From the NCBI GenBank assembly GCA_030704615.1, contig CM060733.1, forward strand, positions 19,902,001-19,966,000: a stretch of 64,000 nucleotides of DNA. The letters run 5' to 3'. A program made the translations under genes and the position numbers. The notes beneath the pieces were generated by a model that made no database searches, was not told the origin of the DNA, and was given only the letters and a program-made list of their open reading frames with translations. Positions 1 through 64,000 of this stretch are shown piece by piece (positions within the stretch are counted from its first letter, which is position 1; each line of letters opens with the position of its first letter). The stretch comes from Takakia lepidozioides (taxonomy: Eukaryota > Plantae > Bryophyta).

Positions 1-924
1 AGGTGGTACCCTACAGAACTTGCACACAAAAGTGTTACTATATGGTGGTGTCACCCCAGGCTTGAATGGATTCTCACTGACACCATCCCATTCGCTATGG
101 TTTTGCACACCTGACAATGCGAAGTGTCTGCATTTCATGTTCTCGCATTTCAGGTGCCCATTACAGACTATTCGCCTGAATATGAGGTTGTCGTTGTTGT
201 GAATATTGGAGGTTTTTGTGCGGCACCAATGGTGCCCATCGTGCTTTTTGTCCATTCCTTCCAGGAGACTGGAAATTCCCCCCACGCGACCAGGAGGAGG
301 CAGCTCGAAAACAGTATTACCATCAAAAGATTCCGGCAAGAATGCCACCCTCTGAATATTGAAAGTGCTCCAGTCTATCCCCCTCAACTCACTCTTGAAC
401 CCTGCCATCCCACCCATGGCTTTCAGTTTAGGAATGACACTGGTGATCTCCTCCACATCTGCTTCTTCATGTGGACATGGCTGATCCATGGGCGGTAGTG
501 CACATGTGTCATCGGAGGATGAGTCCGAAAGCTCAACTACAGTGTTAACAGTACTCGTCTCCTTCTTGACAACCACGGGTGTTTTCTCCTGGGCCACTGA
601 TGTTGCCGTGCCAGGAGTTACGAACGATCCTGTAGACTGTCTCAGAGGAGCACTAAGCACCCTGTATCTGCCTAGAGGCACTCTCCATTGTGTGGTTGGT
701 GCAGTATGCGAAGGTTTCTGGAACGCGTACTTGAGCAGTTTTCCATTGGCATCGTACACTTCCCTCTGAAGGAATAGAGTTCCATTTTCCAACCGAAACT
801 GCGTTGCGAGGACGAGTTCATGCACCACCGCAAAACCATCATCTTCCACCTCGTAAGAAAATGGCACAGGGTGGTCCTCACTGAAGAAGTCCGCGTCAAG
901 GGAGCCCATGGCTTGGGAGGCCAT
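1..924 (-). CDS. Partial ORF (>308 aa, runs off the left edge) with a Cys/His-rich GCM/WRKY-like domain; probably a transposon protein
   Basis: Hand translation is open from ATG at 924 to position 1: ...LPESFDGNTVFELPP...GMDKKHDGHHWCRTKTSNI...FRRIVCNGHLKCENMKC...NHSEWDG...CKFCRVPP. It is missing from the ORF track because it has no stop in the window. The family assignment is inference. Confidence 0.6.
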   Translation of the reverse strand, partial: MASQAMGSLDADFFSEDHPVPFSYEVEDDGFAVVHELVLATQFRLENGTLFLQREVYDANGKLLKYAFQKPSHTAPTTQWRVPLGRYRVLSAPLRQSTGSFVTPGTATSVAQEKTPVVVKKETSTVNTVVELSDSSSDDTCALPPMDQPCPHEEADVEEITSVIPKLKAMGGMAGFKSELRGIDWSTFNIQRVAFLPESFDGNTVFELPPPGRVGGISSLLEGMDKKHDGHHWCRTKTSNIHNNDNLIFRRIVCNGHLKCENMKCRHFALSGVQNHSEWDGVSENPFKPGVTPPYSNTFVCKFCRVPP

Positions 925-2112
925 CTGCCAATGTTGCTTCTGAACGCAGAGTTCACCGTCCGATGGTGCTTCTGAATGCAGAGTGTATTAGAGCGAAGTT
1001 TTTGGCTACATAGAAGACGTCATTACACACAATTGCAGGTATCGGTCCTGCTTGCAGATCTCCTAACGCGGGTTGGCACATCAAAGAAATGTGTCCCCGT
1101 GCGAACCAAGCGGATGGTGACAGAGTGCCCAACTGCGGAGTGCATAATGTCAGCCCTAATGAAAGAATCCAACTGTTATTTTGCAGGTGCCCCAACAGTG
1201 CATTGGTTGAGAGGTTGACTGACAGAGCCGCCATTTGGCTGTCATGTCAGAGAGTCCAGAAGAGATGCCCATTTCCATTCAATTTTAACGGCACCTGCAT
1301 TGCTGTACAACTGTACATACTTGACATTCCTCTGAAACATCCCAAAAGATATTACCCAATAATGAACTTTTTCGGATGAGAGGAGTTTATACCCGAACGA
1401 ATTTTGGATGGAAGAGGAACTAATGATTTCCGCAGATATTCATAACGGTTAGATGGGCACGTGTTCGCCATGCATGTGGAATGAGCATGTGGCGAACAGG
1501 TTGTTCCGAGCGATCATTTTGGCGTTGAAGGCCTTGCGGTGACCCTCCCCTAGCCCTCTTTTTCCTTCTTTTCCTTATTGTCCTTGCAACCCTGGATTCT
1601 GCAGAGACGGTGACCCCACTCCGAGGGAGAAGCAAGCGTCGAAGAACACTTTATTTCACATCAAAGAAGCAAAGGGCATGCGCTAAGGAGAGGATGAGGA
1701 AGGCGAGACGGGAACTTAGAATGGGTGAAGAAACCTCCGGCGGAGATGAGAACGAAGGGCAAAACAGGATTTTGCAACCACATTTTGGAGATGAAGGTCT
1801 TGAAGTGATCCCGGAGGCGACCGAAGAGCAACCTCCAATAGAAGGGGGGGAGGATGAGGAAGTGAGTTGGGCTCGGGAGGAAGCACTGCGAGTGGAGAAC
1901 CAGGTCTCGAAAGAGCAGGGAGGAGAGATGGACGCGGAAACTCTGCCGTCTGCCCTTGTTTCGCACCACCGGGACCTCGGAAGCATGCTACCTCCAGACC
2001 ACATGGAAAAGTTGAATGCCTCAGGACCATCATCAAGTGCAAAGAAGAAACCGGAGGTGGCTATGAACTATCTTTTGCCTTTTCTGTTTTTGTCTTTTTC
2101 ATGCTAAACATA

Positions 2113-2647
2113 GAGGTCGACTTCAACCTTGCGTTGACGCAAGGTTGATTTCGACCTCCTAAGTATATGATGTGGGCATGAAAATAGTGCAGAAGCTGCC
2201 CTACAAACAAGCTATGCAGAGCTGGGGAAGATAAATGCTTCCGATGCATCATCAATTGCTAAGATGAAAGCAGAGAATGCAATCTACTTTTCCAATAGAT
2301 ATTTTGTTTGCTGAACACCAAATCGAGAGCTCCTAATCAACCTTGCATCAACGCAAGGTTGATGCCGACCTCCAGAGTGTATGTTTAGGGTTTAGGTGAA
2401 TCGAAGCAGATGCAGCACTCAAACCAACCTTGCGTTGACGCGAGGCTGATTTTGATGCCTCTTTTGTTCACTCCAAGAGGCCGAATTCTCGTACAATGAA
2501 CTGCAAGGTAGGGAAAATTGATTATTTGAAGCTCCCAGAAGAACCCTGCATCAACGCAAAGCATATATTGGGTTCAAAAGAAATTCCGAGATGCCTGTCA
2601 GACTAAGCTACATCCCCATCAATCAACCTTGCGTCAACGCAAGGTTG
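2113..2647. repeat. Cluster 1 of interspaced 24-bp palindromes CAACCTTGCGT-(TG/CA)-ACGCAAGGTTG (5 copies), intronic
   Basis: Copies at 2124-2147, 2338-2361, 2425-2448, 2541-2564 (degenerate) and 2624-2647. The first copy extends into a longer hairpin, 2113-2158 (gaggtcga...tcgacctc). Confidence 0.92.
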
Positions 2648-4517
2648 ATCCATGGGAGCTCAATCTGTCACTCACAGGATATTCATTCTTTGCAGAGGAA
2701 AAGAAAAAGGAAATCCGTCGGGGAAGATTTGGCAGTGTCAGAAGGTGATTTTGAGGAAGAGTCATTGGAGGGCCACTATGAAGACAAGGCCAAGGAGATT
2801 ATGGGTGGGCAAAAAGTGAACTCGTCGAAGGTGATTCTGTCGATGGAGGTTCCCGGCGGAAACTTGGTCATTCCGCTTTGCAGGATGATCTCCATGCCCG
2901 CTGTTCGACCAGCATTGAGGAATGACATCACGAAGTTGAAGAACAACTTTGTTCACGGCTATGTCAAGGGATCTGCAGTGTTCTACGTATCCACTATGAA
3001 CACGAAAGGAGAGGAGTGTCTTGTAACGGAGGACATTGAGCAAAGTTGGGATGCTGCTGGCGGGATGTAAACAGGGAGTTCGAGTTTAAGCTGTCCAAAA
3101 AGACCTCCACAAAAGCATTTATGGGAAAGATGTTTTTTGTCTAGGATGGGAACCACAGACTGCTTGCCTGGATGGATTACATTTCAAGCATGCATACGGA
3201 CGACATCGAATGGCACTGGAGCGTGGTTTCCATGGTTCTCGACCACAAAGGACGTGTCACGCAGCTCCTTACAGCCATGCACGACATAAACAAGTAATTT
3301 GCCAACATTGTGTCTGTTCCGAGTTCCCACAATTTGGAATCCACTTATGAGTTGAAGGTTTTTCCAGGTCCAATGAAACCTCTCATGTGACGACCAATCT
3401 CTGCTTCCGCATCCAGAAGATAGGGCTGATGCCATTGGATTCATTCACGAACGTGCTCAATCCTCAGCAGATGAAGAGGTGTGCTGAGAAGAAGACAAGC
3501 ACATGGTACAGCTTGACAAGAGAGGCTTTTCTTGACTACATGTACACTGTAAGCTTCTTGACACTTGTTTGCTTGTTGTTACTGCAGATTTTGTCAAGAA
3601 ACGCCAGTGTTTGATTCTTTTACCTGTTATGAATGCAAGCAAGAAATAACAGAAACTGGTTTGAAGGCGAAAGCTGAGTACTATGATTCCCACACAGAAG
3701 AGCAGAGGTCTGCAACTGGGCTTGAGAACATGATGAAATTCGAGATGAACAATCAAAGGAAGAACCTCATGAGTGCATTCGACAAACAAATCCGGATAGC
3801 AGATCCAGGTCTTGGCACGGAATTTCTGGAGCAGGTGAAAGCACATTATGACAAGTATGGCTTTAAGCCAGAAATGACTCAAGAGAAACTACATCGCCTT
3901 TCCATTTCAATGGTGGACAATGCAACCAAAATCAGGTGGTTGGAGATCTGGAATTCGGATCCACTTGTGAGAGACACCAACATGTTCCCAACTCCTGAGA
4001 GGGACTCGAAGACACAAGCAATAAAAGTTGTTAGCGACCACACATTCGACCAGTGGCTACACAAAGCCACATTCTGGAGCCAGGTATGGTTTCCAAAACC
4101 ATTTTCAGAAAGTAGTGTTGCTCCGTAATGTCTCGCGAATTCTTATGAGCTTTCTTGTTGCAGTTAGAAAAACGTGCAGTCGCTGCATTTGGGGAGTCCA
4201 TGGCAGACTACAAAATCCAGATGGCTTGCCCCCGGATCACACTGGAGGCCTACATCAGGAGATGGAAGCTCGCTGTCTGGAACAACTGCTTCTTCAGGGA
4301 GTTTGAGAAAGACAAAGGAATCTCCAGGTCATACGAATTCAAAAACTAGTACAACAGCGAGCAAGCAATGAAACGAGTGTTGTACAAGTGTGACCTCCTT
4401 GAAACAAATTTGGTACTTGAAGGGCATGTTTCTGCATTCTTGTGTTGTACTTTCTATATAACAGCTCGAATTTGCAGGTTATGAGGGAGCTCTGAGGGCT
4501 CTGGATGTGCAATCGAG

Positions 4518-5138
4518 CAACATTGCGTTAACGCAAGCTTGTATCCCGTTGTTTTGGTTTCAATTTCCTATAGGTGGGGTCTCCCATAATGCCATTTTTC
4601 TCCATGTGAAAGGTGAAAAACTGACAGGAAAATTAGCCTTGCGTCAACGCAAGGTTGATGAAGGGCCAGGCTATGTAGGTTTACCTGGGTTTTTGGGCTA
4701 TAATTTGCTGTCATTTCCAGTTTCAATGCTGCCAAGATGAACATAAAGTCTGTTTGGAGTCTGTTTGAAATGCTATTTAGAGCTTATTCTGTACCATCAA
4801 ACAGACTTGCGTTGACGCAACGTTGTTTGGTGGTATGGATTGCTAGAAATGTCCCGCAGCAATACCCTGATTTCCATACAATTGTAGGAAAGTTGTGGTT
4901 GTCAGATACCATGGACATGTGTTTCAACAGAGGAAATCAACATTGCGCCAACGCAATGTTGAATATCCGTACCAGTAGATATTCGAAATGATGTTTTCAA
5001 GCACTGTTTTCCATTTCCACTGTAAATGAAAACAACCTTGCGTTGAAGCAATGTTGAATTGCCCTTGTCAAAGAACAGTTCTCCGCATTTTGTGTTTCCC
5101 ATTTCTGCTCGATTCAACATTGCGTCAACGCAAGGTTG
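4518..5138. repeat. Cluster 2 of the same 24-bp palindrome (6 copies), intronic
   Basis: Copies at 4518-4541, 4634-4657, 4802-4825, 4938-4961, 5033-5056 and 5115-5138. Confidence 0.92.
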
Positions 5139-7755
5139 ATTCGGGACTGCAAAGGTGATTTCTGCGTGTTGCTTTCCTGCATTTCAATATCCTTTTCCTG
5201 ATGTGTGAGCTGTTTCATTTTCAGATCGAATGACTGCCTGGATTTTGTGTGTGTGATTCAGGTACATGTATCATGTCCTCATACCGGGAAAGTACCTTAG
5301 CGATGACCCAGACTTCATCTACTCATGGGCTGACCCCTCCAATGACAAGACAATGTACACGGCTGGTATTGCCAGAGACTGGAGCAGGGCGCACTTCAGA
5401 GACTGTGGGTGGTACCTCGACCTGCCAAAACAAGACACACCATTCGATGAAGTTGTTTTGAGAAACCTGAACGACAACGCAGCAGCAATTGCCCCACTGG
5501 CTAACAAAGACATTCAGGATAGAATCATTTCTGCTCTAGTTGCAAAAGAGCCCGAGAAATCTACTACTCCAAAACGAAAGGGGAAGATTGTCGGGGATCC
5601 AAAGGGGAAGGGGAAAAGTGCAGCTCCTCAAGGACAGGGACCGTCAGAGGTCCCTGAAAGACAGCCTTCTCCAACTAGGAGGGATAGGAGAACATCAAAG
5701 TTGAGGGAGCAGCCTTTCGAGGCGAGAGAACATCCCTCTAGGGTTTTGGGACAGTTCAATCGTCAGGTGCTGAATGAAAGTTTACTTGCAATGATGGAGT
5801 CCAGGAAGTCCACATTCAAAGGGGTGCCCTCGAAATCATGGGACATGCTTGTTTCGTTCCTCACTCAGGTAAGCACATATGTCTTAACTATTGTATGAGT
5901 GATTTTGGTTTGGCCACTTGTTCTGACTTATCCAGGGTGTTGATCTCGTGCTGGATTTGGATTTGGCTTCTTACACTGTCTCCTGTTTTTTGCTGAAGGT
6001 CACAAAAAGTCCGGATTGGGTGAATGGAGTTCAGCAGGCATACGCGACTAACCTTGTGGTGCTGGACATTCCTGACGGTTTTCCTGTCCCTGATGTGTTC
6101 CCTTCCAATTCGACCCCGACTTGGAACAAATCGGATTCTCGTTACTGGCAGTGGGCTTTCTCATTCAGCAACAAATTCCTTTTTGACTCGGGGGCTCTTC
6201 TTCTCATGCAGTCAAAGGACACGTCGGCACGAAGAACTCTTTTCAGCTACATGAAAGCTTCCGGGTTTCGTGTCATCAAAACTTGGACATGCATCAATGC
6301 TCTGCCTCTTACGAAGGGTGAGTTCCCGGGGCAGAAAGTGAGTTGGTTCCTCTCAATTAAAGTTTCATGGTTTTTCAGTAAATCAAAAGGTAGGTTGTGT
6401 CTTTTGCCTCATGCTCTCTTCGTGATTATTGACAGACTCGAGTGTTCGAAGCTTTGTGCCTGGTGAGGCGGAAGGACACTCTTCCTCCTGGTGTTGCTGA
6501 GTTCCAGTTGAGGGACCTTGCAGCTCACATTGACCCCACCTGCGAGCCTGTGGAGGATGATGTTATCTTCAATTACGTCGACTCGGGTCGAACTATGAAA
6601 AGGTCGATTGGTGTCCCTTGGAGAGGTGCACGGGAGAAATCTCCAGCTTTCATGCAGACTTGGGTGGAGACATGCAGCCGTCATGGTGGACGAGTGGTTG
6701 ACTTGTCTATGGGCACAGGTGGGGCCCTTCACATTGTGTTTGACATATGGGCAGTGACCTTAGGGAAGCCCTGTTTTAATTTCTCGTTCGTCTTGGATTT
6801 GCAGGAGCATCTTTTCATGCTTGCAAGAGCGCTGGAAGGCACTTCTTTGGCATGGAGGCTGATACGGAGCTCTTCTCAAGCGAGCTTCGTCAGCTTGAGT
6901 CCGGCACTACTTCTGCCCCATCCACATAGGGACTTCTGGAGGAGCCCGAAGCGCCTGAGGAGGATCTCGACGTGGACTACGATTTTGAGTGTGAGTAAGT
7001 TCGGCTGTAGTCGTGCAAAATATGTTGCATTTACTTGTGTCATTCCCGTTTGACAGATGGTTGCTTACATTGTCTATATCTGGATGTTAACATCTACCAC
7101 CATTCCTCTTCTTGCTTTCCGGCACCAGTCATCGAATCAGCAGACACCTTTCGGTTTCCAAGGATACTACATGTCCCCGAGTCCCCCTAGAGCTTACCGC
7201 TTGCCGGTTTACGCTGAAGCTTGCGCACGGGTATTATCCCAACAATCAATGTATTCGCATCTACATGAAGGTCGTGGAAAAAAAAAACGTCGCGGATGTG
7301 CTGCTGTATTCATAGATGATATTGTTGTAAACTCTGGAAGTGGTTCCTCTGAAACCTCCAATAGTTCTTGAGGTTCAAGTACCGAGGCTCAATAAATTGT
7401 GTTTTGGTTTTGCTTCCATCCCCAAACTGTTTTTCTAGTTCTTTGCGCGTTCCCGTAAGTACAGATAGGGATTGCCTGGGGTAGGTCTTCGGAATCCGGA
7501 ATTGAAAAATGTTTGTGGGTTGGAATGAATGTACTGCTTTGCAAAACAAAAGGGTTTGCTTTTAATATTCAGTTCTCTAGTGGGCGATCTCCTCATTCCA
7601 AAGGGATGACCTCAATCATAAACCATCCGCAAACCTGCCATTGTTCTCGGCTAGAAAGAATATTCATGTGGGGGCAATGAAGAGGGATAAAAAATAAGGA
7701 TCCGCGGTAATAGGGGAAGCCAAGGGGAAAGCAAGGTATTAGGGCCTAAACACGT

Positions 7756-8219
7756 GGATGCTTGCTTACGTGGCGTGAGCGAAGCCAGGCTCACAGGCTC
7801 ACGCGCAAGCATCCCCCCGTGCGGCCGCCACCACCCGAAAAAAAACAAAAAAACCAATGTTTGGCGCTTCGCCACGTGGCGCCTGCCAGTGCGTGCGGAA
7901 CGTGGCAGGCCAGGACGCGCACGTGCGGGCTGTACCGCCTGGCCGTGTGGCGATGCGCCGAGGTGCGGCCGAAATCCCAAAAAAATAAAAAAATAAAAAT
8001 TGGCGCCTTGTGTTTGACCTAATCCGTGGTTGAGAGTTAGGTCAAATGACACTCCATCACAAAATAAAGGGAGGGTTTATGGCGGCGCCTTGGGGTTAGG
8101 TCAAACCTCACCGCCGTTGGATCACGATAAGCCAATAGCAAAGATCTTGGCGATCGAACGGACGGTGTGCGGCTTAACTCCGCGATGCGCCGCACGCCCT
8201 CTGTTCGATCGTCAAGATC
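7756..8219. repeat. GC-rich cluster of inverted repeats/hairpins
   Basis: ggatgcttgc..gcgtgagc / gctcacgc-gcaagcatcc (7756-7814); ggcgcttcgccacgtggc / gccgtgtggcgatgcgcc enclosing gcctgcca / tggcaggc (7863-7959); tttgacctaa / ttaggtcaaa (~8014-8047); gatcttggcgatcgaac..gtgcggc / gccgcac..gttcgatcgtcaagatc (8143-8219). Confidence 0.75.
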
Positions 8220-8978
8220 ATTTGACGGGTCGCGGGCTCTCTACGTCCGTCAGATTTGTGACAGTCCTAATCAACGGTTGGAGCACTTGATCCATGTGGT
8301 GTATTCTTAATCATTTGCATTGGCGCATTAACAGCGCCCTGACCACCGCCAGATCTGCTGGGAGTCCATATCCACGGCGGGAACACTCCATCCTTGTGCT
8401 CGTTTACGCACCTCTGTGAGTGTACCACGTACACCACACGTTAGGTAGAGGCATATATAATCTGTCATTCTGCACTCATGCGTCCTTTTTTTTTCTCTCT
8501 TGCTCTGTCCTCCAGTCTGTCCTCCTCAGTCCATCCTATTTGTGTACCTTTGCATCTTTTTTTGTGTACCTTTGCATCAGCCAATATTCTCATGAGTATT
8601 TGCCTTGAGCTTTAGGGTTTACCAGAACATCTATTCATGTACAGACACGAGTTCATCGTGTAGTCAGATTATGTTCAAGCACATTAGTGTTTGTTTTAGG
8701 TTTTAGAGATTTCAAGGTTTGTTTCATTTCTTCGTTACATACCTTAGTCTCCCTACATTTTTACAGTTATCTTTATTTAACTATCATCCATGCCTCATCC
8801 ACTTGGATGATTATTCATCCATAGTAATGTCGACATTAGTGTCAAGGTCTGGCAGATTGTTGTTTAAAAACAAGCTAAAGTCTCATCACTTGACCTTCAC
8901 TCTGTCCCACATCACATCAAATACCTAAAAGTACCTACTAGTGCATCTGAATATGATAACATGTCATCTTCTTCACTT

Positions 8979-8980
<2 letters not shown>

Positions 8981-9010
<30 letters not shown>
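8981..9010. repeat. Poly-T tract (30 nt)
   Basis: Direct reading. Confidence 0.95.
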
Positions 9011-9060
9011 CCCTGGGTCTTCATTAACATATTCACCTGATTTATTGAATGACTCTATAT

Positions 9061-9356
9061 TAGGATATCCAGTAAAGGCTGTTATTTTTTTTCTATCTAT
9101 CTTTATCCGTCGAGACTAAAGAACGTCGACATTCATATCGACGTTCTATTTTTTACATCATTTCTTATTTTTCTTGGTCCTCATCGACATATCCACATGA
9201 CATATTCTAATTCTCTTAATATTTCTTCATCGGTCGGAGTTTTCTTTATTTCTATCTCTTAATTAGGATATTCCGCTACAGTCATTCTATTTTTCCTATT
9301 TATCTCTATCAGTAGAGACTAAGGAACGTTGACATTCATTTCGACGTTCTGTCTTT
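9061..9356. repeat. Diverged ~92-bp direct repeat pair, each copy with a GAACGTCGA-N8-TCGACGTTC-type hairpin
   Basis: 9061-9152 versus 9264-9356 (taggatat...gagactaa(a/g)gaacgt(c/t)gacattcat(a/t)tcgacgttct). Confidence 0.75.
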
Positions 9357-9437
9357 TCTCGCAATGGATTCCTTATCATCTGGTCTCAAATCTTTCTGTG
9401 TCACAAAACGACGAGGGTTGTAGACAACTATCTGAAT

Positions 9438-9785
9438 GTGACTAGTGAAGGTCAGTGTCATGGGCGTCCATTGACCTCATTAACAATTAGTGTGATAATC
9501 ACTACATTTGAGAATGGCTATGGGACGATGCAATTGTCATATCCTCATATGGATGCAGACACACTAACTGAGGCTCTTGGGACACCTGTCATGTGGGATT
9601 TGTGTGACATCTCTTTGGACTATCCTAACTCTAGTCCAGAATGTCATTTCTCGTCCAAAGATGGAGATGGATCATAAGAATCCGTGGATGGAGAAAATCC
9701 TCAGAGCCCTCTTGGAAGAAGTAATTGGAGAAATCGTATGTGTATCCTCTTAACGGAAAAAGGCGGTGACATCTACGAGGGAAGA
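9438..9785 (+). pseudogene. 5' part of a DNA-transposon ORF interrupted by the Gypsy insertion; continues at 33420
   Basis: Removing 9786-33419 and one AAGA copy joins ...CILLTEKGGDIYEGR|IHAC..PDEVVLCDKLGEDYVGVLLSR..KWPL, with one frameshift. Confidence 0.6.
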
Positions 9786-9870
9786 TGTCGTGCGCATACA
9801 TATCGCTACACAACTACATCGCTGTCCAAACCACACCACACATATATGCACAATAAAGTAGTCTGCCACA
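9786..9870 (-). repeat. 85-bp repeat A, terminal copy
   Basis: tgtcgtgcgcatac...gtctgccaca; appears identical to 10231-10315. Confidence 0.95.
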
Positions 9871-9871
9871 A

Positions 9872-10228
9872 TGATAAGAAAGCTTGGAAAGACACACACT
9901 CTCAACACAAGAAATGTGAAATCCCTCAACATCACTCGTTAAAACAGTAGTCGAGCCAGGGGCACCCCAAGCTATGGGGACTCCACCCCACAACAACCTA
10001 CACTCCCATCATGAGTACACTCAGATCTAAACGCATGCAGGAGCCCGGTCGCGCAGGCTCAACTCGAGAGAGATGAGCTGCGCGATTGCCGCTCTCGTGA
10101 AGATAAGACGGACCAGGTGTCAAACTAAACTTGACACCTGATTTAACACTTGACCTAAATCCAAGTGTTAAATACAAATAACTAGTTTTATTCTAGCTGT
10201 TTTCACACTGTGCTTATTTAACTTGACA
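9872..10228 (-). repeat. 357-bp repeat B, 3' copy
   Basis: Matches 33063-33419; I see 2 substitutions, both C/T. Confidence 0.95.
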
Positions 10229-10230
10229 GC

Positions 10231-10315
10231 TGTCGTGCGCATACATATCGCTACACAACTACATCGCTGTCCAAACCACACCACACATATATGCACAATA
10301 AAGTAGTCTGCCACA
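10231..10315 (-). repeat. 85-bp repeat A, inner copy next to the PPT
   Basis: Separated from repeat B by GC, within the palindrome GACAGCTGTC (10225-10234). Confidence 0.95.
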
Positions 10316-10368
10316 ATCGCCCCCCTAGCTGGTGGATAGGTCCCTCTACCTCCAGATAGCTACAAGAT

Positions 10369-11485
10369 TGTCGCGCGGCTTTTACTCACCCATCCCTTCG
10401 CTATCCGAGGCGGAAACTCCAAGATAGAAGAGTTGGAAATCTCTAAGTACTCAGCCCGCGCAGAACAATCAGTCATGACCTACAGCTAGTGTATCATGGG
10501 GGTGTTTCCTATTTGTTTCCCTTTTCGCATTCATCTTAGCTACCTTACCATTGATAATTACGTATTAGTTTCCTTCACTCCTCCATTCAATCCACAGCTT
10601 CACTCAGATCTCTCTACACAGTGTGATTGTATCGTATAAATATCAGATTATGATTTATCAGGTATCAGGCCGAAGCCATTGTATCTCTATTCTCCTCTAC
10701 AATATCCCTACGGCTTTGCATCTAACAAGCATCTACTAATCCTCCTTCATCGTGCTCTCCGATCTCCGCTTCCGCCTGACTCCCAAGTCCTCCCCGAATA
10801 ATGATCTCATCATAATCCCCGTTCTTCCCTTTATCCTCCTATCCGCGGTTCTAACCGTTTCCCTCTCTAACCGTCGTATGTGAACTAACATGTTCCCTTC
10901 TCTGGTGTTGTTCCCCACAGTCGTTCCCTGTCCTACTCTTCGTTCCCTATTATCGTGACAGCTGTGTCAAGCGGTGACTGGCTGTGTTTGGCTGTGTCGG
11001 GCTGTGACTGGCTGTGTGGCTATGCCGGGCTGTGACTGGCTGTGTGGGCTGTGTCTGCTGTGACGACTGTGACGGGCTGTGTGGGCTGTGTGGGCTGTGA
11101 CGACTGTGACGGGCTGTGTTGGCTGTGACGGCTGTGTGGGCTGTGTGGGCTGTGACGGCTGTGTCGGGCTGTGTGGGCTGTGTGGGCTGTGTCGGCTGTG
11201 TGGGCTGTGACGGCTGTGACGGGCTGTGTTGGCTGTGACGGCTGTGTGGGCTGTGTGGGCTGTGTGGGTGTGACGGCTGTGTGGGCTGTGTGGGCTGTGT
11301 GGGCTGTGTCGGCTGTGTGGGCTGTGACGGCTGTGACGGCTGTGTGGGCTGTGTGGGTTGTGTAACCCCCTTCTACAGTGCTCTGCTGTCACCCCTAAGG
11401 TTCCTGTTTGTCTCAGTCTGTGCAAAAATTAAGGGTACCCTACAGATCCCGTATAAGTGTCTAAGTCCCCTACAGTCCTCTAACA
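10369..11485 (-). repeat. 3' LTR of the nested element, containing a GGCTGTGTG/GGCTGTGAC 9-mer array (~10960-11360)
   Basis: Aligns with 21119-22215. PPT (ggggggaagggggtaa on the minus strand) at 11486-11500. Confidence 0.93.
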
Positions 11486-11782
11486 TTACCCCTTCCCCCC
11501 TCAAAAAGCCGTGTCCTCACGGTTTACTGTTTTCGAGTAGCAAACCTTTGTGAGTGATCACTTTGTTGACGTTGAGAGTTTCGTGGTGGGCTGTGTGTAC
11601 GAGCCCGAGGTCTGTCTCTGGTTGATGGAGATGGTTGATTACTACCTGGATAAGTGAGGCCTTCTGGAGGCTGATATCGAGGTAATCTTTCCGGCAGAGG
11701 AGATCCCCTTTGTTTCTTCGCTTCCATCTGAATTGTATAGTCTTCTCCCATGTCAAAAGAATTTTGTGAAGAACCAGTTGTA

Positions 11783-13414
11783 TCATGGGTAATTGATACA
11801 TGGGAGAATCTCATTTGGAACATGGGTTTTGACATAAGTCCCCAACAAATTAAGTGTCCTGCCTATGGAACTCATCAGCATTTCCTGTTGAGGGTCATCA
11901 TGGTGAGGTTGCTGCTGTTCCTCCCGATCTTCAACAGTATGATGTCTCACTAACCATTCAGACCATTGTCCCACCGGATTTTCTTCCTGAACTACTTCAT
12001 TCATGACCGGTGCTACAGTGTCATGGCCTTCTGCCTGTGGTACCTCCAACACAGGTGTGTGCATTATATGCACCTCAGGATTTCCTTTGGGCAACTGTTG
12101 CACCTCTGGGATTTCTGTCTCCTTTACCAGACCAGAATATTCATAGAGAAGGTCCCCTTTCTCTATTTCTGCCACTATCTGCTCTGTAGTTGGAATCTCT
12201 ATCCCTTCACTTTCCAAATCAATTATTTCGGTTTGAGCTGCATGGATAACTTGTGACCTTGTGACAAGTCGTTCAAGTGGCTGTGTTGGTTGTGATGCAG
12301 AAGTAACTTCTTCCTCCCTCTCTGAAGGTCCTGCTTCCAGTAATAACATTCTTTTGTGCTGCTGTGCCCCTTCCTGGTTATGAGCTTGGGAAACATTATC
12401 ATGCGGAATCCGTGAAGCCAGTGGATCCGCCACTACAGTCTTTCCCCTTCTCTGCCTCTTAGTCTCTGGTTGTGCTGCTAGTCCACCCTCACTGTGTGAA
12501 GAGCCTTGCTCTTCCATTGCAGTTGTTTCTGGCTCAAACACTCCCATTTCCTTCCTTTCTTGTGCATTAAGTATGCCCGAACTAAGGATTATTTGAGCAA
12601 TGATTGGGCCAGACACTATGATAGGAGATTTGCGGTAGTACTTTGTAATCTTTTCATCTCCTCTACCAGTGCGTTGTACATTATGTCCGCCCATAGTACC
12701 TCTTGTCCCTTCAAGCCTTTGAGGATTTCCTCTGTGAAGGATTTGCTCAAATATTGTTGGTTCTGTTTCAGGGCAATCAGAACGTTCAATACTTGGCTTA
12801 TGTCTTTTAACCCTGGGTACACAGCTTTGGTACAAGCATAACCCTGAGTTTTAAAGAAACTCCCTTCTTGGAATAAATCCTCTATTTGCAGTCTTTTCCC
12901 TGTGTTCTTCCACATACACATGACCTGCTGGCAATTGAAACAATTGCTGGAGGTATAGGGGAGTAATCATTAATTCAACTCCCTTCACCGTTGTTGTTCC
13001 TGTCTTTGGCTCAAAGTTCTGCAAAAATTGTAACATGTACTGTCTATGGTGTAGTGTCCAATCCTTGCTTTGCAATCCTTCCAATCTTAGCTCCTTCAGT
13101 ATCTTTGTCGCCTGTGGGGTAGCCATCGTTTGTTTCTGCAGAATGGTGGTGCTCTTCACCCTGATTTCCTCCATTCCTCTCACTCTCTTCATCTTAGACT
13201 CACCGAACTTTGGCTGTAACAACTGCAGGAGTGCCTGTAGTGCACAAAGCAGAAACGTATGGTTGCCGCAGAAAGCTATGGGTAACCTCTTGTAAGCCTG
13301 CGGGGCTTGCAAGCATTGTTCAAGAGAAAAGCTCTGCTCTTTCGTTTCGTGTCTCTGCCACTGCGTAAGTAATATTGCGAGCGTAATGTCTGTTAGTTCC
13401 TCCATAGTTTCCAA
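11783..13414 (-). pseudogene. 3' extra ORF of the nested element (Athila/Sirevirus-type 'env-like' or putative plant transposon protein), frameshifted
   Basis: Overlapping frames 12851-13414, 12616-12921 and 11783-12835. Motifs LQFLQNF..TTTVKGVELMITP..LQQLFQLPAG and GQEVLWADIMY resemble such extra ORFs. Confidence 0.6.
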
Positions 13415-13874
13415 GTTATAGCATTATGGCCTGTCCTGTCGAGACGCCCGTTACTCTGAACGACGCCGCCTCTTGCGCTCAATTTCCTCCATTTTCTTGA
13501 TCATTTTTCTGGTTTTCTATTGGCTGTGGCCGCTGTGACTGGATTTTAACTTTTATCTTCTTTAGTGGACTTTCCCTGTTGGATAGTCCACTAGGATCAC
13601 ACATGCGACATGAATTCGGCTTTCTGTACTTGCCGTTCGTTCTGTTTCCCTTTTTCCGTAATCATTAATGGGTCCGCCTTTCATCCCTTTTGACGGCCGT
13701 TCTTGTCCTCTTTTTTTTGACACCTGTCCTTGCACTTCATTCTCTGCTGTGTGTCGCACCCTGACCTCCACGTGTCTATTTTTAAATTAATTTCCGTTTC
13801 TTCTTCCTTCAGCCATTTTACTGAAGTTTTTATGTGTCCACTTGTCACTGATTCTATGGATCGTGTAACTTTAG

Positions 13875-14380
13875 TAGGCTGTCTTGAGCTGTGATAGGCT
13901 GTGTTGCACTGTGGTAAGCTGTGATAGGCTGTGACACGCTGCGGTAGGTGGATAGGCTGTGTCACGCCTTGCTGGGTGTGGTGGTGTGTCACGTCGTTGA
14001 GTTGGGATGGTGTGGCTTGGTTGTGTGCGCTGTGGTTGGCTGTGGTCAGTGAGGTGTGATAGGGTGTGCGTGATGGGCTGTGGTGAGCTGTGGTGCGCCT
14101 TGCTGGGCTGTGGTTGGCTGTGTCACGTCGTGATGGGCTGTGATAGGCTGTTTATCGTGATGGGCTGTGATAGGCTGTGGTGCGCCTGCTGGGCTGTGTT
14201 GGCTGTGTCACGTCGTGATGGGCTCTTGTGTGTCACGCCGTGATGGGCTGTGTGTTGGTGATAGGCTGTGGTGCGCCCTTGGCTGGGCTGTGGATAGGCT
14301 GTGTCACGCCTTGATGGGCTGTGATAGGCTGTGTCCGCCTGTGTTTGTGTTTGCCCCCCCCTGTCGATAGGCTGTGGCCT
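13875..14380. repeat. Low-complexity GGCTGTG(ATA/GT) repeat array between pol and the extra ORF
   Basis: Many ggctgtgata / gggctgtg / gtcacg(t/c)c units, related to the LTR array. Confidence 0.8.
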
Positions 14381-14569
14381 CACTTGCGCTTGCAAGTTTG
14401 CCCCTCCCGTCCGTCCGTTCGTACTGACTGCCTGAGCCCGACTCACCTCTATGGGTTCCACACACCATGTTCATAACATCATGGTGCAGACCCGTGACTG
14501 CTTTGCGTCCAGTTCATACATGCAAATCACTGTGCAGGCCGGTTTGTCATGGATACCACTGTACCCCTT

Positions 14570-17500
14570 CACGATTGCATTGACTCTTCCCAGCATTTCC
14601 TTGTAATGGTTTTGTAACATGGCTGTGTTGTTATCATACATCTTTTGTATGACATAAGGTCCTTCCATGGTGATTTAAGCTTAGAAGCTTGAATCTTTCC
14701 TTTCTTCTGCAACCATAGAAACAAATCCCCCGTCTTAAAAGTCTTTTTAATTTGCCTTTCATCAAACTGTTCCTTTCGCTTCATCTGAATTCTGGTCATA
14801 TTATCAGCTGCATCACTCGACGTATTCTTCCACATGGTATATATTCGGCGTTTCCTGACCTTGATGGAGTTCGCAATTCCATTCTTTTCCCCCACTCTGT
14901 TCCCATGGTATGGTAACAGGAATTCCACTGGAAGTAGGCTTCCATACCATAAACTAATTGGAATGGTGTATACTTAGTGGTGACTTTATATGAAGTCCTG
15001 TATGACCACAAGCTGTCAGCAGCTTTGTATCCCAATCCGTTCTGTTTGCATTGACTATCTTAGCAAGATAGTACATAGTATTTGTTGGTAGCCTCTGCCT
15101 GTCCATTACCCTGTGGGTAATATGTTGTACTCTTTCTATGCACAATCAAAACTTTTAGTCAATAACTCAATGGTCTCATTCATGAAGTGACTTCCTTGTC
15201 ACTGATATAATATTCTAAGGGACATCCAAATCGTGTAAGTATGTTCTCGTACAGGAACCTTGCTGTGGACTTGGCTGTGTGTCCCTCAAAGCTTAGCTTC
15301 CACCCACTTTGTAGTATAATCAGTGGGTGGCTGTAATTATGTACCTGTTTCGTGGTATTCTTGGATGGTGGATTAATTGGTCCAACAAAGTCTAGTCCCC
15401 ATTTCTGAAATGGTTCCGTAGGCATTGTAGGATGCAAGGCCATTCTTCCAGATCTCTGCAAAGGTCCTAGCCTCTGACATTCATCACACTTCTGACAATA
15501 CTCATGTACATCTTTGAACACCGTAGGCACAAACCATACCTGCGAGTAGTATCTTCTACTGGTAGTCCTCTCTCTTCTCCAAAATGACCTCCAGCCACTC
15601 CTTTTATGAACTTCCTCCAAGACTTTATTTACTTCATGGTGGTACAAGCATCGTTTTAGTACTCCATCAGGTCCTAACTTATACATCTGCTTCCTACCAT
15701 AGTATAAGGTAAAGCTCTGATAGCAATTCTTTTCCTTTGCTCCTTACCATAACTAGGTGGGCACTGACCATGAGCAAGGTAGTATCTGATGGCCACTGCC
15801 AATCTAACCATTCATCTGCACTTCCTGCACCTCCATTACAAATAAACTCGCATCAGGTAATGATCGTCCACTCCTGTGGCGGCCTCTCCTGTTGTTAGTC
15901 GTGACAAATGATCTGCCACAAGATGCAAACGGCCAGGCTTGTAAAATAACCTCGAACTCAAACTCATGCAAGATTATTAACCACCTCGCTATCCTTCCAC
16001 TTATCAAAGGTTTGTTCACCAGATATATCAGAGCCTGGTGATCCACATAAAACATAAACTTCTTCCCAATAGGTAATGCCTGAATTTCTTCACTGCATAG
16101 ATCATTGCCAATGCTCTCTTTCGTTGTGCTATAGTTCCTCTCAGCACTGTTCATCAACCGGCTAGCATAGTACACAGGTGAATCTATATTCCCTGTACAT
16201 TCTGGGCTAAACCGCTCCCCAATTGCTTCTCCTGATGCATCGCATGAACATGAAATACTACATGCCAGTGAGGGTTAATCAGCACAGGTGTAGTGTTACT
16301 GACAGTGTAAGTTCCTCAAACGCCTGTTGACATTCAGCTGTCCATGCAAACACTGCATCTTTCTTCAGAAGCTTGCTCAATGGTGCTGCTATTTGTGCAT
16401 ACCTTTTGACAAATCTTCTGTAATAACTGGTTTGCCCAAGAATCTCCTTAAACTCTTAACATTCACTGGTGGTGGAGAGACTTTAATGGACTCTGTCTTC
16501 CTGGGATCCACAAGAAGTCCCTTCTTACACACTTGTGTCCCAGAAGCACCCCTGAGTTCACACAGAAAGTACACTTCTCTGGATTCAAGCCCAGACCTCT
16601 CATCCTGCATCTGGCCAGGCATAACTCCAATTTATGCAAGTGCTCATTCTTAGAGCTGTACACACTGAAATCATCCAAAAACACCTGCATGAAATCATCA
16701 GATACTCTTGAAAAGATTCACTTATCACTCTCTGAAAGGTCGCTGGTGCATTACAAAGTCCAAAGGGCATGACTTTGTATGCATAAGCCCCCCAGTCTGT
16801 GATGAAAGCTGTTTTCCCTTGGTCTTCTTCTGCCACTTGCACTTGATTATAACCACTGAAGCCATCCATGAATGAGTACATCTCATGGCCTGCCACAGTG
16901 TCTAATACTGCTTCTGTGAATGGCAAAGGGAAAGGATCTTTCTTCGTACAAGCATTCAGCTTCTTATAGTTCACACATACTCTTAGTTTGCCATTCTTCT
17001 TGGGAACTATAACAATGGGTGACAACCAAGTTGTATACTCTATTGGGTATATAAACTTAGCCTCAGCAACTTCTTTATCTCTTCTCCAACCTTCTGTGCG
17101 TAGTTGGGATTCATTCTATACCTCGCTGCTTGATTGGCACTGACCCTGGTTCCAGTTCAATTTTATGCTGACAGACTTCAGGTGGTATCCCTTTTAGATC
17201 TCATAGCTCCAAGCAAATACATCTCTGTATTTGATGAACAAGCTTTTAGCTTCTTCGAAGAATTCCGGCTCCAAATCAGCTCCTACTTTCACCATCCTTG
17301 GTTCTCCGGAGTTCCCACATTTACTTCTCTCACCTGCTCATCAGCTGTGATTGTCCAACCAGTCACCACTTCATCCTGTAAGCTCACAGTGGCTGGTTCT
17401 TCTAGGATTTCTATTTCTCCTTCTCTTTCTTCATAGAAATGTGATGGGTAAATGCTGGTTTCTTCTTCGTTGGTGTTGCTGTCACTACACCACAGCAGAT

Positions 17501-19850
17501 ACCTCTCAAACAACTTAGGCTTTCCAGCCGCATCTCTGCAACTTGCTCCCACTCTGGGGTTGCAGCAAATAGGGTAGCTTCCTGCTCCTCATCCAGTCCT
17601 CCCCTCCAGTCATACTCTCTGACTCCTCGAGGTCTTTCTGTAGCAGGTAATCTACTAGATTCTTTGTGGTAATTTGTATCTCGTGCATCCCATTATGCAC
17701 AGTTAGTAACTGAGAATTCCAGTCATGGAATACCCTGGCCTGTTTCAGCCACGGACGTCCCAATCATAAGGAATAAGCCTCCATGACTTCATCCATTTTA
17801 ATACAGTTACTGTGATCAGAAAGATCATTTTCTGTATCTGTATCTTAACTCCTCTTATTAATCCCAATGGCTGTACACGTCTTTGATCTGCCATTGTTAC
17901 TGTAAATGGGGCTGGTTTCATGTTACTTAGACCAAGCTTCTTCCTTAATTGGTCTGTCATGATATTTACTCCAGAACCACCATCTATCAGTACATCAGTT
18001 AGTTCTGTGCTTCCAATTCTCAATTGGATTACTGGCATAGAATCATCAAAGTCCATGACTGGTTCTCGCCCTTCGGCTTCACAGATAACTGGTCACCTTG
18101 CTGTTCAGGTCTGTGTTTCCTGTTTCTTGGGCAATTCGATTGATTGCCTGATACAGCCTGTGCCTACAATAGGTGCCACAGCTAATAGCTGTCCCATGGT
18201 AATTCTGCTTTGGTCTGACATATTACTTCAGCCAAAGTCTCTTCATTACTTTGCATGTCTGCATCTTCTTTTCTCCTTTCTCCTCCACTCTCCTCTTTTC
18301 TCCATCCGAATCAGAGGAATCTGCCACAGGAATATCAGTACTCTTTTGCATTTCCCTTATAGTATCTGCCACTTCCTTGTGCAGTTCCTTCTCATCCTTC
18401 CAAGTCTCTTCATCTTCAGGCATATCATTGCCACTTCCAGTTCTCCTTCTTCCTCTTCTACTGGAGGTATTAGTTTAGCTTTACTTCTTGTTACTATCAT
18501 TGTACTTATTCTGGTACAACACATGGCCTAACCATGTGAGCTGCCACCACTGGGCCCTCATTCACAGGAGCTCTCATCTCATTCTGGTGTCTTATCCAGA
18601 ATGAACAGGCTGCCTTGCGATGTCCTGGCTGATTACAATAGTAACATAGCTCTTCACCATTGGGTCCTCGCCCTTGGTCTGGTCTTGGATTATTTCTATA
18701 ATCCTGATTCCCGGGCTGGTAATTCCCCCCGGATTACCCTGATAGTTGCCTCTGGAATTTCCTTGGTAATTCCCTCTTGAATTACCTCTTCCTTCCATGC
18801 CATGTTATAACCACCAGACCTACCATAGTGGTCCTGATCATTGCTTCTTCTGGCTGGGGTTGCACCTGATGCACCCTCACTTGCCTAGGTTCTCTGCAGC
18901 TGTCCTTCTGTTGTAGTAACAATTCTCAGTAGAATGGTTATCCATTTTACAGATAGTACAGTGTTTCTCCTTCATGTGGCATTCTGTAGTGGTATGGCCT
19001 TCATTCTGGCACTTTGCACACCATACACCTTCCTCCAATGTGTTGCAGCCTCTGTGGCATACTTCTTCAAGATTTCTTCCAATCTTTTCTCATAGTTACC
19101 TCTTCAACTTTCCTTTCTCTTACTCTTCTTTTTAGTTCTTGCTCTTCTTCTTCATCTGACTCATCTCAGAGTCCTCATCTTCCTTTTCTCTCTCCTGAGC
19201 ATTCCCAATTGCTCAATTCTGTTCGCAGTTTCAAATGCCTCCTCCACTGTATTATGGGGTAACATATCCACTTTCTTCTGCAACTCTGGTCTTAGTCCAC
19301 TCACAAACCAAGTCTTCTGTAAACCGGGTGCTGGTACTGCAGCCAGCTTTTTCATCATCAATTCCATCTTCTCCATATACTCTTCAACAGTTTCATGTTC
19401 TTCTGCTTCAGCTGTTGTAAACTTCCATACACTTCATCCTCAGTTTTACTTGTCCTGAACCTATTTCGAAATGCTGTATTCAAGCCATTCCAGGTTAGGA
19501 AATGATTATCAGGAATCTTGCATACCATTCACTTGCTTTCTTGATAAGTGAACAAGGAAACAGTCTCATCTTGGCATCATCGCCATTCTCATTGTTCACT
19601 ATACACATGTGCTCAAATTGGTAATGTGTACATCGGGATCCCCTTTTCCTGAATATATTGGAAAGGGTGGTTTTGCCCGTGTTGGTTGTAACGCCATCTG
19701 TGGCCCTACCTTCTGCCCACTGACAGGTGCTGGCACCCTTGCTGGTGCTGGTCCTTCTGGACCTGTTGTTTTTGTGGTGGATCTTCCACCAAGTGGTGGC
19801 CCTTGAGCACTCCCGCTTCTGGCCCCACGATATTCACAGTATTCCAAGCT
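14570..19850 (-). pseudogene. gag-pol of the nested element, heavily frameshifted
   Basis: Gag (YSGKGDPDVHI, FVSGLRPELQ), protease (LIDGGSGVNIM), RT (PIVIVPKKNGKLRVC..DGFSGYNQ..MPFGLCNAPATFQR..FLDD), RH (YYASRLMNSAERNYSTT, YVDHQAL) and INT (CQKCDECQR, WGLDFVGP). Confidence 0.92.
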
Positions 19851-20023
19851 TCAGTTGCACTACTTCCCCACTCCCTGTCCCACAGAGCCAGATCCAGGCA
19901 GCCCGCCTGATCCCCTGAGCCGACACCTTCGTTGGCCTGTGATCCAAGTGCTCCACTTGATCCAGGTCCAACGGGTTGGGATGTCCTGGTTGTAGTCTCA
20001 ACCTCAGCTGTGGGTCTACTTCT

Positions 20024-21080
20024 TCATATTCTTCCTCTTCCAATTTCTTCTCTGTTTTCATCATTCAAGTTCTGCCCTTGGGTTTCTTCTTCACTCATGT
20101 AACTCAACTGTAATGGTGTTGGAGAGTCTGAACTCTCCGTTGGCTCTGCCACATCCTCATCTCCTTCTTCATCTTCTGCTTCAGAAACTGGAGTTCCTGC
20201 TTTTGGTGTTCCATGCCAACTTTTATCAAAGATTTCTGTTAAATCTTTTATCCAAGGATGTACCTCAGATCTTTCACCTCTGATTGATCTTCTTCCTGTA
20301 CCAATTCCCTTAATCTTTCTTGCAAAGAAACAGAAGGAGTGGCATCCAACTCTAGTTCTTCCGGTATAGGTGATGCACTTTTTGATCTTGATGGTGTGAG
20401 AGGTCCAGATGATTCCCCTATGTCTATTCCTCTCTCCCAAAGATATGGATAATTAGCTTTCAGATAGCTTTCCTTTTTATGAATATCTTGTCGTCTAGCT
20501 TCTCTTTCATCACTCATGTCCATGTCTTTCATTTCTTTTAATGTGGCAATAACCAAAACTCTCTTCTGTAATATCTCTCGTATATGCCTGGATTTCTTTC
20601 AAGCTTCAATGCACCTTGGCTATACTTGAAGTCTCCGTTACCATATAACCATATGGCAAACAAGTCTGAAAAGCTGTTCTTGGTGTGAGTTTGATCCACA
20701 AAATCCCTTGGAATCCAATCTTTACCAGTACAAGCTCTTCATGCATATGAGTATAAACATTCACCTTTCTTCTTCCCAGCCTTCAAACTCTACTCGTTTA
20801 ATGGATAGCAATGCTATCACATAAACCAATGTTGGTAACCAACGTGCTCTTCCTCTACAGGCTACCTGATAAATCTTTATCACTCCTTTCTCCAGACCCC
20901 ATTCTGGATCAGCATCATGCACTCGTTTAAGAATATTTTCTTTACATCCGTCTGGCAATTCCAAGAACCTTTGAAAGAACTGTTTGGACAATCTTTTCTT
21001 CCGTTTCACAGGGAATTTGATTCACTTCAAATTCTTTAATGGTCCAACCACCATGATCCCACCAGATGCCTGTCACATCT
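20024..21080 (-). pseudogene. Possible 5' extra ORF or gag N-terminal extension of the nested element, fragmented
   Basis: Consecutive same-strand coding-like fragments (20761-21009, 20248-20556, 20024-20440) between the PBS and gag. Confidence 0.45.
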
Positions 21081-21099
21081 GGTTGTTCATGTCCCAGTT

Positions 21100-21116
21100 C
21101 CCCAGTATGGTCGCCA
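21100..21116 (-). promoter_or_regulatory. Primer-binding site, tRNA-Arg-like (TGGCGACCATACTGGGG)
   Basis: Begins with TGG 2 nt inside the 5' LTR end. The tRNA identity is inferred. Confidence 0.7.
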
Positions 21117-21118
21117 AA

Positions 21119-22215
21119 TGTCGCGCGGCTTTTACTCACCCATCCCTTCGCTATCCGAGGCGGAAACTCCAAGATAGAAGAGTTGGAAATCTCTAAGTAC
21201 TCAGCCCGCGCAGAACAATCAGTCATGACCTACAGCTAGTGTATCATGGGGGTGTTTCCTATTTGTTTCCCTTTTCGCATTCATCTTAGCTACCTTACCA
21301 TTGATAATTACGTATTAGTTCCTTCACTCCTCAATCAATCCACAGCTTCACTCAGATCTCTCTAACAGTGTGATTGTATCGTATAATATCAGATTAGATT
21401 TTATCAGGTTATCAGGCCGAAGCCATTGTATCTTTTCTCCTACAATATCCTACGGCTTTGCATCTAACAAGCATCTACTAATCCTCCTTCATCGTGCTCT
21501 GATCTCTGCTTCCGCTGACTCCCAAGTCCTCCCCGAATAATGATCTCATCATTAATCCCCGTTCTTCCTTTATCCTCCTATCCGCGGTTCTAACCGTTTC
21601 CCTCTCTAACCGTCGTATGTGAACTAACATGTTCCATTCTCTGGTGTTGTTCCCCACAGTCGTTCCTGTCCTACTCTTCGTTCCCTATTATCGTGAAGCT
21701 GTGTCAAGCGGTGATGGCTGTGTTTGGCTGTGTCGGGCTGTGACTGGCTGTGTGGCTATGCCGGCTGTGACTGGCTGTGTGGGCTGGTCTGCTGTGACGA
21801 CTGTGACGGGGGTTGGGCTGTGTGGGCTGTGACGACTGTGACGGGCTGTGTTGGCTGTGACGGCTGTGTGGGCTGTGTGGCTGTGACGGCTGTGTCGGGC
21901 CTGTGTGGCTGTGTGTGGCTGTGTCGCGCTGTGTGGGCTGTGAGGACTGGGACGGCTGTTGTGTTGTTTGGTTGTGTGACGGCTGTGTGGGCTGTGTGGG
22001 CTGTACGGGTGTGTGGGATGTGTGGGCTGTGTGGGCTGTTGTAGGCTGTGTGGGCTGTGACGGGTGTTGTGTGACGGCTGTGTGGGTGTTGTGTAACCCC
22101 CTTCTACATGCTTTTCGCTGTCACCTACGGTTCCTGTTTGTCTCAGTCTGTGCAAAAATTAAGGGTACCCTACAGATCCGTAGGAAGTGTCTAAGTCCCC
22201 TACAGTCCTCTAACA
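21119..22215 (-). repeat. 5' LTR of the nested element
   Basis: TG...CA ends; aligns with 10369-11485 with many 1-bp indels. Confidence 0.93.
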
Positions 22216-22427
22216 AAGATGTAATAGCCACAGCCGTACTAAGTCCTCTATCACTGTCCCTATTGTACTCAAACTCTATAGACCAAGAGGCTGGGTACAA
22301 GAGTAGCCCCATCGTTAGTCGCCATCTTGCAATCTGTGAACTTGAGCCAGGACCTCGTGTGTTCAAGGTCTCCTAGTAGCTGGGCCTTGCGTTGCTTGTT
22401 AGCCTCCCATGGTTGTATCCACTCCCA

Positions 22428-22718
22428 CTATCCAATGCACCAATCCCCATCTGGAACCATCTCAAGAGGTGGAGTCAAGCACCCCATATGCCAACCTCTA
22501 GAGCATCGATCACACACCAGCATGGTGGCTGCCCCTTTAGCAGACCCACACAACATGCACCTCAAACCTGCAGATACCACTGCCAGGTTTGGGTCAATCC
22601 TGCCATCGACATTCGGAAGGTGACATGGCGCACAATTACGCACATGGTCCTTCCAAGTTATGCCATCCCGACCCTCCAAGACCAAGACGCCTGAGGGCAA
22701 GACCTCTCGAACCCTCAA
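22428..22718 (-). CDS. Integrase C-terminus with a PHD finger (frameshifted continuation of pol)
   Basis: CMLCGSAKGAATMLVCDRCSRGWHMGCLTPPLEMVPDGDWC matches the C4HC3 PHD pattern, with the last Cys missing. Confidence 0.88.
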   Translation of the reverse strand: MRVREVLPSGVLVLEGRDGITWKDHVRNCAPCHLPNVDGRIDPNLAVVSAGLRCMLCGSAKGAATMLVCDRCSRGWHMGCLTPPLEMVPDGDWCIG

Positions 22719-25390
22719 ATAACACGTCCTGCAGTCACATCCAGGGTCGTAGGAGCAGTCTGCTGCAGATAGACATAGTCACCAGGGTTGAATCTCCGAA
22801 CCCCAGGACGATAGCCCCCACCACGTATGGTGGCATACCTCAACGTATCACGGTGTTGTGCAATGGCAAGGTTCTCGAAAGCCATGGGCATGACTCTCTT
22901 GAACAACTCTGCACGCTGCTCACATGCACGTGCCCACACGTCCGGATCGTCAAGGTTAAGAACTGTAGCAGCTTCTCTGCGAATGGATGTCGGCAAATCC
23001 GGCTCTCGGCCAAAGAGAAGAAAGTATGGTGAGAAGGAGGCAAGTGATGCTTGCTTGCTGAACCTGTAGCCCATGGCTAACCAGGGTAACTGAAGGTCCC
23101 AATCTCCTAGGTGTCCCTTCTGCAAGCCATACTTGCGCAAACCCCTCTTTACTGTCTGAACAACTCTCTCTGCCAAGCCATCGGCTTCAGGATGATCCCG
23201 AGAAGTGGTGCGGTGGTCTATCAAGGCCTTGTCACACAAAGCCTGAAACTCCCCCAAGAACTCTCTCCCTTGGTCCGTGAGTACCTCAGCTGGAGCACCG
23301 AATCGGCTAAGCACACAATCCAGGAATGCATACGCAGCTCCCTCACTAGCCTTATTAGGCAATGGAACCAATTCAATCCACTTGGAGAAGTGCTCCACCA
23401 TCACAAACACGTACTTGTTGTGGCGCATGGTCAGTGGCAACGGCCCTGCGAAGTCAAGACTCCACCTGTAGCCCAATCCCATGATCGGAAGAGGGTGCAA
23501 TTGTGGAGTAGGGGCGTTGAATGAAGCACGCACCCTGTCACACACCATGCACCTAGCCACAAATTGTTGCACCTCTGTGTGCATACCACGCCACCAATAC
23601 TGCCCCTGCAGTAGACTATGAGTGCGTCGCACCCCAAAATGCCCCAACTCCTCATAGGCATGCCGCACTAACCGTGCCCGCTGTGTTGGGTGAGGCACAA
23701 TCCTCACTCGACCATCCTCCCACACTCGGAGCAGGTGTGTTCCCTCCCACCTGAACCTCTTGGCTCGTTGTAGGATCCGATCCCTCTCCTTGGCAGTCAT
23801 AGTGGCTGCCGTGTCTCCACTGCGGAGGTAGTCCAACACAACTGAATCCTCATGTATATCTTTGGCGCCACCCTGCTCATTGCTGGCCTCAGGGTCCTCA
23901 GACACTTGATCTACAGTCATCCCTGTTGTAGGTCCAACCTGGCCTTCCGCTGCCAAGATACACAGAAATGCAGATGCATGCCATCCGGGCACCATCTCCT
24001 CGTCTGTCTCACCATGCCACCGAGCTCCAGTGTCATCCTGCTGGCTCGTGCATGGATTGCGACTCAACCCATCTGCATTTCGATTGACCAAACCCGGTCG
24101 ATGCACCACCTGAAAGTCATACTCTTGAAGGATGAGTGCCCACCGTGCAAGCTTCCCCGTAAGCTTGTCTGACTCCATCAACCACTTGAGTGGTTGGTGA
24201 TCCGTGACAAGGGTGAAGAGATTGCCGTATAGATAGCACCTGAAGTGTGCCACGGCCCACATTGCAGCTAAGCATTCTCCCTCATATGAGCTATACTTAG
24301 ACTCTGCAGCATTGTTCGAGCGGCTAGCATAAGCCACTACGAACTCTCTTCCCTCATCATCCACCTGTGTGAGCACCGCTCCAAGCCCCAGCATGCTCCA
24401 ATCTGTATGCAGCTGAAAAGGACGCCCCCTGATAGGTCGTCTCAAAATGGGCGCCGAGGTCAACCTCGCCTTGAGCTCTTGAAAAGCTTGTTCTTGCTCA
24501 TCTTCCCACTGCCACTCCTGGTCCACCTTGGTCAGCTTGGTTAGAGCCTTTGCAATGGCACTAAATCCCTTAACAAACCGTCTGTAATAGTTTGCTAACC
24601 CCATGAAAGCTCGAACTCGGCTCACATCCGTGGGGCGTGGAACCTGTGCAATGGACTCTACCTTAGTCTGCTGTACCCCCAATCCTCCAGGATATATCAT
24701 GTGACCCAGATACTCAATCTGGTTGTGGAAAAACTTGCACTTGCCCGGATGTAACTTCAATCCTTGCGTCCTCAAGCGCTCAAATACCCCCTGAAGGTGT
24801 CTCTCATGCTCCTCCACCGTAGCACTAAAGATGATGATGTCATCTATGTAGCACCGAGCAAACTCCACCCCTGCTAGAATCCTGTCCATGACTCTTTGAA
24901 ACTCAGCGGGAGCGTTTTTAAGCCCAAATGGTAAGAACCGCCACTGGTATAGGCAATCCTTCCCGTGCTCATTGATCCCCCAGAATGCCGTCTTTTGCCT
25001 ATCCGCCTCCTTGATCGGCAACTGGTGATATCCGGATCGTAAATCCAACGTGCTAAAGACCTTGGAATGCCCAATGGCATCAAAGATCTCCTCTGGTGTT
25101 GGCATGGCATACCTATCGGACTTGGTTTGACGATTTACAGGCCGGTAATCACCGCACATACGTCTCTCCGTCCAATTGCCATAGACATCCTTCTTAGCTG
25201 GCATCACCGTGGCTGAAGCATACTCTCCACCAGAGAGCTCCACCAAACCTGCCTCCCAGAGATCTTGAGTCCTCATCTGAATCAAAGACCTCTCCATGTC
25301 ACTGTATCTATAGGGTCTCCGAAAGATTGGCGTGTCAGTGGCCAACTCAATACGGATCTCTTGACCCTTCAGTGCTCCCAAGTCCTTCAA
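22715..25390 (-). CDS. Gypsy pol: RT - RNase H - integrase
   Basis: RMCGDYRPVN, LDLRSGYHQ, LPFGLKNAP, YIDD; LHTDWS, YEGECLA, VTDHQPL; GHFG..CMVC, WSLDFAGP, LTDQGREF, DGLAER. Confidence 0.96.
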   Translation of the reverse strand: MKDLGALKGQEIRIELATDTPIFRRPYRYSDMERSLIQMRTQDLWEAGLVELSGGEYASATVMPAKKDVYGNWTERRMCGDYRPVNRQTKSDRYAMPTPEEIFDAIGHSKVFSTLDLRSGYHQLPIKEADRQKTAFWGINEHGKDCLYQWRFLPFGLKNAPAEFQRVMDRILAGVEFARCYIDDIIIFSATVEEHERHLQGVFERLRTQGLKLHPGKCKFFHNQIEYLGHMIYPGGLGVQQTKVESIAQVPRPTDVSRVRAFMGLANYYRRFVKGFSAIAKALTKLTKVDQEWQWEDEQEQAFQELKARLTSAPILRRPIRGRPFQLHTDWSMLGLGAVLTQVDDEGREFVVAYASRSNNAAESKYSSYEGECLAAMWAVAHFRCYLYGNLFTLVTDHQPLKWLMESDKLTGKLARWALILQEYDFQVVHRPGLVNRNADGLSRNPCTSQQDDTGARWHGETDEEMVPGWHASAFLCILAAEGQVGPTTGMTVDQVSEDPEASNEQGGAKDIHEDSVVLDYLRSGDTAATMTAKERDRILQRAKRFRWEGTHLLRVWEDGRVRIVPHPTQRARLVRHAYEELGHFGVRRTHSLLQGQYWWRGMHTEVQQFVARCMVCDRVRASFNAPTPQLHPLPIMGLGYRWSLDFAGPLPLTMRHNKYVFVMVEHFSKWIELVPLPNKASEGAAYAFLDCVLSRFGAPAEVLTDQGREFLGEFQALCDKALIDHRTTSRDHPEADGLAERVVQTVKRGLRKYGLQKGHLGDWDLQLPWLAMGYRFSKQASLASFSPYFLLFGREPDLPTSIRREAATVLNLDDPDVWARACEQRAELFKRVMPMAFENLAIAQHRDTLRYATIRGGGYRPGVRRFNPGDYVYLQQTAPTTLDVTAGRVI

Positions 25391-25725
25391 ACTGAAGGCA
25401 AAGCAATTCCTATAAGCCCTCAGGAACCGCCGTATACGTCGTCTCTCTCCTCCGATGACAATGGGTCCAATGTCAGGCTCCCAATTGTCCTCCGTAACTG
25501 CAACCTTAAGTCCAGTGGGCTTAGAGGTAGAGGACGCGTCCCGTGGTTGCTATGCTGCAACCTCTTGAGCAGTACCCCCTTCCTGCTCAGTCAATGACAA
25601 GGCCTCATCCTACCCCATCATCTCATCATGGGAACCTCCTCATCCCAAGAAGAATCCCCAACCTCATCCATCACAGCTGCCTTCGCTGCCAACTCCCTCT
25701 GAACCTCGAGCACCTCCCACGTGTG

Positions 25726-28700
25726 TCATGGATGTCTACACCTCGTGGTCCTCACCGGCTCGCCCCCACTCGCTGCCTGTACCGTCTCGGTAGGCAGAGA
25801 GACCGTCAAGGGAAGTGCACTCCGCACTCTACGTTGCTCAGCCATAGCCAAGCTGACAATCCAGGTCAAGCAATTGAGATCCATTGCTTGCCCCAACACT
25901 TGACGACGTGATGCCTCAGAAAGAGAAGGCACCGCCGTGGTCCCAGTGGAAAACCCCATAGCCCGCTCTCGCTCGTCGGCATTAGGCTCCACTAACTGCT
26001 GCAACTGAGCATCCCACAAGAGGCCAGGTCCACCATCCCAAAAAGCATGGGATCCTGGGAAGCTGAGCAGTGTAGGTAATGCTGCTCGTGGTTGACCCAC
26101 CCTGTTGACCACTGCCAAAGGCGAACGGTCATCGTGTCTCACACGTTGAGACTGCCTTCCTGTGTCCAAAATGCCATCCACGGTGAGGTGTGCTGGCCGC
26201 TGCACCCCATCAAATGCACGCTTGAGCAGTGCGGGTGGCATCAAGTTAGTCCACCATAGTCGTGGACGATGAGCCCGTGACCCCACTGCAGCTGCATCCA
26301 GCAATACTGCTGACCCAAGCCACGACCGGACTTGATGCACACTGGCCATCACTCTGGCCCGAGAATCACCCATCAGTGGCACATTCTCCAAGATGTATGC
26401 CGGGGATACAGCCTGATGAAGCTGCAAGTGGCGCAAAATCCGCACCATCTCCCAAAACAGACCCGTCCTCGAGTCTCGCAATCCATTGCCATGCCCGGCT
26501 GATGAATGCCCTTGGCAGGGCCAACCTGCCACTACCAGATCAATGGAGCCAACCCGCTCCAAATCCTGCGCCCCCAGCAACGCAATGTCTGCTGGCAAGG
26601 CCTGCTGATATCCACGAACTGCAGACACCGGCAACAACTCAGGGTGCTGCTGCACCATCTGAGCAACATGGCGCAGTGAGACGCGTCGTGCAGTCTCATC
26701 CCTCTCCACATACAGGTAACGTCGAACTTGTACACCTGCCTGCAGCACTGCAGCCAATCCAGTGCTGATTCCGCCAAATAAGTCCAGAAGGCATATGCCT
26801 TCATCCGGCCGCTGCCACACAAGAGGTGTGGTGTCCAATGGCGACAACTGAGGTGGCCCTGGTGCAATCACCGCACTCTCCTCCTCTCCTGACGGTACAA
26901 AAGCTTCTACCCAAGCTTGTTGCACCCGTCCATCAGCAGCTTGCTGCAAATCCTTGCTCGTACCCCACAACGGAGTGTGAGCAACCATGGCAGGCAACTC
27001 CGCCGTACCATGCATGTCATCCTGCTCTGCTGGAGGTGGCACATCCTCTGCATGGGCATTGCCTTCCAGCAACTCTCCAGGCCAACTAACTGCAGCTGTG
27101 AAGGCGGCTAGTGTTGGCATCTTGCCCCGCTGGGCAGCTGCAATACCCCCAATGAATGTCACAGGGAGCTGTGCACGGCGACCATCCCCTGACTGCCATC
27201 CAGGCCTGTAGGATGCTGACTCCTCCCAGAAATCCAGGGTAAAGCCCATGGGGTATAACACTGCCCCACCAACGAGGACATCGTAAGAGACCGCGTCTGT
27301 CACAATGGCCTTGGCTCGCATCACTGAGCCATCTACAGGATGATCCGGCTGCAGTTTAATAGCCAACTGATGCCGTGTCATGCCGCGAGCCTGCTCTGAT
27401 CCTCCCAAAGATGTCTGTATCTGGAAATGACAAGGCTCCATATCCGCCTCCATGAGGCCCAAACCTGCAATAGCAGCTCTGCCCAACATCAGTGGCTGAG
27501 CTCCTGAGTCCAACAAGACCCGCAGTGGCCGGTACTTCTTACCTGCCGATCCACTCAAAGTGAAAATGCCTCTCTGGTTGTCTAACAAGACAACTCCAGG
27601 TGTCACCATGGCGCGCTCAAAGGCTGGCCTAGCTGGCAGCTCCGTCAATCTGGCAGCTGCAGCTTGCCAGGGCGCTGCCGTGGCAGTCTTGACCCTCAAA
27701 TCCGAGGATCCCTCTGCCACTACACCTTCCACTAACTCCGCAGAAGATGAAGTGACCTCCCCACTCTCACAGAGTGTTGCTGCTAGTCTGAACACTGCAG
27801 CTGGTCTCACCCCCGGCGTCGCAATCATTGTTGCCGAGAACAGTGGGGCCTGACACACAGAGGTGGCTGCCCCCAATAACACACCGGCCGCACTAGCCTT
27901 GGCAGCAAGAGTCAATGCTGCACGTGTAGCTCTCCCCAATGGCATAGTAACCTCCGCCTCGGTAACAGTCGGGCGAGAACTAGGTGCCATGGATGGCGTC
28001 GACACAGTCTCCGCCAATGTGAATGACTGAGGAAGCCTTGCCTGACGGCTTGCCTCCCCACGCCGTGGATCCAATTCCACCTCTGCACCTCGTGGCTCAG
28101 GAACTCGTGCTGCTCCTCGAGTCACGGCTGCAGCAGACTCCACCTGCTCTAGTGGTAGTGCTGCTCCGCACATAAATCCCATGCCTCCCATATCTCCTCC
28201 CTCAGGAGCAGGAGGTGGACCATCCCGCCTGGGAGCCGGTACCGCCTGAGCTATAGCCATGGCAGCGAGCCTCTGCTCTAGCTGCTGAAGCCGGTTGGCC
28301 ATGCCTTGATCAACGCCCTGACCTCCGCGTCCTTGGCCATGTTGAGCTTGCCCTTGGCCTGCACCTCGTGCCCGACCACCTCGTCCTCTTTGGGCTGGTC
28401 CACCTCGCCCCCGGCCACCATTGTTCCCTTGGAACTGGCCTGGGCGCAACTCAGGATGCAAGTCATAACACTGGGCATCTCCATGCCCATACTTGCCACA
28501 ATGCCCACACTGCAACTGTGCAGGCTGTGCTTGTGCCGGCCTTCTGCCACTCTCTGGGCAATCTCTCTTGACATGGGGTCCTCCACATGTCCAACATATC
28601 ACCCCTGGTTGCTGTTGGCCTACAAAAGATGCCACGGGCCTCTGCACCTGAGATCCCCTGTAAGCTCCATGGAACTTGGGCTGGGCAACCTTGCCCCCCT

Positions 28701-29751
28701 GACCACGCTGTTGGGCAGTCCCTTGTGCTTGTGGGCTGACAGCTGTGCCCCGTACAGGCATGTCCTTGCCAAATCCAATTGTAACAACTCGCTCCTCCAC
28801 CATGTTGAGCTCAATCCGCTCAGCCAGCAAAAACACATCTGCTAATGTGGGTTGGGCTGCTTGTAACAGGGTTGCATCTCGCACCCTTCTCTTGAGCTCC
28901 TTGTCCAGAATTCCATACCAAAACTGGATTGCCTGAGCTTCAGTAACCCCTTGGGTCACACTTATCAAGCGCCTCATACGAGTGTACGCCTCTCGCAGGC
29001 TCTCACTGGGTTTGCGCTGGAAGTCTTGCAAACTTCGCAGCTTCTCTGTCCGTACACCTTGGTAGTTCCTCCGCAACTCCTGGAAGAACTCCACCACCGG
29101 GTTGAATCTAGGCACATGTGTTGTAGTTGTGGCAGGAGGAGTAGTAGCACCTTTTGAACTGGTACCACCTGCAGAAGTACCAGCACTACCTGCTCCACTA
29201 CTAGTGCTGGCAGTGGGAGCTATTGGTACTGATGCAGCTACTGGTCGCGTCGTGCCTCGAGTAATGGAGACGTAGTCAGGTGACCAATACATCCTCCACT
29301 CCTCAATCTCTGCTTCATGTCCTTGCCTGAACTCGTGGTAATCGTCCATAGGCGGGCCTTCCAAATGCTGGAACAGTCCCTTCCACGCCATGAATGGGGT
29401 GAATAGCTGTGGATTGCGCATCTGCTGCAAATCACACCAGCTGTCGAACTCCTGGATAAAGTCATCCAACTCGATTGTGCCCACAGCTCCAGAGTACCTA
29501 CGAGGCCCCTTGGTAGCTCCATACATCTCCTCCATGTCGTCCCACAACAATGGCGAATGAAAGTGCACACCTGTTGATGAAGCCTCCGAGTCTGTGTCTG
29601 ACTCTACAGTAATTGAGGGTGGCGGTGAAGGTGGTCTGAACCGAATACCTCGTCTTGTGAACCCACTCTCACTGTTACTGCCTGTAGCCGTACTCCCCTC
29701 AAAACCCTTGGGTAACTCCGTAATGACACTCACAATGTGCACCTCCTCCAC
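25726..29751 (-). CDS. Gag - two Zn knuckles - aspartic protease - DNA (cytosine-5) methyltransferase polyprotein (1341 aa)
   Basis: Gag (FQRKPSESLREAYTRM), CWTCGGPHVKRDC, CGHCGKYGHGDAQC and protease LLDSGAQ. C5-MTase motifs: LDLFGGISTG (I), YVERD (II), AGWPCQG (IV), ILENV (VI), AHRPRLWWTNL (VIII), ERERAMGF (IX), RRQVLGQAM (X). Confidence 0.95.
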   Translation of the reverse strand: MEEVHIVSVITELPKGFEGSTATGSNSESGFTRRGIRFRPPSPPPSITVESDTDSEASSTGVHFHSPLLWDDMEEMYGATKGPRRYSGAVGTIELDDFIQEFDSWCDLQQMRNPQLFTPFMAWKGLFQHLEGPPMDDYHEFRQGHEAEIEEWRMYWSPDYVSITRGTTRPVAASVPIAPTASTSSGAGSAGTSAGGTSSKGATTPPATTTTHVPRFNPVVEFFQELRRNYQGVRTEKLRSLQDFQRKPSESLREAYTRMRRLISVTQGVTEAQAIQFWYGILDKELKRRVRDATLLQAAQPTLADVFLLAERIELNMVEERVVTIGFGKDMPVRGTAVSPQAQGTAQQRGQGGKVAQPKFHGAYRGSQVQRPVASFVGQQQPGVICWTCGGPHVKRDCPESGRRPAQAQPAQLQCGHCGKYGHGDAQCYDLHPELRPGQFQGNNGGRGRGGPAQRGRGGRARGAGQGQAQHGQGRGGQGVDQGMANRLQQLEQRLAAMAIAQAVPAPRRDGPPPAPEGGDMGGMGFMCGAALPLEQVESAAAVTRGAARVPEPRGAEVELDPRRGEASRQARLPQSFTLAETVSTPSMAPSSRPTVTEAEVTMPLGRATRAALTLAAKASAAGVLLGAATSVCQAPLFSATMIATPGVRPAAVFRLAATLCESGEVTSSSAELVEGVVAEGSSDLRVKTATAAPWQAAAARLTELPARPAFERAMVTPGVVLLDNQRGIFTLSGSAGKKYRPLRVLLDSGAQPLMLGRAAIAGLGLMEADMEPCHFQIQTSLGGSEQARGMTRHQLAIKLQPDHPVDGSVMRAKAIVTDAVSYDVLVGGAVLYPMGFTLDFWEESASYRPGWQSGDGRRAQLPVTFIGGIAAAQRGKMPTLAAFTAAVSWPGELLEGNAHAEDVPPPAEQDDMHGTAELPAMVAHTPLWGTSKDLQQAADGRVQQAWVEAFVPSGEEESAVIAPGPPQLSPLDTTPLVWQRPDEGICLLDLFGGISTGLAAVLQAGVQVRRYLYVERDETARRVSLRHVAQMVQQHPELLPVSAVRGYQQALPADIALLGAQDLERVGSIDLVVAGWPCQGHSSAGHGNGLRDSRTGLFWEMVRILRHLQLHQAVSPAYILENVPLMGDSRARVMASVHQVRSWLGSAVLLDAAAVGSRAHRPRLWWTNLMPPALLKRAFDGVQRPAHLTVDGILDTGRQSQRVRHDDRSPLAVVNRVGQPRAALPTLLSFPGSHAFWDGGPGLLWDAQLQQLVEPNADERERAMGFSTGTTAVPSLSEASRRQVLGQAMDLNCLTWIVSLAMAEQRRVRSALPLTVSLPTETVQAASGGEPVRTTRCRHP

Positions 29752-30270
29752 GTGACACTATAAGGCTCTAGTACTAATCTAATAGTGACACGGGTGGGCA
29801 CCTGTTGCAGTCTAAGGGTCATATCCCAATGGCTCAGGGCACCTGCACCTGCATCCACCGCAAGAACTCCTATGGTTGGCTGGTCATCAACCCAGCCTCA
29901 CCATAGAAGAAACACTGGTGGTCTTGCTGGTCATCACTCCAGCCTCACCACCGACAGCATACTCTAGGATTGACCGGTGATCAAATCCGGCCTAATCCCT
30001 ATGAAAGCAAGCGCCCACACAAAACCAACATGGCGCACAGTCAAGCATGCAGGTGTTGGGGAGGATCCAAACACAAGAAATCAAAACATCAACACCCCCA
30101 CACCAAAATCCAGCAGCAACGCTGATCCTGCAGAATATCCCAGCCCAAAACCCCGGGCTGACTGGCCTCCACCAAGAGAGGCTTTGGCAACTACAAGTAC
30201 AAGGTAATGAAAATAGTACAAAGATGGAGGGGAAGAATAGAAGCCCGCCCAAGCAAGATCTAATCCTGAT

Positions 30271-31020
30271 CTATGCTATCAACTTCCAGACTTCTCTCAA
30301 AGTGCCTCGCTCTGCTTGATGGTAAGGTGTAGGAGGTATATCTATGTCCAGAAACCTGCCACTAACCTTGTCCCAAGCTACAGTAGCTCGCTCTAACCAA
30401 CCCTCCTCCTCTTTCTGCCAGGTAGAGACAAAGCAACACTCTGCTATCTCCCGCTCACTGAGCACTAAAGAAAACAAAGGTAGGGTCTGATAGTCTCTCA
30501 ACTCGAAAGCTTTGAGACGGTTGCGGGTGTCTTCATTGCGAATGACTGCATCGCCTTCAAACAGAACAAACTTGTCCTCGCTAATGAACCCCCGCTCATG
30601 GTTGCCTTGTGCAGAGCGTGTCCGACTGCAACACTGTCTAATTGCACAAACTTGTGCAGCTCCTGCTCCTCTACTCCAGTACACCACGGCCTTGTGGCTG
30701 AACACCTTGGTCCCCGGGGCTGTCTTTGGCTGTGTTCCAAGCCTAGCTTTCACCCACTTTGGTATTTCACCTACAGCTGCAGAACTGCTGGCTCCAACAG
30801 AGTTCTGACTGTCCAAGGCGATATTGAGGCCCTCAATGCCAACTACAGCAGTCTGTTGTCTACTGCTAATGCCTGACTCCCAGTATGCAATCAACTCGTC
30901 CAACTGTTCTCCACTCAAATCAGTCTGAGTTCCTTGGGAAACATAGATCGTGTCCCCTTGTGTGCACAGACTAAGAGAAGAGACCTGCCCTTCAATTACG
31001 TCCTCATTTCCCCCAGCCAT
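30271..31020 (-). CDS. Intact 249-aa ORF of unknown function upstream of gag
   Basis: ATG-initiated, on the same strand as gag-pol, with a globular-looking C-terminal half. Confidence 0.6.
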   Translation of the reverse strand: MAGGNEDVIEGQVSSLSLCTQGDTIYVSQGTQTDLSGEQLDELIAYWESGISSRQQTAVVGIEGLNIALDSQNSVGASSSAAVGEIPKWVKARLGTQPKTAPGTKVFSHKAVVYWSRGAGAAQVCAIRQCCSRTRSAQGNHERGFISEDKFVLFEGDAVIRNEDTRNRLKAFELRDYQTLPLFSLVLSEREIAECCFVSTWQKEEEGWLERATVAWDKVSGRFLDIDIPPTPYHQAERGTLREVWKLIA

Positions 31021-31505
31021 GCATGGAGTACATCCACCAATTTGTCTCTCATATAGACCAGCACAGGTTCTAGAGACAGGATTGTGGATCTTTCATGGCA
31101 CACTCACACTCTAAAAATTCCATAGATTTTTAGCAGAGTCCCAAAAACAAAAACCAGGTCTAGATAGGTAGATTTCCCTTTTCTGTAGGTCCCTGCGCAA
31201 GTTTTGGGTCCAACGGCCTTGGTAGGCCAAAGTTATGGCCAAACAGGCTCTATCTAATTTAAATTAGATCAAAGAACGATTTTTTATTTTTTTATTTTTT
31301 TAAATACTTGTCTTGGTTCCTGTTCCCTGGTTACCTACGGGTTCCCGAGGCCGTTCCCCTCGCACTGTGAGCACACTACTGCCCCATTTCCGAGCGCACT
31401 CCACAGCAGCAGTCTTCCGTGAGAGAGAGAGAGAGAGAGCTATGGCGGGACTTACAACAACAGCACAGGGCATCACCGCGTCCTTGGCATCAGCGGCATG
31501 GGGGC

Positions 31506-31676
31506 ATCTCCTATTTGAGGTATTCGGATTGACCTAACCCTGATCTTCACAAATCGCAGTCCATCAGCGTTGGTTGTCAACAGAACCTGATCAATCATGC
31601 CACTTTCATTGTGGCGCAAGCATGTGCTCTGGTCACGCTTGGTGTAGCGCTGTGCTTGACTGGCATTGTCATCCTC
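31506..31676 (-). pseudogene. RPB2: Captured fragment of RNA polymerase II second-largest subunit
   Basis: [57 protein letters not shown] closely matches plant NRPB2 just before KFSSRHGQKG, and the match ends abruptly. Confidence 0.9.
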
Positions 31677-33062
31677 CACATGTTCATATCATGCCTGCGA
31701 TCACCACCCAAGTCGACCCCAACCAGTATTGACAGTGAGTGCAACTCGGTTGTTCTCCACACGCTCCATCATGCCTGCGATCAGCTTTCACACAAGGTGG
31801 TCCATTTCCGATGCCTGGCCTCCGCCCTCAATGTAGATGATATGACTCTTAACTCCCCAAATGTATGGGCCTGAGCAACTCTCCAGCTATCCATTTCACT
31901 CCAGGCACTTCGTATTCATCCTAGGGACGTTGTGGTAGTGCAGATATCAGCGTTCATAGCTTGCCTGGCAGGTTTGAATCTTTCTTACAGTAGTCACATT
32001 GTAACAGAGCCATCAAGCAACAAATTGCAGTGGCAGTCGTTTACTGGATCCTCGCAACAGCCTTCCTTGCAGGATTCTTTACCTAGTTGGTTCACATTAG
32101 CAAATGAATCAGCATCTTCATCTCGTCAAGTGGTTGGAATGCCTGAGCGGTCACTGCCCATCAATCAAACTCAGACGGAGAACGATTTGCTTGGTCTGCA
32201 AGGACACTCCTTGTCAGTAGGTGTTTGCCCCAAACAGCCAGAGCTGCAGCAGGTCTGCACACCCAGCCCGCAGGTGGAGTAAGACTGCAAGATATTTGGG
32301 TTCACGTTGACAAACAAGCGGACATGGCCTGTCTCCAGTCCCCAGATCACTCAAGGTGAGGATTCTGAAAGCTCAAGGCATTGCCCAGTGGCAGAAATAG
32401 CTAAGCCTTCTACCTATGGCAGCTTGGGGACAGAAGCATCACTTGTCATGGTTGATCAAGAAATAACCCCACAATCCACGGGCCCCAACACCAATCTTGG
32501 AGGGCACGGACGACACTCGCAAGGCCTGACCACTCAACAACCTCTGCTGCCGCACACGACCTCGCCTGCAGCGGGAGTCACCAAGGCCCTGGCAGCTACG
32601 GTCGCTACGGTCGGTTTTCCCTGCATGTGATAGTATCGCGCAGCTGGTGGGTGCACTAAAGGCTGGCAATGAAAGAGCACAGAAAGCAGCACTTGAGGCT
32701 TTGTTCCTACTACGTCAAGCCTGATCCTCCAGTCCTGCCGAGGTGGGAAAAGCACAAGCCATGGCAGCGGCAGAAGCCATCCCTATGCTACAACTGTTGA
32801 TGAGGACATGCCCCCCACGCTTTCAGAACAAGGCAGACAGCCTGCTGCAGTGCCTGCCAGGAGGACGAGAACATTGTTGGCTTTGAACTGCTGCAGCGAC
32901 ACTTCGAGTGGTTCCCGCCTTCCTGTTATGCTCCACTAGGCACACATAGCCAGTCTACCTGCAGGCTCTCGTAACCAAGCTATATTATAATAGTGCTTAA
33001 AACAGGAACGTCACATCTAGCTTAGCCCTAGAAAACTAGATACAGTTTCAATCTCTCTCGAG

Positions 33063-33419
33063 TGATAAGAAAGCTTGGAAAGACACACACTCTCAACACA
33101 AGAAATGTGAAATCCCTCAACATCACTCGTTAAAACAGTAGTCGAGCCAGGGGCACCCCAAGCTATGGGGACTCCACCCCACAACAACCTACACTCCCAT
33201 CATGAGTACACTCAGATCTAAACGCATGCAGGAGCCCGGTCGCGCAGGCTCAACTCGAGAGAGATGAGCTGCGCGACTGCCGCTCTCGTGAAGATAAGAC
33301 GGACCAGGTGTCAAACTAAACTTGACACCTGATTTAACACTTGACCTAAATCCAAGTGTTAAATACAAATAACTAGTTTTATTCTAGCTGTTTTCACACC
33401 GTGCTTATTTAACTTGACA
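33063..33419 (-). repeat. 357-bp repeat B, 5' terminal copy
   Basis: Matches 9872-10228; lacks the A segment. Confidence 0.95.
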
Positions 33420-36330
33420 AAGAATACACGCATGCATTTCCGGATGAGGTGGTACTTTGTGACAAACTCGGGGAGGACTATGTTGGTGTTCTCCTTTCCA
33501 GGGTGCTAGTGGGAGGATGTGGATCTCTCATGTTCATTGTCAAGTGGCCTTTGATTAGAACAAAATTCTTGCAAAATGGAAGGTTGCTTTCGGAAGATTT
33601 ACAAAATTTCTACAGCTCCGAGATGGCTAGTGAGCCGGAGGATGGTGAGTGTGGTATAAAGAAGGCTCCTTACAGGCATTTTCGTAGATCCAAAAGAGGT
33701 GTTGCTTTGGATGAGTCTTGGAAATCAAAAAGGTTACTCTCGAAAAAGTCTGTGAGAGAGGTCAGTATCAAACCATGTTGTCAGCTTCGATGTTGTCAAT
33801 TCTTTGACTGGAAGAAGACACTTGCTCTTCGCACCACATTTTGGGGATCTACCTTTGACAATAGACGAGAACTGGGATTTGAAATTCCACGGAGACTACA
33901 CAGACTCGAGGGGTCAACTCGTCGAACATACATTACTATTGAGGGAGAGGATATTTGCGAGAAGGCGTAGTGGACAATTCATGGAATTGGCAGGTCAACT
34001 TATATGGAGTACAAAAGACTCTCCAAAGAATGAGTTATCTCTTCTGTGCATGGAAATTGTGGAATGAAGCGGCCCCGCCCAGAGACTGTTCAGGCTGAGG
34101 GGAACATATTGTCTATCATTAACGGGAACAGTGATTTCATGCCACATAAGACGAGATGTATTGGTGAGGGACACCAAGATACACTCCGTGTACTACCTCC
34201 AGAGATTAATTGGAAACGAGTTCGAGATGAGTCCAACGAGGCGAGTATTTTTTTCTCATCTACTTCTTCTTTTGGACCTCTCTATTAAGACAATGTGAAT
34301 AAGATGTGATTTGGTTGAGCAAATATATTTTTTACATCGATCGATCAATAGTATTTATTTATCTACTACCTGTATTAGGCTGATGAGATTACTACAGCAG
34401 ACCTCGATATTAGTGTCAACGTGCTAATATATTCTTGGGCGCACGTGACAGACCAATCAGGTTCTGGGCTTAGGGCCTATTTCTACTTCAGCAGTGAGTC
34501 GAATTAGAAAGAATATGTTCTCCAACGACGAAGTCAGAAAAAATGGAGGGACATTTGCAAAATGTACAGAGTGTGAGATGCTAAATGACCTCATTAAGAA
34601 GTCTGTGAAAAGAAGTGTAGACCAAATGTGTCATAAGAAAGCTCTTGACAAACATTTGAAGCATCAAAAGTCTCACCGGAGACTCTACCATAGCTGGAGG
34701 AATGAATCAGTTATGATGCCAACATAATTCTTATGCATCATTCATGATAAGATGGATCATCAAAATACTGCTCTTTCATGTTTGCAAACAACGAACAATA
34801 TAATTTCAGGCTTGGGGCAGCTTCCAGTGTCTATGGTGGGTATCGTTACTCACGGTCACGGAGATGGTGCGTACGCTCAATATTGGATGGATTTTTGGCT
34901 AGCAGATCCCAACTTCGTTATAGGATCTTTGACTAGAATTTTGCGACAATTGGAGAAACCAACATGTCGTGAATCAATGGCCCTTTTTGACAACCCCATA
35001 CAAACTGATTTCTTTGAAGTCATAATGAGAGGAAAATCCAGGTGTTTGGATGTTTTGAAGTCTTGTTTTAAAAATGAAAAAAAGTGAACGTTTCCATTAC
35101 CACGAAGATTGTATCTACAAATGGACAATTGTGTCAAAGACAACAAGAATAGGTGGATGTTGGCGTTCTTATCACTGCTTACTGCAAGAGGGGTGTTTGA
35201 AAAAATTCAACTTGGTTTCCTTATGGTTGGCCATACGCATGAGGACATTGATGCTTATTTTAGTTACCTTTCGAAGAAATTGAAAGAGAACAACACCTAT
35301 GTTCTTTCCGATCTCATGAAAAATTTCATGATATCTCAAGACCTACAGTTCATTCCGCAAATAATTCAAGAAGTTCCAGACTTCAAGGATTTTGTCTATG
35401 GCTTTATTTTGGAGGGGAATGAGGCTTTGGTTGGAGCTACGGAAATGCATTTTTTTTGGTTTTTTGTTGATTCGGATGGCTGGCCTCTAATGCAATACAA
35501 AAAATCTGCAACAGATTCCAATTGTCTTCCAAAAAATGGCAATGTCAAAATGTGGAAAGCAAAAGACGATGGTTCTCCAATGCTTCTAGTTGGACAGCCA
35601 AAACCGCTCCGTAAGAGACCTATTTGGGGAGATGGTGAGGAAGCATCGGAGAAACAATCTTGCATCAAGTCCGGTATTAAAAAGTACATGGATTTTTGGA
35701 AAAAAATGACGCTATTGAATGATCAATATGGAAATATCATGAAACAATATGATCAATATTGGGCGGATATTCTTGAAGAACTTGACCTTCCGTTGGAGGA
35801 GCCAAATGACGAACTTATCGAAGGATTTTGGCCAGTAACAAAATGGGTCGAGCACCATAGGAGAGACGGTGCTCATAGACAGTCTCAAGACGCATTGTCC
35901 GATAATGAAGATATTGTGGGCCGAGATGTGACCGTCCGAAAATACCGTTGAATCCATTCAAGGATATTGAGAAGGGATTCTTTGTCCTTGTTCGTCCAAA
36001 TGATACGGAGACTTTTCCTGTTTGGATGAGAATGACAATATCGAATGTTGTACGAGATATAGAAGATCGCAATTACAAAAAGCTTCTTGTGGAGTGGTGG
36101 AGACCGAAGAAAGGGGGCAATCCTACAGATGCGGATAAGATTGTTGGTCCAAAAATTGGGAGTTCAACCCAATGGATTCCGCTCAATGGATTCATGTTGA
36201 CAATGTAGTGTGGACAATGTCACCGAGAAAAAATACGACAAAAGCAAGTACAAAAAAGATAACTGTTCGAAAGGCGGACAATGCTAGAGCAAATTTGGAA
36301 TCAACAAATCATCAAGATAATGAAAACTAA
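33420..36330 (+). pseudogene. Decayed Sola-like (DUF7869-type) DDD/E transposase
   Basis: CCQLRCC..FW, KCTEC, IIHDKMD, YLQMDNCVKDNKN and FLMVGHTHEDIDAYFS; several stops and frameshifts. The superfamily is recalled from motif similarity. Confidence 0.7.
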
Positions 36331-36599
36331 AATGGTATGAATGCAGACAACTCTCCAACTTTCTTGTTTTCTTGTAATGTTTTAAATCTCAATGACTTTG
36401 AATGATGGATAAAAAATAATTGTTTTACTCAATTATAATGTTGTTCATTCTTCTAGCCAAATTTGGACCACTTACAATAAATTTTGTATGAATAAATTTT
36501 GTTACAGTGGTTGGGATTAAAAAAAAAACCTTTTGCTTAGTAATACTTGCAAGTTTTTATATAACCTCCTAAACAATTTTCCAATTTTTTTTTTGGATT

Positions 36600-38820
36600 G
36601 GTTTGGATTTTTTAATGATATTTTTTATAGGTCCTAAATATTACTCTTTCATCATATTTGCTTATTATCTAATATACTTTAGCTTAGCCTAAGCCCAATA
36701 CCACAAAAATATCTTTGTAATGTTTGAAGCTTGAGACTCGAAATTAATTGTTTTTCTAACTTTGAGGTTGCATACTAGAGTGGTTGGAATATTTAATTGA
36801 AAATTTGTATAGGTCCTAAACACTCTCCCATCACCCCTATCATTCATACTTTTGCCGGAGACTTAACCCTATAGTCTTAACCCTATAGCCTAAAACGTAA
36901 TTGCTACATTTGAAGCTCAATTAATTGTATTTTCCAGCTTACATGTATGACAGAGTCATCGAGATATTTACTTGAAAATTCTTACTCTCCCATATGTTTT
37001 TTTTTACTTGAAGTACTTTTGTTTATCCGAAACCCTAGTATACCGCAAAACTTCATTCAAATGTTTGAAGTTCATTCAAATCAATTTTTGAGCTTTGGGT
37101 ATAATACAAATTACAATGGTTAGAATATTATATTGACTTGATTGTTGAATGTTTTAAAAATTATAGGTCCTAAACATTCATGCATATTTTTATGTGGTTC
37201 ATACTTTTATTTCTTATAAACTTTATGCCCCTAAAACCTTATATCCATGTTTGAAGCTTCTTAAGAAAGCAAATTTCTACTTTGGAATACAATGCATTCA
37301 AGGTTGGGATATTTGATTGAAAGTTTTTATAGGTTCCATACACTGTTGTTGTTTTTGGAAAGTTTTTATAGGACCTCGCACACAAACTGTCTCTTCTATA
37401 TTAGTTTCTTATTGATAATTTTGTCCACCTCATATCCATGTTTGAAGCCCAAGTCCCGTTTTTGTTTTTTTTGTTTGTTTATTTTTCCTCCCATTTCTCA
37501 ATTTTTCAGCTTTGGGATACAATAGAGTGGAGACGTGGTCGGAATAAATTTTAATCTCAACATGTATAAGATTGAATTAGCTCATTAAAACAATTGCTTA
37601 GTACTACTTGGTAGCAATTTTGTATGGAGCTTCCTTATAAGCACTTTTCAACCCTTTGTTAGATTGAATAGATTGTTTTTTTTTTTTTGGCTAGTACTAA
37701 GCTTTGGGGACTTAGTCTATAGAATTTTACGATATTTAATTGAGAGATTTTATATGTCTTAATTACTCTTGTAAATTTGTTTGTCATTGAATAGTATTAA
37801 ATTTGCTTACCCTAAATCCTAGTATGTCATCCTAAATTTTTTATTTTTTTATTGTTTGAAGCTCATTATTCTTTTCCCCCCCATTGACTCATTTTTAATA
37901 AGATAAAGTGGTCTGGATTTTTAATTGATATTTTTGTAAACCCTAAGTTCCATTCTTTCATATTTGTTCTTACCTATACTTTAGCTTCATAGCCTAAGCC
38001 CAGTACCCCAAAAATATCTTTGTAATGTTTGAAGCTCACTCAAAATTTTTTTTTTCTAACTTTGGGGTTGCATACTACTAAGGGTTGTTGGATATATTTA
38101 ATGAAATTTTGTATTGGTCCTAAACAGTATCCCATTATTTGTATCATTCACACTTTTGCTTGTTCTAAACCCTAGTATACCCTAAAACGTCATTTGAAGC
38201 TCATTGATTCAATTTATTCTAGCTTATATGTATGATAGAGTCCTTGAGATATTTACTCGGAAATTCTTATATGTTCTACACACTCGTCCATATTTTGTAC
38301 TTGATAGTACTTTTACCTCTCCAAACCCCTATACCCTAAACCTCATTCAAATATTTGAAGTTCATTCAAATCATTTTTCCAGCTTTGGGTATAATACAAT
38401 TATGGTTAAAATATTACTTGATTGAACGTTTTTATAGGTCATAAACTTTCTTGCATATTTGTGTGATTCATACTTATAATTTTTCTAAAATTTTATGCTC
38501 CTAAAACCTTATTTCTATGTTGGAAGCTCGTTATAAAAACACATTCTTACTTTGGGGTACAATGTATTCAAAGTTGAGATATTTGATTGAAAGTTCTTAT
38601 AGGTTCGATGCACTGTTTTTTTTTTTTTCCCCCCTCTTCATACTTTTTTCTTATCATAAATCCTACAATACCTCGAAACCTCATATCCCGGAGCGAGTCA
38701 TTGAAAAAATAAATGTACATAGCTTTCAACTTTGGAGTACATTGATACTTTAGTTTGGAGAAATTATTTCGATTAAAAATGTCTAGAAGTTCCATAGGTT
38801 CCATACATTTTTTCACATTT
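36600..38820. repeat. AT-rich degenerate tandem array (~155-190-bp monomers) with a ~1.3-kb higher-order duplication
   Basis: TTTGAAG recurs near 36723, 36909, 37063, 37250, 37441, 37855, 38028, 38193 and 38354. Block ~36674-37340 is repeated at ~37975-38610. Confidence 0.75.
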
Positions 38821-39685
38821 TATTAATGTTGATTCGGATTTCTCTTGTGAGTAAGATTTTTTTATTTCGTTGTACCGTTTTGATTTTGAATACCTTGTAG
38901 TTCGCCTTCGGGCCTTGTATTCATGTGTTAGTATTCATAAATTTATATCCGTGGTTACTCTTTTGCAGGAGTCAATTTGGATTCGAGACCGACATTCTTT
39001 TTTTTTACAAAACACAGTATTTTGTCTAAGTTCGAGTCTTCATTTTTACAAATTACCTATCTACACGGAGGCATTTGCAAAAACATATCTTCGTACGACG
39101 CACACCCAATCTTCTCAATGTTAGCCTTATGTGTAGATGTTATAGTTTCAGGGCTAGGGTGTTTGTGGACTATATATAGTGCCTTTGTATTGGGGATAGC
39201 AGACTATTTGACAACATGTATTGGGTAACGATGTCTCATGGATACTTGCGTTAATTAGTATATATCCTTTGCATTAGCTAAATTTGTATATCGTTCGATT
39301 TTGATGTCGACGTTTAATGAATTTGGAGTCATGCAAATTGTGTTATTAATATATATCATTTGCATTGTCTAATGTATGTCATTCGACTTTGATGTCGACG
39401 TTTAAGGAATTTGGAGTCATGCACATTCACTTGAAAAGTAAATCTTGATTCATTGCTTCATAATATTGTACTTATTTGATTTTAATTTAAATGTAAAATT
39501 TTATTAAGTTTTGTTCGGATTTAAGCCAAAAGTCTAGAATTAGTTAAAATTGAGTTCTGTATTTTGATTTTTATTTGGCGTCATCTTCCCACCTTCTTCA
39601 ACTTTACATGTGACTGACGGTTACGAAAACTTATATAGATCCATGAACGGAAATTGGAGGAAAGTACACAAACCCAGACAGAATC

Positions 39686-40414
39686 TGTCGCGGCCCTTTG
39701 CCTTGAGGGCAGGGGGGTCGGGATACATGAGGGGCTGCCCTTGTGGTGGGGGCAGTGGCAGCGATAGGTACGGGGGGCTGAAGCACCCTTGAGTGCCCAA
39801 AGCACTCAAGGAGGCGGAGGTGCTCACTAGGTGGAGCCCCGCACACCGGGATGCGGTGGGGGTGGCTTCACAAAGGGGTGGTGGTAGCTTAGCGGGACTT
39901 AGTGGGGGTGGCATAGGACTCACCATGGGGGCGGAGACCTCGTGGTGGGAGTCGTGGGGAGTCTTGGGACTCATCATGGTCCATAGGGGCCGTGGTGAGT
40001 GGGCCAAGACTCACCGCGACTCATCACCGGGAGTCGAGGGTTTTCGTGGTGGTTCGCCATAAAATGGCATGGCTGGTTGTGAAACCCCCGCGGACAGCTA
40101 CAGAAGTATATATAGGGAGTAGTAACCCCGAGAACGGTGCAAGCCCGTTGGTGACCAAAAACTAGTGAGTAAACGAGCGAGCCGGAAAGCGACCAAAGAG
40201 TGGGGAGCTGTTCTGGACTGCCAACTACCAAAGAGAATTCCCGCTGGGCCCAAATCGGTGGAGGGTTCTTTGGGAGATCAAAGGGGGACCGTTATGCCCT
40301 GGTGAGCAGCCGAAGCTCCAAGTTGGCCCGGCGGCCAGGTTGGGAGTTAGGCGCGCGCATCAAAGCGAATAACTATGACTTGAAGGGGAGCTTACCGAAT
40401 TGAGGTGCGCGACA
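39686..40414 (+). repeat. 5' LTR (729 bp)
   Basis: TG...CA; about 7 transitions relative to the 3' LTR. Confidence 0.96.
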
Positions 40415-40416
40415 CT

Positions 40417-40428
40417 TGGTATCAGAGC
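40417..40428 (+). promoter_or_regulatory. PBS for tRNA-Met(i) (TGGTATCAGAGC)
   Basis: Canonical sequence 2 nt after the LTR. Confidence 0.95.
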
Positions 40429-40468
40429 TTAGAGTTCAGTACGTGATCGTCCTTGGGATTGGCCTCAT

Positions 40469-42380
40469 CATGGGGTCGGGCAAGCCAAAGCGAAAGCGGA
40501 ATGGCCCAAAAGATGATGATCCTGGTGAGCCCGATGGGGGCGACGTGTCACCGAGGCGGCCGTTTGAGGAAGCGATGCATGTTTCCGAAAACGAGGCCGC
40601 TCAAGAGCGGGAGGAATCCGAGGAGTCGGAGCCCGATGAGTCCCTGAGAGCTCCGACCGACCAACAGATGCCTCCCATGCCGGCAGCCTTTTGGGAAGGG
40701 TTGTTGGCGCAGTTTGGCGGGACGCTGAAAGACGTGTTGAAGGCGGCTAATGCCACTTCCACTAAGGCAAAGTTTAAGGTGAAGCCTAAGGAACCCGGCA
40801 CCTTCGAGGGCGTCCGAAATCAGAAGGCACTCAACACCTGGCTCCTGGAGCTAGAACAGTACTTCCGGGCGGCCAAGTTGAGTGACGAGGATCGGGTGGA
40901 AGTGGCTCCCACCTATTTGAGGGGCTATGCTCAACAATGGTGGCAGAAACACCTTCACGACCGAGGTCCAAGCCCGGAAACCTTGAACTGGAGTGGGTTC
41001 AAGGAATTGATGAAGAGACAATTTGTGCCCCTCAACGCGTCCTGGCTTGCCCGGGACAAGATGAGGAATTTGAGGCAAACAGATGACATTCGGGGATATG
41101 TCCAGGCTTTCAATGTGCTTTTGCTCGAAGTCGCGGACATGGCAGAACCGGAAATGGTCTTCAACTTTGTGGCGGGACTGGCCCCATGGGCCAGGCGGAA
41201 GTTGGAGGAGAAGCCACCTAAGACTTTGAACGAGGCAATTGAGAGGGCTGAATGTTTCTCGGATGTCCCCAGGGGTGAAAGACAAGGTCGTACGGAGCTG
41301 AACCACAAGAAAACCCGGCGGGAAGGTGACTCCTTCCGACCGGAAAAGAAGTGGGATAGGCCACGCGGCGACAATGGCACGTGGAAATCGAAGGGAGGGC
41401 CATCACAAGTCAAGGCGGCACCCGGTGCTTCGAAAGGAAAAGCGGGTGGAGCGGCCTATGGCGGACAGAAGGCAACCTTTGATGGAGTGTGTTTCAATTG
41501 CGGGGAGCCCGGGCACATGGCCAAGAAGTGCACGAAGCCCCGACAATTGAACATGACTCGGGCGACCACAGAGCTGTCGGAAGATACCATCAGTCGCTTG
41601 GTGGAAGCGGTGGTCGCCAGGACTTGCAAGGTAGGCAAATTTTCTTGTGAGTTGTATCAGGAAACTGGCGCCTTACGTAAAGGGAGTCAGTTATTGTTCG
41701 TGGATGAGATAATATCCGGAACTAACGTGTCGTTGTTGGTGGACACAGGAGCGTTGCGCTCCTTCATGACACCGGCAACGGCACAAAAGCTGGGACTCCC
41801 GACAAGTGATGTGGGGGCCTCTATTGAGGTGCGTTCTGCCAAAGGAGAACCGCAATTGGCGACAAGGTTGGCGTTTGATGTTCCTCTTCAACTGGGGAGT
41901 TGGGAGGGACGTGAGAACTTCACCATCTGCGAGATCGATGGAGTGGATCTCATTTTGGGGATGACCTTTTTGAGCAAATCCGGAGCGGTCATAGATGGCC
42001 GCAAGAGAGTAGTCACGCTGCCATGTGGGAATGGTGGCGAGGCCTTACGAGTGTCGGAAATGCCCAAACCCGTGGGAGGGCGAATAAACCTTCTGTCAGC
42101 AAAGGAGTGGGCCGTGGAGGAGGCACACGAGCCCCAGTTTTTGCTCTACATTAGAGAAGTGAAAGGAGAAGACGATGGGGAGCCGAGCCCAGATTGGATC
42201 AAGGGGATTTTGGAGAAATACCAGGATGTGATGCCGGAGGATTTACCAAGCGGTTTGCCACCGCGAAGAGGAGTTGACCACAAGATTGAGGTGATACCGC
42301 CTAGGACTTGCCTCCTATTACCGGAAGTATGTGAGAAATTTCGCCAAGATCGCGGGGCCGCTGTCAGAGCTTCGGTGTAA
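40469..42380 (+). CDS. Gag - Zn knuckle - protease, truncated where RT should begin
   Basis: PKEPGTFEG, YLRGYAQQWW, CFNCGEPGHMAKKC, LVDTGA, DLILGMTFL, then LPPRRGVDHKIEVIP followed by the deletion junction at ~42300. Confidence 0.9.
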
Positions 42381-44323
42381 ATCCAAAGTCTGGGCATGGA
42401 ACACCTTTTGTGGCCAAGCTTTTGCTGAATTGAAGCAGCGGATGGCGGAAGCTCCAGTCTTGAAAATCTCGGAGTTCGATCGTCCGTTCGAGATACATAC
42501 AGATGCGTCGGACTTCGCGATCGGGGGTGTACTGATGCAAGATGGACGTCCAGTGGCTTACAAAAGTAAGAAACTGAATGAAGTGGAGCGACGGTGGCCG
42601 ACGCACGAGAAAGAGATAAAGGCGGTGGTGCACTGTCTTGAGCTTTCGCGCCACTATGTTGGTTCCAACCCCAGTGAAGGTGTTCACGGACAATGTCACG
42701 GTGAAGTATTTTGCCACGCAGCCCAAGTTGTCCCCAAAACAACTTAGGTGGCAAGATACTTTGGCGGTGTTCGACGTGGATATCCAGTACAAACCGGGAC
42801 GAGACAACGTGGTGGCCGATGCTTTAAGTAGAAAGCAGCAGCTCTTGTTGGTGTACAAGGGCGAGACGACGCTCCAAAGGAAGATCCGGAAGGCTTGCCG
42901 GAAGGATGAGCTGGCGAAGTCTGTGATGCAGGACTTGAGGATGGGGGTTAAATCGCAGTTCCACTTGCAAAATGGACTGCTCCGGTATAAGCCAAAGCGT
43001 CTCTACGTGCCGAAGGGAGGGATCAGAGATAGCCTCTTGAGAGAATGCCATGATAGCCCGCTTGCGGGCCACGGCGGAGCCAAACGCACTGCGGCACTCT
43101 TGAAGAAAGAGTATTTCTGGCCCAAACTGAGGGAGGAGGCAGAGGAGTATGTCAAGACATGCACCACATGCCAACAAAACCGGAGTGAGTACAAAAAGCA
43201 AGCAGGGCTGTTACAACCCTTGCCGGTTCCAGAGGGGACTTGGGAAAGCGTCTCGATGGATTTCATGACTGCTATGCCGCTGTCAAAAGGATTCGATGCA
43301 ATCATGGTGGTGGTGGATAGGTTCAGTAAAATGGGTCATTTCATCCCCACCAAGAAGACGGCAACGGCGCAGGAAACAGGGCGACTTTACTTCGCCCACG
43401 TCTTAAAGCATCATGGAGTCCCGAAAGATATTGTCTCGGACCGCAATCCAAAGTTTACGAGTAAATTTTGGAGGGCACTTTGGAAGAAGATGGGGACGAG
43501 GCTGAAGATGAGCACCGCCTTCCGACCTACGACCGACGGCCAAACAGAAAGAGTGAATTCTGTAGTGAAGCAGATCTTGCGGAATTACGTGTCGGCAGAC
43601 CAAACAGACTGGGTGGAACACTTAGACGCGGCAGAATTCTGTTATAATAACACAGAACACTCCGCAACGGGAGTTTCCCCTTTCATATTGGTCTATGGAA
43701 AAGCACCTCTGGTGCCGACAAGTTGGGCCGCCCAGGACGTTGAGGAACCGGCAGTAGTGGCGGTATTGGAAGAACGCGAGCGTTTGTTGAAGCTCGCAAA
43801 GTACAACATTGCCAAAGCTAGGAAACGGTATGAAAGGCAGGCGAATCGGAAGAGGAGGGAAGTGAAGTTTGAGGCAGGCACGGAGGTCTGGTTGAACATC
43901 AAGAATTTCCGACTACCTCCGGAAGTGAGTCCAAAGTTCGTACCTCCGTATGCGGGACCCTTTCGCATCCGGAAGGTTATGAATGAGGATGTGTATGAAT
44001 TGGAGCTGCCGGCAAACAGCAAGGTGCATCCAGTATTCCACGTCTCCCTTTTGAAGCCTTACTTCAAAAATGAAGCGCGTCCGAATCGGCATCAAGTGTT
44101 GCGTCCGCCACCTGTGCTGTTGGATCATGAAAATGAACCTGAGTACGAGGTGGAGGCAGTACTTAAGTCGAGGAGGTTCAAGAACCGAGAAACGGATTAT
44201 CTCGTCAAATGGAAGGGCTATCATCATGTGGAGGCATCTTGGGTGCGTGCCTCAGAAATGGGAAACGCATCCGAGGCAGTTGCAGTTTTCGAAGGGCGAC
44301 CTCAAAAGCGGAAGAAGCGTTGA
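42301..44323 (+). pseudogene. RNase H - integrase - chromodomain (one frameshift at ~42670)
   Basis: LGLASYYRKYVRNFAKIA, HTDASDFAIGGVL, HDSPLAGHGG..CTTCQ, SMDF, VSDR, TDGQTER, GPF, YEVEAVL..YLVKWKGY..ASW. Confidence 0.92.
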
Positions 44324-45229
44324 TGGGGACATCAACCTTGGAGCGTGGGGGAGGAAATGCATGCTTAGCCCGGCTTAGCTAGCTCAGGAATCCGATTGCA
44401 AAAATTTGTATTGTACAAAAATTTGTTATAAAAGAAATGGGTTCCAAATGTTGTGCGTCCTATTTTGTTTAGAATGGTGATGCATGGTGTGGTTGGCTAG
44501 TGTGTAGAATGCATGCTAGCTTACAAAAGTGGGAGAGGTAAATTGGGTTAATCGTGTGTTTGCGCAGTGCCGAAATCGGGTGACTCCCATCCAAGGGGCA
44601 AAGAAACATGCGCCTTCTTTGGGAGTTCACGTGCTAGTGCGCACCTGGCGCGTGCGCGTATTATAACTGCGCTGCTGAGGTGGTTGCCTTGTAGTGCGGG
44701 CTAACGCGGAAGCTACGTGCTTCCGTTCACGTACTATAATCGTGTAGCCTCGGGACGAAGTCGTAGTGCGGCTTCGACGTGTTCCCGTACCTCAGGCCAG
44801 CATTCCAAGACGGACCCAATTGTAGTGATTGGGGCGCACGGTTGGTTCAAGGTTATCTTCCTAGTCAAAGGGGGTTCGAGGTGAACCCTTGCGCAAGGTG
44901 ATGCCAAAGGCGGCATCATGAGCGATCGCAAGCAATGTTGTTGCAATAAGGCGATTCAATCCTCGGGGAGGATCGTTCCTTGGCCTTGAAGTAGGCCAAG
45001 AAGAGTGCACTGGGAGGAGCTTGAGAGGCTCCACCCCTGGCCGAGACTTGGAGGAAGTCGGCCGAACTAGCTAGTGGAGAGTAGAGTCAAGTGTGGGGTT
45101 TGGTTCTTCGCCATGGGACGCCATGGTACGGAAACAAACTCCTTGATGTGGGACGCCACAACTTGGATGTTCGTTTCTACAAAATGGACAAGTCGATGAG
45201 GACATCGACTCCCTGTTGGTAGGGGTGTG

Positions 45230-45958
45230 TGTCGCGGCCCTTTGCCTTGAGGGCAGGGGGGTCGGGACACATGAGGGGCTACCCCTGTGGTGGGGGCAGT
45301 GGCAGCGATAGGTACGGGGGGCTGAAGCACCCTTGAGTGCCCAAAGCACTCAAGGAGGCGGAGGTGCTCACTAGGTGGAGCCCCGCACACCGGGATGCGG
45401 TGGGGGTGGCTTCACAAAGGGGTGGTGGTAGCTTAGCGGGACTTAGTGGGGGTGGCATAGGACTCACCATGGGGGCGGAGACCTCGTGGTGGGAGTCGTG
45501 GGGAGTCTTGGGACTCATCACGGTCCATAGGGGCCGTGGTGAGTGGGCCAAGACTCACCGCGACTCATCACCGGGAGTCGAGGGTTTTCGTGGTGGTTCG
45601 CCATAAAATGGCATGGCTGGTTGTGAAACCCCCGCGGACAGCTACAGAAGTATATATAGGGAGTAGTAACCCCGAGAACGGTGCAAGCCCGTTGGTGACC
45701 AAAAACTAGTGAGTAAGCGAGCGAGCCGGAAAGCGACCAAAGAGTGGGGAGCTGTTCTGGACTGCCAACTACCAAAGGGAATTCCCGCTGGGCCCAAATC
45801 GGTGGAGGGTTCTTTGGGAGATCAAAGGGGGACCGTTATGCCCTGGTGAGCAGCCGAAGCTCCAAGTTGGCCCGGCGGCCAGGTTGGGAGTTAGGCGCGC
45901 GCATCAAAGCGAGTAACTATGACTTGAAGGGGAGCTTACCGAATTGAGGTGCGCGACA
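45230..45958 (+). repeat. 3' LTR (729 bp)
   Basis: Matches 39686-40414. Confidence 0.96.
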
Positions 45959-46255
45959 GAATCCATCGCGACTCAAACAGTGAGGAGGCAGATGGACTTA
46001 ACAATCAGGGTCAGCCCACCTGATCTGGTCATACAAGCAACCTCCACTGCCCAGTCGACGATGCGAGATGGAAGAAATGAGTCGGAGATGTTCGTTGCTC
46101 AGCGCGAAGGAAAAGAGAGCGAGCAGCCACAACAACAAATTCGGAATCCCTCCCCGAAACGGGTATACACTTCATAACCATCTTAGATATGTTCTTCTTT
46201 GTCCTTCTTCTAGTTCTCAAAACGAATTAATTGTTTTGTTATTCCACAAGATGAT

Positions 46256-46800
46256 ATGATTCATCCTCCAATCGACTATCACCAATCCGTGAACCCAAAA
46301 GATTGCTATCGTCTCTCTGAGGGACCGAATGGATGTCGACCAGGATACTACGTCCTGGTTCTTGACATCGGTTACCTTGGAGAGGATTACCTCCGAGATG
46401 GCCTGAGATCCCCTCCCGCAACCCATCCTTGTGTATGCGCTAGAAAATTCAAGCTTGCAGTCCGAAATGGTTTGGACGACTTCCTGAAATGGGTCCTCAA
46501 GCATTTTAAGGTCTACTTTTGGAACACTGGACCATTAGAAAATGTCCTGGATATAGGGCTGGCTTTGTTTTGAAGAAGGTTTTACAAGATCAAGGAATTC
46601 AGCAATGAGGACTGCGTGAAGCATAGACAGTCTTTCAGTGACGAATGACCCAAATATCCGAAAGCGTCAATATATCTTAAACGTCTTTACGACATTATCA
46701 CTGTAGACGACACTGTAGCGTACAGATCAAACACACTTCTCATCACTGTAGTAAATATGTATAAGTCCTACTTGAACCCAAAGTGGAAAAACCCATAGGA
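46256..46800 (+). pseudogene. Decayed FCP1/NIF (HAD-family CTD-phosphatase-like) domain 1
   Basis: YVLVLDIG..., VRNGLDDFLKWVLKHFKVYFWNTG. Confidence 0.6.
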
Positions 46801-47189
46801 TGTCGACCGTATAATGACCCAAAGGTCAAATGCCTTTTGCTATGGGATTTCCAGTGACAGGTTTATCTTAGAAAACAAAAATTTCCTTGGAACAGATTGA
46901 AACGTAGATGGCTGCTCTAGATTTTCCTGAACCTTGACTGTCCAGTGGACGTTGCTCCCAATCTCAATCTTATCCATGGTTTATCTTGATTACCACCTAA
47001 GTGGATGCATGAATTTCTCACAGATTGCAGCACCAGTTTCTCCACTTACGAAATGATTGCGCTTGATAATTTTTTACCTGAATGGAGTTTTGTGCAAAGT
47101 CTTGAAGCACCAAAAGAGCTACAATGTCTCGGGCCGAATGTCCGAGACAGACTACAGGATACCAGCTCTTGTTGGATTTTGACTTGTCT

Positions 47190-47758
47190 ATAGGCGGGAA
47201 AAATATCGTGAGATGTAGACAGAGTTGAACAAACATTTCCATCTAGGAATATGGAGCTGCTTGATATACAAGAACTTGCAGCCTGTCCTGGATTTTATGC
47301 TTCGGGGTCTTCCTCAGCCGACATTCGTTATGTCTCAAGAAGATTGTATCTCCTGTCCTACTTCTGTCCACCCTCAATTTATATCAGGATACGACCCACC
47401 GAGTCTATTCTTGAAACCATTGATGACGGTCTGGCAAAGATTTGGTGGTTAATACAACAGGAGTAACACTCCACTCATTGACGATTCTGCTATTAAGTGT
47501 GTGTTGAACCCGCCTGAATCCTGTCTGATTCTAAAATCATTTGAATCCGTTGACACGGACTCTTGCTATCTCCAGAAGGTTCTCCAGAAATATTTGCTTG
47601 AAATGAAGAAATTTCGCTCTGTTTCCAGTTATCTCAGGGAAAAGATTATAGGACTTAAGCCTTATCAGAATGTTTCCACCGATCCCAAGTTTAAGCCTCT
47701 CTTGGATTATATTGATGATTCTAATCACGGGAATCTCCGATATGATGCTTCAAAATAA
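47190..47758 (+). pseudogene. Decayed FCP1/NIF-like domain 2
   Basis: KHFHLGIWS, MSQEDC, LFLKPLMTVW, NTPLIDDSAIKCVLNPPES. Confidence 0.65.
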
Positions 47759-49379
47759 AGATTTTATTGATCAACCACGTCTATGATGCAATCTATATTT
47801 TTGTTTGGTTTTTCTCTAGGTTGTATTGTAATTCTATATTGACTGTTGTCAACTGTGATTTCCGTTTCAATGTAAATTGACATGGAATTGTTTGCTATCT
47901 CCTAGTCTCATCCATGCGTTTCTCCATCCTATACCACCCCGATCCTCTGGGATGCAGGCCTTCTCCGAAACTCGTCTCGGGGGTTTTTTCAAATCCGGCA
48001 ACCTCCACTGTGTAGTGAAGGTTATCCTGTGTCTGTACAATGACCATGTAAGTTCGATTGGGTAGGTTCATGGAGATGCTGCCGATGCCAACTTCTCGTC
48101 GGGACCTCCATTGGAATCCTCCATATTAGGAATTCGTCGACAGATTGACAACAGTCACAGTACTGTTGAGATTTCTGTCAATACGGTGAAACATCATCCA
48201 AACACTTGGCTTCCCTTCAAATGCACGACCCTCTTCTTCAGTCCATTCCTGAAAATGATGTTCCGTTGCAGGATTGTTTAGGATTGAATGTCGAAGGTGG
48301 AACAACCTGACAAATGTGTAGGGGATTTCATGGACCTCACTCTACAATCATCCTCACTCTCTCTTTTAAGTGTCAAGGGTCTGAAATCTACCTCGAGAAT
48401 GTCAGCCATTGATGATGCGGTTGAGACTGCGGCTCCGCAGCACACTGTTGTCTCTCTTCCCTCATTCTCTCCCCAGCACGAGGGTTGGACAACCCAAATC
48501 AGAAAGAGTCAGGTAAAATTACTTATATTTGAATTCTAACTTGTCATTTTGTTTTCCTTAGTACTGGATCTGATGTTCTTGTTTTACTCCAGGCCAGAAA
48601 ATCTGTGGATTATGACCATCCTGTCAAATGACGTCTTCATTGGAAATCTGTTCCGAGGTAATCCCTTCGTTACGTGTGAATTTCATTCAGGATTTGGAGT
48701 GCTCAAGGAAAAATTTCCATTCCGTTCCCCTTCTCCGCAACCCTTTGGACGAGGACAAAGACGAAACTTCAATTGCAACTTCTCGGCTTCCCGACCCTGC
48801 AGTTCTACACCGAGGAAGCGGAATAGGGCCCCCAAACCATTTCCATCTCTTCTACAAATCGGTTCCACCGGAGAGAAGTCTGTCTTCAGAGACAAAGCAG
48901 ACTCGAGGAAGAAAATGAATACCTCGGACATACCGGGGTCTCGTCAAAACACGTCCTTTGGGATCCTAAGTCCGCAAGCGAGACTTTCCAATAAGGCGAC
49001 ATCGATATTATTCGATATCATTTCTCCACTTTCTTCTCTTTTCTGTTCGTTTGGTTCTGCACGAATTAACTCCATCTTTTCTCAACAGGCGGGGATGCAG
49101 CACGATACCTTCATCAATTTCGCTCCGTACAGGGTACTTTCTTGAACCACCACTTGGCAGTCGACGTTCCTCTTCTTAGCAATATTAACCCTCATCTTGA
49201 AACATTCGAAGCCCACAACATGTACAAGATTTTGCCTCTTTTTGCACAATCGTGTTGATCTTCCATACACTCAATCATTCTGGGTCATGGGTATTTTCAT
49301 GGAAGAAACACTAATGTCAGTGTGTGATTAAATTCCTCATGATAACTTTGTCTCTCATCCTAAGTTACATGCAACAGCG

Positions 49380-50003
49380 GGGAAAAGGAAACGGATGTTG
49401 TTAATTTTGAGTGTCAACGGACTCCTCTGCTACCGGCCACCCCCAACTGACGGTGAACTGTTTAAGGAGAAATTTCGTTTCAGGAATGTGTGACTTCAAG
49501 TTCCTGACAGACCGTTTGTGGTGCCTCGGCCTGGAGTTTTGGAGTTTTCAGACCTTGCATTGAAGCATTTTCAAGTGGCCATTTGATCATGCGCTGATAG
49601 AGGTGTTCTTTGTAGGATGTTGGAGAGCTTCGTCCCCACGAAAATAACGAAGAAGTTTTGCTTCATATGGTCTGCAGAGGATTGCAAGGATACCACCGGT
49701 TATATCAGGCCTGGGATGAAATATCTCGTGAAGGATATTCGAAGTGTTATTGCCAAGTACCCTGGTAGACCGTTTGCTACGCAGGGGAAAATACTTCTTG
49801 TAGATGATGAGCCATCAAATGGCCTTCGAAACCCACAAAATACTGGATTCTTCCTTTTTTCATTCAAGCCTTCACCAAACGGCTTGCGTGGCCGGGATGA
49901 TATGACAAATGCAGTGTGGCCATATGAGATGGCTGGAGCTTCAACAGTCGTTGATTACATTAGCGAGAACCAGACAAAGTATTTTCATAAGCCTATTGGT
50001 TGA
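49380..50003 (+). pseudogene. Decayed FCP1/NIF-like domain 3
   Basis: LLILSVNGLL, VVPRPGVLEF..KHFQVAI*S, FIWSAEDC, LVKDI, ILLVDDEPSNGLRNP. Confidence 0.65.
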
Positions 50004-51834
50004 GACCATGTCTGCTGGGCTTGGTATGGAAGATATCTTGATCCTCGTGTTTGGATCCCACAACAAAAGGAACCTGATTACCTTGGTAGGCACGTGGATC
50101 CCACTGTTCTGTTGTTTGTTCAGAATTTGATGTCCAATTCTTTTGCATTTGCATTTGTACTCTTACCTCAACAAATCCATATGCAAAACCTCCACTTTGG
50201 GCCTAACATTTGTTATTTCAACCGCGTGTCCCCAATTACATTCAAGGAACGAATTCTAAAAGATGAACAAGAGCTGCGTGATTGGGAAGAATGGCGGGCG
50301 TGCCGGGAGGCTTCAAAGGCATCAAGTAGAGTTGGGAGTAACATTTCAGATGACAATGTCAGCTGGTTTCACCTTCCTGATAGTATCTCCGTTTTCTCTG
50401 GTGCGGAGACCGTTGCAAGTGGCTGTGGTAACTGGAGGCGTCTTCGGACACATGCCTTGACTGCGAGCCGTTTGGGAGGAGGCTCAGTATTATTAATGAG
50501 TTAGTATAAGCCGTAACGGTTCTATGGCTTCAAAATCTATGGCTAGTATGACATTAAGTCCATGAACGGATGGCCAGTTGACGTTCATTTTTCTGTTGGT
50601 CCATCGCCTTGAAAGATATAATCTCAAATAAAATATGAATGTTTCATATCATCAATCAGTTCCCACAAACTCGTTTTCCCATGTTATCCTCTTCATCACA
50701 TGCCGTCATTGTTTCATATTTGGTTTTGCCATTGTTCCATGTTTGTTTGTGTATGTCATTTTGGATATCGGAGCTCTCATCATTGTTTGATTCATTGCAT
50801 CCTCCCATTCCTTTTAATGAACGTCAACTTGGTAGTGGATGTTATTCTAAGACCACAATACATACTTGTATTTCTGCATAGAATGTGTGGATGATTATAT
50901 AATTCGTTGTTATATAGTGCACAAATAGCCAAATAATTATAGATATATCTCTTTATTTCTATTATAGATTATATTTATTTATATATCTTATATTATTTCT
51001 GGACCAAACAAAAGTCCAGAATTAGTTAAAATAGTGTTAGGTTCTTGATTACTAGTTATTCACTATTTGCTATGTAGAGTTTGTGTCATGTATGTCTCCT
51101 TTTTAGTGAACTTGCAACCACTACAATTAACACCTACGAGGTATTCTTTACTTCCATCTTGTTGTTCGCTGATTTCAAGTTGGGGCAAGGAAAATTGTGA
51201 GCTTTGTTTTGCGAGCAGGTCAAATTCTTACCCTCGAGTTCTCCTATATTTTGGGAATCTGCCAAGTCCAGAAAATTTAGACCGCTTTTAATGAGCTCTA
51301 GGAGAGGAAAACTTCAATTTTTGTGACCGATGTCCTTTATGGTTGGGAAGAGAGTTCCTTTATAAGACAATTACTTATGTGGAAAACAATAAGGAATAAT
51401 GTAAGAACTGAATACAAGTCAGGTGTGGGTCTCCAGCAGGGTGGACTCCTACTACAGGGGCTCCCCATCAACTCATCCCCACCCCCTTTTCACATTATTA
51501 AAGATTTTAGAATGCTAATGGTTGTTGTGTGGCGGCGAGTACTCTCTCATTAGGCCATATTGGTAGCTAACTTTCGATTCTTGTTGGATTGTTATGTCAT
51601 CTCAACTTGTCTCACTTCAGTCCATGGCACCCCGCTCCGTGTCCCTCCGCTCTCTTTGCGATTTTGTCAAATTTTGTGACACTAGTGTCACTCCAGCAAT
51701 GTCACCCCATCCTATCTCACTCTAGTGTTGGTGTCACTCCAATCTGTCACTCTTGAGAGTGGGTGAGGATGATTTTACAGGAATAAAAACTGCCTATCGG
51801 CTATCTGAGCTTGCACGCTTGCATTAAGTTCATA

Positions 51835-52033
51835 CCGTAGTACCTTGGCAAGTTCGACACAAATTTTAATATTTGAAAGACTGTTGAAAATTCTGGAAAT
51901 TAGTTTTATGAAATTAAATAATTTCGTGAATGATAATAGAGTATCTTTGGGAATATTGTATATTTCGAAATGGAATTCTTAAAATAAAATAAATATTCTA
52001 CAGAAGAGTGTTGAACTTGCCAAGGTACTAGGG
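51835..52033. mobile_element. ~200-bp MITE (Tc1/mariner-type, TA TSD)
   Basis: 26-bp TIRs CCGTAGTACCTTGGCAAGTTCGACAC / GTGTTGAACTTGCCAAGGTACTAGGG (2 mismatches), TA on both sides, AT-rich interior. Confidence 0.85.
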
Positions 52034-52507
52034 TACATCATTTGCCATAACCACACATAATCAAAGAGTTTGGCAGCTACCAAAACTTCTTTTATGATGA
52101 CATCCTACGTCTAGATGGTTCAACCTGAAGCTGCCTCATGGAAAACAACCCAATGATGGAAATCCTGGATAGGGTCAAATTCTATGAAATGCATAAGACA
52201 CAGTATGGCCAAATGCCGTGCGGGGTTCAATGCACATGTGGGTGCACATGACACGGAAGCAAACCATGTCACCCTCAATACCCAGCACCACACTGACCAA
52301 ATCCTGCATCCTTTTTAGTCTGAAAATCGGATGTCAACATGTCAGACTTGCTCCCACAAAACAAGCAACCAACCAACCAACTGTTCTCTAGCATCTGTAT
52401 ACTAATTTGTATTGGCAGCCAAATTGCAAAAGCGATCGAGTACGGAGATTAGGGTTAACAACAAAGACGGGCACTGAAGCAGCCGTCCAGACCCTGCCCG
52501 CACACTT

Positions 52508-52724
52508 CACGTGGCAGCGCGCTCCGCCACGTGGACTGAATCGTGGCAGCCGCAGCGCCCATGTCAGCGACTCTGCGTAACAGCAATTGCAACGTCGCGG
52601 CTGCGACCTGCGATAACCGGTTACCATATTTCACACTTGCCCATATTACGGAGGCCCACATATGTGAACCGGCTGTCACCAGTCGGGGAGTGACACACAG
52701 CTGGCGCTGCTGGAGGGTATATAA
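52508..52724 (+). promoter_or_regulatory. ABA-responsive promoter of the Em gene: two G-box/ABRE motifs and a TATA box
   Basis: CACGTGGC at 52508-52515, CACGTG at 52528-52533 and TATATAA at 52718-52724. The region is partly conserved in the paralog at ~62700-62876. Confidence 0.75.
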
Positions 52725-53248
52725 CGGCTAGAGCCGCCATCAACTTCAGCACACGACACTCTTCCTGTACTAAGTGCTTTCTGTCTGAAGATAGTGTATA
52801 TCAGCGTTATACAAGTGCTGGCCTGATCGAGTTTGGTTGTAAAGTGAGGTGAGTGCGTGTTTCAGACTGCATTGTCGTTGACTACTTGAGAGCTCTCAGA
52901 GTGTCTGGATTGTCTCGGCTACGACCTAATGTACTTCAGTGTCAGCACGTTTAACGAGCTGTACCAGTTGAAAGTGGTTGGGTAGATTGTATGAGGTACT
53001 TGAGAGTGAGGGTGAATTGGAAGAAAGTTTGGCGGTATTCGATTTGTAATCTATGAGATTCGGTGATCTTGTAGCTGCCGGATACTTCTCGCTGCTGTGG
53101 TCGAAGGTTAAAACCTGAGTTACCCTCTGGCGATCACCCGCGCGCGGGTGTCACCATATTATATGATTTCGTTCTCTATCGACTTGGTTGGACATTAAAT
53201 CTCCAGTGCATACTGTGCGCAGGGAAAGAGAAGCTAAGCGGAAAGACA

Positions 53249-53799
53249 ATGTCGTCTAAGGCGGAGAGGAGCGAGCTCGATGCCAGGGCTCACGCCGGCG
53301 AAACTGTGGTGGAGGGAGGTACCGGTGGTTTGAGTGTCGACGCCCAGGAGCGCTTGGCTGAGGGTATAAGCATTTCGTATAGATATATATATATATATAT
53401 AATTCCATGCAATTGTTTAACTACAATTCGGAACGGTTACTGGCCGCCGCTTGAAAAAATGTGATCGGGGAAGTAAAGACAATTAGTTGATTCTATGATT
53501 TTCATTCGTGAGCAGGATTCGCACTGTACTAGTATTGCACATGCCATCTTATTTAAAGTGACTAGTGAACAGTATTGTCCGAAGTAGAATGTTTACGCAC
53601 AATTTGCTGGATATTGAGTCGCTGCGTATGCGCAGGTCGTAGCAAGGGAGGAAAGATTCGATCTGAGCAGCTGGGGAAGGAAGGTTATCAGGAAATGGGT
53701 CGTAAGGGTGGGCTTGCAACGAATGAGCAGTCTGGAGGGGAAGTTGCCGCAGAGAAAGGAATTGATATCGATGAATCGAAATTCAAGAACAATATGTGA
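53249..53799 (+). CDS. Em-like group-1 LEA (small hydrophilic seed protein); exons 53249-53363 and 53636-53799
   Basis: [39 protein letters not shown]|[26 protein letters not shown]...GIDIDESKF, with a phase-1 GT-AG intron. Confidence 0.95.
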
Positions 53800-56037
53800 A
53801 GCTGGCATTATGCCATTGCTGCCAGTGGTCACAAATTCCTATGGATAGTTCGACCTATGGTTGGATTTGTACATAGATGCAAATAACCCATCATAAAAAA
53901 TAGTTGATCTAAAATCGTGCAAGAGCTGTTCTCTGCAGTAGAGAGTTTGCTAAATGCATAGCCTAGTCGTTTGGACATGTTATTGCTCATACACTAAACT
54001 GATTCTGTGCAAATTTTTGGATTTCGTAGTACTGAAAAGTACTACACTTTTGTTAGTTTAAAACTCCCTTCTGTAATTCAAACTTCATGGGCTGCCTTTG
54101 CCTAGTGTATCAGAATTTAAACTACGATTAGCTGTGTGCTTAAAGACATTTATTTCTGTGTATGGTGAACAGTAGAAATTAGTACAAATATCATACCAAA
54201 GCTCATACAACCCCCCCATCACTGAAAAAAATAAAATATGAGTATTGTACTCATACAACCCAAAATACATTTACTCAAACCAGATTCATACCCAAATTCC
54301 TCATACCTGTATATATACCTATGCCAGGTTGGACCCTTCATACCCGGACCGGTATTAAAAAATGGACATGCAAGTTCAACACTGGTTCAGTGGGTGGAAA
54401 AAATAACCAGCAGGGGGCCGTGAAGGCGAAAGCACAAGGGATACTTCCCTAGCCGGAGAAAGGAGAAAAAAGGGAAAGGCCGAGGGAGAAAGAGCACTTA
54501 CTTGCACCTTCACTTCAGTTAAACGCGCAAAGAAGCTCTTATTCGATTCTTTATTGGTCGAAACAACAACCTTGCGAGACATCAGAGCTTGCTGCCATGA
54601 TACAACGACCTGATGATGGTGAGTTCTCGTATCGATGTGAACAATCTAGCTCGTGATCAAAGAACGAACGGGTATGATTTGAATGATGATTCAGCGGTCA
54701 AAAACTAAAGTCTGTCTATCCCCCTTTAGCAAATAAGACATGCCCTTTCTTTGGATTATCTAGAAGCTGGGAGATTAGATATTTACGTGATTGAGGATAA
54801 AGAACCTTGTAATTAACAGGTTTGAATTCCTTAAATTACTTGTCAAAACTGATATCGGCCTGTTTCTATCTCTCCCACACACAGAATTAAGACTCGAGAT
54901 CAGTGTGAAGCCCACACCAACCCTTCTTCATCTTTCAACGAAGTGTACCCAAGATCTATATCTTAGGAAGCACTCTCAGCTCTAGCTATTGCGCACCTAC
55001 AGAGTCATGTCATTTCTAATTTTTTATCTGGCTAGAGGCTGGTCTTGGGCCCCCTTGCCTCCTATGAGCCACTGTGGACTCCCCTGCGGCGGACCCAGGC
55101 GAGCCAGGTCGGAAGCCTGCCACCCTCCATGACCCCTACTCCATACGTGGGCCCTTCTTCTAACGAGGCGTTGGAAATGACCGACATACGTAAAAAAAAC
55201 TTGTGATTGTTGTCCTAGTATATATACTCATATAAGGATACCCGTAGAGAAATGATATGGGAATACAAGGCATTGAACCCAAGATCAGAAGACTGGTTGC
55301 CACGGCAATAATGGGCAAGTCCTGTTTGCCTTGGAGTGTTGAGCTCGTGTTAAATCGTTGCATGTTGCATGTCGAGCAACTGGTCGAGCGCGATCTCGGA
55401 AAGTTCGTGTGTTGCTTCGAGGTCCTTGCCTAATGCCTTTCCGCTTTCCGTGCAAAAAATCTGCTCATGTGGCTCCACGGAAGGGAGAGGAATGTGTGCC
55501 ACTAAGTTAAGTCTCCCTATAGATTTCCAGAACTGGAACCACGTGTTCCTTCCAATGCTGGGGAAGTCTGCGTCAAAAATGCCCGGAAAAATACAAAGAA
55601 CAGGAATTCCTGTAACCGATCTCCCGGGGTTACAACTTACAACCTCAATTTCTTTTCCTTTTCGGGAAAGGATTTTTCTTATCTCATCTAATCGTAGCCG
55701 TCGATTAGCCCCGGAGCCATGTACATCAGCCGTGCACAAAAAATTCCCGCTCCCTGCACTGAGGAAGTTCGCAATCTTGGTATTCGAGTCCTACGATCGG
55801 GCTACTCCCCTCACACCACTCCTACTCAGCTCTAGAGAGTCGCATCCGAGAAAGTTTCGTGTGTTGCTTCGAATGGCGGGGTCTGCGTATAAATGTGAGG
55901 CAGAGGGGCAGGCAGAAGGATATTGAGGTCGGAGTGGAAGGTAGCTAAGCCCCCAGGAAGGGTGTTCTCACTTTCTGGATCGGCATAACGCAGTTCAAAG
56001 AATAGAGCCAGCATCTGCAAGCAAACTTGGATCTCCG

Positions 56038-58019
56038 ATGAACTTGAGTGGGGTGGTAGAAAATATGAAAACACCAGGCCTGCTGCAAGAAATCGCTCGG
56101 TGGGCTCAGGAACAACGTGGGCTACCTCTATCGATATGCGTCCTTGTCACCATTGCAGTGTACGGTTATCTCTACATAAGAAAACCTACTCGCTTGCCTC
56201 CAGGGCCACGCCCATGGCCTGTCTTGGGCAACCTACCCATGTTGGGTGAACTTCCGCACCAGGCATTGGCACGCCTGGCCGAGAAATATGGTCCTCTGAT
56301 GTACCTGCGCCTTGGATCTTTTGATACTGTTGTAGTGTCGAATGCAGAGATGGCGAAACAGTTTCTCCGGACCCATGATGAAGCGTTTGCCTATCGTCCA
56401 AAGTCTTTGGCTTCGACTATATTTTCTTTAAATGGCAAAAGCATTGGGAATTCTTCAGGTCCTTATTGGCGTCATTTACGCAAAATCTCCCTGGTTGAGC
56501 TCTTCAGTCAGAAACGCCTGGAATCGTTAAGATCTGCAAGGACAGAGGAGGTAAATGCCATATTGAAGGCCATCCTTGACGAGTCACAGAAGGAAAAGGT
56601 GGTAGACCTCAACCTTAAGCTGTCGTCGCTGGCTACTAACATCACGACTCGCATGCTGATCAACAAAAGGTATGAGCTAAGCCGTTTGATTTTTTATTGA
56701 ATGGAGATTATCAGAACATATAACGTTCTTTGTTGTACATGTTGTGACATCCATGGAAACCTGGTACGTATAAGCTATCATAGACTTGCAACTTAGGCAA
56801 CTTGAATAAGACTGTATCCTTCAGGACTGTCATCGACACTTAGAATTCAATTGCCATCTTCGCCTATCTCAGGTACTGCGGAGTTGATGCGGAAAGTCAG
56901 TCTGCAGAAGCGCAACAGTTTAAAGAACTTATCGACAAACAGTTTCACTTTAGTGGGATGTTCCTATTTGGTGACTACGTCCCGTATTTATCGTGGGTGT
57001 CAAAGCTGCAAGGTATCGAGGCGCGTATGAGGGAGACGCAGGTCGCACTGTGCAGTATTCTTCGGCAGTGGATTGACGAGCACAGAAAGGCTGTATCAGT
57101 GCAAAAAGGGAATAGAGATACACCAAAAGACTTTGTTGATGTGATGCTCAACATGCCTACAGAAGATGGAACTGGTCAGCTCTCCGATGAAACCATAGAA
57201 GCTGTGACCCTGGTAAGTTTTCATGCTAAATTGCTAACATTTGGTCACTTGAGCTATCATAATCGACAGCTCGGAATAAGTTTCACATAATAGTGAAGTT
57301 CGATGTTAAATGCAAGATTCCTAAACATGTGGCTTCCGGTTTCGAGCTAGGTTTGAGGTCAAAATTCTTGTGTTCACGTGATGCAGGGCATGTTGGCTGC
57401 TGGAACAGACACATCGTCGGTCACAGCAGAATGGGCAATGGCCGAGCTCTTACACAACCCTCATATGATGAAACGCGTACAAGCTGAACTAGATGCTGTT
57501 GTTGGAACCACTCGGCTTGTCCAGGAATCAGACCTCCCAAACCTCAAGTACCTACAAGCTGTAATAAAAGAGAACTTCCGCCTTCACCCCCCGGGTCCAT
57601 TCCTGCTTCCCCATGTGTCTCGTGAGCAATGTGAAGTTGCTGGTTATATTCTGCCAGCCAACACCCGTCTCATCGTGAGTATATGGGCAATAGGCCGGGA
57701 TCCTCTTACCTGGGAGAAACCTCTTGAGTTTAATCCAGAAAGATTCGTGGAGCATCCTGAGATTGATGTTAAAGGCCAGCACTTCGAGCTTTTGCCTTTT
57801 GGAACCGGGAGAAGGGGATGCCCGGGAACACAGCTGGCACTTATCATGGTTCCGTTAATGCTTGCTCGCCTTCTTCAGAGCTTTGACTGGTCTCTTCCAA
57901 ATGGGCAGGACCCCACCACTTTGGACATGTCAGAGCACTATGGACTGGTACTTCCCAGAGCAAAACCATTGCGGGATCTTGTGGCACGCCAAAGGTTGCC
58001 TGCCCATTTGTATGAGTGA
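56038..58019 (+). CDS. Cytochrome P450, CYP71 clan (A-type); exons 56038-56669, 56873-57212 and 57387-58019
   Basis: TM anchor, LPPGPRPWPVLGNL, WRHLRK, AGTDT, KENFR, PERF and PFGTGRRGCPG. Splice phases are compatible. The start could be 56065. Confidence 0.95.
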
Positions 58020-59490
58020 AGTCTTGTTGTTGCCAGCGAAACCTGCAGGATGACTTGCAGTTAGTTCAATATACTCAACCATATGATTGTGCTTGAACTT
58101 CTGCAGCAGTTTGTTTACAGATATTTCCGAGATCTTTTCCGAGAGAGTCCCTGTTGATATACGGTATTCAACATTTTTTATACCAATAACCCTTCTATGC
58201 GAATGTGAACAGTCAACTCGGAGACCAAGAGACGACTGAGGGTGGTCTGGAAAAATATATGTCTGGGGAGAGATCTTCTCCATAGACGAGAGCAGAGAGA
58301 GAGGCACAGACTGAGAGTCAGAGAGATGGAGAACCATATGTCCGCTGAGACAGCATGATCTGTGATAACGCCCAGTCCACAAATTATTTGCTTTTAATAG
58401 CCATTGAGTGTGACCTTGAATTAGTCAGACAATTGAAATAAAGTTCGTGAACAGAAGAGTGGAATGTTATATTATCATTATTTTTAAATAGAAAAGGGGG
58501 AAGAGCCCTGTAACTGATATTGGATAAGAGAACCAAGCCAGAATGGGCAAGCTAAAAACCAACTACCAAGATCTCTGAAGAATCGGAAGCTGTGATCTGG
58601 GAGCAATGAAAAAATATTAGCTGAGAACACTAGAACTGTGTGTTTAGATCACTTGTACATTCTTCACATCAAAGCCCCTGTTTTGGGGGAATCTATCAAG
58701 TTGCAGTATGTCTCAGACAGAGATCACCTTCCCACCCAACAAATTGGTCACGACGAAGTCAAGCTGAAGTGAAGGGGTTAAGCTTGTTATTGCTTGCCCT
58801 AAGGTACTACTGAATAACAGGGCTTGAAAAATCCCCTGTCTGCGCTCCATGACCACCATAACGTTAATCTGTAGTGTGTAATATCTGTAATCTGTAATAT
58901 ACGTTTCTTATTAAAGAGGCCGAGTGAAAAGATACTCATGATCACCAATGCCACTGTAACCCAAGATTGAAAATTAACAAATCATTTCGAAGTAGGACTG
59001 AAAGCAGAGCTGGTTGTAGATGCTCTTTCACGAGTTACTATGAAAAAGCTAGCTTTCCCATAATTAATAACGAACGAGATTGTGCCCTGAGCTGGTCATA
59101 CACCTTGCAGAGGGGGGAGAAGTGCGAGGTCCAGAGGCAGCAGGTGGGTGACCTCCTTAGATTGCCTTATTGCAGGCAATCACCAATTAGAAAGAAACCT
59201 CTTCTCAGATGACAGAAAATTGTCGATGCGTCTGCAGTATTTTGGTCTCCAGCACCCTTGATGGGATGGGCCAGTCTTCCAGTTGGGAGATTTTTCAAAG
59301 GCTCCTATTCCCCAACATGGACTTCATTTTGTTATAGAGGCTAGCACAGGGGAGAGAGCCCCAGCCGAAAGCAGCACAGGGGATATTGTTTCATGGATAT
59401 TATGGTCAGTATAATTTTGATCTCATCTCTCTTGATTTGGTTGTGCATAAGCTATAACTTCCAAGAGATTGCCGAGTGATTAGGGAAGAA

Positions 59491-59662
59491 GGTTACACGC
59501 AATGTGTGTCACCTCATGGGTTACATGCAATGGGGTTACACAGAATCAGGATTTCACACAACTAGTGTATAGGGGTTACACCTTATCGGGTTACACTCAT
59601 GGAATGACACAGACAATGGGTTACACGCAATGAATGTCACAGGGTTACGCAGAATTAGGATT
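59491..59662. repeat. Short GGTTACAC(GCAATG) repeat cluster (~7 copies)
   Basis: Direct reading. Confidence 0.7.
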
Positions 59663-60795
59663 TTAGTCGACTACGTGCCTAGACATGCATAGGGCTGCTT
59701 CTGATGACCAGTCCTTCATCCTCTCTCATCAGAACCCTCACTGCCCTCTCAATTTCTGCCTTCTCATACAATCCACTCTCTCCCTGTTGCATCTCCATTC
59801 CCAGTTTTGCTGTATCCACAAGAAATCTGTAGCACAGGAAAGTGCATCATCAAACCAGTCAATTAGGACTTTCAATGCAGCGCTGGGTTTCATAATTGAC
59901 GAAGGTCTACTCTCTTCACACCGTTAATTCTCCCCTCTGGGAAATAGTATTTACTCGGATGACATGAGTAGTTGATAAAAGTTTGTTAAATAGCAAATAC
60001 TCCAGCCAAGGTTCATTCCCCAATCATGTACAACACATCCCACCTACAGTAGCCCAGCAGCAAGTGGGCATGACTCTATCCCTCCCTTATTTCCCGTAGG
60101 GAAGAAAACCTCTCGAGTAAATCTGGTGTTGATTTCTGCTCACCCAAACCAATTTGAGTTCAGAATAAGTCTACAGTATGCTTGTACGAATTTGCTAGTA
60201 CATAACAAAGGCCAAGATAACCAACCATGCTTTCCATTTGGACCATGTCAACAAAAGGGGCACCCACAAGTTCAATCCCTTGCTTTCGTTGGGTTGACCA
60301 AAATCTTAGGGAGGTCAAGTTTTTTACTCTTGATCCACACAATGTCGGGGAATTCTGGATTACCTGTTTTCAACCGGTCCCAATATGTATGTGGCTTGAT
60401 TTTATTGCAAGCTAAGAAACACCTGCCACATAAATCCTGGCTAACTAATCTGCCATGCACCAGTAGACTATTATATCCATCAAACCAACACTTTCACTTC
60501 ATGGTTGATAGTCACCCTGTGTCGATGCAGACTAAACTAGTCATTACTGGCATCCTCAAAAGCAGCAGGAACTATTGTCATCCTTCCCCAAGAGGAGCAC
60601 TCTCAATGTGTATACAATGACCAAGGGATTGTCCCACTCGGTACAGCAATGGGAGCATTCCTTCCTACTATAACCGGTACTTGAAGCTTCTATGATATGC
60701 TAACATATGAAAGTTGATCTGTCCCTGTTTGTGACTGATAAGTTTGTCAGAAGTAAAATCCTAAATCATTGTCCAGGATTACGGCCCATTCTGAC

Positions 60796-61900
60796 CTGGA
60801 GGGAGCAATTCAGAGACCGATGGCGGCAACTCTGAAGCCGAGGGGGGAGCTGCATTGGGGGGCCGTAGGATCCACAAGAAAGGTTGCTCGCTAGCCTCAA
60901 GCCCCTGTGCCAGCTCAAGGATTTGTGGTCCTGTCAAATCTTCCTGGCTCACTTCCAAATGAAATGTACACAACTAAAGAAGGAACCTGTGTGTTTAACC
61001 ATAGCAAACATAGGTCACTCCGAGTTTCTTCTCCTTGTACAATGTCCAGATCGAACTTTTTGTGGCTTTGGAAGGCTTGCCATTCTGTCAGAAGCAACGG
61101 ACCAATGGGCAAAACAGATCGAGCCTGCACATAGCACCTGCAACTCAGAATAATAAACAAAGCAGCCTGTCCCCCCAGGCTGGAGCATCCAACATGAGAA
61201 GAGCGTGAACCTTTTGTTCCACATGTACCAAGCCATGTGACAACCGAACATTATGAAATGTTTTTGTTCTTAACCAACACAATATGGTGTTGCTCTCGAA
61301 CTTCTTGGAAGTGGTGATATTCAGTCATCTCTAGGCAGTCCTAACAATGTCAACTCGAGAGGATATCAAATAATTCCTGGCAATCTCTTTTGGAGAGACA
61401 CCCCTGCATCTGAGAGCTTGCTGCCGGCAGATCGACACCCTCACTGGGAGTTGGTCTAGTGTATCCAGGGAGTTTGGGAATATTTGATGCCTCTGAAACC
61501 GGCCACCAATGACCTAAGCCATAACTCAATCCAGCGGACAAGGGCGGCTTCAAATGCACTAATGATCAGGATTTGTGAATAAGGGGAGGGGTTATATCAT
61601 TGCCCTTATTTTAACAGTCTTGTTTCTTTTAGAGAGATGATCTTGGGAAATTCATGTATGTGATGCCACGGCGCATTGCAGCCAAACCTGATTGGCCAAT
61701 GTGGCAATGTTTGGCCACAATCATCAGACTTTCGGCAGGGGTAGCGTCGTCACCATCACCCTTACTTCTGAAAGAGCAAGTGCTGAGAGAGGGAATCAAC
61801 AGGAACTCTTCGAACAGTTGTGGGACATTATGTAGGTTAAGATAACTGAAAGAGTCGTCACATAGTTTGAACCAACGGAGCGTCGGCTGGGTGGACTCCA
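60796..61900 (-). pseudogene. UDP-glycosyltransferase remnant
   Basis: PIGPLL, CLLWLNTQVPSLVVYISFGS and QILELAQGLEASEQPFLWILRPP..ELLPPG, with frameshifts. No intact PSPG box seen. The 5' boundary is uncertain. Confidence 0.7.
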
Positions 61901-61994
61901 TTATGTCTCTCTTGCATGAGTGTCTTTCAAGAGGAAGGACCAGCTAGCTGGAAAGAAGAACACCCACATTATTGAAACTGAACTCAAGCCAAAC

Positions 61995-62665
61995 ATCTGT
62001 CTAGTGAATATGTGCAAAGTGGGGGAATGTGGCATATGCACGTCGAGTGTTTGACAAACTGCGTGAATGAAATTTCTCTACATGGAATATTATGGTAGGA
62101 CATCATCAAAAGCCGGGATTCTCCCAGATCTTATTCTGGAGACTGCCCTTGTTGGCATGCTGGCAGCACGAATGATGCGCAACAAGTGTTCGACAGCATG
62201 GCCCAACGAAATGGGGTCATGAGGAATGTCATGATTGCAGATGATTGCTACAAATGTTTGCAGTCGGGAGAAGTAGCTAGGAAGCAAACAGGGTTTTGTC
62301 CAACACATTCTTCCACTGCTTCTGCCAGCCTAGGAGCCCTGGAAAATGTCAAAGAGCAAAGTGTTTGACGATTATCGTTCAACAAAATGTGGTCTCAAGG
62401 ACTGGTACGATTGGAGGATATCCCCCTGAGATTGGGCTTGGTAGGGAGGCTTTGGATTTGTATGAACAGATATGCAACAATTGTGAGACCCAATTTAGGG
62501 TAACGTACATTTGTAGTTCGCAGTCCTAGAAGGGGAATGATGTCCATGCCAAAATCATTAAAGCTCGAATTGCTTCAAATCAATTTGGACAACACTCTTG
62601 TTGGATGTGCGACAAATGTGGGAGCGTGAAGGGTGTCAAGCATTTGACAGTACGCTTGAACGAGC
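61995..62665 (+). pseudogene. PLS-type PPR gene remnant
   Basis: Decayed LVNMYAKCG..ARRVFDK-like, QVFDSMAQRN, QNVVS.TGTIGGY..GLGREALDLYEQ and KCGSVK fragments. Confidence 0.65.
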
Positions 62666-63538
62666 ACGGAATAAATCAGGCCACGTACACACTACAGCTC
62701 TGAAACGTGGCAGCGGCAGCGCGCCATGTCAGGGACGCTAACGGCCGCGACCTGTGATAACCGGTTACCATAGCCCACACTTGCCGATATATGGAAGCCC
62801 ACATGTGTGAACCGGCTGTGACCAGTGGAGGAGTGACACACAGCTGCCCTGCTCCCTGCTGCTGGAGGGTATATAACGGCTAGAGCCGCCATCAACTGCA
62901 GCACACCACACTCTTCCTGTACTAGTGCTTTCTGTCTGTAGAAGTGTATCTGTGTTTGTACAGGTGCGGGCCTCTTGATCGAGTTTGGTGTTAAGTTTGA
63001 GGTGAGGACTGCATTTGTGCATGTCAGCTACTTGACCTCTCAGAGTGCTTCGAATGTCTTGGCCAGACGTAAAGTAGGTAGGTGTCAGCAGTTTTAGTTG
63101 TGAGCCGAACGAGCTGTAACAGTTAGTATGGGTCGGGTACATTATGTATGCGAGAACTGAGAGCCAGGAAGAGGGTAGCTTGAAGCGACCTTCACATTTG
63201 CAAACTTTAGTTTATGAAAATTGGATATCTTGTGCCGGCCATACTTTTCGTGGATTGATAGAGAAAAAACCTGATGGGTATTTCCAATCCGGAAAAGATG
63301 GTTCAAACAGATGAGTGGTAGTGTTCAAGTGTCTGTTATCTGCGTTTAAAAGTGTACTTCCAAAAATGGTTGTTAATTCCTGGCTGCTGTTGATCGAAGA
63401 TCAACAGCTACATTTTTCGTCCACGCCTGTTTTCTCGCATTGACTCACTACATTAAATGATTGTATCGTCTTTTTTTATTATACGTTTGATCGCCAGACG
63501 AATTTCATGTGCAGGGAAAGAGCAGCTAAGTGAAGACA

Positions 63539-64000
63539 ATGTCGTCTTAATCGGAGAGGAGCGAGCTCGATGCCAGAGCTCACGCCGGTGAAACTGTGGT
63601 GGAGGGAGGTACCGGTGGTCTGAGTGTGTACGCCCAGGAGCGCTTGGCTGAGAGTATGAGCATTTCGTATAGGATTTATGTGCCATGAATTTGTTAACTG
63701 TAGTACTTAGTCTCATCCGCCGCTTGAAAGAATGTGATCGCGGAAGAGAGGAAATTGGAGCAAGTTTGTTCTGTGGTTTTCTTCTAGTGACCAGTATTCG
63801 TACTTTACTGTCGAGTGTTTGACATGCCATAGCACACTGCGTCTTGACGCTGTCTGTAAAAGCCTCAAAGATTTTATAATCTAATATTATCGTCTGAAGT
63901 GGAATGTTTACGCTTATTTGTTGGATATTGAATCTCTTAAATATGCAGGTCGTAGCAAGGGAGGAAAGACTCGATCTGAGCAGCTGGGGAAGGAAGGTTA
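63539..64000 (+). pseudogene. Second Em-like LEA copy with a nonsense codon at position 4; runs off the window
   Basis: ATG TCG TCT TAA, after which the frame matches copy 1. Exon 1 ends at 63653 and exon 2 starts at 63949. Confidence 0.85.

Follow-up and report, generated by a model that had tools for sequence, protein, structure and literature searches.

Two long introns of a gene carried by a transposon hold arrays of 24–28 bp palindromes, ten clear and one degenerate, to which the motif is restricted in the 64-kb stretch of DNA that was analysed (the window). We give roughly an even chance to the reading, reached by weighing several explanations, that these palindromes are family-specific double-stranded docking sites for the protein encoded by this passenger gene. 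The gene is predicted to join a ParB-fold region to a beta-class amino-methyltransferase-like domain, and its host is a multicopy DNA transposon, likely of the Mutator type and from a moss-like plant.

Palindromes in two introns

The consensus CAACMTTGCGTNNACGCAAKGTTG was matched with at most 3 mismatches at 2124, 2338, 2425, 2624, 4518, 4634, 4802, 4938, 5033 and 5115, and not at all in 100 dinucleotide shuffles. The first-pass annotation had counted eleven copies, of which these ten are clear; the remaining one, at 2541, is degenerate (7 mismatches), and as two places outside the arrays score equally well or better (30026, 6 mismatches; 43956, 7 mismatches), it is counted by its position only. 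A half-site matrix found 20 half-sites of 16–24 bits, all within the arrays, and a single weak one (12.4 bits) elsewhere in the 64 kb, in agreement with the annotation's view that the motif is confined to the arrays.

Array 1 consists of palindromes at 2113–2158 (core 2124–2147, TG centre, 8-bp self-complementary flanks), 2338–2361 (CA centre, flanks related to those of the first copy), 2425–2448 (TG centre), 2541–2564 (the degenerate copy) and 2622–2649 (perfect 13-bp arms around CA), with start-to-start spacings of 214, 87, 116 and 83 bp. Array 2 consists of those at 4518–4541 (TA centre), 4634–4657 (CA centre), 4802–4825 (TG centre, with flanks that pair for ~14 bp further), 4938–4961 (symmetric, with A-type half-sites in both arms), 5033–5056 (mixed arms, TG centre) and 5115–5138 (mixed arms, CA centre), spaced at 116, 168, 136, 95 and 82 bp. 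The mixed orientation of the centres recurs in our count (CA 6, TG 4, TA 1 over the 11 copies), as do the two half-site variants, which form a symmetric pair at 4938 and mixed pairs at 5033, 5115 and, as a further case, 4518. The proposed length of 24 bp holds for the core, which contains TTGAC, and the best copies reach 26–28 bp. Spacers, described as largely unique, are in part related: copies 2124 and 2338 have common flanks over 46 nt. Four of the 11 copies have self-complementary flanks that differ from one another, and flanks pair better with their own partners than with swapped ones (p about 0.002–0.005, both strands). Such self-pairing is not needed by a plain protein site and fits an origin in DNA structure, which speaks against the docking-site reading.

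Departures from symmetry between the arms (5 G-U compatible on the plus strand, 7 on the minus strand, 8 mismatches and 1 compensated change) have no strand preference, as a site in duplex DNA would predict and an RNA hairpin would not, in line with the earlier argument from the half-sites. We consider it very unlikely that the introns carry RNA hairpin arrays, freed from the pre-mRNA as small-RNA precursors or splicing elements. Against 20 shuffles each, the two introns do have stronger predicted folding (z −5.4 and −6.2), a score that the palindromes themselves produce, and copies 4634 and 4802 retain sense-strand pairing through G-U; yet G-U-compatible changes have no sense bias (5 against 7 in cores, 18 against 23 in flanks), both loop orientations are present, mixed half-sites disrupt the stem, and no Rfam family was found at its gathering score.

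Highly improbable, in our judgement, is a dispersed, unrelated miniature element that inserted repeatedly into these two introns. The two orientations would suit it, as would the length of the array introns, which are 5–12 times longer than the gene's other six (74–130 nt), and summed contig depth peaks at the cores. However, array 1 and diverged copies should raise depth at the cores too, there is no copy in the other 61 kb of this transposon-rich window, and direct repeats flanking the palindromes are not in excess (4.8 against 4.8 for swapped flanks), with no target-site duplication found. Moreover, only 2–3% of aligned contigs continue into unlike sequence, a figure from which a lone 24-bp match may escape. 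Serine-recombinase sites have inverted arms around an asymmetric 2-bp core; a site of this type was considered and set aside, as there is no recombinase in the visible part of the element.

The passenger gene and its predicted protein

All parts of the gene lie on the forward strand. A predicted first exon (1694–2056, placed without RNA cover) is acidic and of low complexity, with a start codon at 1694 or 1721 in an open frame of 1529–2104. Intron 1, holding array 1, spans 2057–2694 with its acceptor at 2677 or 2694, borders taken from splice signals in the sequence and covered by no RNA contig. Four exons follow (approximately 2678–3293, 3368–3548, 3640–4083 and 4164–4387; 2678–4387 overall), encoding the ParB-like domain, with the residues IPLCRM...VRP...DGNHR...MHDIN, and a helical region; homologue P0022 is 31–48% identical to the exons by tblastn. 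Intron 2, holding array 2, occupies 4388–5261 (874 nt, GT..AG), and continuous reading across its junction matches P0022. Its start was corrected from ~4413 to the GT donor at 4388, as the joined reading VLYK-YMYHVL aligns with NRLIYRYWKHIL of a Ceratodon homologue. The last four exons (approximately 5262–5868, 5999–6337, 6437–6718 and 6805–6990; 5262–6990 overall) encode a linker and the methyltransferase-like domain. A near-identical spliced contig, from a run presumed to be RNA (X8), spans an 86-nt intron. The two presumed RNA runs reach some of the exons and neither array, and they carry no information on array expression. The ParB-like exons contain a frameshift near 3054 and stops at 3142–3144 and 4347–4349, disruptions absent from other copies; the window copy of the gene is a pseudogene in a decayed element copy.

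The name ParB-MTase, given on first inspection, is borne out by prediction for both halves. In the model of P0022, residues 237–389 find their best structural matches in the N-terminal domains of ParB, Noc and KorB (Z 8–9.1, rmsd 1.9–3.4 Å over 89–104 residues; at the top Z of 9.1, 1.9–2.0 Å over 94–98 residues), matches that concern the homologue's model rather than the window copy and that have weak Foldseek E values (best 7e-3). Sulfiredoxins score lower (Z 5.6–6.8). The N-terminal part of the passenger protein is therefore predicted from this model to fold like the ParB N-terminal domain, with no Pfam ParB match in the window exons or homologues and no hits from sequence searches of solved structures. 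Four residues are near-invariant in the family (R254, G335, H337 and N382), which shares the motif DGNHR; these residues may correspond to those in the CTP pocket of ParB (GxRR). When residues 385–604 of P0022 were folded alone (pLDDT 64), the best Z was 5.9, and the match list, occupied by one long helix, contained no ParB-type DNA-binding domain.

For the C-terminal half, PF01555 matched 2 of 23 aligned proteins (best E 1.9e-8), with P0022 at 30.4 bits against a cut-off of 26.7, and did not match the window's exons taken separately. Motif IV precedes motif I, with LDIPD in the motif IV region and DLSMGTG in the motif I region. The canonical catalytic motif IV of N4/N6 DNA methyltransferases is (D/N/S)PP(Y/F). 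It is not found in the window copy, which has DIPD; a distant relative, L004, has DVPE, so that both lack the aromatic residue, and the Ceratodon proteins have DTPF and DQPY. We consider it doubtful that this domain still methylates DNA, which is the least certain step of the interpretation. With this motif and a pseudogene in the window, the load-and-methylate system proposed in the first-pass annotation is unsupported so far.

The host transposon and its transposase

The gene had been placed on a mobile element, and contig depth agrees: summed depth falls past 7800 from 7,900–43,800 to 920–1,830 (X1) and from 18–73 to 0.6–9 (X5), as for a multicopy element ending near 7820. MULEs are characterized by matching termini and a 9–11 bp target duplication. 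The approximate right end here (7756–7818) is an imperfect terminal inverted repeat that lacks the array motif and folds no better than shuffles. At the window's left end, which it crosses, lies the 5' part of a MULE transposase gene (1–909, reverse strand, ATG at 909). It encodes a putative Cys/His WRKY-GCM1-like N-terminal domain, in which a W, C, C, C/H pattern is conserved and for which Pfam and PDB sequence searches gave no match. Long relatives were recovered by an HMMER search; a word-based search returned none, and an atlas search for the same region gave no usable match. The homologues P0179, P0033, P0183 and L009 run on into MFDH, FMAD, CxFH(W/F) and NLxExVH, and L009 also has a SWIM-like CxC..CxH and a weak match to Transposase_mut (PF00872; E 0.038, below cut-off). 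Compared with the MULE architecture (DDE core, CxxH, SWIM) in the accessible part of PMC1702500, a DDE core with CxxH and a C-terminal SWIM finger was found in L009, P0179 and P0183; the window copy's core lies beyond the window. What had been labelled a neighbouring GCM-like protein is thus the N-terminus of the element's own Mutator-type transposase, and for this reason the nearest known system is VANDAL/VANC rather than bacterial partitioning.

The transposase could itself be the binder, its zinc domain reading the half-site and the arrays serving transposase-driven activation or synapsis; we regard this as quite unlikely. The TTGAC of the palindrome core is also the core of the WRKY W-box, and the hexamer CTTGCG occurs at the right end (7804). 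WRKY-GCM1 DNA-binding domains occur in MULE transposases (PMC1702500, as far as its accessible text goes), and, according to the part of a preprint available to us, the AtMu1 transposase is by itself sufficient to activate and hypomethylate its cognate copies (bioRxiv 10.64898/2026.08.24.746577). Yet in that same text AtMu1 transposase binds its TIRs and peaks there, and the right terminal 800 bp here contain no half-site above 12 bits; CTTGCG has a single copy at the right end and another 20 beyond the element, and TTGAC is lacking from the palindrome core of L004.

Variation among element copies and in a distant relative

Across copies of the element, cores appear more conserved than spacers in the aligned sequences. 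First, six cores had 0 of 36 intronic substitutions among the rows listed, against 5.9 expected (zero in 13 of 873 circular shifts), in a comparison of the best 40 of 197 rows, picked by support and not independent, whose count in cores is biased towards zero because contigs often stop at a palindrome and differences there get filtered. Second, 19 of the 22 core CpGs are intact and spacer CpG is depleted (observed/expected 0.48). Third, 9 of the 15 joints listed link core to core across unalignable sequence, with short sides (21–26 letters) that may derive from array 1 or from other organisms. Two joints connect one and the same exon end with a core. Judging by these joints, diverged relatives seem to keep cores while spacers change. 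The number of palindrome units also differs between copies, as one contig jumps back from 2642 to 2591 and another omits 2445–2621.

L004 is 24–46% identical to P0022, depending on the segment, and has no intron at the position of the window's intron 2. Its own array has another 28-bp palindrome, present four times with a period of 106–109 bp, and ends ~350 bp upstream of the ParB codons; it may lie in 5' non-coding DNA and not in an intron. This array is a tandem repeat of a ~90-bp palindrome with units 61–87% identical. A different array next to the same exon suggests, from sequence, that array and protein co-vary, as had been anticipated, in a comparison of two families. The co-binning of L004 with L009 was dropped as proof that gene and transposase are linked, as the same bin holds gypsy, copia and DUF7869 elements.

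A self-propagating palindromic satellite, in which hairpin-driven slippage and arm-to-arm conversion inflate introns with no protein partner, would explain the plain tandem structure in L004, the mutually different self-complementary flanks and the variable unit number. We nonetheless consider it unlikely. Neutral decay should hit cores and spacers alike, and the cores are near-identical in two introns whose spacers are unalignable; core CpGs are retained; and it would take a coincidence to place an unrelated palindrome next to this exon in L004.

Further relatives were sought elsewhere. L001, the sole match of a metagenome scan with one exon, was rejected as a bacterial false match. Neither palindrome (window or L004) had an exact match in viral contigs, where the transposase also found none and the ParB alignment reached two phage loci at borderline significance (E 1e-3); one of these, L002, proved to be a DGNHR stretch within a 3853-aa protein. 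The ParB alignment found nothing in 400 and 47 cyanobacterial genomes (overlapping sets).

A possible mechanism and its relation to known systems

Under the docking-site reading, the arrays would have begun with the tandem duplication of a long palindrome, a state that L004 still displays, after which the spacers would have decayed and the 24–28 bp cores been retained. A dimer of the accessory protein would bind one core, close through its nucleotide-binding ParB domain and spread along the element, where, in the manner of VANC on VANDAL, it would regulate cognate copies or protect them against silencing by the host. Because the window copy is broken, it could only be a target in trans. A more far-reaching version, which we hold to be speculative and unlikely in full, is that bryophyte Mutator transposons took over a ParB-methyltransferase module from prokaryotes and use it as a nucleotide-gated sliding clamp, which loads at arrays of palindromes, specific to its family, within its own gene and lays N4-methylcytosine or N6-methyladenine along the element as a self-marking, anti-silencing signal. 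Protein and palindrome would then co-evolve family by family in a working parS-like load-and-spread system of the eukaryotic nucleus, for which the DUF3723 proteins of fungal Starships may be distant counterparts.

Like VANDAL, the present element is probably of the Mutator family and has an accessory gene, and its family-specific motifs are repeated in introns or other non-coding parts (the window arrays and that of L004). VANC motifs gather as repeats in introns of VANDAL accessory genes and other non-coding parts, in numbers that vary between copies (PMC5735166, accessible text). The proteins and sites differ: VANC is a DUF1985/DUF287 protein with 8–9 bp motifs, whereas here a predicted ParB fold and a methyltransferase-like domain accompany 24–28 bp palindromes, and no DUF1985/DUF287 Pfam match was found in the exons or 23 homologues. 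Binding and hypomethylation have been demonstrated for VANC, in the part of PMC5735166 available, whose main text does not contain the word 'palindrome'; the passenger protein is known from sequence and model. Spm TnpA and the AtMu1 transposase, as far as the sources available describe them, are also element-encoded proteins that need dense clusters of family-specific motifs on cognate copies, but their motifs are terminal, and those described here are internal, intronic and palindromic.

ParB, Noc and KorB are CTP-gated clamps, and a bacterial parS site is about 16 bp long. The resemblance to ParB-parS, Noc-NBS and KorB-OB (7bnr, 7bm8, 7ol9, 8qa9) lies in the predicted N-terminal fold and in palindromic sites that cluster within or close to the gene of the protein. 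In contrast, the passenger gene is eukaryotic, spliced, transposon-borne and fused to a methyltransferase-like domain; it has DGNHR in place of a GERR-type motif in a domain ~60 residues longer; its sites measure 24–28 bp; and no ParA gene was seen in 1–7820 (the element's left part lies beyond the window). That the palindromes are parS sites is not established. Chlorophytes and chytrids already offer a ParB-related fusion, the ParB-HTH-fused Dam family of chlorophyte type, which, in the accessible part of PMC4738411, differs in having a ParB HTH and another methyltransferase group. Marchantia DN4MT1 is an amino-methyltransferase of bacterial origin in a plant (10.1101/2021.02.12.428880, available in part), in a preprint whose main text mentions neither ParB nor moss. 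Unlike DN4MT1 and the chlorophyte Dam proteins, the present gene has an altered catalytic motif and rides a transposon with its own arrays. PMC6446971 mentions neither moss, Marchantia, GCM nor methyltransferase. Even under a neutral reading, the arrays mark an unannotated MULE lineage.

To our knowledge, sequence-specific escape from methylation silencing is represented by few cases (VANC, TnpA and the AtMu1 transposase), all in flowering plants, and we know of no solution to the puzzle of how VANC acts over kilobases from short motifs. If the docking-site reading is true, a ParB-type clamp would provide a ready spreading mechanism for anti-silencing. Protein and candidate site both come from the element itself, and at least two sequence versions of them exist. 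The reading, if true, would also assign a first function to a family of bryophyte genes whose annotation so far is hypothetical or N4/N6 methylase, and possibly add a second way for land plants to form 4mC or 6mA.

Palindromes confined to two introns of an accessory gene

A pattern search of the window for the palindromic core CAACMTTGCGTNNACGCAAKGTTG at up to three mismatches returned 10 places, every one within 2124–5138, and shuffled sequence gave 0 matches in 100 shuffles, which bears out the first-pass annotation's array confined to two introns. Its count of eleven copies holds for ten clear ones; the eleventh (2541) has 7 mismatches, is equalled or bettered by two chance sites elsewhere in the window, and is included in our eleven by position. 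The spacing it described within each cluster was reproduced (82–214 bp), as were the mixed centres (CA in 6 copies, TG in 4), with TA in one more. A half-site matrix run over the remainder of the window, including the right end of the surrounding element, gave nothing comparable and one weak site at 35653.

The exons flanking the arrays are homologous to hypothetical proteins of Ceratodon purpureus (P0022, 1147 aa). Six introns measure 74–130 nt, and the two that bear arrays 621–638 and 874 nt. For the second of these (4388–5261), the reading joined across it aligns gap-free to P0022; the borders of intron 1 were placed from splice signals only. Between the palindromes of intron 1, 2193–2299 and 2479–2508 look like small exons (AG before, an open frame, GT or a decayed donor after), so that what is treated here as one intron may instead be a series of introns separated by micro-exons.

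The arrays lie in a probable Mutator-like element

The minus-strand frame from 909 has 372 relatives at E ≤ 0.001, and the long ones go on into MFDH, FMAD, CxFH and NLxExVH motifs. Those with species names are from Riccia and Calypogeia, which, together with the Ceratodon homology, makes a bryophyte source likely. A relative on L009, a contig of a cyanobacterial bin (G001), has a SWIM-like finger at its end and a weak Mutator transposase profile match (E 0.038, under the cut-off). Because the order MFDH-FMAD-CxFH-NLxExVH-SWIM is the usual MULE architecture (PMC1702500), the divergent gene about 800 bp upstream of the passenger gene, which was annotated as GCM-like, is on its sequence the transposase. 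That this transposase itself binds the cores is a reading we hold to be distinctly unlikely. TnpA and AtMu1 sites are terminal, according to a preprint (2026.08.24.746577), unlike the intronic cores here.

In run X1, 5551 contigs of varied identity aligned to 1–9000. Their summed depth, which cannot be read as a copy number, drops over tenfold beyond 7800, with the same step in run X5. The step marks a multicopy element with its right end near 7820 and its left end beyond the window. Just beyond the right end, at 8140–8222, lies a hairpin with 34-nt arms (Rfam mir-7640 score weak, far under the gathering cut-off).

Other elements were also observed. In a Ty3/gypsy-type element (22718–29757, minus strand), the gag-protease frame includes a domain of the C5 cytosine methyltransferase type (PF00145, E 1.9e-12), and the element's pol part has relatives at 69–70% identity in G001 contigs C201 and C148. 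The region 33413–38700, with frames like DUF7869 transposase (E 4.9e-38) followed at 36607–38616 by 8 interspaced copies of a 38-nt AT-rich motif, is a second element with a motif array, internal or subterminal. Direct repeats 300 nt or more in length, identical or 99% so (9872–10171/33063–33362 and 39686–39985/45230–45529), are likely LTRs of recent nested retrotransposons. Fragments at 46214–46570, 49587–50000 and 55945–58016 comprise weak NIF phosphatase matches and a cytochrome P450-like gene seen in translation.

The accessory protein and its predicted domains

The passenger gene in the window is frameshifted near 3054 and has stops at 3142–3144 and 4347–4349; other copies read through there. 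P0022 was modelled from an alignment of 23 sequences; in the model, residues 237–389 match ParB, Noc and KorB N-terminal domains (Z 8–9.1, rmsd 1.9–3.4 Å), with sulfiredoxins behind (Z 5.6–6.8), and Foldseek placed the same families on top at weak E-values (best 7e-3). A structure search with the following 220 residues, folded alone, neither shows nor excludes an HTH. Language-model features of residues 205–460 resemble fungal DUF3723 clusters (score 0.96), so this family, which co-occurs with the term Starship in 31 papers of a search listing, may contain a ParB-like domain; we treat this as a lead, and our literature search, which covered few subscription papers, found no paper pairing DUF3723 with ParB.

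Of the 23 aligned proteins, the two long ones have a C-terminal domain that matches PF01555. Since its motif IV reads DIPD in the window and DVPE in a distant relative (L004), catalysis by this predicted methyltransferase is doubtful; Ceratodon proteins have DTPF or DQPY. A near-identical spliced contig covers the methyltransferase exons in a run tentatively taken as RNA. A contig in a run of such presumed RNA skips 6991–7119, which points to a further intron, and then a final exon, after 6990; at 7119 other copies have 6 additional bases.

A second family with an unrelated core

A scan of prokaryotic assemblies returned a single locus, L004 (CADCWO010000058.1), an intron-bearing contig of G001. 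It is likely plant contamination, as the bin also contains gypsy, copia and DUF7869 elements and many plant transposon contigs. L004 codes for the same ParB-methyltransferase gene (24–46% identity to P0022 by segment), and its bases 1–400 hold four units of a long palindrome, 106–109 bp apart. The 28-bp core of these units, AATTGGGTCTCGGATCCGAGACCCAATT, bears no relation to that of the window and was found nowhere in G001 outside this array. The array ends about 350 bp upstream of the ParB codons, versus about 225 bp in the window. L004 has no intron where the window has its second array. G001 contains one related transposase contig, L009, but co-binning, given the gypsy, copia and DUF7869 elements there, does not link it to L004. 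The suggestion that the motif co-varies with protein subfamily thus gains, as judged from sequence, one independent case and one only, in which the gene is shared and the array at the equivalent position differs.

Conservation and nature of the cores

Contigs of four runs were aligned to 4300–5350, and 40 of 197 difference rows were listed. None of the 36 intronic rows fell inside the six cores (5.9 expected), and 13 of 873 circular shifts gave zero core differences; because the rows are selected, non-independent and biased against contig ends, this is only suggestive of constraint. The core CpG survives in 19 of 22 arms, and spacer CpG is depleted. Of 15 contig joints shown, 9 run core-to-core across unalignable sequence and 2 start from one shared exon end and reach a core, so diverged relatives appear to retain cores while spacers change; these joints have short sides and may stem from array 1 or from the DNA of other organisms. 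Just 2–3% of the aligned contigs continue into dissimilar sequence, and flanking direct repeats at the copies are not in excess; both results count against dispersed insertions of a micro-element, the least probable reading.

Inside the cores, symmetry is broken by G-U pairs 5 times on the plus strand and 7 times on the minus strand, and by 8 mismatches; 1 pair is compensated. Both orientations of the loop are present. With no sense-strand preference among the G-U departures, RNA hairpins are very improbable, and the original preference for a DNA-level site stands. Pairing between a copy's own two flanks exceeds that obtained when flanks are exchanged among copies (p 0.004 plus, 0.002 minus; no strand preference), an effect driven by 4 of the 11 copies. 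This agrees better with an origin in long palindromes such as the L004 units, with arms homogenised as DNA, than with a sense-strand RNA structure. It also leaves room for a rival in which the arrays are nothing more than structure-driven palindromic satellite, a reading we consider unlikely.

Relation to known systems and a proposed function

The closest known system is VANDAL/VANC, where, according to PMC5735166, VANC binds short motifs that differ between families and are repeated in accessory-gene introns and upstream of the transposase. Our element shares family-specific repeats in accessory-gene introns, but is not a member because its accessory protein has no VANC domains. By analogy, from sequence and model, the arrays and their protein resemble ParB-parS in site layout and predicted N-terminal fold, yet with an HTH, CTP use, sliding and a ParA partner at most hypothetical we do not class the system as parS. 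In keeping with the first-pass annotation, which knew of no account of such a system, we found no description of a ParB-methyltransferase with palindromes on a bryophyte Mutator/MULE in the literature searched, which comprised main texts, few of them from subscription journals; passages of PMC4738411 describe other fusions, and its supplement may list this family.

We give about an even chance to a scheme in which the accessory protein acts on the arrays of its own family. A predicted dimer would dock on the family's core, then close and spread through the predicted ParB domain; of all the steps, the least secure is the putative methylation by its C-terminal domain. The protein would thereby regulate or shield cognate copies of the element.

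Follow-up and report, generated by a model that had tools for sequence, protein, structure and literature searches.

The closest described system to the element analyzed here is KnitGypsy-Dnmt3 of Klebsormidium nitens, a Gypsy retrotransposon that combines a DNMT3-type cytosine methyltransferase (DNMT) domain with DIRS-like repeats (legend to Fig. 4 of the cited paper) and is under purifying selection (de Mendoza et al., 2018, PMC5890265). In the accessible part of that paper, the Klebsormidium domain produced no methylation in yeast, a result which its authors call inconclusive, and de novo CG methylation in yeast was shown for SymbioDIRS-Dnmt3 of Symbiodinium. For KnitGypsy-Dnmt3, the accessible text mentions neither a target duplication nor a mode of priming, a palindrome at a junction or a PHD finger (0 occurrences), and Marchantia is not mentioned in the accessible portions of the main text and three supplementary files. 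A 2025 survey (PMC12344493), in the part available, only repeats that DNMT3s of this kind occur in streptophytes and dinoflagellates; its supplements may include land-plant copies. As for host enzymes, PpDNMT3a/b have an unpermuted DNMT3-type catalytic domain, and host DNMT3s of non-flowering plants carry a C-terminal DUF3444 according to the available text (Yaari et al., 2019, PMC6453930). Among Gypsy elements without split repeats, Tf1/sushi, Tcn1, Phygy and Selgy have been described, Tf1 and Tcn1 being self-priming chromoviruses; neither PHD nor methyltransferase occurs in the accessible text (Neumann et al., 2019, PMC6317226).

Here, a stretch of 64,000 nucleotides from contig CM060733.1 of the moss Takakia lepidozioides (hereafter the window) was found to contain a Gypsy-type element of 23.6 kb, which has split direct repeats in the arrangement A-coding-B-A-B and a 4-bp target duplication. 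Like KnitGypsy-Dnmt3, this element has Gypsy domains, a DNMT between protease (PR) and reverse transcriptase (RT), A-coding-B-A-B repeats and purifying selection; it differs in its land-plant host and in its DNMT, which is 44% identical. With SymbioDIRS-Dnmt3 it shares the DNMT3-type domain and the repeat arrangement of a retrotransposon, whereas that element has a tyrosine recombinase and the window element a DDE integrase (rve), 4-bp target duplications and a protease. Its catalytic domain is unpermuted, as in PpDNMT3a/b, but its first open reading frame (ORF1) has no DUF3444. Finally, its Gypsy domain order is that of Tf1/sushi, Tcn1, Phygy and Selgy and its predicted self-priming has a counterpart in Tf1 and Tcn1, whereas the PHD finger in place of a chromodomain, the split repeats and the DNMT set it apart from all four. 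A full-text literature search, thin on subscription papers and Repbase, turned up no earlier account of a land-plant copy of the element, of where the stop lies or of the integration model described below, and the same holds for the accessible parts of PMC6453930, PMC6317226, PMC11982613, PMC8616336, PMC10952607 and PMC11244446. The window element is thus described as a land-plant variant of the KnitGypsy-Dnmt3 kind, a kind that is itself already known. Added to it here are selection values, the placement of a stop, self-priming pairs, the inference of integration from a palindrome and a circle, and a second layout in chlorophytes.

Architecture of the element

The anatomy of the element was obtained by comparing the window with itself and by reading the junctions. 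All parts lie on the minus strand, in the order A1, leader, ORF1, ORF2, a nested LTR element, polypurine tract (PPT), B1, the dinucleotide GC, A2, one base and B2. Repeat A1 (33063..33419), 357 bp long and bounded by TG...CA, forms the outer 5' end; A2 (9872..10228) differs from it at 2 of 357 positions, both transitions. Repeat B1 (10231..10315), 85 bp and likewise TG...CA, directly follows the PPT (10318..10327) and is identical (0/85 differences) to B2 (9786..9870), which forms the outer 3' end one base from A2. The target-site duplication AAGA (left copy 9782..9785, right copy 33420..33423) matches over 4 bp and not over 5 bp. The preliminary description of this DNA had deduced a recent insertion from two differences between 357-bp repeats. 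Both the count and the recent insertion hold (2/357 for A1/A2, 0/85 for B1/B2), but the repeats are not ordinary LTRs, being one pair within a split-direct-repeat layout that this description had missed.

PR-RT-RNase H (RH)-integrase (INT) order, a DDE integrase, TG...CA ends, a 4-bp duplication and a PPT are all Ty3/Gypsy traits, whereas the ends of the element are A and B, unlike the Ty3/Gypsy norm of an identical LTR at each end. Among related loci (designated by L numbers), the A-coding-B-A-B layout is also complete in L023, rearranged in L016 and partial in L005; 4-bp duplications flank all three complete elements (window, L023 and L016), and the PPT is conserved in L005, L009, L012, L015, L017 and L023. 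Membership of the DIRS/PAT/Ngaro class was ruled out by the presence of rve rather than a tyrosine recombinase, for which ORF1, ORF2, the leader frame and the two frames of L017 gave no match. Troyka was also ruled out, since its CG...CG termini and 3-bp duplications (PMC12440569) differ from the TG...CA termini and 4-bp duplications seen here.

The 3' region is interrupted by a nested LTR retrotransposon (10369..22215, minus strand) with 1.1-kb LTRs, a 5-bp duplication (AAGAT), a TGG-type primer site and a decayed pol. Taken at face value, its LTR identity (93%) would make it older than its host element (99.4%). This reading was rejected: over 592 columns the LTR pair differs by 17 indels, of which 14 are 1 bp long, and by 3 substitutions, and assembly error is the likely cause. 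Because the differences are mostly 1-bp indels, the pair suggests assembly errors in the window, and some lesions of the copy may not be real.

A DNMT3-type methyltransferase domain

The DNMT domain (25828..26799, minus strand, 324 aa) lies upstream of RT, in frame with Gag and protease and without a stop. Motifs I (LDLFGGISTG), II (YVERD), IV (AGWPCQ, with the cysteine at 26517-26515), VI (ENV, 26388), VIII (AHRPRLWWTNL), IX (EPNADERERAMGF) and X (RRQVLGQAMD) can be read directly in canonical order, and Pfam PF00145 matches with 50.7 bits (cut-off 22). The complete DNMT3-like domain between protease and RT of a Gypsy element, as proposed in the preliminary description, was therefore confirmed by direct reading and domain mapping. 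Its likening of AHRPRLWWTNL to AHRARYFWGNL was borne out as well by alignment to DNMT3A. When ranked against solved structures, the single sequence scored highest with DNMT3A (46.7 bits), followed by DNMT3B (34.8), DRM (28.8) and M.HhaI (23.3); a profile of 31 sequences searched against the PDB gave 94, 84, 57 and 36 bits in the same order. An AlphaFold2 model (mean pLDDT 93.9) matches DNMT3A best (Z 29.2, rmsd 2.6 over 271 residues), the top bacterial enzyme reaching Z 25.7. In sequence and fold the domain is thus of DNMT3 type, nearest to DNMT3A/B/C and not to DRM, DNMT2 or bacterial enzymes. DRM identity was ruled out by the motif order, which runs from I to X without rearrangement, and identity with a host plant DNMT3 gene by the fusion to Gag-protease and the lack of a DUF3444 match.

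Across 44 loci, many of them decayed, the catalytic Glu, Asn and Arg are retained, with E138 found in 40 and R180 in 39; the presence of PC in 44/44 is circular, as the scan pattern itself demanded PC. The position aligned by eye to the CpG-reading arginine of DNMT3A is Phe in 27/44 loci, and the sequence context of the enzyme may for this reason differ from that of DNMT3A.

Coding layout and a conserved stop

ORF1 (25726..29757, minus strand) encodes Gag (a weak match) with two zinc knuckles (near 28596 and 28509), an aspartic protease (motif DSGA at 27510) and the DNMT. The frame is open for 1343 codons without a stop. The 1341 aa given in the preliminary description are counted from the first GTG (29751-25729), whereas the first Met matching Marchantia relatives is at about 29535. 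In the window copy the ORF1 tail (25553..25728) is broken by an early stop and a frameshift, so that the frame ends about 60 codons before the stop position of its relatives. That position is occupied by TAG followed by CAA CCA (25544..25552, minus strand), a predicted leaky stop at the ORF1/Pol boundary which the preliminary description had not recognized. A stop is found at the same place, 55-62 codons ahead of the RT core, in 23/23 loci with DNMT before RT (15 TAG, 8 TAA), and the next codon is CAA or CAG (glutamine) in 22/23; many of these loci are near-copies, which leaves about four families besides the window, or about five independent families in all. The window (TAG CAA CCA), L017 and L019 (both TAG CAG TTA) fit CARYYA, a readthrough context, from which readthrough is predicted. 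DNMT and RT are out of frame in the window and share a frame in 16 of the 23 relatives, the others containing frameshifts. The Marchantia ORF1 proteins (1278-1281 aa) end at the same stop position, and the intact L017 has one stop with 1369 open codons on one side and 1047 on the other. In KnitGypsy-Dnmt3, the DNMT is instead part of the Pol frame, according to the accessible text (PMC5890265).

ORF2 (22715..25549, minus strand) comprises RT (YIDD at 24850), RNase H and an integrase with an H2C2 zinc domain and rve core. The integrase C-terminus carries a PHD finger (22428..22778, minus strand; PF00628, 34.1 bits) that is in another frame than ORF2 in the window copy and shares the integrase frame in L017. 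The window copy is young but broken, with one frameshift separating DNMT from RT, another ahead of the PHD finger and a nested insertion of 11.8 kb; its lesions had gone unnoticed in the preliminary description. The leader is 3.5 kb long compared to about 1.1 kb in 6/6 relatives measured and contains a 273-codon open frame (30271..31092, minus strand), for which no Pfam match and no counterpart in the loci or proteins was found; the best atlas match (0.88) is a lead only.

Since the DNMT precedes the conserved in-frame stop, it is likely made at the Gag level, with Gag-PR-DNMT as the abundant product. Such a predicted amount exceeds catalytic need, and this, together with the inactivity of the algal homolog in yeast, would fit a domain retained as a nucleic-acid-binding or RNA-modifying particle protein rather than as a DNA methyltransferase. 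The conserved catalytic Glu, Asn and Arg and a fold closer to DNMT3 than to DNMT2 argue against this interpretation, which is considered very improbable.

Relatives and selection

A search with the DNMT region retrieved 61 proteins, including 15 from Marchantia polymorpha (61-77%), one from Sphagnum fallax, one from Closterium and several chlorophyte matches (Monoraphidium, Hariotina and the label Chrzof1, presumably Chromochloris). Mp_4g09160 is one of the Marchantia homologs of the domain. Searching with Pol brought in Calypogeia (80%), Riccia and Klebsormidium as well as a transcript from Coleochaete (74%), and 255 representatives at 50% clustering reached E 1e-30. In Marchantia, Calypogeia and Sphagnum, close relatives (about 60-75%) are frequent; the window copy is thus one of many in a family common in liverworts and mosses. 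The preliminary description had correctly supposed that the lineage persists in a land plant, without noting how common it is. In viral contigs, 11 weak methyltransferase matches to short stretches were found and none for Pol. Of the sequencing runs, 12 of 16 rows with part of the element were listed and none of these was RNA, which does not bear on expression. A P450 exon neighboring the element has its best single-domain matches in Sphagnum (65%), Ceratodon (61%) and Diphasiastrum (61%); by this one gene, the host would be a land plant without seeds and most likely a moss.

Among the 325 proteins mapped, the DNMT precedes RT in 29, and K. nitens P0301 shows the order PR-DNMT-RT-RH-INT of the window element. 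In 107 others the DNMT adjoins RNase H or integrase; this second, chlorophyte layout places it between these two domains, in one frame with Pol. Quick trees place the window with Marchantia, Calypogeia and Sphagnum when built from DNMT (99) and with Marchantia and Calypogeia when built from RT (91). In each tree a single branch separates the two layouts (98 for DNMT, 86 for RT). The window and K. nitens elements are on the same side of the DNMT split (98), with deep forks open in both trees and no sound root; the DNMT tree leaves out 29/94 DNMT rows through thinning of the second layout and has no host DNMT3 outgroup. Across 81 elements, the distances for DNMT covary with those for RT (Spearman 0.485, 0/999 permutations).

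Selection was estimated from pairwise Nei-Gojobori dN/dS. Between the window and L002, L003, L005 and L023, the DNMT gave values of 0.07-0.10 at dS 2.1-3.7, which is near saturation, and the comparison with L017 is saturated. The unsaturated pair L017/L019 (dS 0.25) gave 0.136 for DNMT, 0.108 for PR and 0.17 for RT; L003/L005 gave 0.20 for DNMT, and two pairs of the second layout 0.12-0.17. The comparison across copies that had been proposed at the outset thus revealed purifying selection (0.07-0.14) and a domain present in sister elements. The DNMT domain is maintained by purifying selection on replicating elements, and it has been retained in lineages ranging from Klebsormidium to liverworts and mosses. 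Neutral drift of a fragment captured from a host gene would account for the dN/dS of 0.52-0.58 in three decayed sister-copy pairs, but RT and integrase of the same copies show similar values. Such drift, refuted by the between-family dN/dS (0.07-0.20) and the DNMT/RT covariation and at odds with the long retention of the domain, is given almost no credence.

Predicted self-priming and integration

The primer-binding site (33051..33062, minus strand) directly follows A1 and lacks the initial TGG of tRNA-primed sites. Inside A1, where the RNA is predicted to begin, a putative self-primer (33254..33265, minus strand) is complementary to it at 12/12 bases; the same 12-mer occurred in 0/20000 shuffles of A, and the RNA fold has a z of -3.92. 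In L023 the pair has a different sequence of 17 bases, located 3' of a TATA-like box, and in L017 a third sequence of 15 bases, so that the pairs show compensatory change across the window, L023 and L017. The pairing is weak or absent in 3/10 moss-type copies (L002, L004 and L010), and L038 has just an offset 11-mer. This arrangement resembles Tf1-type self-priming.

At the B1/A2 junction (10225..10234) lies the palindrome GACA-GC-TGTC, a predicted integrase cleavage site that equals the two outer element ends joined with two extra bases. Its center is GC in the window, L005 and L023 and GT in L017. The A2/B2 junction, on the other hand, varies (1, 2 and 16 bases), the 16-base case (L016) retaining 9 bases of the primer site. 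All nine distinct insertions with a visible 5' repeat start at A with no B ahead. PPT and palindrome are also present in L039 and L040, two of nine second-layout loci that reach past the PHD finger, and were not found in L033-L038 or L042. Because the internal palindrome corresponds to joined ends while the A2/B2 junction varies, integration from a circle is inferred: the simplest reading of the junctions is that the ends of linear cDNA are joined and the integrase then cleaves the palindrome that lies inside the 5' LTR. Reverse transcription, with the PPT before B1, would yield BA...BA, the outer ends of which would be joined; the integrase would open the circle within the 5' LTR, cutting each strand of the CA-GC-TG palindrome after CA, with loss of two bases, giving A...B-A-B. 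The foamy-virus integrase, which cleaves palindromic two-LTR junctions (Delelis et al., 2005, PMC1180852, accessible part), is a precedent for a DDE integrase cutting an LTR-LTR palindrome; in that virus, cleavage regenerates the usual linear ends, whereas the site predicted here is inside the LTR and its product is permuted. In L009 and L012 the element ends with a B immediately behind the PPT and no A follows, which a strict circle model does not predict; a one-LTR circle or B1-B2 recombination could explain these ends.

Possible roles of the methyltransferase

Taken together, we propose, with a probability of roughly 60%, that the conserved DNMT3-type domain is packaged with Gag and methylates the element's own new cDNA, which would then integrate from a two-LTR circle. 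The RNA would start inside A1 and prime its own reverse transcription, and most ribosomes would halt at the conserved stop past the DNMT, producing Gag-PR-DNMT in excess over RT and integrase. The protease would release the DNMT inside the particle, where it would methylate the cDNA de novo, and the new copy would arrive pre-marked like host transposon DNA; after opening of the circle, the PHD finger would read target chromatin. Methylation of cDNA is favored because the DNMT is in the Gag frame and kept in two positions, and because SymbioDIRS-Dnmt3 has CG activity and de Mendoza et al. propose this role (PMC5890265, accessible text). Certainty is lowered by the lack of methylation from the Klebsormidium domain in yeast and by uninformative CpG counts: observed/expected values of 0.50-0.57 for the element, 0.34 for the nested element without DNMT, 0.88 for a neighboring chromovirus and 0.60 for the window do not single out the DNMT-bearing element.

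The enzyme might instead work in the nucleus, to which the PHD-bearing integrase would carry it, and modify the target site or integrated copies, thereby seeding silencing and limiting harm to the host. Besides the PHD finger itself, the adjacency of DNMT to RNase H or integrase in the second layout, in one frame with Pol, speaks for this option, which was raised by de Mendoza et al. (PMC5890265, accessible text), and moss DNMT3 is a de novo CG/CHH enzyme according to the available text of PMC6453930. Within the window clade, the conserved stop parts DNMT from integrase, an arrangement more in keeping with a particle component than with an intasome subunit, and nuclear action is considered unlikely. 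Alternatively, the DNMT would methylate one of the two identical CA-GC-TG palindromes of a two-LTR circle in the manner of restriction-modification, so that the integrase opens the other. This would explain why 9/9 insertions begin at the 5' palindrome; the palindrome contains symmetric CAG/CTG sites with an adjacent CG, PPT and palindrome occur in both DNMT layouts (L039 and L040), and methyltransferases recur in DIRS elements with similar repeats (PMC5890265, accessible text). However, the choice is explained by closeness to the joined ends with no need for methylation, and the GT center in L017 and the B ends of L009 and L012 also weigh against protection, which is rated quite improbable. 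No DNMT-less relative with DNA context was found that could serve as a test of this link. A broader proposal, in which the whole lineage from chlorophytes to bryophytes would integrate only from a two-LTR circle opened inside the LTR and a Gag-level DNMT3 would shield one palindrome in particle cDNA as a restriction-modification-like switch, is considered improbable.

Implications

The main defense of plants against transposons is cytosine methylation, and in this case a transposon itself carries the enzyme. The anatomy of the element suggests a DDE integrase with circles as its normal substrate, and such elements would escape LTR finders designed for a pair of equal LTRs. As copies are annotated as hypothetical proteins, they can confound DNMT counts and mutant studies in bryophytes. 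At the same time, many full-length ORF1 copies in the genetic model Marchantia polymorpha make the question raised in 2018, what role a retrotransposon DNMT plays, testable in a land plant.

Related elements and copies

At 3.5 kb, the leader of the DNMT3-type Gypsy element, between the A1/primer-binding site and ORF1 (window 29758-33050), is longer than in six relatives, where it measures about 1.1 kb. A 273-codon frame within the leader of this copy returned no match. In two related loci, L009 (11723-11835) and L012 (6945-7057), the copy terminates at the direct repeat B immediately 3' of the polypurine tract, without A-B beyond. In the relatives with the second layout (whole loci L033 and L035-L040), the DNMT domain sits between RNase H and integrase. 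Several of these loci carry long extra open frames 3' of the PHD, for which no convincing Pfam match was obtained, and a tandem LTR-LTR junction is present in L038 and L039. P0474, a Pol protein from the main element's plant lineage, is labeled in the database as originating from an uncultured cyanobacterium; this label likely reflects eukaryotic contamination of a metagenome bin.

Other features of the window

The nested LTR element (10369-22215) contains arrays of the GGCTGTGT type within its LTRs. Its pol is decayed, and a 355-codon open frame (11783-12850) has no Pfam match. In the flank of the main element (33420-36000), a DUF7869 gene lies in fragments at 35088-35951, with a Pfam score of 131 bits; it probably originated from a DNA transposon. 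The regions 52536-53687 and 62700-64000, as well as 36599-38626 and 2113-5154, hold old repeat pairs with 73-77% identity and a family of short palindromic repeats of 42 nt. An intron splits a cytochrome P450 gene (55945-58019), whose best single-domain matches are from mosses. A young chromovirus-type element occupies 39686-45958, with LTRs of 729 bp each (7 transitions), a 5-bp duplication (GAATC) and the primer site TGGTATCAGAGC. No more than about 240 bp beyond its gag-protease frame come the end of RNase H, the integrase and a chromodomain; RT appears to have been lost by deletion.
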